Counted from the stretch's first letter, positions 1-40,450 are shown. The stretch is 40,450 nt of DNA from a candidate division FCPU426 bacterium (GCA_040389285.1 JAZKAF010000035.1:1-40450), one strand, 5' to 3'. The notes: generated from the sequence alone by a model not told the origin. Numbers and translations: made by a program.

Positions 1-521
1 ATGTTGAAGGAGACCGGGTTATGAAGGCTGGTGGAGGTGATGGTGCAATGGATGAACTGCACCGAACCGCCGCTGCCAAAGGCGTCGATACGGACGGTGT
101 CGGAAGCGCCCGTGGTGTGGGCGATGGTCAGGTTGCGGATGATGATGGTCTGGGTGACGTTGGCGCCGTTGAAACGGATCGTGGCGTTCGATCCGTTGCC
201 CTCGCTGGGCGTATTGTTGTTGCCGTCCCAGACCTCGGTGCCTAATTGGCCGCGTATTTCAGCGAAATTTGAATTGATGGAATAGGCGAAGGCCTCGGTG
301 ATAGTCTCACCGTTGTTGATCTGGATGATATCCGAAGCGCCAGCCGCGCCAATGGCCGCGGTAACCTTGGTGAAATCGCAGCCCGAAGCGCAGACCGTGA
401 TCGTGATGGCGGAGGCCTGCGAGGCGCATAACCATAGCAAGGCGCCGGCCAGAAGGCGTAATACGCCTGTCCAGCGCGGCGCGAGCCGACCCCAAAAAGT
501 AATCCACAATGTCATAGGCAT
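1..521 (-). CDS. Secreted protein, probable right-handed beta-helix/pectin-lyase-like fold; partial (runs off the window start)
   Basis: Absent from the ORF track; translated manually from ATG 521: MPMTLWITFWGRLAPRWTGVLRLLAGALLWLCASQASA|ITITVCASGCDFTKVTAAIGAAGASDIIQINNG..., open to the window edge. It has a signal peptide with an ASA cleavage site, and the TVCxSGCDFTxxxAAI...DxIxI start is typical of beta-helix proteins. Confidence 0.7.
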   Translation of the reverse strand, partial: MPMTLWITFWGRLAPRWTGVLRLLAGALLWLCASQASAITITVCASGCDFTKVTAAIGAAGASDIIQINNGETITEAFAYSINSNFAEIRGQLGTEVWDGNNNTPSEGNGSNATIRFNGANVTQTIIIRNLTIAHTTGASDTVRIDAFGSGGSVQFIHCTITSTSLHNPVSFN

Positions 522-707
522 AGGTTGCGCCTAGTTTAACAAAAAGCCTTTGGTTCTTTCACTATTTCGACACGGATTCGCTTTTTTGTCGCCAGAAAAA
601 TAAAGGGTTTATGGGGTTTTATAAGATGAAATATAGATTTTTAGTCAGATATTGAAGGTCTTTTCAGGTCAGATTATTTGGGCCAGGCTACCTGAAACAA
701 ATAAATC

Positions 708-2021
708 TCAAGCAACGATCTTAAAGTAGTCCCTTCCCCACTTAAAAGTATGGCCGACGTAGAGCTCCGACAGGGCGTTGAACTGCTCCGGGCTCAGGGT
801 CAGCCACTGGGATCTATCCAGGATCTGAAGGCCGTTTTGTTCCCGCACCTGGCGGGCCTGGCGCATGCTGACTTTTTTCACCCCAGCCAGCAGTTCCCCG
901 ACCTTGGCCTCGGTCTTGGCCACTTCCTGAACGCTGTCCGGGACCAACTGAGCGGCCTTGCCGAACCGAGAATTGAAATCTTTCTCCGCGTTTTCCAGGG
1001 CGCCGGGCTCGTTGGGATGGAACGTCGCCACCACCACCCGCGCCAAGAGCTGCTTGGCCTCCTTAGGATGCACGCTGGAGGCCTCCACGGCCTTTTTAAG
1101 GGCGTCCAGGTCCGCGGAGGATATCTCGGTCAGCTCGCGGTACCAGATCCACATCACCTCGTCGGGTATGGACATGACCTTCCCGTACATGTCCGCGGCT
1201 GGCGACTCGACCGCGATGTAGTTGCCGCGGCTCTTGGACATCTTGCCCAGGCGGCCCTCGGCGTCTTTTTCGCCGTTGGTGCCCGGCAGCAGGTCGTTGG
1301 TGATGATGCACTCGGGCCGCTGCCCGGCCATCTCCATCATGTTGCGGCAAAAATGGAAGTTCAGGAACTGGTCCATGCCGCCGATCTCGATGTCCGGCTT
1401 GATCTCCACCGAGTCGTAGCCCATCAGCAACACATACTCGAATTCCGCCAGGGACAGCGAATGTCCCCCTTCCATGCGCTTGCGAAAATCGTCGCGCTGC
1501 AGCAGCGAGCTGACCGTGATCCCTTTGGTGACCGCCATCCATTTGGAAAGGCTCAGCTTGCCCAGCCAGGCCGAGTTGTAGTGCAGGTGCACGTGTTTGG
1601 AGCTGAAGTCGATGATCCGCGAGGCCTGAGCCGCGTAGGTGGCCATGTTCTCGCCCACCTGCTCCGACGTCAGCGGCGCCCGGGCGTCCATGCGTTCGCC
1701 GGGATCGCCGACCATGGCCGTGAAGTCGCCGATGATCACGTGGATCTCGTGGCCCATGCGCAACAGGCGCCTCAGGTTGATCAGGGGCACGGCGTGGCCG
1801 ATGTGGATCTGCGGCCCGGTGGGGTCGATGCCGAACTTGATCTTCAGGGGCTTTCCGGAACTCTTGGATTCCTTCAGCCTTTCCACCAGCGCCGCTTCGC
1901 TGACGATGGAATGCCCGGCCGCGGCCTTGTCTTTGATCAGCCGGAACTGCTCCTCGGCGCTGAGGACGGAAAGGTCCTGGGGAGGGTGCAATAAGCCGTT
2001 TTCAAGGTTTTTTAAGTCCAT
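708..2021 (-). CDS. tyrS: Tyrosine--tRNA ligase (type 2-like, divergent)
   Basis: KFGIDPTGPQIHIGH (HIGH motif), IGDFTAMVGDP, GYDS, GGMDQ, KMSKS and a degenerate S4-like C-terminus. Confidence 0.9.
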   Translation of the reverse strand: MDLKNLENGLLHPPQDLSVLSAEEQFRLIKDKAAAGHSIVSEAALVERLKESKSSGKPLKIKFGIDPTGPQIHIGHAVPLINLRRLLRMGHEIHVIIGDFTAMVGDPGERMDARAPLTSEQVGENMATYAAQASRIIDFSSKHVHLHYNSAWLGKLSLSKWMAVTKGITVSSLLQRDDFRKRMEGGHSLSLAEFEYVLLMGYDSVEIKPDIEIGGMDQFLNFHFCRNMMEMAGQRPECIITNDLLPGTNGEKDAEGRLGKMSKSRGNYIAVESPAADMYGKVMSIPDEVMWIWYRELTEISSADLDALKKAVEASSVHPKEAKQLLARVVVATFHPNEPGALENAEKDFNSRFGKAAQLVPDSVQEVAKTEAKVGELLAGVKKVSMRQARQVREQNGLQILDRSQWLTLSPEQFNALSELYVGHTFKWGRDYFKIVA

Positions 2022-2039
2022 AGTCCTTGGTCAAGAAAG

Positions 2040-2113
2040 TGGCCCCGGGGCGACTCGAACGCCCGACCGTCAGATTAGAAATCTGATGCTCTATCCAGCT
2101 GAGCTACGGGACC
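2040..2113 (-). tRNA. tRNA-Arg(UCU), CCA not encoded
   Basis: Reverse complement GGTCCCG TAGCTCAGCTGGATAGAGC A TCAGA TTTCTAA TCTGA CGGTC GGGCG TTCGAGT CGCCC CGGGGCC A forms a complete cloverleaf with anticodon TCT. Confidence 0.97.
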
Positions 2114-2156
2114 GTGCGGCGATATTATCTCAAATCCAAAGGCGATTTCCCAAAGC

Positions 2157-2191
2157 AAAAAGCCCCTTTGCGGCTTGCGCAAAAGGGCTTT
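2157..2191 (-). terminator. Intrinsic terminator after the first PorV-like gene
   Basis: Minus strand AGCCCTTTTGCG-CAAGC-CGCAAAGGGGCT followed by a T tract, about 25 nt after the stop at 2216. Confidence 0.8.
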
Positions 2192-2215
2192 GGGGGTCGC
2201 GACAAGCCGATCCGA

Positions 2216-3958
2216 TTATTTTACGGGCTCGACTGTCGGCTCAATCGTGGGAACAGGCGTCGCCTCGGCCGTAGGCGCGGGGGTCGCCTCGGCCGTGGCC
2301 TCCGGGGTCGGCTCGGGCTTCAGCACGAATTCCGCCTGCTTGGTCTCTGTCTTGCCAGCCCGCTCGGCGCTCAGCGCATAGACGTAGGTGCCGGGCTCCA
2401 GCGCCTTGCCATCCGCGTCCTTCAGATCAAAAAGGATCTGGTGCTCCTCGCCCGCCGAGAACTTGCCGGCTTCCAGCACACGCAGAGGCTTCTCTGGGTC
2501 CGCCTTCGCATAGACCTTCAGGGTGAGGTCCGCCTCGGCCTTGGTGCAGAATTTAAGCGAGCTGCCGGTCCCATCGATCACCAAGCAGCCGAGCTGGATG
2601 CGGATCTTTTTGGATTTTTTCGGCTTGACCACCTCGGGCGTTGGCGTAGGCGTCGGCTCGGGCGTCACCGGCGACACGTAGGCCGTGGCCGTCAGCCGAT
2701 AGTAATTCGAGAAGGCCACCTGTCCGCTGTCGTACTTCACCGACACGACCGCCTGGTAGGTCCCCGCCTCGGCCTCGGATCCGTCCTGCAGCTTCTGGTC
2801 CCAGACCACTTCTTCGGGCACCTTGCCCTGGACCAGCGTCTTGCGCACGACGAAAGGCTCTTTCACCCGGGCATTGAAGATGTAGAGGCCCCAGAGCGCC
2901 ACACGATCCGGATAGCTGACGTTGGGATGCACCGAGGTGTCGGCGTGCTGAGGATTGCTGGTCGGCATCAGGACCACCTTGGGCGATTCCAGCCAGGTCA
3001 GCATCTCGGGCTTTTGCGCGAAGTAATAGCTCAAGGAGATGCGGTAGGTGCTGCCCAGTTCGCCAAAGGGCTGGGTGGCCAAGTCGATCCGCGCGGGACC
3101 GGCCTTGAATCCTAAGCCGGCGGTCCAGGGATTGTGGATGCCATCGGAACGGAAGCCGAAGCGCGGATACAGGGTGCCGGCGATGTCGTATTCAAAGCCC
3201 AAGCCCAGCATGGGTAAATTGTCGATGGGAAGATCCAGTTCCGCGGCCAGCAGCAGCTGCGCGAGCTGGTAGCTGGCGCCCGCGCGGATGACGCGGGGCA
3301 GCTCAAAGGACTCCTGCCCCAGGGTCATGGGGTATCCGATATTCTGGACGGCGATCCCTAAGGTCAGTCCCTTGGCCTGAGTCTGATGGATGATGCCTAA
3401 GTCCAGGCCGACACCCGTGGCCGAGCTGCCCGCCACGTTCTGCCCGATCAGCTTCAGGCCGGCGCCCACCAAGAGGGTGGACCCGAGCTTCCTGGCATAG
3501 CCCAGAGTCCCGTAGGAATCCATCGAGGTGGAGGAGCCGATGCTGCGGAAATTGAGGGCGGGATCGGAGCCGTAGCCGGTCCTTTCCGTGACATCGAGCG
3601 TGGGATACTGCAGATAATTGGCGTTGAAGCCCAGGCTGCCCCAATCCCCTAAGGAAAAGGCCGCGCTAAAATGCTCAGCGGCCAGGCCCTGGAACCATTG
3701 GGAATGGGTCAGCTGGATGGAAGGAGCGGCGCGCAGCAGGCCAGCGGGGTTGTAGGACAACGCGTCCGAGTCGTCTGACAAGGCCACATAAGCCCCGCCC
3801 ATGCCGATAGCCCGGGCTCCCCCGCCCAGCTTGATCAACGGCGCGGCGGTAGTGCCAGTCTGTTCCGTGAGAGCCGCGGCGGCCGAGGCCAGGCCCAGCA
3901 AAGCCGTCAGCGAAATGGTTTTGAAGATCTGTGACCTCAACGAAGCACCGTGATCCAT
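2216..3958 (-). CDS. PorV/PorQ-family (UPF0164-like) outer-membrane barrel fused to two FlgD-like Ig domains and a Pro/Thr/Glu tail
   Basis: Signal peptide; family signature IKLGGGARAIGMGGAYVALSDDSDALSYNPAGL; barrel end PFGELGSTYRISLSYYF; FlgD-like WDQKLQDGSEAEAGTY and FDLKDADGKALEPGTY. Possible alternative start is TTG 3940, overlapping the upstream stop (TTGA). Confidence 0.8.
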   Translation of the reverse strand: MDHGASLRSQIFKTISLTALLGLASAAAALTEQTGTTAAPLIKLGGGARAIGMGGAYVALSDDSDALSYNPAGLLRAAPSIQLTHSQWFQGLAAEHFSAAFSLGDWGSLGFNANYLQYPTLDVTERTGYGSDPALNFRSIGSSTSMDSYGTLGYARKLGSTLLVGAGLKLIGQNVAGSSATGVGLDLGIIHQTQAKGLTLGIAVQNIGYPMTLGQESFELPRVIRAGASYQLAQLLLAAELDLPIDNLPMLGLGFEYDIAGTLYPRFGFRSDGIHNPWTAGLGFKAGPARIDLATQPFGELGSTYRISLSYYFAQKPEMLTWLESPKVVLMPTSNPQHADTSVHPNVSYPDRVALWGLYIFNARVKEPFVVRKTLVQGKVPEEVVWDQKLQDGSEAEAGTYQAVVSVKYDSGQVAFSNYYRLTATAYVSPVTPEPTPTPTPEVVKPKKSKKIRIQLGCLVIDGTGSSLKFCTKAEADLTLKVYAKADPEKPLRVLEAGKFSAGEEHQILFDLKDADGKALEPGTYVYALSAERAGKTETKQAEFVLKPEPTPEATAEATPAPTAEATPVPTIEPTVEPVK

Positions 3959-6051
3959 CGGCCCGTCCTTGAATGGGCTCCCGCGCCCTCCAGTTCAACC
4001 TGCAGATAATAGCTGCCAAAAGCCAAGGGCGCCCCCAGGTCGTTGCGGGCGTTCCACATGACTTCGTAGGAGCCGGAGACCGCGTAGGTCTTCGCAAAGC
4101 TGACCACCGGCTCGCCGTTCATGGTCCAGATCTTGACAGTCAGTTCGCCGTGGTAAGGCAGGTGCACCGCGATGGCGGAACCCTGCGCCGTGATGGGATG
4201 CGGATAGACCCCGATGATCGTGACCTTGCCCGTATAGTCATCGGAATGGACCACAGGTGAGATGATCCTGGTCGGCGAGGTCGAGAAGGTGGGCGACTGG
4301 GTGAAGCTTTCCGTGACGGTCGGGCTCATGCTGGGCGTCGGCGATTCGGTGTTCGTGGGCGACACCGAAAAGGTCGGCGACTCCGAGAATGTCAGGGTCG
4401 AGGTCGGCGAATCGCTCAGGGTCGGCGACGCTGTGAAGCTATTCGTCACAGAGAAGGTCGGCGACGCGGTGGGAGAATCCGTGGTGGTCGGCGAATTCGT
4501 AAGACTTGAGGTCGGTGTTGCGGTCTGGGTCGCCGTGGGCGAGTCCGTGAACGTGGGTGTATGCGTGGGAGTGGCCGTGCTCGACATGGAACCGGTGGTC
4601 GTGTTGGTCAAGGTGACCGAAGGCGAGTCCGAGAAGGTCGGCGAATTGGTGAAGCTATAGGTCGGCGTGAAGGACAGGGTCAGGGTCGGCGAGTCCGAGA
4701 ACGTCGGCGAATTGGTGAAACTGTAGGTCGGAGTAAAAGACAGGGTCATGGTCGGCGAATCCGTCCGCGTCGGCGAATTTGTGAAGCTGTAGGTCGGCGT
4801 GAAGGAGGGTGTCACCGTGGGAGAGTCCGTCCTTGTGGGCGAATCGCTGAACGTGGGCGAGGCGGTCGACGACGGCGTTGGCGTGCTGCTCGGCGTGGGG
4901 CTGGTGGTCGGCGAATTCGTGAACGTCGATGTCGGGGAATCCGTCTTGGTCGGCGAGTCGCTCAGGGTCGGCGAATCCGACCAAGTGGGGCTATTGCTGA
5001 GGGTCGGCGAATCCGTAAAAGTTTCGGTCACGGTAAGGGTGGGGGTGTGCGTGGGCGAATCGGCCGGAGTCGGTGAATCTGTGGGCGACGGCGATAGGGT
5101 ACGCGTTGGGGATTCTGACCAGGTCGGACTTACTGAACTGGAGGGACTGGGCGATTCAGTGAAAGTCTCGGACTGGGTGAAAGAATTCGTAGGACTGTAG
5201 GTCGGCGTGTACGAATTCGTATAGGTCGGAGTCAGCGGCAGGATCTCCATGTCAGCCTGATGGGAGCTCCAGACTGTGGCGGCGCCAGTGATGCTCATCA
5301 AATAGGTGCCGACCGTAGGCGCGGGCTGCACCATCAGGCCGATGTTAGCGCGCGGCGCGTTGGTGGTGTAATTGCTCTGAAAGACCTTGGTGACCACGAC
5401 ATTGGGCGTCATCTCGGTCGCGATGGTGTTCTTCTGCATCTGATAGTAGCCGATGATCAGGCTGTTCGCCTTGGAACTGCCGATCGACAGGGTATTGGTG
5501 GCCCCGCCATCCACACGCTGCGTTCCCGCCACCGGCGTGGGCGTTTCCACCACCGCTCCGTTGCGCACCAGCACCGCGGCCAAGCCATATCCGACATTTG
5601 AAGTGATAAAAGTCGTGACGGGCGTGACCGCGATGTTGGCGGTGCCGGCCGAGGGATTTCGAAGGTACCAGAGCTCCGTGTTCAGAGCCTTGCCAGCTGA
5701 GTTGTCGACATTCGCCGTGGTCTGAAGCGTGGCCACGGGCGTCATTTGCTGGGAACCGAAGAATACCTTGAGGCCCGGCTCGAAGAGCACCCCGCTCGAA
5801 GTGTGCGCGTACGAATAGCCGACCACCAGCACTGTGTCCATCTGGACACCCGCGCCTTGGACCGTAAGGGTCAGTGGCCCGGGTACGGCACTTCGGTAGT
5901 ATCCAGAATTGGCTTCACCTGGCCCGGGATAGGGTCCGGTCGGTGTAGGCGTGGCCGCGGCATGGATGAGGACGGGAGCAAAAATAAGCGCGGAAAAAAT
6001 CGCGAGGCACTGCCTCGTCAAGATCGATAACCCAGAGGATCTGCGGACCAT
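3937..6051 (-). CDS. Secreted protein A: head domain, ~320-aa Thr/Ser/Pro stalk and T9SS type A/FlgD-like C-terminal domain
   Basis: Start re-called at ATG 6051 (GGAG SD 5 nt upstream); hydrophobic signal peptide; C-terminus GVYPHP...VKIWTMNGE...WNARNDLG...GSYY...WITVLR. Confidence 0.8.
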   Translation of the reverse strand: MVRRSSGLSILTRQCLAIFSALIFAPVLIHAAATPTPTGPYPGPGEANSGYYRSAVPGPLTLTVQGAGVQMDTVLVVGYSYAHTSSGVLFEPGLKVFFGSQQMTPVATLQTTANVDNSAGKALNTELWYLRNPSAGTANIAVTPVTTFITSNVGYGLAAVLVRNGAVVETPTPVAGTQRVDGGATNTLSIGSSKANSLIIGYYQMQKNTIATEMTPNVVVTKVFQSNYTTNAPRANIGLMVQPAPTVGTYLMSITGAATVWSSHQADMEILPLTPTYTNSYTPTYSPTNSFTQSETFTESPSPSSSVSPTWSESPTRTLSPSPTDSPTPADSPTHTPTLTVTETFTDSPTLSNSPTWSDSPTLSDSPTKTDSPTSTFTNSPTTSPTPSSTPTPSSTASPTFSDSPTRTDSPTVTPSFTPTYSFTNSPTRTDSPTMTLSFTPTYSFTNSPTFSDSPTLTLSFTPTYSFTNSPTFSDSPSVTLTNTTTGSMSSTATPTHTPTFTDSPTATQTATPTSSLTNSPTTTDSPTASPTFSVTNSFTASPTLSDSPTSTLTFSESPTFSVSPTNTESPTPSMSPTVTESFTQSPTFSTSPTRIISPVVHSDDYTGKVTIIGVYPHPITAQGSAIAVHLPYHGELTVKIWTMNGEPVVSFAKTYAVSGSYEVMWNARNDLGAPLAFGSYYLQVELEGAGAHSRTGRWITVLR
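4269..5234 (-). repeat. Coding low-complexity (x-T/S)n stalk that includes about 3.5 copies of a 66-bp (22-aa) unit
   Basis: PTYSFTNSPT(RT/FS)DSPTxTLSFT recurs, with anchors at 4658, 4724 and 4790 (66-bp spacing). Confidence 0.9.
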
Positions 6052-6180
6052 CTTCACTCCGCGGCAGGGGACAAGAAGCTCTTTATCTCGGATCAAGCTC
6101 TGGAATATTTTATCGAATCCCCTAAAAAATGCCCTTTATTTCGGAATTATTTTGCATAAGAAGGGTCTGGAATTTTCGTA

Positions 6181-6210
6181 TTGCGGAATTAGGCGGTTCT
6201 TGAGGATAAT
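6181..6210 (+). promoter_or_regulatory. Possible sigma70-like promoter for the small plus-strand gene
   Basis: TTGCGG-N18-GATAAT, 35 nt upstream of ATG 6246. Confidence 0.4.
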
Positions 6211-6245
6211 CAGGACTCAAAAGAAACTAAACGGAGGAATGTTCC

Positions 6246-6536
6246 ATGGAAGCGACCCCCACTCCCCCTGCCGAAGCGCCCCAGCCGGCCGCAGCAGCTC
6301 CTGCTCCCGCGGCACCCGCGGCGGCTCCTGTTGCGCCGCCAGCCCCGACGTTCAAGCCGGCCCCCGACAATCTGACTTGCAAGGTCTGCAACGCGCCCCT
6401 GCGCTACGGACAAGAGGGGAAAACTTCCCAGGAATTCGTCTGTTCCACCCTGAAAGACGATTCACCCATCCTCACGGACAAATACGAGGAATGGCGCAAT
6501 CATTGGGTCGCTTCGCGAGTGGTACGCTCAAAATAA
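6246..6536 (+). CDS. Small hypothetical protein with a Pro/Ala-rich N-terminus and a CxxC...C...H putative Zn-binding domain
   Basis: Strong SD GGAGGA; fills the gap between two minus-strand genes; CKVC-x17-C...H pattern. Confidence 0.75.
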   Translation: MEATPTPPAEAPQPAAAAPAPAAPAAAPVAPPAPTFKPAPDNLTCKVCNAPLRYGQEGKTSQEFVCSTLKDDSPILTDKYEEWRNHWVASRVVRSK

Positions 6537-6542
6537 GGCGGC

Positions 6543-8744
6543 CTAGTCCCCTTCCCTCAACCACAGCACGCCCAACGGTGGAAGGGTCAGCTCGACACTG
6601 AAGGGCTGGCCGTTCCAGGGGTGCTGTTGCGCCGACAATTTTTGCTCTGGTCCGACGCCGCTGCCTGCATAGGCCGCGGCGTCCGTGTTTAGGATCGTGC
6701 TCCATGGCCCGCCCGCGGGCAAACCCACCCTGAAACACTGCCTTGCCACGGGCGAAAAGTTGCCGATCGCCACGATCCTCGCCGCCCCGGGCACTAGGGC
6801 CCTGGCCTGCCGGTAAAAAGTGACCACATTGTCGTTGGCGTTGCCGCCGTCGATCCAGTGGAAGCCCTCCGGCTCGGCGTCGTTGTCCCAAAGAGCTGGC
6901 TCCACGGCGTAAAGGCGGTTCAGATCCTTCACCAGTTGTTGAAGGCCGGCGTGCTCCGCGCCCGCCAAGAGATGCCAGTCCAGGCTGCTGTCGTGACGCC
7001 ACTCATCCCACTGCCCCAGCTCCCCGCCCATGAACAGCAATTTCTTGCCCGGATGCGCCCACATATAAGCGAACAGCGCCCGCATCTCGGCGAACTTGCG
7101 CCAACGGTCCCCGGGCATCTTACCCATCAGCGACCCTTTGCCGTGCACCACCTCGTCGTGGGACAAAGGCAGGATGAAATTCTCGGTCCAGGCGTAGAGC
7201 AGGCCGAAGGTCAGGTCGTCATGGTGGAACCTGCGATGGACGGGATCCTTGGAGAAATAGCGCAGCGTGTCGTGCATCCAGCCCATGTTCCATTTGAAGC
7301 CGAATCCCAGGCCTCCCGCCCAGGTGGGGCGGCTGACCCCGGGCCATGCCGTGCTCTCTTCCGCGATCATCAGGACCCCGGGGACCTGCGCGTACGCCTC
7401 GGCGTTCAGCTGCTTCAAGAATTCGATGGCCTCCAGGTTCTCCCGGCCTCCGTGCCGATTGGGGATCCATCCGTCCTTGTCGCGGCTGTAGTCCAGGTAG
7501 AGCATCGAGGCCACGGCGTCGATGCGCAGGCCGTCCAAGTGGAACTCCTTCAGCCAATAAAGGGCATTGGCGATCAGGAAGTTCTTCACCTCATTGCGGC
7601 CGTAGTTGAAGATCAAGGTGCCCCAGTCCGGATGCTCTCCCTGGCGGGGGTCCTCGTGCTCGTAGAGCGCTTCGCCGACAAAGCGCCCCAGAGCGTAGCC
7701 GTCTTTAGGGAAATGCGCCGGGACCCAGTCCAGGATGACGCCGATCCCGGCTTCGTGCAGGGCGTTCACCAGGGCGCGGAAGTCGTCGGGGCTGCCGTAG
7801 CGCGCCGTTGGCGCGTAATAATTCCCCACCTGGTAGCCCCAGGAGCCCCCGAACGGATGCTCCATGATCGGCATCAGCTCGACATGGGTGAAGCCCATCT
7901 CCTTGGCATAAGCTGGGAGTTGCTCGGCCAGCTCACGGTACGTCAGCGGCCTGTTCCCTTCCGACGGCACCCGACGCCAGGACCCCAGATGGATCTCGTA
8001 GATGCTGAGGGGCGCGCGCAGGAGCTCGCCCTTTGCCCGGTCCCGCATCCAAGCGTCATCCGTGAACTTGAACCCGCTTTCGTAATGCAGGCTGGCTGTG
8101 CCGGGCGGCATTTCTGCGGCGACGGCGAGGGGGTCCCCCTTCAAAAGATGGGGACCCTGTTTCGGGCGCACTTCGAATTTGTAAAGAAAGGCCCCTGCCA
8201 AGCTCGGGATAAAGACCTCCCAGACCCCGGATAGGCCCAGGCTACGCATGGCGTGCAGGCGGCCATCCCAGCGGTTGAAGTCTCCGGCCACGCTGACGCC
8301 CTCGGCGCCAGGCGCCCAGAGAGAGAAAGCGACCCCTGCCGTACCTTGATGGACCAGGGCATGAGCCCCTAATTTTTCCCAAAGCCGCCAGTGGCGGCCT
8401 TCCCCGAACAACTGAAGGTCCGTTTCTCCGAGGGTCGGCAAAAAACCATAGGGGTCGGCGCGCAGGTCACTGGAATCCGGTCCGCGGTAGTCCACACGCA
8501 GGCTATAACCACGCGGATATTCACCGCCCTCAAGCTCCCCCTCGAAGCAGCCAGCCACGTCCATGGGTCGCAGTGGTAGCTCGGTGCCGTCCGGGCAAAG
8601 CGCCGTCACCGTCGCGGCACCTGGCTTGAAGGCCCGTATCACCCACCCTTTAGCGGTTGCATGGGCCCCCAGCAGGGAATGCGGATTGTGGTGGCGCAGT
8701 TCGACCAGGCGCCTTAGCTCCGATCTCGAGACGGAAGCGGCCAC
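6543..8744 (-). CDS. glgB: 1,4-alpha-glucan branching enzyme (GH13)
   Basis: SIYEIHLGSW, GFTHVELMPIMEHPFGGSWGYQ, LDWVPAHFP, GLRIDAVASMLYLDYSR, IAEESTAWPGV, KWNMGWMHD, LPLSHDEVVHGK. Confidence 0.98.
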   Translation of the reverse strand: MAASVSRSELRRLVELRHHNPHSLLGAHATAKGWVIRAFKPGAATVTALCPDGTELPLRPMDVAGCFEGELEGGEYPRGYSLRVDYRGPDSSDLRADPYGFLPTLGETDLQLFGEGRHWRLWEKLGAHALVHQGTAGVAFSLWAPGAEGVSVAGDFNRWDGRLHAMRSLGLSGVWEVFIPSLAGAFLYKFEVRPKQGPHLLKGDPLAVAAEMPPGTASLHYESGFKFTDDAWMRDRAKGELLRAPLSIYEIHLGSWRRVPSEGNRPLTYRELAEQLPAYAKEMGFTHVELMPIMEHPFGGSWGYQVGNYYAPTARYGSPDDFRALVNALHEAGIGVILDWVPAHFPKDGYALGRFVGEALYEHEDPRQGEHPDWGTLIFNYGRNEVKNFLIANALYWLKEFHLDGLRIDAVASMLYLDYSRDKDGWIPNRHGGRENLEAIEFLKQLNAEAYAQVPGVLMIAEESTAWPGVSRPTWAGGLGFGFKWNMGWMHDTLRYFSKDPVHRRFHHDDLTFGLLYAWTENFILPLSHDEVVHGKGSLMGKMPGDRWRKFAEMRALFAYMWAHPGKKLLFMGGELGQWDEWRHDSSLDWHLLAGAEHAGLQQLVKDLNRLYAVEPALWDNDAEPEGFHWIDGGNANDNVVTFYRQARALVPGAARIVAIGNFSPVARQCFRVGLPAGGPWSTILNTDAAAYAGSGVGPEQKLSAQQHPWNGQPFSVELTLPPLGVLWLREGD

Positions 8745-11192
8745 TTAAGTCTCCTTGCCCAGATGTAATAACAGTTCGGGATCGAGATAGAGCAGCTGGG
8801 CCAGTTCGGTCAGATCCTCGGGCGAATGCAAAGGATCGCGTGCGCGCACCGCCTCTTCCTGGGCGCGGTCCAAGTTGGGCTCAAGGCCCAGCCTGCGGGC
8901 CACGCGGATCAGCTCGATAGCCTTCTTTAAAAAATTGGAGTCCGGGTTAGCCAGAGCGCCGCGCACCGATTCGGTGATCATCACGCTGAAATAATGGCTC
9001 GCCAGAGCGGTGTCGACGCGGTAGCCAAGGTTTTGGGCCTCGTGGACGATCTCCAGGGCCTTGGCGTAAAGCTCGGGAGCGGGATTCATATGCCGGTCCC
9101 GGATCTCAGATTCAAAACGCCGGCTCAAGGTGTACTCGGCAGCGATGCGCAACTCGGCCGGCAGTTCGAACCCGGCCGTGCGGAACATCTCCAGGCTGCG
9201 GCGGTTCTCCTGGTAGACCGCATCGTACTGCTTGCTGAGCGACTCGATGATGCCGCCGAACACCGCCTTGGCGATGCGGTCGCGCCGTCCCATCATCAGG
9301 TCTTGCAGGCCGAATTCTGCCGCCCCCGCATCCCCAGAGCCCCCGCCAAAGCCTTCGCGCATCGCGGTCAGCAGCGGCGGCACCAAGCCGTGCATGAATT
9401 CATCCCGGACGCGGGCCGAAGCCTCGGCCAACTTTTCGTCACCGCCATAGGGACCCACGCAGCAATGAAAATCGATGGCTCCCAAATGGACCGCGGCAAA
9501 GGCGGCATGAAAGGACCTGCCGGTCAGCCGGGACTCCAGCAGCACCTGTCCGGTGGTCAGGCTGGTCTTGCCCAGCAGCTCCCGTACATGGGTCAGGACC
9601 TCGCAGCGGTAGATCCCTAAGGCGCCGCCGGGATCGTCCTCCACCAGCGAGCCTATGGCCAGATCCGCGGCCAAGCGGAGCATGTCGACCCGGCTCGGTT
9701 CGACTCGGTGCCTGAACAAGTCCGCTCCGTTGCCCGCGGAAGCGAAGTTGCTTTGGGCTTCGGCAAGGACCTTCAAAAATGCCTCGCGCGGCGGGTCAAA
9801 GCCCAGCTCGGCCAAGTCGTCCATCAAACGCGCCGCGTATTTAAGGATCTGCAGGGTCTCGATACCGGACAGGTCGTTGAAGAACCAGCCACAGGAGGTG
9901 TACATCAGCATGGCCTGGCGCTGCATCTCCACCAGGGCAAGCGCCCGCACGCCCTCTTGCGCATCCAATTCACGGGCTTGCTGCGCCTTTAAAAATGCGG
10001 CGCGCGATCCAGGCCCTGGCTCGAGCACCACGGCGATGAACTCGTCGCGGGCGGCCCAGGGATCCTTCAGCAGGCCCTCGGCGCCGGCCTGAAAGCTGGC
10101 CGCGGCAAAATCGCGCAGAAGGTCAAGAGCCGAGCGCAACGGCCCACGCCAGGCCTGGTTCCAGCCCGGGTCGCCGCCGGTCTTGCATCCGCAGTCGCGC
10201 ATCCAGCGCCCCACCCCGTGGGCGCAGGACCAGGAACTGCCCATGCCGTCCGGACCGTGGTCGAGCTCCATCTCCCAAGCAAACGTAGAGCGGTCGAGGA
10301 CCTCTCCAAAATTACTGATCCGGTATCCGCGGGCGGGGGCCTCGTGCTCCAGCAGGTAGGACAGCGTGCGGTCCCCCCACTTGGTATGGTGGCCGTAGGA
10401 CTCGCCGTCGGTGGCCACACTGACCAGGCGCCCTTCGCCGTCCTTGGCCCTAGCGATCACCGCCATCAGCTCCTGGCTCGAGACCAGAGCGGACCCGAAG
10501 GCCATCTCCCTTGATATCGGGCCGTCGTAAAAAAAGACCGCGATGCCGCGACCCGATCCGTCGCGGTGGAGGTAACGGTAAGGCACGCCGGGATCCACGC
10601 TCCCATCCGGGGTGGGGGTCCACTCCGCTTCCCCGATCTTGCGCACCCGCAGGCATTGGCCCGGGGCCAGGATCACGTAACGCAGGCCTTCGTCGATCAG
10701 GGAGCCCAGCACCGCGTCGTTGCAGGCGGTCTCGGGCAGCCATAGGGATTCGGAAGCGCGCCCAAAACGGTGCCTGAACTCGCGCAAGCCCCAGCGGATC
10801 TGGGTGACGCGGTCCCGGTCATTGCAAAGCGGGAGGATGGCGTGGTTATAGCCCTGGGCGATGGCGTTGCCGTGCCCACCGTGCCGGGCCGCGGATTCGC
10901 GGTCGGCCTCGAGCAGGCGCCGGTAGCCATGCCGGTGATTCTTCTGCATCCAGGCGAGCAGGGTGGGGCCGAAATTGAAGCTCAGATGGCGGTAATTGCT
11001 GGCGATGCTGCGGATGATCCCGTCGGATCCGACGATACGGGCGGTGTCGTTGGCGCGGTAGCATTCCTGGTAAACGCGCTCGTTCCAATCGTGGAAAGGC
11101 TGAGCCGAGGGTTCCGGTTCCATGATCTCGGTCCAGGGATTTTCCCGGGGCGGCTGGTAAAAATGGCCGTGGATGACCAGGTCGCCCGACAT
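8745..11192 (-). CDS. GH57-family / DUF3536 glycoside hydrolase (~815 aa)
   Basis: Starts MSGDLVIHGHFYQPPRENPW at ATG 11192 with a GGGGAGG SD; HDWNER, SFNFGPTLL, NHAILPL, WLPETA, ATDGESYGHH, SSWSCAHGVGRW, MYTSCGWFF. This is the C-terminal part of the 1311-aa track ORF. Confidence 0.88.
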   Translation of the reverse strand: MSGDLVIHGHFYQPPRENPWTEIMEPEPSAQPFHDWNERVYQECYRANDTARIVGSDGIIRSIASNYRHLSFNFGPTLLAWMQKNHRHGYRRLLEADRESAARHGGHGNAIAQGYNHAILPLCNDRDRVTQIRWGLREFRHRFGRASESLWLPETACNDAVLGSLIDEGLRYVILAPGQCLRVRKIGEAEWTPTPDGSVDPGVPYRYLHRDGSGRGIAVFFYDGPISREMAFGSALVSSQELMAVIARAKDGEGRLVSVATDGESYGHHTKWGDRTLSYLLEHEAPARGYRISNFGEVLDRSTFAWEMELDHGPDGMGSSWSCAHGVGRWMRDCGCKTGGDPGWNQAWRGPLRSALDLLRDFAAASFQAGAEGLLKDPWAARDEFIAVVLEPGPGSRAAFLKAQQARELDAQEGVRALALVEMQRQAMLMYTSCGWFFNDLSGIETLQILKYAARLMDDLAELGFDPPREAFLKVLAEAQSNFASAGNGADLFRHRVEPSRVDMLRLAADLAIGSLVEDDPGGALGIYRCEVLTHVRELLGKTSLTTGQVLLESRLTGRSFHAAFAAVHLGAIDFHCCVGPYGGDEKLAEASARVRDEFMHGLVPPLLTAMREGFGGGSGDAGAAEFGLQDLMMGRRDRIAKAVFGGIIESLSKQYDAVYQENRRSLEMFRTAGFELPAELRIAAEYTLSRRFESEIRDRHMNPAPELYAKALEIVHEAQNLGYRVDTALASHYFSVMITESVRGALANPDSNFLKKAIELIRVARRLGLEPNLDRAQEEAVRARDPLHSPEDLTELAQLLYLDPELLLHLGKET

Positions 11193-12680
11193 CAGGCCCT
11201 CCCCCAGCGGCGGGTCAAGGCCGCGAGGCGCGAAGCCAGCGCAGGCGTCAGGGTGGCGGGCAGGTTCCGCCATCCCCAGTTCCCCTCCGCGGTCCCGGGA
11301 CGGTTCATGCGGGCCTCGGCCCCCAGTTCGAGCAGGTCCTGAAGGGGGACAATCGCCGTGCGCGACGCGGTGCCCAGAGCCGCGGCGATCAAGGGCCAGA
11401 CTTTCCCGGCCTCGCCGCTGCCGGCCGCCCAACGCGCGGCCCGTTCCCTTTCGGCCCGGAACGCGGCGACCTGCTCCGGAGGGAGGCGCCTCGGAAAGCC
11501 AGCCCAGGGTGGTGTCATTGTCGTGCGTACCTGTGTAGACCACGCAGTCTTCCTCGAAGTGTCCGGGGGTCAGCTCTTCCCCGCTCCCAAAACTGAACTG
11601 GATCACCCGCATGCCGGGGATCTTGAAACTTTTGCGCAGGGCGGTCACCTCGGGCGTCACCACCCCCAGGTCTTCGGCGATGATCGGCATATGGGGGAAG
11701 GCGCCTTCCAAAGCGCTCAAAAAATCCATGCCCGGCCCGGGAGCGTAGGCCCCGTCCCGGGCGGTGGGGGAGCTGGCTGGGATCTGCCATTCACGATGAA
11801 AGCCGATGAAATGGTCGACCCGCATGGCGTCGAACATCTCGATGGCCCGCCGAAAACGGGAGATCCACCAGGCGTAGCCGTCGGCCTTGTGCCGGTCCCA
11901 GCGGTAGAGCGGATTGCCCCAATGCTGGCCGTCTTCGCTGAAGTAGTCGGGCGGGACTCCGGCGACCTTCAAGGGCTGCCCCCGCAGGTCCAGGTCGAAG
12001 AGTGCCGGATTCGCCCAGACGTCCGCGCTGTCGTGCGAGACGAAGATGGGCATGTCACCGATCAGGGCCACGCCCTTTTCGTGGGCGTAGTTGCGCAGCC
12101 CTGTCCATTGGCCATGATAAAGATATTGGACGAATTTTTCAAAGTCGGTCTCGTCAGCTGGCAAGGCCCGGACCACAGCGGGATCCCAGTCCACCCAATG
12201 CAGGCCGTTTTGCAGGCGCTTGGCCGCCGAAAAACGCGCCCAGTCCTCCAGCCAAAAAGCGTGGTCCCTGCTAAAATCCAGCAGTCCTTTTTTTTGCCCG
12301 CTGTCGGCCCGGCCTTTAAAACGTTCCCAGGCGCGGCGCAGCCTGGCGACCCGGAACTCCGCGGTGGCGGCGAAATCCGACCGCTCGAGAGCCAGGGGCC
12401 GAGGGGGTAATAAGTCGCCCGCTGCCAGCCAGCCCTGCTGGGCCAGGAGCTCTAAACTGATGAAAAAGGGGTTTCCAGCGAAAACGGAAAGGGCCTGGTA
12501 GGGCGAGTCGCCTGTCCCGGTGGGATGGCAGGGCAATAGCTGCCACCAAGACTGGCCTGCGGCGGACAAAAAATCGACAAAACGATAGGCTTCGGGCCCC
12601 AGGTCTCCGCTAGCCCAGGGTCCTGATAGCGATGTGACGTGGCACAAAACGCCCGCGCTGCGGTCCTGTAAAGTCTTCAA
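11192..12680 (-). CDS. malQ: 4-alpha-glucanotransferase (GH77) interrupted by a +1 frameshift near 11480-11500
   Basis: The N-terminal part has WQLLP, SPYQALS, IGDMPIFV, GVPPDYFSEDGQHWGNP, RVDHFIGF, IIAEDLG and YTGTHDNDT. The canonical C-terminus IVPLQDLLELGAEARMNRPGTAEGNWGWR lies in another frame (track ORF 11192..11518). Repaired length is about 495 aa. Confidence 0.9.
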
Positions 12681-12714
12681 AGGGGATCCGAAAACGCTTG
12701 TGTATCAAGTGAAA

Positions 12715-12743
12715 ATGATAAGATTTTTAGTCGATTCTGTCCA
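12715..12743 (-). promoter_or_regulatory. Putative sigma70 promoter of the glycogen operon
   Basis: Minus strand TGGACA-N17-TATCAT, 35 nt upstream of the malQ TTG start. Confidence 0.5.
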
Positions 12744-12749
12744 GCACAG

Positions 12750-12777
12750 TTGAAAACCCGCACGCATCGTCTATGAT
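12750..12777 (+). promoter_or_regulatory. Putative sigma70 promoter of the tRNA-Pro transcript
   Basis: TTGAAA-N16-TATGAT. Confidence 0.5.
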
Positions 12778-12802
12778 AATGGCCTTTCGATGTAGGGAAG
12801 GC

Positions 12803-12866
12803 TTATCGGGGTGTAGCACGGCATCTGCCCTTGGGCAGATGCCGAACCAAAGCCAGTGGTTCAAAT
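12803..12866 (+). pseudogene. tRNA-Pro-like fragment containing a perfect palindrome
   Basis: TTATCGGGGTGTAGC (12803-12817) is identical to 12901-12915. It is followed by CGGCATCTGCCC-TT-GGGCAGATGCCG (12819-12844) and a T-loop-like GGTTCAAAT. There is no acceptor 3' strand. Confidence 0.55.
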
Positions 12867-12904
12867 AGGGTCAGTCAGTGTTAGGGAAGGATCGTGAAAT
12901 TTAT

Positions 12905-12976
12905 CGGGGTGTAGCGCAGGGGTAGCGCACCTGCTTTGGGAGCAGGGGGTCGTGAGTTCAAATCTCACCACCCCGA
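12905..12976 (+). tRNA. tRNA-Pro(UGG), CCA not encoded
   Basis: CGGGGTG TA GCGC AGGGGTA GCGC A CCTGC TTTGGGA GCAGG GGGTC GTGAG TTCAAAT CTCAC CACCCCG A; anticodon TGG; short 7-nt D-loop. Confidence 0.97.
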
Positions 12977-12979
12977 CAT

Positions 12980-13020
12980 AAAAAAAGCGGGGTCTCGTGA
13001 TGAGACCCCGCTTTTTCTTT
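12980..13020. terminator. Bidirectional intrinsic terminator between tRNA-Pro and phoU
   Basis: AAAAAAGCGGGGTCTCG-TGA-TGAGACCCCGCTTTTT, with A and T tracts on both sides and convergent flanking genes. Confidence 0.92.
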
Positions 13021-13039
13021 TTAGATCATTCCTCAGCCG

Positions 13040-13708
13040 CTATTGTCCGCCCTCGCCCAGATGATGGCGGATGTCCTTGCCTTTCACCATGAAGATCACG
13101 TCCTCGGCGATATTGGTGGCGTGGTCGCCCACTTTCTCCAAATTACGGGCGATCAGGATCAGGTCCAATCCGCGGCGCACGGTGGAGGCGTTCTTGGACA
13201 TCTCCGTCAGCTGCTCGTCGAAGATCTGGTCCTTCAACGCATCCACCATCACCTCCTTGGTCAACACCGACTCGGCGATGCTCACGTCCTGCTGGACAAA
13301 GGCGTCCAACGACTCATGCACCATCTCCGAGGCCAGGCCGGCCATGCGGCCCAGGCTCTCGGTGAGCTTTTGTTTGGGCGCCTTCAACAGGTCCATGGTG
13401 TTCTGCGAGATGTTGCAGGCCTGATCGCCGATGCGTTCCAGGTCGTTGTTGATCTTCAGCGCCGCGATGATGGTGCGCAGATCCGAGGCCAGGGGGGCCT
13501 GAGCCGCAAAGAGGCGCATGCAGTGGTCATCGATGTCCACGTGCAGGCGGTTGACCTGGTCCTCGTAGGTCATGATGTCGCCGCTGTGCTCCAAGTTCCT
13601 CTCCAACAGCGCCTTGACGCTTCCCTGGATCATCTTTTCGCAGAGGCCGCCCATGGTCAGCAACTGTTCTTTGAGCTCGTTGAGCTCTTCGTCAAAATGT
13701 CGCTGCAT
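13040..13708 (-). CDS. phoU: Phosphate signalling complex protein PhoU
   Basis: MQRHFDEEL..., PLASDLR, NDLERIGDQACNI, RNLEKVGDHATNIAEDVIFMVKGKDIRH. Confidence 0.97.
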   Translation of the reverse strand: MQRHFDEELNELKEQLLTMGGLCEKMIQGSVKALLERNLEHSGDIMTYEDQVNRLHVDIDDHCMRLFAAQAPLASDLRTIIAALKINNDLERIGDQACNISQNTMDLLKAPKQKLTESLGRMAGLASEMVHESLDAFVQQDVSIAESVLTKEVMVDALKDQIFDEQLTEMSKNASTVRRGLDLILIARNLEKVGDHATNIAEDVIFMVKGKDIRHHLGEGGQ

Positions 13709-14481
13709 CAGCCGAACCTCCCTGTGATGTAATCTTCCGTGCGCTTGTCCTTGGGATTGGTGAAAATGGTGGTGGTCCGGTCATATTCCACCATGCGGCC
13801 CAGCATGAAAAAGGCCGCATAATCCGCGACCCGGCCCGCTTGCTGCATGTTATGGGTTACGATCACCACCGTAAACTCATTTTTCAGCTTCAGGATCAGC
13901 TCTTCGATGATGCCGGTGGCGATGGGATCGAGCGCGGAACAGGGCTCGTCCATCAGCAGGACCTCAGGTTTTGTGGCCACCGCCCTGGCGATGCAAAGGC
14001 GCTGCTGCTGGCCGCCGGAGAGGTCCAGGGCCGAGGCGTGCAGGCGGTCCTTGGCCTCGTTCCAAAGGCCGGCCACTTTCAGGCTCTCTTCAGCGGCCTG
14101 TTCCAGCACCCGCCGGTCCCGCACCCCGTCGATACGCAGGCCGTAGACCACGTTCTCGAAGATGCTCTTAGGGAAGGGGTTGGTCTTTTGGAAGACCATG
14201 CCGGTCCGCTTGCGCAGCGCGATGACGTCAACGCCCTTTTGATAGATATCCTCGCCGTGGATGAAGACCTTTCCCTGGATCTTCACCCCGTCGATAAGGT
14301 CGTTCAGGCGGTTGAAGCAGCGTAATAACGTCGACTTGCCGCAACCCGAAGGGCCGATGAAAGCCGTCACCCGCTTTTCGGGGATGGCGAGGTTGACGTC
14401 GTAGAGCGCCTGGGAGGGACCGTAAAACAGGTTGAGGCGGTCCACTTTGACGGCTAAGGGCTGTTCCATGTCGATCGTCAT
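13708..14481 (-). CDS. pstB: Phosphate ABC transporter ATP-binding protein
   Basis: [59 protein letters not shown]. Confidence 0.98.
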
Positions 14482-14482
14482 G

Positions 14483-16144
14483 TCAAAATCCTGAAGTGCG
14501 ATAACGGTTGCGGAGCCTGTTCCTGATGACCATGGCGGCCAGGTTGAGGCCCACCACCACCGCGATCAGAAGCAGGGTGGTGGTGTAGACCATGGGCATG
14601 GCCGCTTCGACGTTCGGGCTCTGGAACCCCACGTCATAGATGTGGAAACCCAGATGCATGAACTTGCGGTCCAGGTGCATGAACGGAAAACGGGTGTCAA
14701 AGGGGAGGTTTGGCGCCAGCTTGACCACCCCTGTGATCATCAAGGGCGCTACCTCGCCGGCGCCGCGGGCCATGGCCAGGATCATGCCCGTCAGGATGCC
14801 GGGCGCGGCCGAGGGCAGCACCACATGGCGGATGGTCTGCCATTTGGTGGCCCCGCAGGCCAGCGAACCGTCGCGGAGGCCCTTGGGCACGAAGGCCAGG
14901 GCCTCTTCAGTGGCCACCACCACCACGGGCACGGTCAAGAGCGCCAGCGTCAGGCTGGCCCAAAGGATGCCCCCGGTGCCGTAGGTCGGGGTGGGAAGCG
15001 CCTCGGCGAAAAAGATCCGGTCGATGCTGGAGCCCAGGCCGTAGACAAAAAAGCCGAGTCCAAAGACGCCAAAGACGATCGAGGGGACGCCCGCCAGGTT
15101 GTTCACAGCGATGCGCACCACCGAGACCAGGGGGCCCTGTTTGGCGTATTCGCGAAGATAGAGCGCGGCCACCACGCCGAAAGGCACCACCAAAAGGCTC
15201 ATCAGCAGGGTCATCATCACGGTCCCGAAGATGGCAGGAAAAACGCCGCCTTCGGTGTTGGATTCCCGCGGCTCCCCGAAGATGAACTCGACGACCCGCG
15301 AGAGGTAGGCGCCCGCCTTTCCGAAAAAGCCCATGCGGTTGGGCTCCAGCACGCGCACCAGCTGCGAAAAGGCCAGGGTCTTTTCGGCGCCTTCGGCGGA
15401 CTTAAAAGTCACCTTGAAGCGCTCATCCTCGCTACGCAAGGCCTGGATCTGGCCGGTGACGGTGGTGTAGCGCGACTGCCAGAGCGCCGTTTCAGCGTCC
15501 AGAGCGGATTTTTCTTCGGCCGAAGCCTGGCGCAGCTTGAGACGGATCCTCTCGATCTCGAAATTGATACGCCCGACTTCCTCGTTCTCCAGGTGATGCA
15601 GGGCCTTCCATCGCTTCGCCCCTTCCTTGATCCCCTTCTGCAGGCGCCGGTCGAATCCCGCCGAATCAGCGGCATAGGCCTGGCCTTCGGCCTCCAAGGA
15701 GCTGGCCCAGCCGATCAAGGGGCCCCATTCACGGCGTTCGACATAGAGAACGTCCGCTGGGCGTTCACGTTTGACCACGTCCGATTCGTCCACCCACACG
15801 AAGTCCTTGGACGTCAGGTCGCGGTTCGCGGTCATCAGCTGGATGCGAGGCGTGACCGAGAGCACCTTGCCGTTATCATCCTTCTCCTCATAACGCTCCC
15901 GGTCGCGGATGACCCCGGCCATCACGCTTCCGTCCTTCAAGGAGAATTTCTGGACATCCCTGGGCCAGAAAAAGGACGTCCCCTCGAAGACCACGATGGC
16001 CAGCAGGAGCAGGATCATGAAAAGGACCAAGGCGCTGGCCGCGCCGGCCAGCCAGATGAAAGGCTCGCCCAGCTTCACCATGCGTCGGACGCTGATCCCC
16101 TCTTCCATCACCAGCGATCGTTTGGGTTTCTTGTCCAGGTTCAT
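14483..16144 (-). CDS. pstA: Phosphate ABC transporter permease PstA (long form)
   Basis: [54 protein letters not shown]; large N-terminal soluble insertion. Confidence 0.95.
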
Positions 16145-18321
16145 AGCTGGCTGTACCGCTTGCGTAGTTGAAGGCGGATCATCTCGGCCACCGAATTGAC
16201 AGCGAAGGTCATCATGAACAGCACCAGGGAGGCCAGGAACAGCACTCGGTACAGGGATCCCCCCACGGGGGCCTCAGGGATCTCGACGGCCACGTTGGCC
16301 GACAGCGCCCTAAAACCGTTGAAGGCGCTCAGATCCATCACCGGCGTGTTGCCCGTGGCCATCAGCACGATCATGGTCTCGCCCACCGCCCTGCCGAATC
16401 CCACCATGACCGCGGAAAAAATACCAGACAGCGCCACCGGCAGCACCACGCGCAAAGCGGTCTGCCAGGGCGTGGCCCCGCAGGAAAGCGAGGCTGAGAC
16501 CAGATGTCTTGGCACGGCGCTCAAGGCGTCCTCGCAGATGGTGAAGATGACCGGGATCACGGCGAAGCCCATGGCGAATCCCACCACCAGGGAGTTGCGC
16601 TGGTCGTAATTGACCGCGAAATGGGCCCGCATCCATATCTTGAGGTCCAGGAACAGAGCGTGTTCAAGGACGGGCCCGACCAGGAACAAGAGCGTGATGC
16701 CGACACCTAAGCCGAGGACCAGCACCAGGATCTCCGAATCATCCGCGACCTTGCGCGAAAAATGGCGGGGCGCGCTGCGCCACAGCCACAAGGTGGCCAT
16801 CACCACCATGGGCAGCACCGGCACTCCCAGCAAAAGCGTGAAAAGATATTTTTCCATGAAAGGCGCCAGCAGCATCGCGGCGAAAAAGCCCATCACCACC
16901 GACGGCACCGCGGCCATGATCTCGATCACGGGCTTCACGACTCCCCTGAGGCGCGGCGACATGAATTGGGAGGTGTAAAGCGCGGCCAGGATCGCCAGGG
17001 GCACGGCGAAGAGCAGGGCGTACAAAGTGCCCTTCAAGGTGCCGTAGATCAGGGGTGTCAGGGAGAATTTGGGCTCAAAGTCGTCGCTGCCGCCGGTGGA
17101 CTGCCAGACATAGTCGGGCTTGTCATAGCCCTCGTACCAGATCTTGGAGAACAGCGCCTTGAAGTTGACTTCCGGATGGGGATTGTCCAGTCCCAAGAGC
17201 CAGGTCTTGCCCCCGCCGTCCCTCACCAGGATCCCGTCGGCTTTAGGCGTCATCAAAAGGCCGCCGCGCTTCCAGTCGCCTTCCAGCTGCCTTTGGAAAA
17301 GCGTCCGCTCGTTGGTCAGAAAATAAAGGCCCAGGGCTCCCTGGCCCGTGACCGCGCAGAAGCCCTTGTCCCTGGGGCTGGCAGCGAAGCCAAGCACCGG
17401 CCCTTTCAAAGGCGCGAAGTGGTGGATCACCTTAAAGACCCGGCCGCCACCCTCGGGGCGGTCGATCAGAAAGCAGGCGACGAGATCGCCTTCGGATGAC
17501 CCGCAGAGCACGCTCTGCTGTCCCACTGGATATCCCAGGGCGGTCAAGGCCTTCCCCTCAAAAACCCTCAGATCCTGGTCGAGCTGCCAGCCTTTGGCGC
17601 TACCCGGACTGGCGCCCGGGGCCGCAAAAGAAAGCAAATGGCCCGTGTCCGTGCCCAGCAAAACCCGGTCCGCGCTGTCAGGCACCAGCAGGCTGACCGC
17701 GTTGCCGGCCGAAGCCGGGATCTCAAGGACATCATTGAGGCGGTCCTGCCGGATCAGCACCCTGCCATCGGCGGCCAAGCCGGCGATCAACAACGACTCC
17801 GTGCCTCCAAAACGAAGTTCGCGGATGGCCTTTTTCTGGGGATCCAGCAACTGCAGGCTGCCCCCCTCGATAAAGGGCTCCTGAATGCGTTTATCCCCGT
17901 CAAAACGGGTCTTAAAGCCGGCCTGGGCCGTCCAGACTCGGCCGTCCTGGGTTCCCAGGGCCAGCCGAAGGCGGTTGTCCACGGCGGAGCAGGTCGGTAG
18001 TGAGACGCCCAGGTTTTGGAGTGGGAATTCGGGGCCCGAAAGGGCTGAAGAGGCGATGTCAAAAAAAGCCGCTTTACCCGCGGCCGAGATAAGAAGCGCC
18101 TTTTCCTGATGCTCGTCGACCAATACCGCCAGGGTGCCCGAAGGGCTGATGGCGATGGGGCGGCCGACCTTGGCGGCTCGGAAAAGAGGCAGGATGGTGT
18201 AGCCGATAAAAATAAAGATCCCCAGCACCGCCGCGATCACCGCCAGGCCGCCGATGCTTATGCACCAGTCGGCCAGGCGGTCTATCAGCAGGGTGCGGGG
18301 ATCGGTGCCCCGTCTCTTCAA
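16141..18321 (-). CDS. pstC: Phosphate ABC transporter permease PstC (long form with beta-propeller-like soluble domain)
   Basis: WYEGYDKPDYVWQSTGGSDDFEPKFSL, EIMAAVPSVV, YDQRNSLVVG, GRAVGETMIVLMATGNTP; located between pstS and pstA. Confidence 0.92.
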   Translation of the reverse strand: MKRRGTDPRTLLIDRLADWCISIGGLAVIAAVLGIFIFIGYTILPLFRAAKVGRPIAISPSGTLAVLVDEHQEKALLISAAGKAAFFDIASSALSGPEFPLQNLGVSLPTCSAVDNRLRLALGTQDGRVWTAQAGFKTRFDGDKRIQEPFIEGGSLQLLDPQKKAIRELRFGGTESLLIAGLAADGRVLIRQDRLNDVLEIPASAGNAVSLLVPDSADRVLLGTDTGHLLSFAAPGASPGSAKGWQLDQDLRVFEGKALTALGYPVGQQSVLCGSSEGDLVACFLIDRPEGGGRVFKVIHHFAPLKGPVLGFAASPRDKGFCAVTGQGALGLYFLTNERTLFQRQLEGDWKRGGLLMTPKADGILVRDGGGKTWLLGLDNPHPEVNFKALFSKIWYEGYDKPDYVWQSTGGSDDFEPKFSLTPLIYGTLKGTLYALLFAVPLAILAALYTSQFMSPRLRGVVKPVIEIMAAVPSVVMGFFAAMLLAPFMEKYLFTLLLGVPVLPMVVMATLWLWRSAPRHFSRKVADDSEILVLVLGLGVGITLLFLVGPVLEHALFLDLKIWMRAHFAVNYDQRNSLVVGFAMGFAVIPVIFTICEDALSAVPRHLVSASLSCGATPWQTALRVVLPVALSGIFSAVMVGFGRAVGETMIVLMATGNTPVMDLSAFNGFRALSANVAVEIPEAPVGGSLYRVLFLASLVLFMMTFAVNSVAEMIRLQLRKRYSQL

Positions 18322-18324
18322 TGC

Positions 18325-19278
18325 TTAGTCGACCTTGGAGCTTTCCTTGTCCGCGGTCTCGGCGGGCAAGGGGAGGAAACCGTCCTTGATGGTGATCTGC
18401 TGGCCGTCTTTGCTGAGCACGAACTTCACGAATTCCGCCACCATCGGGTCCAGCGGGCGGTTGGGAGCCTTGTTGATGTAAAGGAACAGGTAGCGCTTCA
18501 GCGGGTACTTGCCGCTATAGACGCCTTCGGCGCTGGCTTCGATATAGCTGCCACCCTCTTCTTTCGCCAGCTTCAAGGCCTTGACCGCCGAGGTCTGGTA
18601 GCCCATGCCGGAGTAGCCGATGCCGTTCGCATCGCGGCCCACACCCTGCACCACGCTGGCCGAACCAGGCTGCTCTTTGACCGTGGCCTTGTAGTCACCC
18701 TTGTAAAGGGCGTTGTCCTTGAAGAACCCGTAGGTCCCGGAGGCCGAATTACGTCCATAAAGGCTGATCTGGCCCTTGCTGCCGTCGACCTGGCTCCAGT
18801 CCTTGATGTTCGCGCCGCCGCCGCGCAGGGTCTTGGAGAAGATCCCATCCACCTGCTTCAGCGTCAGCTTGTCCACGGGGTTGTTCTTGTTCACGAAGAC
18901 CGACAGGGCGTCCAGGGACACCTTGATCTCGGTGGGCTTGTAGCCGTATTTCTTTTCGAACGCGTCGATCTCGGTGTTCTTCATCTCGCGGGACATGGGC
19001 CCGATCTGGGAGGTCCCGGCGATCAGGGCCGGAGGGGCGGTCGAGCTGCCCTTGGCCTCGATCTGGATGCGCACGTTCGGGTAATGCTTCCGGAAGCCTT
19101 CGGCCCAGAAGGTCATCAGGTTAGCCAGCGTGTCCGACCCGATGGAGCTGATGTTGCCCGAGATCCCCGACACTTCCTTGTACGCCGGCAGTCCGGCGTC
19201 GACTTTCACCGGCGCCGCCGTCGCGCTGGCAGATACTGCCGCCAGGGCGAAGACCGCGCTCTTCAACAAAGCTTTCAT
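18325..19278 (-). CDS. pstS: Phosphate ABC transporter substrate-binding protein
   Basis: Signal peptide; SIGSDTL, AKGSSTAPPAL, GPMSR, GRNSASGTYGFF; AAGGAG SD. Confidence 0.96.
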   Translation of the reverse strand: MKALLKSAVFALAAVSASATAAPVKVDAGLPAYKEVSGISGNISSIGSDTLANLMTFWAEGFRKHYPNVRIQIEAKGSSTAPPALIAGTSQIGPMSREMKNTEIDAFEKKYGYKPTEIKVSLDALSVFVNKNNPVDKLTLKQVDGIFSKTLRGGGANIKDWSQVDGSKGQISLYGRNSASGTYGFFKDNALYKGDYKATVKEQPGSASVVQGVGRDANGIGYSGMGYQTSAVKALKLAKEEGGSYIEASAEGVYSGKYPLKRYLFLYINKAPNRPLDPMVAEFVKFVLSKDGQQITIKDGFLPLPAETADKESSKVD

Positions 19279-19303
19279 GGTTGTCTCCTTGTCCGTTTGA
19301 TAA

Positions 19304-19347
19304 AGGGTACGATGCCTATGTTACGTTCAGGTTAATTCCAGGTGACA
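19304..19347 (-). promoter_or_regulatory. Pho box and -10 element of pstS
   Basis: Minus strand GTCAC-N6-TTAAC-N6-GTAAC (11-bp period; plus-strand starts 19342, 19331, 19320), then N10 and TACCCT. Confidence 0.8.
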
Positions 19348-19362
19348 AGCCCGTTTCGGGGC

Positions 19363-20694
19363 TTATTCGAAAGCGAACTGCTGCTGGATCAAGAACAAGG
19401 TCGAAGGCGCCCCATTGCTGGCCACGGTGATGCCCGGCAATCCGCCCTTCACATAGCCGCCAAACTGCCCGTCCGAAGCCTGGACATAGTAGTTGATCGC
19501 GGTGTGGTTCTTGCCGCCCATGTAGCTCCATTTGAGGCCGCCAGCCAACCCGACCAGGTTGTCCATGCCGCCACGGTCGAGGCCGGCCGTCTTGGTCTCC
19601 ATGTACTTTTCCGCGCGGAAGATCAGCTGCAGCGCGTCGCCTTTTTCCGGGGTGGTCAAGAAAGGCAGCACGTCGACCAGCACGTCGGCATAGAAGCCTT
19701 CGCGGTTCTTGGTCACGCCCTTCGGGAACACGATGACGGCGTTCTGGCGCACCCATTCCGACTGGACGATCAGCATTTTATTGAAGCCTTCCAGCACGAA
19801 TTCCGCGCCGTAGGTCTCGTCCACCTTGACCGTGCCAGTGACAGAGGCCATCCACACGCTGTTGATGGAATCGCGGGAGTAGGACATACCAGCCTGGATC
19901 TTGGACTTCTCGCCGAGCAGGAAATCAAGCGCGTTGCTGTTGAACGACGCGCGGCCCTGCCAGGAGGGGTCCTGGTCCTTGGACTGGAGGGGGAAGCCAG
20001 CCGCGACCGAAGTGGCTCCGGAAACCTGGTCCTCGGTGACGTCGTTCGAGACAGCACCCTGCAGTTCCCAGGCGAGCATCCCGCTTTCGATCAGCTTTTT
20101 CTTGTGGGTCAAGAAAAGCCCCATCACGCGCTCGCCCACGATCTTCGTGGTGAAGGCCTGCGGATGGGTCAGCGTGACGCCACCGAAGATCATCGGGCGT
20201 TCCGCCAGGTTGATCTTGGAGGACGAGGTCTGGGGCACGATGCCGAAAGGCTGACGGTACTGGCCCACGCGCAACTGGTAGGTCCATTCCGGCAGGAAGT
20301 CCATGGTGGGGATCAAATTGATATCGGCGATCTCGACGCCCGCGTCCTTCAGCTTCGAAGCCGCGAAGTCAAAGCCCAACGAGTAGGTCACGCTGGGAGC
20401 CAGCTTGCCGTTCATCTTGATCTCGGCGCGCTTGATATACATCCCCGCTTCGCCGGTGCCGGTGTAGGGGGTGCGTTTGTCGTCGTAACGGATATCCGTG
20501 AAGCCTTCGACCTTGAAACGGTCCAGGTATTCGGTCTTCGTGGTCAGGCCTTCGACGGCTTCCTTCAACGCCTCGATCTCGATCTTCTGTTCCCGGGCGC
20601 TGTCGATCATCTCTTCTTCCGCCACCAGGGGCCTTCCCGCGGCCATCAGGGCGGCCAAGCCCAGGGCGATCATTGCCGGTCTGCTTTTCTTCAC
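19363..20694 (-). CDS. Outer-membrane porin, probably phosphate-selective (OprO/OprP-like)
   Basis: Signal peptide plus short coiled segment; IKRAEIKMNG, LKDA, LRVGQYRQPFG and ERP motifs; amphipathic terminal strand; located directly upstream of pstS; AGGAGG SD. Confidence 0.8.
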   Translation of the reverse strand: MKKSRPAMIALGLAALMAAGRPLVAEEEMIDSAREQKIEIEALKEAVEGLTTKTEYLDRFKVEGFTDIRYDDKRTPYTGTGEAGMYIKRAEIKMNGKLAPSVTYSLGFDFAASKLKDAGVEIADINLIPTMDFLPEWTYQLRVGQYRQPFGIVPQTSSSKINLAERPMIFGGVTLTHPQAFTTKIVGERVMGLFLTHKKKLIESGMLAWELQGAVSNDVTEDQVSGATSVAAGFPLQSKDQDPSWQGRASFNSNALDFLLGEKSKIQAGMSYSRDSINSVWMASVTGTVKVDETYGAEFVLEGFNKMLIVQSEWVRQNAVIVFPKGVTKNREGFYADVLVDVLPFLTTPEKGDALQLIFRAEKYMETKTAGLDRGGMDNLVGLAGGLKWSYMGGKNHTAINYYVQASDGQFGGYVKGGLPGITVASNGAPSTLFLIQQQFAFE

Positions 20695-20743
20695 TGCTTC
20701 CTCCTAAGGTTGTATAAAAATCTTTGAGCGCCTTGTTTCGACG

Positions 20744-20797
20744 AGCTTAGCCCGGCCATGTAACGGCTTTGTGACGTCAAAAGACCGCCTTCGTTAA
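20744..20797 (-). promoter_or_regulatory. Pho box and -10 element of the porin gene
   Basis: Minus strand TTAAC-N17-GTCAC-N6-GTTAC (plus-strand starts 20793, 20771, 20760; multiples of 11), then N10 and TAAGCT. Confidence 0.75.
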
Positions 20798-20937
20798 CTT
20801 AAAGCTTGGATCCCTTTTACGTAAGCGGCCGGGGCAAACCCGATCTCGGGTCACCCCAGCCTGCTCACGGGATCGGGGCGAGCCGATGAAACCCGCCCTT
20901 CAGGAGGATCAGGGCCTCTTGCAGCCCAAACCCGTAG

Positions 20938-21738
20938 CTATTTTGCAGGAGCCAGATTTCCTTTTGGGGACGGGAGGGTTAACTCAGGGAAAACAAGTGA
21001 TCCCTGTTTTTTATCAATAAAATTAAGGCTTTTCACCACTTCAAAGGCGTCGCCCCGCAGGTATCTGCAAAGAAAAACTCCGTCAGGATTCACGCCGATA
21101 AAATGGGGGAGGTCGCTTTCCCAAGTCCCGCTGTTGCCATAGAGGAGCCCCTCGGCGGTCTCGAGGCTGGCACGATGGGTGTGCCCGCAAAAAACGGCGT
21201 CCATGCCATGGCTGCGACCGAAGGACGAAGCGCTGTAGAGCAGCGCCTCGTGGTTGCGTAATAACATCTTGGACCGGGTCTTCAAAAAACGGGCAAGGGC
21301 GCGCATGCCTCGGGACGAAAAGCGCCGGAGGAAATTATAGCCGGCCGTGAGTGCCTCGGAGGCACGGCGGTATTTGTAGATGTAGACGTCCCAGCGGTCC
21401 CCGTGGGTGGCGTAACAGCGGCGGTTCCCGACATTCCATTCGAAATGGCCCTTCACCTTGACGCCCAAAAGGTGGCCCATGAACTCGGGATCCACCACGT
21501 CGTGGTTGCCGCGGATCCAGACCACCTTGCAATGGTCCGAGATCTTGCGGATCTGCCCGAAGGCCTCCCAGTGCCAATGGCTCAGGCGGTAGAATTTCAG
21601 GTCTTCGAAGATGTCGCCGTTCAGGATGAGGTTCTTGACCCGGATATTTCCCAGGAAGTCGTGCAGCTCACGCGCCTGGCAGAGCGGACTGCCGAAATGG
21701 ACGTCCGAGATCAGGATGCTGTGGAATTTGATAGGCAT
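20938..21738 (-). CDS. Metallophosphoesterase of the LpxH/PlcP-like group
   Basis: Start re-called at ATG 21738 (MPIKFHSILISDVHFG); motifs DxH, GDIFE, GNHD, HGD and CGHTH. Confidence 0.85.
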   Translation of the reverse strand: MPIKFHSILISDVHFGSPLCQARELHDFLGNIRVKNLILNGDIFEDLKFYRLSHWHWEAFGQIRKISDHCKVVWIRGNHDVVDPEFMGHLLGVKVKGHFEWNVGNRRCYATHGDRWDVYIYKYRRASEALTAGYNFLRRFSSRGMRALARFLKTRSKMLLRNHEALLYSASSFGRSHGMDAVFCGHTHRASLETAEGLLYGNSGTWESDLPHFIGVNPDGVFLCRYLRGDAFEVVKSLNFIDKKQGSLVFPELTLPSPKGNLAPAK

Positions 21739-22886
21739 GATTCCATCGCCTCCAAGAGGGGCCAAGCCGCGTCCATCGGCATGTTCTGGCTCTGGCGTTC
21801 TCGCATCGCCGTGGCCAGGGACGGATCCATCATGAATCTCTCCACCACGGCCAAGATGTCTTTTCGGCGTTTGAGGCCAATGGCCACGCCCTGCTCCACG
21901 GCCCAGGCCACATTGGGCCTTTCCTGGGGCAGGGTATCGACATCGTCCAGCACCATGGGCACGTTCATGGCCAGGCCCTCCATCAAGGCGGCAGGGCCCG
22001 GCTTGCTGACCAGGAGGTCCGAGGCGCGCATCAGCGCGGGCAACTGGCCGCTGAAGCCCAGGGGTACCAGCTTGTTCTTCAGCTTGGGTCGCATTTTTTC
22101 CAGCCGAAGGCCCAGGGCCTCGTTCTTGCCGTAGCACGCCACGACCTGAAGGCGGCTGCGAGAACGCTCGAGGCGCATCACGAATTCCTCGATCAGCTTG
22201 GAGCCGTAGCCGCCCATCAGGATAGCGACCGTGTAGAGCTCCTCATCCAGCTCGAAACGAAGGCGCGCCATGGCGGGACCCAGCATGCGGTTCTCACGGC
22301 TGAAATATTTCCGGTGGATCAGGAGCCCCGACTTGACGATCCGCTTCCCGACGCCGGCTCCAGCCGCCTGCTCCGCGGCCCCCGGGCTGGGCGCGCTCAC
22401 AAATCTAGCCCCGGCGCATAGGCGCGGCGTGTACCACATGAAAGGTTTGACATCCATCAGGTCGGTGCAGACCAGTCCCAGCGGCACCCCGGCTTCCTGG
22501 TGGCAATCGGCTAGAACGTCGTTGACGAAAGGGATCAACGAGACGCAGAGGTGGGGTTTCTCGAGGGCCAGAAAATCAGCCAGGGCCTTGCGGGCCGCGC
22601 GCTGAGGGAGCGACGCGCTGAAACGAGCCGCCTTCCGCATCAATCCGGTCCAGATCTGCAAATTGTTCTTCAGGACAAAATTATAGGTGTCTTCCGCGTA
22701 GAACCCGAAAGCCTTCTTAAGGGGCTCGCTATGGTTCCATACTTCGCGGTAGATATTGACGATCCGGATGTCCCAGGGGAGCTTGAGAGCCTCCGCCGCA
22801 GCCTTCAGGCTGGCGGCGCTGGCACGGTGCCCTCCGCCGGCGTCGGTGATGAAGAGGATGATCTTTTTAGTCTTTTCGGTCTGCAT
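21711..22886 (-). CDS. GT28-type diacylglycerol glycosyltransferase (MGDG synthase/UgtP-like)
   Basis: DAGGGHRASA, VCTDL, ILMGGYG, CYGKNEAL, LMRASDLLVSKPG, QERPN. Confidence 0.85.
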   Translation of the reverse strand: MQTEKTKKIILFITDAGGGHRASAASLKAAAEALKLPWDIRIVNIYREVWNHSEPLKKAFGFYAEDTYNFVLKNNLQIWTGLMRKAARFSASLPQRAARKALADFLALEKPHLCVSLIPFVNDVLADCHQEAGVPLGLVCTDLMDVKPFMWYTPRLCAGARFVSAPSPGAAEQAAGAGVGKRIVKSGLLIHRKYFSRENRMLGPAMARLRFELDEELYTVAILMGGYGSKLIEEFVMRLERSRSRLQVVACYGKNEALGLRLEKMRPKLKNKLVPLGFSGQLPALMRASDLLVSKPGPAALMEGLAMNVPMVLDDVDTLPQERPNVAWAVEQGVAIGLKRRKDILAVVERFMMDPSLATAMRERQSQNMPMDAAWPLLEAMESCLSNSTAS

Positions 22887-22944
22887 TCCCGGACATCATC
22901 GTGCCCGGGCGTTAACGGCGGGGGTAGCCGCGGTAAATTCGAGG

Positions 22945-24282
22945 CTACGGCTTGGCTGAGGGCAGCTTGAACCAGAAACGGCAGCCGCCTTCGGCGAGGT
23001 TCTCCACGCCGACGCTGCCGCCATAATTTTCGATGAGGTGCTTGACGATGGCCAGGCCCAATCCGCTTCCGCCTTGTCCTTCCCTGCCTTCGCGGGCGCG
23101 GGCCTTGTCCACCCGGTAAAAACGCTCGAAGACCCTGGGCAAGTCTTCCACTGGGATGCCAGCGCCCCGGTCCGACACCGCGACCTCGACCTGCGCGTGA
23201 TCCGCAGCTTCCTGGGCCGAGACCGTGACCACCGGATGCGGACCGGCATACTTCAGCGCGTTCTCCATCAGGTTGATCAGCACCTGGCGCAGATGGGATC
23301 TTTGGATGCAAAGGTCTGGAAGGCCTTCAGGCAGCTGGTCCTGCACGCTGCCCTGGGAACGCCGCAGCGCCTCTTCCAGGCCGGCTTCCGCCTCGTTCAG
23401 GGCCATTCTCAGGCCGGATCGGGAGCCACGATCGACGCGGATCAAGCGGCGGTCCTCCTCCACCGCGGCCAGGGCCAGCAGGTCGCTGATCAGTTCCTGC
23501 AGGCGTTCCGAATGGCTGAGGGCTTTATCCAGAAAATTACGGTTCACCTTGGGGTCGTCCAGAGCCCCGTCTTTCAAGGTCTCGAGCGCGGCTTTGATGG
23601 CGGTCAGAGGCGTCCGCAATTCGTGCGACACATTGGCGGCGAACTCGCTGCGCATTTTCTCCAGCTTTTTCTGGTCGCTCCGGTCATGAAAAAGGGCCAA
23701 GACGTCGCGGTTCCGCAGGGAACTGGCCGACATCAGCAAAATGCGCTCGCCACCGGGATAAGGCACGGCGATCTCCCTGGCCACGGCCCCCGCGCCTTCC
23801 AGCGCGGAGCGCAGGCCTTGGACCAGTTCGGCCTCCCTAAAGAGCTCCCAATAAAAAGCCCCTTTTCGTTCGGGCAGCCGGGACCGAAAAAATCCCTCCA
23901 AGCTCGGATTGGCGTAGAGCAGGTGTCCGTCGCTGTCCAGGAGCAGCACCCCGTCCTCGATCCCAGCCAGCGCGGTCTCCAATTGGCCGCGGTCCAGGGC
24001 CTGACGTTCAAAGGCGAGCCCGAGGTCAAAGGCCATCGATTCCAGAGCCATCTGGGCCCCTGCCAGGCTGCCGCTTTCCTGGGGTGATACACGGGCCCCG
24101 AAATCCTGTTTGGACAGATCTTCCGCGAATTTCTTGAGGCCAGCCAAAAAACGTCCGGCTCGGTACCAAAAGAACCAGGCCAGTCCCAGGGCAGCCGCCA
24201 GCCCCAGCCATAAGTTGAGCCGGCCGGCCAAAACCACCAAAACGAGGCCGGCGATGCAGAGGGCGAGGAACCCTTTGGACAT
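22945..24282 (-). CDS. phoR: Phosphate regulon sensor histidine kinase
   Basis: Start re-called at ATG 24282; two N-terminal TM segments, HAMP, PAS-like domain, RSEFAANVSHELRTPLT, NLMENALKY, ERFYRVDKARAR, GSGLGLAIVKH. Confidence 0.9.
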   Translation of the reverse strand: MSKGFLALCIAGLVLVVLAGRLNLWLGLAAALGLAWFFWYRAGRFLAGLKKFAEDLSKQDFGARVSPQESGSLAGAQMALESMAFDLGLAFERQALDRGQLETALAGIEDGVLLLDSDGHLLYANPSLEGFFRSRLPERKGAFYWELFREAELVQGLRSALEGAGAVAREIAVPYPGGERILLMSASSLRNRDVLALFHDRSDQKKLEKMRSEFAANVSHELRTPLTAIKAALETLKDGALDDPKVNRNFLDKALSHSERLQELISDLLALAAVEEDRRLIRVDRGSRSGLRMALNEAEAGLEEALRRSQGSVQDQLPEGLPDLCIQRSHLRQVLINLMENALKYAGPHPVVTVSAQEAADHAQVEVAVSDRGAGIPVEDLPRVFERFYRVDKARAREGREGQGGSGLGLAIVKHLIENYGGSVGVENLAEGGCRFWFKLPSAKP

Positions 24283-24284
24283 CT

Positions 24285-24983
24285 TTATTTTTCCGAGAAC
24301 TTGTAGCCGACGCCCCGCAAGGTCTGCAGATGGGCCGCCGAAGGCCCCAGCTTTTCGCGCAGACGCCGCATATGCACGTCTACGGTGCGGGTCTCCACTT
24401 CGGAATCCATGTCCCAAATGTCGTCCAACAGCACTTCGCGGGTGACCACCCTTCCCGGCCGGGAGGCCAGGTAATAGAGCAGTTGGAATTCCTTGGCCGT
24501 GAGCACGGCCTCCTTTTTCACGGCCTTGCCATACCGGACTCCGAAGCTTTCCGGATCGATCTCCAGGTCGGAGAATTCAAGGCGCGCCTTCGCAGTCCCG
24601 TCCGGCACCGGGCGGCTGCGCCGCAAGAGGGCGCGGACCCGGGCCACCAGCTCCTTGGGCGAAAAAGGCTTGGTCAGATAGTCGTCGGCCCCCAGTTCAA
24701 GGCCCAGCACTTTGTCGGTCTCGTCCCCTCGCGCCGTCAGCATGATCACGGGCATAACGGCGGTCTTCTTGTCCTGGCGCAGGCGGCGCAGCAGTTCCCA
24801 ACCGTCCATGCCCGGCAACATCACGTCCAAGACGGCCAGGTCCGGGGACTCGGTGGTGGCTTTGCGCAGGGCCGTCTCGCCATCATAGGCTTTCAGCACG
24901 CCGAGGCCTGCCCGTTCCAGGTTGTAGACCAACAGGTCGACAATGTCTTTTTCATCGTCGACGACCAATATCTTAGGCTTCAT
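24285..24983 (-). CDS. phoB: OmpR-family response regulator PhoB/PhoP
   Basis: ATG 24983 with AAGGA SD; ILVVDDE, LDVMLPG, GADDYLTKPFSPKEL, RTVDVHMRRLREKL, TLRGVGY; next to phoR and the pst genes. Confidence 0.9.
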   Translation of the reverse strand: MKPKILVVDDEKDIVDLLVYNLERAGLGVLKAYDGETALRKATTESPDLAVLDVMLPGMDGWELLRRLRQDKKTAVMPVIMLTARGDETDKVLGLELGADDYLTKPFSPKELVARVRALLRRSRPVPDGTAKARLEFSDLEIDPESFGVRYGKAVKKEAVLTAKEFQLLYYLASRPGRVVTREVLLDDIWDMDSEVETRTVDVHMRRLREKLGPSAAHLQTLRGVGYKFSEK

Positions 24984-25046
24984 GGAATTCCTTGAAGATC
25001 CGCCATTTTCCGACACTCCATTTTTCGTCCCGTAAGTTTCCTCAGT

Positions 25047-25073
25047 GTAACGCCGATGTTAAATCGCCTTCAA
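25047..25073. promoter_or_regulatory. Pho box in the divergent phoB / DUF47-PiT intergenic region
   Basis: Minus strand TTGAA-N6-TTAAC-N6-GTTAC (plus-strand starts 25069, 25058, 25047; 11-bp period). No clear -10 at the N10 position. Confidence 0.65.
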
Positions 25074-25145
25074 CTTATCTTTGCTTTGAAAAATAGGCGT
25101 TTCCCCCTAAAATAGCCCATCACTCCCCCTAACCCGCGAGGCCCC

Positions 25146-25772
25146 ATGTTCGCCTTTTTGCTGCCCAAAGAGCTCGGCTTTTTCGACCAATTCGACGCTC
25201 ATGCCGCCGTGGGGGTCGAGGCTTCCAAGGCTTTTGTGGACATGGTCGAACATTTCAACGACGCCCCTGCCAAAGCCAGGCGCATCGCCGACCTGGAACA
25301 TGACGCGGACGACGTCACCCACCGCACCCTGGAAATGCTCCACCAGACTTTCATCACCCCCATCGACCGCGACCAGATCCACGCCCTGATCACCCACATG
25401 GATGACGTGGTCGACCTGATCCATGGCGCGGCACGGCGGCTGGTGCTTTACGAAGTGTCGGCGCCCACCCCGGCCCTGATCGAACTGGCCAAGACCTTGC
25501 TCCGTTCCGTCACGGAGATGCAGTCGGCTGTGCGCTTTCTGCGAGACCTCAAGAACGCTTCCACCACCCTGCGCTGCTGCGTCGAGATCAATAAATTGGA
25601 GAACGAAGGGGACGCATTGCGTGACGCGGCGATCGCGGCGCTGTTCAAGGACGAAAAAAACGCCGTGGAAGTCCTGAAATGGAAGGAGATCTACGAATCC
25701 GTCGAGACAGCCCTCGACTGCTGCGAGGATGTCGCCAATGTGATCGAAGGCGTCGTGTTGGAGAACGCCTAG
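25146..25772 (+). CDS. DUF47 family phosphate transport regulator (PhoU-like)
   Basis: LEHDADDV, FITPIDRDQI, LENEGD, LKWKEIYE, DCCEDVANVIEG; directly upstream of PiT. Confidence 0.93.
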   Translation: MFAFLLPKELGFFDQFDAHAAVGVEASKAFVDMVEHFNDAPAKARRIADLEHDADDVTHRTLEMLHQTFITPIDRDQIHALITHMDDVVDLIHGAARRLVLYEVSAPTPALIELAKTLLRSVTEMQSAVRFLRDLKNASTTLRCCVEINKLENEGDALRDAAIAALFKDEKNAVEVLKWKEIYESVETALDCCEDVANVIEGVVLENA

Positions 25773-26792
25773 ATGACGGGCGGACTCGGGCTGATCCTTT
25801 TCGCCATCTTTGTCGCGCTGGTCTTCGATTTCATCAACGGGTTCCATGACGCGGCCAACTCCATCGCCACCGTGGTCTCCACGCGCGTCCTGACCCCGGG
25901 AGCCGCGGTGGCTTGGGCCGCCTTCTTCAACTTTGTCGCGGCCTTCATCTTCGGCACCCACGTGGCTAAAGCCATTGGCAGCGGCATGGTGGACGCCGCC
26001 GCGGTGACCACGCAGGTGGTCCTCTCCGGGCTGGCTGGCGCCATCGCCTGGAACCTTTTCACCTGGTTCTTCGGACTTCCCTCCTCGTCGTCCCATGCCT
26101 TGATCGGCGGATTCTGCGGAGCCGCCCTGATGCATTCGGGCCCCAGCGCCCTGCTCTGGTCCACTGGAAAGCTGCAAAAAACCATCCTTTTCATCTTTTT
26201 GGCGCCGCTCATCGGCATGATCCTGGGATTGACCCTGATGATCGGGGTGCTATGGCTCTTCAGACGCTGGCATCCTTCGAAGATCGACAGGTTTTTCAGG
26301 CGCGGCCAGCTGTTCTCGGCGGCGCTCTATAGCCTGGGCCACGGCGGCAATGACGCGCAAAAAACCATGGGGATCATCGTGGCGCTGCTCAGCGCCGCGA
26401 AGATGGACGCCTGGGCTTTCGTCCCTGGCACCCATGAGATCTCCTGGTGGATCATCCTTCCCTGCCACGCCGCCATCGCGCTGGGCACCATGAGCGGGGG
26501 CTGGCGCATCGTCAAGACCATGGGACAGAAGATCACGAAACTGAAGCCGATCGGCGGGTTCTGCGCGGAAACCGCCGGTTCCATCACCCTGTTCGGAGCC
26601 ACGGCCATGGGCGTCCCGGTCTCCACCACCCATACCATCACCGGCGCCATCACCGGGGTTGGCTCCACTCAAAGATTGAATGCGGTGAAATGGGGAGTGG
26701 CGGAAAATATCGTCTGGGCCTGGATCTTGACCATCCCGGCCGCGGGTGGGATCGCCGCGCTTTGCCAACTGGCCTTCGACAAGCTGGGCTGA
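25773..26792 (+). CDS. Inorganic phosphate transporter, PiT family
   Basis: FINGFHDAANSIATVVSTR, GLPSSSSHAL, HGGNDAQKTMG, GGWRIVKTMG, PVSTTH. Confidence 0.96.
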   Translation: MTGGLGLILFAIFVALVFDFINGFHDAANSIATVVSTRVLTPGAAVAWAAFFNFVAAFIFGTHVAKAIGSGMVDAAAVTTQVVLSGLAGAIAWNLFTWFFGLPSSSSHALIGGFCGAALMHSGPSALLWSTGKLQKTILFIFLAPLIGMILGLTLMIGVLWLFRRWHPSKIDRFFRRGQLFSAALYSLGHGGNDAQKTMGIIVALLSAAKMDAWAFVPGTHEISWWIILPCHAAIALGTMSGGWRIVKTMGQKITKLKPIGGFCAETAGSITLFGATAMGVPVSTTHTITGAITGVGSTQRLNAVKWGVAENIVWAWILTIPAAGGIAALCQLAFDKLG

Positions 26793-26795
26793 GCT

Positions 26796-28211
26796 TTAAA
26801 GGATCGGCGAGAAGAGCCTGGCGATGTTGTCCCTTAGGCGGGGGAAAAATCCCTGGCGCTTGATGGAGCCTAAGTCCACGGGACTTGCCTGCGCGCGATA
26901 CTTCTCCATGACCTTGGATAGCTTCTTCGCAAGCCCCTCAGAATAAACCTCTATATTCGTCTCAAAATTCAGCAAGAAGCTCCTGGGATCCAGGTTGCAG
27001 GAACCCAGAAGGCACCAACGGCCGTCCACCACGACCGCCTTGCTATGCACAAAATCCCCGCGGATCTCCCATATCTCAACGCCGGCCTGCAGCAGATCCC
27101 TGAAATAAGAGCGGGACGCCCATCCCAGGAACGCATGGTCTCCCTGCTGCGGCACCAACAGCCTTACGTGGACGCCTGAAAGGCTCAGCGAGCGCAATAA
27201 GGCAAGCAGTGCCTGGTCCGGGATGAAATAAGGGGTGCAAAGGTCCACCTTCTTCTGGGCCATGCGAAGCCCGCCCAAGAGCAGCTCGTAGATGCGCTCA
27301 TAGGTCTGGTCCGGCCCCGAGCTGACCACACGGGCCAAGTCGCTGCCAGCGGACTTAGGTTTGACAACAGCGCCCGCGGCGCGTTTGCCGCCTGGGTGGG
27401 TCTGGGTCCAATCCTCTTGAAAACAGGCGATCAGGTCGGCCACCAGAGGCCCCTGCAGGCGGAAATGCAGGTCATGCTGGGATCCTAGAGCCGGCCGCCA
27501 GCGACGCAAGGGCCGACGCGACAAGGGTCCCTTATGATGGCGCCTGCTGATATTCAGGCTTCCGGTGAAGGCCAGCTGGGAGTCGACGATCAGCAGTTTG
27601 CGGTGATTGCGAAGGTTGAGGAGCGGTTGGTGAAAAAGATGGTCGCTGCGCCAAAAGGATGCGAATTCGATGCCAGGCACGCCAAGGCTCCTCCTAAGGC
27701 GCCGTAAAGGTCCCCAGGCGCCCACCCCGTCCACCAGCACCCTGACCTTGACCCCTTTTGACGCCGCCGCTGTCAACGCGGCGATAAAACGCTCTCCCAC
27801 TTCATCGGCGTCAAAGATATAGGTCAACAGGTCGATGCTGCGCGTGGCTGACGCGATGGCCTCCAGCATCGCCGGATAGGCTTCAGCGCCGTCTTCCAGA
27901 AGATCCACCCGGTTCCCGCCGCGCAGGGGCAGGCCCGTGAGATTCTGTCCAAGGAGTTTTAAGGGCTTTTCACCGGACCCAAGACGGCCCGGTACAGGCA
28001 GTCCCGCGACCCTCAGGCGCCGCTGCACGCGGTTGTAGCCAAAGTACCAGTAGCACAAAAATCCGACCACTGGCATCAGCCAGACCACGAGGATCCAAAG
28101 GGTGGCGTTATGGGGCAGGCGTTTGTGGAAGAGGATGTGTATCGTGGCGGCCACGGAAAGCAGGCAGCTGCCGATCAGTCCCAAGAGGTCGATCCAGGCG
28201 TTCGAGCTCAT
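26796..28211 (-). CDS. cls: Cardiolipin synthase (PLD superfamily)
   Basis: Two N-terminal TM helices; two HKD motifs (RNHRKLLIVD, VHSKAVVVD); SGPD, TPYFIP and NLDPRSF. Confidence 0.9.
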   Translation of the reverse strand: MSSNAWIDLLGLIGSCLLSVAATIHILFHKRLPHNATLWILVVWLMPVVGFLCYWYFGYNRVQRRLRVAGLPVPGRLGSGEKPLKLLGQNLTGLPLRGGNRVDLLEDGAEAYPAMLEAIASATRSIDLLTYIFDADEVGERFIAALTAAASKGVKVRVLVDGVGAWGPLRRLRRSLGVPGIEFASFWRSDHLFHQPLLNLRNHRKLLIVDSQLAFTGSLNISRRHHKGPLSRRPLRRWRPALGSQHDLHFRLQGPLVADLIACFQEDWTQTHPGGKRAAGAVVKPKSAGSDLARVVSSGPDQTYERIYELLLGGLRMAQKKVDLCTPYFIPDQALLALLRSLSLSGVHVRLLVPQQGDHAFLGWASRSYFRDLLQAGVEIWEIRGDFVHSKAVVVDGRWCLLGSCNLDPRSFLLNFETNIEVYSEGLAKKLSKVMEKYRAQASPVDLGSIKRQGFFPRLRDNIARLFSPIL

Positions 28212-28951
28212 GCCGCTCCGATCTTCCTAAGTTTTTCGAGGGTGTCGGCCGGATCTTTGACTTCCACGCAGTCCACCACGGCCCTGGCTGGAAAATCGTT
28301 GCCTCCCGGAGACAGGCTGTCCCCGAAGAACACCGCGTCTTCCGCCCGCCATCCGTGGTATTTCAAAAATTTACGGATCCCCCATCCCTTGTCCATGCCC
28401 GCCAGGGTGATGTCGATCGAGGTGGTCCCTCCGACGCTGACGGAATAATCGTTTCCGATACTCCCGCGCAGCTCCGCGGCCCAGGCTTTTCGGATGCTCC
28501 CCTCGGGATCAAAAGCCCGCTTCAAGGGCTCTGGCGCATGCCGGCCCAGCGCGGAAAAAGTCATCTGGGAAACGCGGTCCTGGATCTGGTCCGCTTCGTT
28601 GGTCAGGCTCACCAGGCCGTGGCGCGCCGCGAAGTCGCGGAGCATGACGGTCAGCGCCTTCCGGCTGGCGAGGGGGATCTCACCCTGATAGACCTTTTCA
28701 AGGTGGCCGTCCCGGACCACGGCATAGGCCGTGCCTGAGACGCCCAAGAGATGATAGTCGCCCTTTAAGCGCCCCTCGAACTGCTCCCGCAGCTGCTCCA
28801 AGGTGGAGCCGCTCACAAAGCCGAAAACGCGTCCTGAAGCGACCAGGCGGCCTATCTCCAAGGCCATGTCCTGTTCTACGGGACGGGTGCTGACGCAGAT
28901 GGTATCGTCCACATCCGCGAAAATGATCTTTTTGCCGTTAAAATCCTGCAT
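28208..28951 (-). CDS. HAD-IIB hydrolase, phosphomannomutase-like
   Basis: Start re-called at ATG 28951 because the longer ORF runs through the rpmB terminator; FADVDDT, VSGS, DRVSQMTFSALG, GGTTSIDIT, DKGWG, FGDSLSPGGND. Confidence 0.85.
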   Translation of the reverse strand: MQDFNGKKIIFADVDDTICVSTRPVEQDMALEIGRLVASGRVFGFVSGSTLEQLREQFEGRLKGDYHLLGVSGTAYAVVRDGHLEKVYQGEIPLASRKALTVMLRDFAARHGLVSLTNEADQIQDRVSQMTFSALGRHAPEPLKRAFDPEGSIRKAWAAELRGSIGNDYSVSVGGTTSIDITLAGMDKGWGIRKFLKYHGWRAEDAVFFGDSLSPGGNDFPARAVVDCVEVKDPADTLEKLRKIGAA

Positions 28952-28966
28952 GGGCCATTCTACAAC

Positions 28967-29004
28967 AAAAAAAAGGCCCCCGACCTCGGTCGGGAGCCTT
29001 TTTT
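28967..29004 (-). terminator. Intrinsic terminator of rpmB
   Basis: Minus strand GGCTCCCGAC-CGAG-GTCGGGGGCC followed by T8. Confidence 0.9.
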
Positions 29005-29025
29005 GAAGCAAAAGTCTTTTTAAAA

Positions 29026-29256
29026 CTAGATCTTGATGCCGCTGTCGCGCAAGAACTGAAGGGTGTTGCTCTGCTTCCTAAGGGTGCGCAGGGCGCGGGT
29101 GCTGATGCGCAGGCTCAGTTCACGCCCCAGCTCGGGCACCCAGATCTTGCGCTGCTGAAGGTTCGGCAACTGGCGCTTCTTGGTCTTGTTATTGGCGTGC
29201 GACACGAGATTCTTAACGTTCGGGCGCGCCTTGGTGATCTCACAAACTCGCGACAT
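29026..29256 (-). CDS. rpmB: 50S ribosomal protein L28 (lacks the paired CxxC motifs)
   Basis: MSRVCEITKARPNVKNLVSHANNKTKKRQLPNLQ...ISTRALRT; GGAG SD before ATG 29256. Confidence 0.97.
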   Translation of the reverse strand: MSRVCEITKARPNVKNLVSHANNKTKKRQLPNLQQRKIWVPELGRELSLRISTRALRTLRKQSNTLQFLRDSGIKI

Positions 29257-29318
29257 GGTCAAACTCCACTGAAAATTCGATCCAGGACCCCCGTAGGGAG
29301 GCCCTCACAAGAGCTAAG

Positions 29319-29347
29319 AAGATAGCAAATCGTGGCCTTTTAGGCAA
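29319..29347 (-). promoter_or_regulatory. sigma70 promoter of rpmB
   Basis: TTGCCT-N17-TATCTT with an extended -10 TGn. Confidence 0.7.
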
Positions 29348-29353
29348 GTCCCA

Positions 29354-31294
29354 CTATTTGTAATACTTGGTGCGGATCACCACGATAACCCTGCGATTAT
29401 GGGCCATTCCTTCGGGGTTATCGTTATCATCCACCGGCACCCGGGAACCGAAGCCCTGGGCCTCGAAATCGGCGATATCCAGGCCCTTATTCTTGACCAG
29501 GTAATCGACCAGCGCCTGGGCCCTGGCCAGGGATAAAGCGTCATTGTCCGGGAAGCGTTTGCTATGGATGGGCGCCGAATCCGTGTGCCCCTCGATATAC
29601 ACCGTGGTGCCTTCGCCCCTGTATTTCTTGATGGCTTCGGCGATGCTGTCGATGTCCTTAAAGCCGCTTTCCTTGAGGTCCGCCTTGCCGCTGTCAAAGA
29701 AGACGGCGTCCGCCATCTTCAGGCGGATCTCGCGGAGCAGGATCACCTGATTGACCGGTTCCCCGGGATTGAGGTTGCCCAGCCGGTCCATGGCTTTGAA
29801 AGTGGTGGCGTAGATCCTGCCGCTTTCCACGAATTCCCCTTTGCCATTGCTGCCGTCCCAGAGGATCTCGGCGGGCGGGGTCCCTTTGCCCTCAAAGGAC
29901 CAAAAGAGCTGGTCGTGGTCGTCGCGGATCTCAAAGGACCAGGAGGCGACGCCATGGATATCCTTGGCCACGGGCTTGAAACGGCAGGGGATCAGGATGG
30001 CCCCAGTGTTGTCTTCAGGGCGGATCATCTTGGGGGCCACGTCCAGGCTGGTGACGGGCGGGCTGTCGTCCAGTTCCAGGAAGGCCGGATCGGAAAGGAT
30101 GCTGACCCGGGGGAATTGGGCCTCCAGCCTGGCCGTGTATTTTCCGTCCGGCAGGATCCTGCCTTCCCTGTCCCGGCCATCCCAGGCCATCTCCGTGGGG
30201 ACCGGCCCCTCGCCTCTGAAAGTCTTGGCCTCCACGCCCGCGGCGTCCTTGATGACCATCTTCCAGCCCAGCATCCGCCGGCGGCTGGGGGCGTCCACAT
30301 AAAGATTGGTCCGATGGAAACGCGCGAAGCCCATGGGCGCGAAGACGGCCGGATCCGCGTCCACGTACATCATCGGTCCACCAAAGGCCAGTCCGGCCGT
30401 GATGCGATGAGTGTGCCCTAATTCACCGTAGGGGACAAAGGCGTAATCCAGCTTCAGGCCGCCGACATACATGCCGGCGCCGGCTGTGTATCCGTTCAAG
30501 TAGCCAAAACGGTATCCAGCGCGCAGGGCCAGTATGTTCTTGATCCAGCCCTCCATACCGATGCCGGTCTGCAAGTCGTTGTCAACGGACAGCGAGGTCT
30601 CAGCCACGAAGTTCAACTGGCTCTTCAGCGCCGAATACAGGGCGCTCGCGTTCAGCGCCAGAGGCAGCGTGAAATTGGTGTCCGCCACCGCGATGGGGAA
30701 ACCGATCTGGCGGAGCACCAGCCCCAGGCTGAGGCCTTCCGCCAGACCCACGTATTGGGTGCCCAGATCCAAGGCGGCCCCGTAGCCGTTGTAAGCCTCC
30801 ACGTTCTGCTGGATCAACTTGAGGCCGCCGCCGACGAACCAGCCTGGACCCAGCTCCTCGGCATAGGCGAGCGTCAAGGCCACATCATGGGGTGCGAAGG
30901 TGCCGGCATAATCGAACTGGGTGGCGGGATCATAGCTGCCCGCGTTGCGGAAGGTGCGGAACATCTCGTCCACCTGCAGCCAGGTGAGGGACACGCCTCC
31001 CGCCCCGTAGTCGCCTACGCGGAAGGTGCCGCCGAGATGCTCCAGGTGGATACCCTGGAACCATTGGATGTGGGTGGCGGAAAGGTCGCCCTGGATCATG
31101 CCAGCCAGGCCGGCCGGATTATAGGTCAGGGCGGCTTCGTCATCCGACAGCGCGCCAAAGGCTTCGCCCATGGCGGCGGGACGCGCGTTGATAGGTATCT
31201 TGAGGAAGTTCGCGCTGGTGTTCCCCACGGATTCGGGGCCCGCTATCAGGGCGCGCGAAAGGCAAAGAAGGGCGAGGGATCGGAGCAGGGTCAT
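29354..31294 (-). CDS. PorV/PorQ-family barrel fused to two FlgD-like Ig domains and an OmpA/MotB peptidoglycan-binding domain
   Basis: [34 protein letters not shown]; [18 protein letters not shown]; [16 protein letters not shown] and [14 protein letters not shown]; [26 protein letters not shown]. Confidence 0.85.
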
Positions 31295-33282
31295 CGGGCC
31301 GCCGCCACCTTGCCCCAGTCATACTGGAATTCCTGCCGCTTGCTGGTGGCTTCCACCTTGTAGATGTAAGTCCCGCTGGCCACGTTGATGCCGGAATCGT
31401 TCCGTCCGTTCCAGAACTGGTTGTTGTTCCCGGCCTTGGCCTCGTGGTCCTCCAGCGTCTTGACCAGTTCCCCGGACACGTCATAGACCTTGATCTTCAC
31501 GGTGGCGTCAACTTGGACCCAGTAAGTGATATAGCAGCCGTTGTAGCCAAAGGGATTGGGGCTGGCCGGGTAGAGGTGCAACAACAACACCTGGGGCGTG
31601 GCCGTCCGGGTGGGGGTACGGCTTTGCGTGGGGCTGATGGTAGGAGTCGAGGTCTTGGTCGCGGACCAGGTGAAAGTCGGGGTCCAGGTGGGCGTGACCG
31701 TCGATGTGGGTGAATCCGTGGGTGTCGGCGAATCCGTGAACGTCGAAGTGTAGGTAGGGGTGTCTGTCGGAGTCTCCGTCAACGTCGGCGAATCCGTAGG
31801 TGTTGGCGAATCCGTGGAAGTCGGCGTATGGGTGGGGGTGGGCGAATCCGTGAAGGTCATGGTATAGGTCGGCGTCGGGGTGCTCGTGGGCGTATAGGTC
31901 GGCGTATCCGAATTGGTCGGGGTGGCCGACGGCGTTGGCGAATCGGTGAAGGTCATGGTGCTAGTGGGCGTGTTGGTATACGTCGGGGTGTCCGTGGGCG
32001 TGAACACTTCCTGGTCATAGGGATATGGACTGTCGTCGTTGGGGTCCAGGGTGCTATCGATCTGGCAGTCCCCCAGCAGGCCCCAGGCGTCATTGTGGTA
32101 GATCCCACCCGCTAGAAAATCGAGCTTAAAGCCCAGCCAACCCGTTTGTCCGGGAGGGATGTCATAGGTGGCTCCCCAATGCAGCACGGTCCCGGCCGTG
32201 CCCGTGACCGAGGGCTCCGGCGAGGAGGGATTGGCCGTGGGATACGCATTGGTGCCGAAGGTCGTGCTGCCCGCCACATAAACAGGCTGAACCGGCACGG
32301 TGGGGAACGCGTAGACGTTGTCGTCAAAACTGTCGATCGTGACAGTGGTAGATCCGGTATTGATCAAGCCGATGAAATACTGGACTTGATCGCCCTGAAC
32401 CGACGGGTTGACCGTGGTGGTCTTGGTGATCTGCATGAAGTTTCCGCCAGCCTGGATGACCGCGGAGCTGGGGTTGCCGTCGGTATGTTTGACAGGGACG
32501 CCGCTGCTGATGTAGGCCTCAGGGCTGGCCTTGGTGCCCGAAGCCACGGAGCAACAGATAAGGCGGAAGGTGTAGGTGGCGACATAACTGGTGTTGCCGG
32601 TGCTGGGAAGCGGCCTGGGGATCATCAACTTATCGACATAGGTGTTCGGCGTCGAAAAATTCATGGCAATGCTGCTGCGGGAGAGCCGGTAGCAGGAGGC
32701 TGGCCAACCGACGTCGCTGGCAGGGGTGAAGGCGATGATCTGCGCCGCGCCGATGGTCCCGGTGGCGCCCGTGACCACCACATCAAAGGTCCCGCCTATC
32801 TCTGGAGGATTGGGACTGACCACCACCGACGAGACCGAGTTAGGATTGGCGGAGATGGTGGTCTTCACGGTCATGGTCAGGCTGCTGCTCGCGACAGCGA
32901 CACCCGGCGGCTGGCTGGTATAGACCGAAATGCTGTAGCTGGTCGCCGCGCCTCCGTCCACAAGCAGCGGCGTGCAGTAATAAAAAAAGGCCGTCGCCCG
33001 CTGGCCGGCCAGGATGCTGCCGATGTGATAGATGCCGTCTTCACCGCTTCCCAGCGCCACGTCCGAAGTGGAAAAACCCGTGGCGGTCACCCAGACATCG
33101 GAGGCGTCGGTGAGGGTGTCGTTGAAAACTTCGTAGCTGTAATAATTACAGAGCTGCTGAGGGGTCGCGCCCGGATCGGTATAAAGCACATCCGATGCGG
33201 TTGGGGAGATGACCCAAGCCCTGAGCGACCCAGTGGCGAGCAAGGCCATCCACAACCCGATATGGTAAATCGTTTTTTTCAT
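31291..33282 (-). CDS. Secreted protein B: Ig-like and DUF11-like domains, Thr/Ser/Pro stalk and T9SS type A/FlgD-like C-terminal domain
   Basis: Signal peptide; DUF11-like [26 protein letters not shown]; ~135-aa stalk; C-terminus LYPASPNP...[14 protein letters not shown]...WNGRNDSG...ASGTYIYKV...GKVAAAR. Confidence 0.85.
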
Positions 33283-33320
33283 GGTTTATTCAGGCTAAAA
33301 GGGCGAACTTGCGAAAAGCG

Positions 33321-33349
33321 ATTATAAAAAACTATGCGCAGCGAAGCAA
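33321..33349 (-). promoter_or_regulatory. sigma70 promoter of the protein B / PorV-OmpA operon
   Basis: TTGCTT-N17-TATAAT, 39 nt upstream of ATG 33282. Confidence 0.75.
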
Positions 33350-33371
33350 GGCAAGGATTTGGGCTAAAAAC

Positions 33372-36300
33372 CTATCTAAGGACTGACAATTTGAAGGTTC
33401 CGCGGCCCACCCAGCCGAAACCGGAGTTGGTTTCGAGGACCACGAAGTAGATGCCCCTGGAATAGCTACCGAGGTCCAGGTGCATGAGGTTGATGCCGGC
33501 CGGGCGTTCGCCGAGGTCAAAGGTTTCCAGCTGCTGGCCTGCCAGGTTCATGAGGACCAAACGCACCCGGGTGGCATTTTCGAGCAGGAAGGCGACACTG
33601 GCCTTGTCATGGGCGGGATTGGGGAATCCGACCACTGGCTTCTTGGCGCTTAAGATCTCGCCCAAGCGGCCGTCTTTGAAGGCCCTTCCGCGGGTCAAGG
33701 CAGGGCTGGCAGCCGGGGGCAGGAGGCTGCCAGGAGTGCCGGTCAGATCGGGGGTACCTTCGTCGTCACCGTCATGGTCCCGGTGTCCGTACGCGTAGGC
33801 GTGGCCGTGGCCATGGTCTCCGGTGCCGCCGTCGCCGTTGCCCGGATGCGGGGTGCGGGTGAAGCTGGGCTCCGCGGGAACGCTCGGGGTAAAGGTCTGG
33901 GTCGAAGTTTGGGTCGCGGTCTGCGAGGAAGTCGGCGTCCTGCTGGGCGTGATCGTGGGAGTCGCTGTTTCGGTCGGCGAATCGGTCTCGGTGCTCACCA
34001 AGGTCGGTGAATTCGTGAAGGTCGAAGTCGGCGAATCGGTCTCCGTGCTGACCAAGGTCGGCGAATCCGTGAACGTCGAAGTTGGGGAGTCGGTCTCCGT
34101 GCTCACCAGCGTCGGGGAGTCCGTGAAAGTCGAGGTCGGTGAGTCCGTCAGGGTCACCGTCGAGGTGGGCGAATCCGTGAAGGTCGCGGTCGGCGAATCA
34201 GTTTCGGTCACCGTCGACGTGGGGGAGTCCGTGAAGGTCGAAGTCGGCGAATCCGTCAAGGTCACCGTCGAAGTCGGGGAGTCCGTGAAGGTCGAAGTCG
34301 GCGAATCCGTCAAAGTCACGGTCGAAGTCGGGGAGTCCGTAAAGGTCGAGGTCGGAGAATCCGTCAAGGTCACGGTCGAGGTTGATGAATTCGTGAAGGT
34401 CGAAGTCGGCGAATCGGTCAAAGTCACCGTCGAAGTCGGTGAATTTGTGAAGGTCGAAGTCGGCGAACTGGTCAAGGTCACCGTCGAAGTCGGTGAGTTC
34501 GTGAAGGTCGAAGTCGGTGAACTGGTCAAGGTCACCGTCGAGGTAGGCGAATTTGAGAAGGTCGAGGTCGGCGTCGGCGTGGGCGAACGGGTTGATGTGG
34601 ACGTCGGCGAGGTAGTCGAGGTGGCGCTGGGCGTCGGAGAAACGCTAAAGGTCGAAGTGGCCGTGGCCGTCCGGGTCGATGTCGGCGTCCGAGTCAGCGT
34701 GATCGTCCGGGTCGGGGTAATGGTCTTCGTGACCGTTGGGGTCGCGCTGAAAGTCGGCGTGGGAATAGCAGGTCCGAATTTCACCACAAAGCCATCGACG
34801 GTCCCGCCGAACGCGGTCTGGGCCGCCCCACCCGTGGTCGGGAAAGCGCCGTTGGTGAATCCGGCCGCGTACATGGAGCCCGCGCTATCCACAGCGATCA
34901 TGGCGTCTTCGTCGTTGCCGGTCCCGCCAAGGTACGACGAATAGACCAGGGAGCTCCCCGTAGGGTCGAGCTGGGTCACAAAGATGTCGATCCCGCCCCC
35001 AAAAACCGTCTGATAGGCGCCCGCAGTGGTGGGGTAGGATCCCCGGGTGTCGCCGCCGATGTAGGCGTTTCCGCTGCTGTCGATGGCAAGGCTCTCGCCG
35101 TCGTCCATCTTGATGCCGCCAAGATAGGTCGAATAGACCAGCGCATTCCCGGCGGCGTTCATCTTGGTGACAAAGGCGTCGTTGCCGCCGCTATAGAGGA
35201 GCTTATAGGCTCCCAAGGTCGTGGGAATGCCGCCGTTGGTGACGCCGGTGACGTAGGCGTTGCCGCTCGCGTCCACGGCGATGTCTTCCGACTCGGCGAT
35301 ACTCAGCCCGCCCAGATAACTCGAATACACCAGCGCCGTGCCGGTGCTGTTCAATTTGGTGAAAAAGGTGTCCAAGATGCCAAGGTTGATGGGAGCCCAA
35401 GATCCCAGAGTGGTGGGCATGCTCCCTTCCGAATAACCGGTCAGATAGGCGTTGCCGCTGGAGTCCACCGCGATGCCAGCGCCATGGTCATAACCGAATC
35501 CGCCGACGTAGGTAGAGTAAACAAAGGCCGTGCCAGCGCTGTTCAGCTTGGTGACACCCAAGTCTCCCAGCCCAGTTTCTCCCAAGTCACCATTGAAGGT
35601 CTGATAAGCGCCAGTCGTCGTCGGATAATCCGAGGACATGGTGTCGGCAATGATATAGGCATTTCCGGAAGCATCCAGGGCGATCGCCGCGGCGTCTTCA
35701 TTGTCGGTGCCGCCGATATAGGTGGAATATACCAGCCCGTTCCCGGCGCTGTTGAGCTTGGTCACAAACGCGTCCAGGCCGCCACCAAACGTGGTCTGAG
35801 CGGCCCCGGCGGTGACGGGAAACCCGCCTCCGGCGTATCCGGTCACATAAGCATTACCGCTCGAGTTCACGGCAATATCGTAGGCGCGGTCGCCGGTGGC
35901 TCCGCCCAAATAGGTCGAGTAGATCACCGCGGTCCCAGTGCTATTCAGCTTGGTGATGAAAGCGTCGTCACTGCCCCCAAAAACCGTCTGATAGGCGCCA
36001 CCGGAGGTTGGGAAACCGCCGCCCGTGAATCCGCAGACGTAGGCGTTTCCGCTCACATCCACGGCAACGCCGGTGCCCGAGTCGGTGCCGGACCCGCCGA
36101 GGTAGGTCGAATAGGAAAGGGTGGGATCGATGACCAGGCTCCCGACGCCGTTATAGCCGGTCACCACGAATCCGACCTTGTCAGTGCCCCTTAGTTCATA
36201 GGCGCCCGGAACATCGCTTCGCACTCCCGCGTTCAACACATAGCAGGTCGGCTTTTTGAACTGCAGCGATCCTCCGCCCACGCTCATGATCAGGTTGCCA

Positions 36301-36878
36301 TTTGCATCCAGGCTAACACCGGTGGCGCCGCTGATGCTCCACTCGATCTTCTTATAGTCAGATCCCTGGGCGACTACGAAATCGTATTCCAGCTGGGTCT
36401 GATTGCCGTAATAGACCAAGTCGATGCCGGTATAAACCCCCTGGAACGTGACCCGGCCATACTGGGAGACGTCCGTGAGCCAATTCTTAGGGCTAGAGCC
36501 GATGAAGTAGTTGGATTTTCCCGGAAGGAGCTCCGAGACCTGCGCCTTGCCGGCTTTGCTGCCGGAAAGCTTCATATTAATATAATCCTGTTTGAACTTG
36601 GGCTTCGCCTTCTTGCCCAGCTTCGATTTTGGATCGAGTTCATCCGGGTTGGACCGTTGGGTCAGGAAAAGGTCGACCTCCGGTCCGCTGACCATGATCT
36701 TGTAGCCGCGCCCGCGGCTCAAAAACTGGCCGTTCACGTCCTCAAAGGCCAGCGGAAGCAAGCCATAGTTTGCAAAGGCTTGGGAGGGAGGGGTCAGCGC
36801 CGACGCAAAGCCTGACAGGCTTAGGGCGGTCAGAAAGACCAACCAGCGATTAGGGAATATTTTGTTTAAATTAAACAC
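33372..36878 (-). CDS. Secreted protein C: seven SBBP repeats (beta-propeller), Thr/Ser/Pro stalk, His-rich segment and T9SS type A-like C-terminal domain
   Basis: Signal peptide; N-terminal domain (SNYFIG, YTGIDLVYYG, LEYDFVV, LVIDP); seven YSTYLGG...IAVDxSGNAY repeats; C-terminus GFPNPA...LMNLAGQ...SRGIYFV...KLSVLR. Confidence 0.9.
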   Translation of the reverse strand: MFNLNKIFPNRWLVFLTALSLSGFASALTPPSQAFANYGLLPLAFEDVNGQFLSRGRGYKIMVSGPEVDLFLTQRSNPDELDPKSKLGKKAKPKFKQDYINMKLSGSKAGKAQVSELLPGKSNYFIGSSPKNWLTDVSQYGRVTFQGVYTGIDLVYYGNQTQLEYDFVVAQGSDYKKIEWSISGATGVSLDANGNLIMSVGGGSLQFKKPTCYVLNAGVRSDVPGAYELRGTDKVGFVVTGYNGVGSLVIDPTLSYSTYLGGSGTDSGTGVAVDVSGNAYVCGFTGGGFPTSGGAYQTVFGGSDDAFITKLNSTGTAVIYSTYLGGATGDRAYDIAVNSSGNAYVTGYAGGGFPVTAGAAQTTFGGGLDAFVTKLNSAGNGLVYSTYIGGTDNEDAAAIALDASGNAYIIADTMSSDYPTTTGAYQTFNGDLGETGLGDLGVTKLNSAGTAFVYSTYVGGFGYDHGAGIAVDSSGNAYLTGYSEGSMPTTLGSWAPINLGILDTFFTKLNSTGTALVYSSYLGGLSIAESEDIAVDASGNAYVTGVTNGGIPTTLGAYKLLYSGGNDAFVTKMNAAGNALVYSTYLGGIKMDDGESLAIDSSGNAYIGGDTRGSYPTTAGAYQTVFGGGIDIFVTQLDPTGSSLVYSSYLGGTGNDEDAMIAVDSAGSMYAAGFTNGAFPTTGGAAQTAFGGTVDGFVVKFGPAIPTPTFSATPTVTKTITPTRTITLTRTPTSTRTATATSTFSVSPTPSATSTTSPTSTSTRSPTPTPTSTFSNSPTSTVTLTSSPTSTFTNSPTSTVTLTSSPTSTFTNSPTSTVTLTDSPTSTFTNSSTSTVTLTDSPTSTFTDSPTSTVTLTDSPTSTFTDSPTSTVTLTDSPTSTFTDSPTSTVTETDSPTATFTDSPTSTVTLTDSPTSTFTDSPTLVSTETDSPTSTFTDSPTLVSTETDSPTSTFTNSPTLVSTETDSPTETATPTITPSRTPTSSQTATQTSTQTFTPSVPAEPSFTRTPHPGNGDGGTGDHGHGHAYAYGHRDHDGDDEGTPDLTGTPGSLLPPAASPALTRGRAFKDGRLGEILSAKKPVVGFPNPAHDKASVAFLLENATRVRLVLMNLAGQQLETFDLGERPAGINLMHLDLGSYSRGIYFVVLETNSGFGWVGRGTFKLSVLR
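33978..34571 (-). repeat. 11 tandem copies of a 54-bp (18-aa) coding repeat
   Basis: Consensus PTSTFT(N/D)SPT(STVTL/LVSTE)TDS, counted 11 times; 11 x 54 = 594 bp. Confidence 0.93.
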
Positions 36879-36884
36879 CGGGGA

Positions 36885-36914
36885 AGTATAAAAGAAGTGC
36901 CCCTAGGAAATCAA
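36885..36914 (-). promoter_or_regulatory. sigma70 promoter positioned for leaderless translation of protein C
   Basis: TTGATT-N18-TATACT-N6-GTG start; no SD. Confidence 0.65.
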
Positions 36915-36932
36915 CATAATATCAACAATAAA

Positions 36933-37532
36933 TTACCAGCGACGCAGCAGCGGGATCACTCGGGACAGGGCTTGACCCCGGTGGCTGAACCTGTTTTTTT
37001 CAGATAACTGCATTTCTGCAAAGGTTTTTCGGATTTCCGGGAGGTAAAAAACGGGGTCATAACCGAATCCCAGGCTCCCCCTGAACTGCCTGGATATCTC
37101 GCCCCGGACCGAACCCGCGACCCAATCTTCCCTTCCGCCGGGCTCCGCCACCACCATCACCGTCCGAAAGGTCGCTCCCCGGGGGGTTTCAGGGCCCAGC
37201 CTTTCCATTTCGCTCAGCAGTTTACGGTTATTATCCTCGTAACTGCAGTCCGGTCCGGCGTAGCGGGCCGAGTAAACGCCGGGGGCGCCATCCAGGGCAT
37301 CGACCTCCAGGCCGGTGTCATCTGCCAAAACTAACAGACCGCTGGCTTTAGCGGCCGAGCGCGCTTTTTTCTGTGCGTTCTCCAGCAAGGTCTCGCCGTC
37401 CTCCAGCACCTCCGGGATCGCGGCCCCGGTCCATTCGGCCGGGCTCAGGACCCGGTAATCCATGCCTTTCAAGGCCTCCCGGATCTCCAAAAGCTTGCCC
37501 TGGTTGGTGGTGGCCAATAACAGGTCAGGCAT
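36933..37532 (-). CDS. rdgB: Non-canonical purine NTP pyrophosphatase (RdgB/HAM1)
   Basis: Start re-called at ATG 37532; [46 protein letters not shown]. Confidence 0.95.
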
Positions 37533-38253
37533 GGAAGTCGATCCCGAGTTCGGCGCGTTGCAAGGCCACCAACTCCGCCACGCCCTTTTGGCCAAGGTCC
37601 AGCAACTCGAGAAAGCGGGCCCTTCCAAAGGTCCCTTTTTCCGCGGTAGAACCCAGTTCCACCAGGTCGCCGGAGCCTGTTCCGACCACATTCATGTCGA
37701 CCTCCGCGGTCGAGTCTTCCAGATAATGAAGGTCCAGCCTCGCCTGGCCTTCGATCACGCCGACCGAGATCGCGGCGACATAATCTTTGAACGGGATCTT
37801 AGGCAAGGTCCCCGCCGCCACCAGCGGCTGCAGGGCGTCGACCGCCGCGATAAAGGCGCCGGTGATGCTGGCGCAACGGGTGCCACCGTCGGCCTGGATG
37901 ACATCGCAATCGAGGATCAATTGGCGCTCGCCCATGGCCTTGGGGTCGAGCGTGGACCTGAGGCTCCTGCCGATCAGGCGCATGATCTCCTGGGTGCGTC
38001 CCTGGAGCTTTCCGCGCACGGCCTCCCGGTCGATGCGCTGCGGGCTGGAACGCGGCAGCATGCCGTATTCGGCGGTGACCCAGCCAAGGCCGCGTCCCTT
38101 CATGAAAGGCGGTACCTTTTCCTCGAGCGTCGCGGCGCAGAGCACGCGGGTGTCGCCCATCTCGATCATCACGGATCCCTCCACGCCCTTCAGGCAATGG
38201 CGGGTGATCTTCACCTCCCGCATCTGGGAGGCTGAACGTCCATCGCTACGCAT
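37525..38253 (-). CDS. rph: Ribonuclease PH
   Basis: [61 protein letters not shown]. Confidence 0.98.
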
Positions 38254-38276
38254 AAGATCCTTTTATCGGGGGAAGA

Positions 38277-39038
38277 TCAACGGGCGCCCGGGCCGCTGAC
38301 GGCGGCGCCGCTGTACTTGAAACTGACGTGAAGGCGAACGGTCTGGTTCTCCTGGGGCACCGAACTTGGCAGCTGGGCGAAGGCGATCTGGCGTGCCCGG
38401 CTGAGGATATGCTCGTCCAGACCCAGATAGCCTGAGGTCCTCTCCAGGCGCACTTCCACCACCTCGCCGCGGGGATTGACGGTGAAGATGATGGTGCACT
38501 CGCTCTCTTCCGGCAGGCCGCCGGGATAGCTAAGGTCGATGGGCGTATAGCCGCGCCCACCGGCCGCGGCGCTTAGGCCGGGGATCCCATCCTCGGTGCC
38601 GGCCTTGATCTGGTTGCCCATGCCGCCCTCGGAAAGCTCCTCGGAACGGCGGCCCTGGCGCGGATCGATCCCCAGCTTCATCTTTTCGTAGGTCTTGGAA
38701 AGGTCCGAGGCGGCGGGCGGTTTCAGCGTCTTGACCTTGGGCTTGGCCTTGGAATTATCCTCGGCGGCGGCTACTTCGTTCATGGCCAGCTTGATGCCAG
38801 CCGACAGGGGGTTGGAATTGGCCGGGGTGTCGCTGATCTTGCGCGTATCGCCCGCCACGCCGGTCCCGCTGCCTAAAGGGGTGTAGCCCGGGATGGTCTC
38901 GACCACCAGGAGCACTTGGCGCCCCTCTTTGCGTCCAAAGACGGGCAACCCGATCAAGAGCAACAGGAGCAGGGAGTGGATCGCCAGCGAAACGCCGCTG
39001 GCGATCCTATCGTCCCGGGTCTTCATCACGCCCTGCAT
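38277..39038 (-). CDS. TonB/TolA-family energy transducer
   Basis: N-terminal TM SLAIHSLLLLLL (SxxxH), linker, and C-terminal FTVNPRGEV..V.LERTSG..LD. The start could also be 39026. Confidence 0.8.
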   Translation of the reverse strand: MQGVMKTRDDRIASGVSLAIHSLLLLLLIGLPVFGRKEGRQVLLVVETIPGYTPLGSGTGVAGDTRKISDTPANSNPLSAGIKLAMNEVAAAEDNSKAKPKVKTLKPPAASDLSKTYEKMKLGIDPRQGRRSEELSEGGMGNQIKAGTEDGIPGLSAAAGGRGYTPIDLSYPGGLPEESECTIIFTVNPRGEVVEVRLERTSGYLGLDEHILSRARQIAFAQLPSSVPQENQTVRLHVSFKYSGAAVSGPGAR

Positions 39039-39042
39039 GGCG

Positions 39043-39444
39043 TTACTTATTCTCCGTGGCGATGGCCAACTTGACGGCTCCAGCGGCCATGGCCGCGTCC
39101 ATCAGCGCCACGACCCGGCCGTGGCTCGACGACTTGTCAGCGTTGATGATCACAGTCTTGTCCGGGCTGGCTTTGAGCGCCGCGGCCAGCATAGGCGGCA
39201 GTTCCTGCATGCTGATCTCGCCATCGTTCAGATAGAGCTTCCCCAGCGTCGTCAAGGTCAGGACCACCGGCTTGGAGGGCCTGGCCGCCTGCGAGGCCGC
39301 CTTAGGAAGTTTGACCTGGATCTGGCCCTGGATGATCAGCGGCGTGGTGACCATGAAGATGACCAGCAGCACGAGCAGCACATCGGTGAACGGCACGATG
39401 TTGATCTCGGCCTTCAGTCGTTCCCGGGATCTAGTCCTCCTCAT
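39043..39444 (-). CDS. exbD: Biopolymer transporter ExbD/TolR
   Basis: Start re-called at ATG 39444; EINIVPFTDVLLVLLVIFMV, VKLP, INADK. Confidence 0.9.
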   Translation of the reverse strand: MRRTRSRERLKAEINIVPFTDVLLVLLVIFMVTTPLIIQGQIQVKLPKAASQAARPSKPVVLTLTTLGKLYLNDGEISMQELPPMLAAALKASPDKTVIINADKSSSHGRVVALMDAAMAAGAVKLAIATENK

Positions 39445-40087
39445 CGCCCGCGCCCCTTCCGGTTCCCTTGTTAAAAAACGCTTCAGCCAGTTCCGAGCTG
39501 GCCATGTCAAAACGGTTCTCCATGGCTTCCAGCCGTCTGGCGAAGATGTTATAGAAGACCACAGCCGGGACCGCGACCGCCAAGCCGGCGGCCGTGGCCA
39601 CCAGCGCCTCGGCGATGCCGGCTGAGACCATGGCCGCGCCCGCTTCACTGCCCGAACGCGCCAGCGCCTGGAAGGCCCGGATGATGCCCATCACCGTCCC
39701 AAAAAGCCCGATGTAGGGCGCCACGCTGCCGATGGTTCCTAGCGCCGCCAAGCGCTGCTGCAGCAAGCTGGCCTCTTCCATGGACTTACGGCCCATGGCC
39801 TCGACCAGCACGTCTTTTTCTTTGGCTCCGTGCCGCACCCCCGCGGACAGTAAGCGTCCCAAGGCGCTGTCTTCCGACGCGGCCATGTCGCGGGCTTCGC
39901 TCAGCTGGCCAGCTCTCACCAGCTTGGAAACGCGAGCGCTGAGGCGTTCGCTTCCCTTTTCGGCCCTTCCGTACTTCATCCAACGCTCCACGATGATGGA
40001 CCAACTCCACACCGAGAGCCCGATCAAGGCGTACAGCGTGACTCCGCCGTGCCTGATCAATTCCCAAAATCCGCTTTCACGGAACAT
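39431..40087 (-). CDS. MotA/TolQ/ExbB proton channel family protein
   Basis: LGTIGSVAPYIGLFGTVMGIIRAF and GIAEALVATAAGLAVAVPAV; AGGAGG SD. Confidence 0.93.
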   Translation of the reverse strand: MFRESGFWELIRHGGVTLYALIGLSVWSWSIIVERWMKYGRAEKGSERLSARVSKLVRAGQLSEARDMAASEDSALGRLLSAGVRHGAKEKDVLVEAMGRKSMEEASLLQQRLAALGTIGSVAPYIGLFGTVMGIIRAFQALARSGSEAGAAMVSAGIAEALVATAAGLAVAVPAVVFYNIFARRLEAMENRFDMASSELAEAFFNKGTGRGAGDEED

Positions 40088-40109
40088 CCTGCCTCCTGAA
40101 TGCTAAGGA

Positions 40110-40450
40110 CTAAAACCTGTAAAAAACACCCAACCCTAAGTAAGGGGCGGGCTCCGGGTAACCCCCAAACTCCTGGACGGCCTGGCTGAGCAGGTTGCGT
40201 CCTTCGGCAAGCAATGACAGATCGTCGAGCAAGGCGAATTCCGCGCCAGCCCTCAGGTCAAAATAGGCCGGCAGATCCGTGCTCGACAGGGAAAGGCGCT
40301 GATGGCGTTCCCCCACATAGATCCCCCTTAAATCGAATTTCCAGCGCTTGATCCCGTACTCCAGCGATCCTTCCGCGGATATCAGCGGCGCAAAGGTCGC
40401 CTGCATGGCCTTGCCACCCAAGAGGGTGGTGTCGGCCAGGCGGACACCTA
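40110..40450 (-). CDS. C-terminal part of an outer-membrane beta-barrel (TonB-dependent-receptor-like); partial
   Basis: Frame is open to the window edge; LPAYFDL, GRNLL and terminal LGLGVFYRF (aromatic end); upstream of exbB. Confidence 0.65.
   Translation of the reverse strand, partial: GVRLADTTLLGGKAMQATFAPLISAEGSLEYGIKRWKFDLRGIYVGERHQRLSLSSTDLPAYFDLRAGAEFALLDDLSLLAEGRNLLSQAVQEFGGYPEPAPYLGLGVFYRF

Follow-up and report, generated by a model that had tools for sequence, protein, structure and literature searches.

The window analysed here, a 40,450-nucleotide stretch of DNA from a candidate division FCPU426 bacterium, carries two gene cassettes that, on balance, we interpret as cargo-anchor units of a cut-down T9SS-like surface-display route. 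As judged from sequence, each cassette encodes one or two putative Sec-exported surface proteins ending in a type-A-like, Ig-fold C-terminal domain (CTD), and the cargo gene appears translationally coupled to a gene for a PorV/PorQ-family, "FadL-type" barrel. This pairing points to a one-anchor-per-cargo form of T9SS in a lineage in which the usual motor and sortase were not detected; we found no description in the literature of pairing between type-A-like cargo and PorV-like barrels.

The two cassettes

Both cassettes lie on the minus strand. In module 1, cargo 1 (3937..6051, open reading frame and translation from ATG) is predicted to be a secreted stalk protein; its longest open reading frame, of 719 amino acids, starts from TTG at 6096, and GGAG precedes the ATG at 6051. 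The N-terminus resembles a signal peptide and is followed by a head of about 250 amino acids, a Ser/Thr/Pro-rich linker of about 300 amino acids, and an Ig-like CTD (residues 627-717 of the 719-amino-acid reading frame). No family match was found for the head, and its Atlas neighbours were uninformative. The original observation that this gene overlaps its barrel gene holds at the nucleotide level: the ATG of barrel 1 (2216..3958) at 3958 overlaps the cargo 1 TGA (3937..3939) by 22 nucleotides (3937..3958), with AAGGA 7 nucleotides upstream of the ATG; use of a TTG as alternative start would give a 4-nucleotide TTGA overlap. The barrel 1 protein comprises the barrel itself (residues ~11-320), two FlgD_ig-like Ig domains (26.7 bits against a cut-off of 27), and a Pro/Thr-rich tail. 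A terminator-like hairpin with a 14-bp stem and T run (2159..2191, minus strand) sits 25 nucleotides past the barrel 1 stop and would close the module; it comes from a consensus scan only, in which terminator-like sites in total were not enriched over shuffled sequence.

The same order recurs, as had been claimed, in module 2, where the start of barrel 2 (29354..31294) overlaps the stop of cargo 2 (31291..33282) as ATGA (31291..31294). Although the two cargo-barrel pairs stand as first described, that description missed a third CTD cargo and the C-terminal extensions of the barrels. Cargo 3 (33372..36878), a DUF7948/SBBP beta-propeller protein of 1168 amino acids (DUF7948, 166 bits; SBBP, 139 bits) with a long Ser/Thr/Pro linker and a type A CTD (TIGR04183, 28.4 bits against 23), is the first gene of the module; it lies 89 nucleotides upstream of cargo 2, and module 2 is thus a three-gene unit. 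The scan found no terminator-like site in the 89-nucleotide gap. Cargo 2, a predicted secreted protein of 663 amino acids, combines a head without assigned family, a Thr/Pro linker, and a type A CTD at residues 570-663. Barrel 2 consists of the barrel (residues 1-311), FlgD_ig-like domains (32.6 bits), and a C-terminal OmpA peptidoglycan-binding domain (residues 532-634, 65.9 bits), an architecture that, at 39-60% identity, 30 protein clusters share. The module likely ends at a second terminator-like hairpin with a 16-bp stem and T run (28969..29004, minus strand, consensus scan only), 350 nucleotides past the barrel 2 stop.

A promoter-like site (36914..36885) was found ahead of cargo 3 in the consensus scan. 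The proposed TTGnnn/TAnnnT promoters were not supported, promoter-like hits being no commoner than in shuffled sequence; the proposed use of Shine-Dalgarno sites was supported by SD-like motifs before 13 of the 22 gene starts checked. Among RNA runs, none was found to contain this stretch. At its right end the window has a conserved cluster whose genes encode, in order, a PorV-like barrel, a giant TPR protein, a barrel without assigned family, ExbB, ExbD, and a TonB-like protein.

Barrels, tails, and their pairing

Both barrels exceed the curated cut-off of 90 bits of the NCBIfam PorV/PorQ family model NF033709 (PorV_fam), barrel 1 with 133.4 and barrel 2 with 138.2 bits, in agreement with their original assignment. 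Neither reaches the narrower models: for the PorV equivalog NF033710, barrel 1 scores 38.2 bits against 250, whereas the 25 models listed for barrel 2 do not include it; for the PorQ equivalog NF033711, the scores are 78.5 (barrel 1) and 90.0 bits (barrel 2) against 220; and Pfam PF19572 (PorV) gives no match to either barrel at E ≤ 0.01. Of the suggested UPF0164 membership, the part concerning barrel 2 stands (28.9 bits against 21.4), whereas an HMM search gave no match of barrel 1 to the Pfam family. An AF2 model of barrel 2 residues 1-320 (pLDDT 92, pTM 0.85) found PorV as its best Foldseek match (8gl6_F, E 8.7e-15, TMq 0.72), followed by PorV 6h3i_F (9.5e-12) and FadL (6e-8). A profile of 49 barrels searched against the PDB likewise matched the PorV of F. 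johnsoniae best (6h3i_F, E 2.2e-42), with TodX following at 1e-5. By sequence and modelling, then, these are PorV/PorQ-family proteins with a predicted FadL-type fold, for which PorV is the nearest solved structure.

The type A assignment of the tails is supported by public models for cargo 2 (TIGR04183, 26.0 bits against 23; FlgD_ig, 41 bits against 27) but not for cargo 1, to which neither TIGR04183 nor Por_Secre_tail gives a match at E ≤ 0.01 and for which FlgD_ig stays below threshold (21.7 bits). Genome-wide, 17 matches exceed the TIGR04183 cut-off of 23, and an HMM built from these 17 tails scores the cargo 1 tail at 57 bits (E 7e-16) and the cargo 2 tail at 110.9 bits. The tail alignment displays YPNP, G.Y, and a terminal V-x-R, and the tail profile finds as its best matches the CTDs of PorZ (5m11, E 3.4e-7) and PorU (6za2, E 3.5e-6). 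A type B CTD/PorP-SprF system, with which only the gene order agrees, was rejected: cargo 2 scores 18.1 bits against a cut-off of 35 on the type B model TIGR04131, and PorP_SprF matches neither barrel at E ≤ 0.01. The tails can accordingly be classed, from these profile scores, as type-A-like rather than type B, as originally proposed.

The source genome (2.12 Mb in 180 contigs, 84.9% complete) has about 24 genes that together give 26 NF033709 matches, of which 21 exceed the cut-off. Fourteen of the 24 barrels lie directly downstream of a same-strand CTD open reading frame, with gaps of -22 to +85 nucleotides, and two more follow variant, Cys-containing tails, bringing the paired barrels to 16 of 24; simple arithmetic (51 tails and 24 barrels in 2.12 Mb) gives a chance expectation of about 0.1 pairs. 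The cargos concerned are varied, including SBBP/DUF7948, Ice_binding, DUF11, and Peptidase_S8 proteins as well as heads without family. Adjacency above chance, which had been predicted, recurs in a genome of another family of the same phylum (G009; 21 of 30 barrels paired) and in one of the same family (G002; 10 of about 22 barrels, listed in 24 rows). Pair 2 is without a close counterpart in G002, where the best match to barrel 2, at 42% identity, comes after an EVE-domain gene.

The proposal of dedicated adaptors for individual cargos is supported by the 16 paired barrels but weakened on both sides of the pairing: for 22 of 41 assessable tail-bearing open reading frames the 5 kb downstream contain no barrel, three more simply lie near one (10 others, too near a contig end, were left out of this count), and eight of the 24 barrels have an unrelated gene, and no cargo, upstream. 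With so many unpaired cargos and barrels, a rule of one dedicated barrel for every cargo can account for no more than half of what is seen. The barrels might instead be interchangeable PorV-type shuttles, their adjacency to cargo genes reflecting stoichiometric co-expression or a history of tandem duplication, with the cargo being released. That about half of the assessable cargos are without a nearby barrel favours such an arrangement, as do the single barrel for two cargos in module 2 and the description of Bacteroidota, in which every type A cargo relies on a single PorV (PMC12618676).

The remaining data bear on this alternative in different ways. Distances among tails and among barrels are correlated in the 14 pairs (Mantel r 0.657, permutation p 5e-5; Spearman only 0.30), and tail and barrel have the same nearest neighbour in seven of the 14; the Mantel signal owes much to a few groups of close paralogues and shows joint duplication of modules, not specificity of binding. 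In structure prediction, the cargo 2 tail modelled together with residues 1-320 of barrel 2 gave ipSAE values of 0.85, 0.85, and 0.86 against 0.01 for the best control, a mark that 58 of 80 solved complexes attain, as do 2 of 110 mismatched pairs; the runs share at least 98% of contacts (partner pLDDT 87), which are predicted between alternate barrel turns and the conserved motifs and last eight residues of the tail. Since 8GL6 and its relatives are already solved, this score may reflect memory of PorV-CTD structures, and, being passed also by close relatives of the true partner, it says nothing about cognate preference in the modelled complex.

We nevertheless regard interchangeable shuttles as unlikely. 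All 31 related genomes contain PorV_fam matches, from 10 to 55 in genomes of 2-5 Mb, a set of paralogues that would be costly to keep. The barrels are only 21-58% identical among themselves, their divergence tracks the adjacent tail, and their C-terminal Ig, fn3, and OmpA extensions vary from barrel to barrel. No sortase was found that would release or re-attach cargo.

Secretion machinery and a model for anchoring

As stated originally, the window itself contains no PorK/L/M/N or SprA gene. On another contig (C78), however, lies an SprA-like open reading frame of 1836 amino acids, truncated at the contig end (TIGR04189, 206.2 bits against 200), and SprA-like matches occur in all 31 relatives, with summed scores over the cut-off in four. 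These argue against the idea of a route apart from the T9SS core. The search for a complete canonical T9SS found none, as the idea of a variant pathway had implied: GldK/L/M/N and PorU were not detected in the source genome at its 84.9% completeness, matches to the PorU model covering its CTD part alone. GldL, GldM, and GldN were each found in 0 of 31 related genomes, in searches that had no known carrier genome as positive control, and GldK in 0 of 31 over the cut-off, with generic sulfatase-like matches that also appear in control genomes. Peptidase_C25, the PorU-type protease domain, has no match in the source genome and exceeds its cut-off in two of the 31 relatives, neither of them of the source family.

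Two further explanations dispense with anchoring after export through an SprA-like pore. The barrels may have kept a FadL-like uptake function, the CTD docking an enzyme or binding protein on the channel for a SusC/SusD-like capture and import that is not primarily secretion. The resemblance of the fold to the FadL, TodX, and TbuX transporters, the presence among the paired cargos of a subtilase and of other proteins that might bind a substrate, and the location of one barrel-rich cluster beside ExbB-ExbD-TonB-like genes are consistent with uptake, but we judge it improbable, given that PorV is nearest both in the profile search and by structure, that the tails are T9SS-type CTDs, that an SprA-like pore is present throughout the relatives, and that many cargos are stalk- or adhesin-like without an enzyme domain. 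Two-partner secretion by each pair on its own, the small barrel exporting its cargo without SprA, fits the tight translational coupling and the undetected T9SS motor and yet is very improbable, for the N-terminal segment is modelled as packing inside a small barrel that resembles PorV and FadL, the cargos reach 1168 amino acids with beta-propellers, and all 31 related genomes conserve an SprA-like translocon. Neither PorV nor FadL is known to let folded proteins through.

In the cargo-anchor reading that we favour, the SprA-like pore would carry cargo across the outer membrane, and the CTD of that cargo would be captured by extracellular loops of the barrel that the shared mRNA encodes. With no sortase found, the CTD would not be cut off, and the uncut cargo would be held non-covalently on its private barrel, as in PorU-PorV, PorZ-PorQ, and type B cargo-PorP/SprF. 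The Ig, fn3, and OmpA extensions of the barrels, presumably periplasmic, would fix the complex to the wall. It counts against this reading that a peptidoglycan-bound barrel cannot double as a freely moving shuttle. A general barrel probably serves the cargos that lack a dedicated one.

More tentatively, and with greater doubt than we attach to the cassettes themselves, the whole phylum might run type IX-like secretion with the outer-membrane core alone: one SprA-like pore and dozens of cargo-specific PorV-like barrels serving as permanent, often wall-tethered anchors, without a PorLM/KN motor or a PorU sortase, the energy-requiring release being powered otherwise. Under such a core-only arrangement, the ExbB/ExbD/TonB-like cluster at the right end of the window would be a candidate power source.

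Comparison with known systems

The cassettes share their layout with the type B-PorP/SprF systems (SprB-SprF of F. johnsoniae and PG1035-PorP of P. gingivalis), in which the cognate gene for a FadL-type barrel is described as lying directly downstream of the cargo gene (PMC12618676). Those systems, too, are reported to have many paralogous barrels per genome, with some "orphan" cargos sharing a barrel, and to retain the cargo, CTD uncleaved, on the barrel (PMC12618676, PMC9143113). They differ from the present case in that the barrels here are of the PorV/PorQ family, the tails are short and type-A-like, and GldKLMN and PorU were not detected in the source genome.

The PorV of the F. johnsoniae SprA translocon (6H3I, 8GL6) is the best sequence and structure match to the barrels, and the predicted CTD contacts on barrel loops resemble those of solved PorV substrate complexes, in which extracellular loops are described as binding the CTD (PMC10994853). 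Unlike the single PorV described for Bacteroidota, there are about 24 paralogues here, most with their own cargo and many with putative periplasmic Ig, fn3, or OmpA extensions. They also differ from PorV proper in score, at 38 and 56 bits against the equivalog cut-off of 250. A likeness to the UPF0164/FadL-like proteins of Treponema holds for barrel 2 but not for barrel 1, and the UPF0164 family is not known to be linked with CTD cargo.

In the PorU-PorV and PorZ-PorQ pairs of P. gingivalis, an uncleaved CTD keeps its protein permanently bound to a PorV/PorQ-family barrel, and porU and porV are adjacent genes. The tail profile of the source genome is closest, among solved structures, to the CTDs of these same two proteins, PorZ and PorU. 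Those pairs form part of the machinery and act on other cargo, whereas the cassettes appear to encode varied surface proteins that are themselves end products, and the source genome gave no match to a PorU catalytic domain. A final parallel is offered by PorP-PorE-PG1035, in which PorP is described as anchoring PG1035 and PorE as tying the complex to peptidoglycan (PMC9143113). There, as is predicted here, the link between a cargo-bearing barrel and the wall is a peptidoglycan-binding domain of the OmpA type; PorE, however, is described as a separate lipoprotein, whereas the OmpA domain of barrel 2 is fused to the barrel, so that one chain may do the work of PorP and PorE together.

Organization of the Two Modules

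The window carries two modules in which genes for secreted cargo proteins run into a gene for an outer-membrane barrel, every gene lying on the minus strand. In module 1, cargo 1 (3937..6051 from an ATG; the longest open reading frame [ORF] starts at a TTG at 6096) is followed by barrel 1 (2216..3958), whose ATG lies 22 nt before the TGA of cargo 1 and is preceded by AAGGA 7 nt upstream; were translation to begin at a TTG within the overlap instead, the two genes would meet in a 4-nt TTGA. A terminator-like hairpin of 14 bp (2191..2159, minus strand) lies 3' of barrel 1. Module 2 comprises cargo 3 (33372..36878), a DUF7948/SBBP beta-propeller protein; cargo 2 (31291..33282), separated from cargo 3 by an 89-nt gap in which a terminator-like site was sought and none was seen; and barrel 2 (29354..31294), which shares an ATGA junction with cargo 2 (31291..31294) and has a 16-bp hairpin on its 3' side (29004..28969, minus strand). 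Judged by eye, all five proteins begin with a signal-peptide-like N-terminus. The overlap between a cargo gene and its barrel gene, on which the original prediction turned, is thus present at both junctions, and the order of the two recurs as claimed, although module 2 consists of three genes rather than two. The accompanying claim of recognizable promoters was not supported, the promoter scan giving 2 and 4 matches versus 0.9 +/- 1.0 and 2.5 +/- 1.5 in shuffled sequences. No RNA run was listed as containing this DNA.

Other genes of the window include a single 1311-aa ORF (8745..12680, minus strand) encoding both a GH77 4-alpha-glucanotransferase (residues 14-399) and a GH57/DUF3536 region (589-1113), linked by an Arg/Gly/Pro-rich junction that resembles low-complexity or out-of-frame sequence; a genuine fusion, a frameshift, and a misassembly are all possible explanations. 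A phosphate-acquisition block (13040..26792) contains phoU, pstB, two long pst permease genes, pstS, a porin O/P-like gene, a metallophosphoesterase, a histidine kinase with a response regulator, and, on the opposite strand, a PHO4-type transporter. The matches of GlgB are mostly to Actinomycetota, at 53-62% identity, and probably reflect the history of the gene.

Barrels and Cargo Tails

Both barrels were predicted to belong to the PorV/PorQ family, and both exceed the NCBIfam PorV_fam cut-off of 90 (barrel 1, 133.4 bits; barrel 2, 138.2 bits). Both fall short of the equivalog cut-offs for PorV and PorQ, and at E <= 0.01 they show no match to PorP_SprF or Pfam PF19572. UPF0164, another family model suggested as a check on them, is passed by barrel 2 but not by barrel 1. 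FlgD_ig-like domains follow the barrel part in both proteins, and an OmpA domain (65.9 bits) forms the C-terminal end of barrel 2. The best match of the barrel profile is F. johnsoniae PorV (E 2.2e-42), with TodX next (1e-5). With 49 paralogues and relatives as input, AF2 models residues 1-320 of barrel 2 at a pLDDT of 92, and for this model Foldseek ranks the PorV chains 8gl6_F (TMq 0.72) and 6h3i_F (TMq 0.70) highest, with FadL behind. Thirty protein clusters, at 39-60% identity, share the UPF0164, FlgD_ig, and OmpA architecture of barrel 2 (approximately 650 aa); remoter relatives are fused to TPR repeats as well, and the commonest label among Atlas neighbours is Elusimicrobiota, which we treat as a lead only.

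Two further arrangements were seen among the barrels of the source genome (G000; contigs are given C-numbers). On C95, a barrel ORF (1562..3160, minus strand) has a C-terminal Ig domain (residues 441-516 of 532) that scores 39 bits on the cargo-tail HMM, so some barrels themselves bear a CTD-like domain. On C24, two tandem PorV-like barrels (5867..7507 and 7520..9514, minus strand) carry fn3 and FlgD_ig extensions and have pyruvate kinase, not a tail-bearing gene, upstream.

The prediction that the cargos end in type-A-like C-terminal domains (CTDs) stands for cargo 2, which passes TIGR04183 (cut-off 23) with 26.0 bits, as does cargo 3 with 28.4 bits; cargo 1 has no TIGR04183 match. We therefore built an HMM from the 17 tails of the same genome that pass that model, and on it the cargo 1 tail scores 57 bits. 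The aligned tails have in common the motifs YPNP, G-x-Y, and, at the end, V-x-R, and the solved structures that best match their profile are the CTDs of PorZ (E 3.4e-7) and PorU (E 3.5e-6). For the head of cargo 1, the Atlas search returned only unnamed clusters, at 0.91. A variant class of tail with two conserved cysteines is found directly 5' of PorV-like barrels on C29 (4505..6538), C33 (7240..7974), and C74 (1..2463). Identity between the C29 and C33 tails is 58%; each is homologous to the weakly matching C74 tail, at approximately 30% identity, and an HMM of the variant also matches ordinary CTD ORFs.

Pairing across the Genome and Its Relatives

The G000 assembly (2.12 Mb in 180 contigs, 84.9% complete) has 26 PorV_fam matches, representing approximately 24 genes. 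Our tail HMM places a same-strand ORF with a C-terminal tail directly upstream of 12 of these barrels; inspection adds two pairs (on C150 and on C95, where a start had been miscalled), and the proteins with variant Cys-containing tails upstream of the C29 and C33 barrels add two more. In total, 16 of the 24 barrels have such a neighbor, versus an expectation of approximately 0.1 adjacencies by our arithmetic (24 barrels and 51 tail ORFs, with a span of approximately 400 nt), counts that rule out chance or artefact as the source of the pairing and extend the predicted adjacency to the whole genome. The paired cargos are diverse and include SBBP/DUF7948 propellers, one Ice_binding protein, one DUF11 protein, one subtilase, and several of no known family. 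The remaining eight barrels are preceded by unrelated genes, among them a glycosyltransferase, pyruvate kinase, epimerases, and an EVE-domain gene. Counted from the cargo side, pairing is far from complete: 16 of the 51 tail ORFs adjoin a barrel, three lie within 5 kb upstream of one without being adjacent, 22 have no barrel within 5 kb, and ten are too near a contig end to be judged.

Adjacency was also recovered in relatives. We compared 31 genomes, G000 and 30 others, from 15 families of one phylum; all 31 have PorV_fam matches (10-55 per genome). In a single-contig genome from another family (G009), a tail ORF ends no more than 500 nt upstream of 21 of the 30 distinct barrels, the gap being at most 120 nt in 18 of these pairs, and in a relative from the same family (G002) a tail ORF ends within that distance upstream in 10 of 24 rows, which represent approximately 22 distinct genes. 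The cargo 2-barrel 2 pair has no close counterpart in G002; single cassettes therefore turn over, whereas the design is kept.

Tail and barrel distances are correlated over 14 pairs (Mantel r 0.657; 1 of 20,001 permutations as high), and the nearest neighbour is the same for tail and barrel in seven of the 14; the Spearman coefficient is only 0.30, and the Mantel signal leans on a few paralogue groups. The correlation shows that the cassettes duplicate as units and is no proof of binding specificity. When the cargo 2 tail was modelled in complex with barrel 2 (residues 1-320), the scores were 0.85, 0.85, and 0.86, versus 0.01 for the best of three controls. Among solved complexes 58 of 80 attained this mark, and among mismatched pairs 2 of 110. 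At least 98% of the contacts were the same from run to run, and the partner pLDDT was 87. The contacts involve alternate turns and the N-terminal segment of the barrel, and the conserved motifs and last eight residues of the tail. We read these turns, in the model, as extracellular loops. Because PorV-CTD complexes have already been solved (PMC10994853), the result may show only likeness to them.

Secretion Machinery and a Proposed Display Route

The original prediction envisaged a T9SS-like pathway, of which an SprA-like pore was recovered. An SprA/Sov-like ORF on C78 (1836 aa, cut off where the contig ends) reaches 206.2 bits, the cut-off being 200, and SprA-like ORFs of approximately 1700-2300 aa occur in 31 of 31 genomes. 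In searches of the 31 draft genomes, run without a positive control, GldL, GldM, and GldN were found in none, and GldK gave only generic sub-threshold matches, also seen in control genomes; PorU matches, likewise from draft sequence and without a positive control, covered the CTD part only. Peptidase_C25 exceeds its cut-off in two of the 31 drafts, neither in the family of G000. These domains (G016, C2, 433497-434387, 167 bits; G022, C195, 3075-3923, 133 bits), one of which belongs to an open frame of 1195 aa, may represent PorU-like proteases present in some parts of the phylum.

A co-directional cluster occupies 38277..40450 of the window and continues to approximately 45941 of the same contig. 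It is headed by the best-scoring PorV-like gene of G000 (308 aa, 177 bits), followed by a 995-aa TPR protein with YbgF-, BamD-, and PorW-like matches, an unknown barrel of approximately 590 aa, ExbB (39431..40087), ExbD (approximately 39043..39441), and a TonB-C-like protein (38277..39038). At the right edge of the window (approximately 40421..40450 and just beyond on C35), a run of N cuts one barrel-like gene into ORFs of 478 and 103 aa, which are contiguous in relatives. The TPR-barrel-ExbB-ExbD order is found in all six genomes of the window's family and order, and the unknown barrel has one weak match only in the other 24. The cluster could encode a system of the Tol/TonB type, or it may be what powers the T9SS-like route.

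The simplest account of the modules is a cut-down type IX-like display route. Cargo would be exported by Sec to the periplasm and pass through the SprA-like pore; its CTD would be caught by the barrel encoded on its own mRNA, and the cargo would be kept on that barrel permanently and non-covalently, given that the searches detected no sortase. Barrel 2 would fix the complex to peptidoglycan with its OmpA domain, and the OmpA, Ig, and fn3 domains fused to barrels also suggest that surface proteins are connected directly, across the outer membrane, to the wall. The PorV branch would then have expanded into private barrels for type-A-like cargo, with the SprA-like pore retained and motor and sortase undetected. 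If so, carrier specialization would be general to the FadL-type carrier family and not a peculiarity of PorP/SprF, these genomes would be a natural minimal system in which to ask what motor and sortase contribute, and the rule "tail then barrel" could predict the surface proteomes of uncultured lineages.

According to PMC12618676, the T9SS occurs only in Bacteroidota, where a single PorV serves every type A cargo and private barrels (PorP/SprF) are confined to type B cargo; in the literature covered, mostly non-subscription journals, we found no description of PorV-like cargo-barrel pairs outside Bacteroidota. Three orphan type B cargos share one barrel in F. johnsoniae, according to the same paper, and by analogy the orphan cargos of G000 probably share a barrel too. 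PorP and PorE jointly tether the type B cargo PG1035 to peptidoglycan (PMC9143113), and the OmpA domain of barrel 2 would do likewise. In contrast to the PorP/SprF system, however, it is the PorV branch that would take the private role in these genomes, and it would do so for type-A-like cargo.
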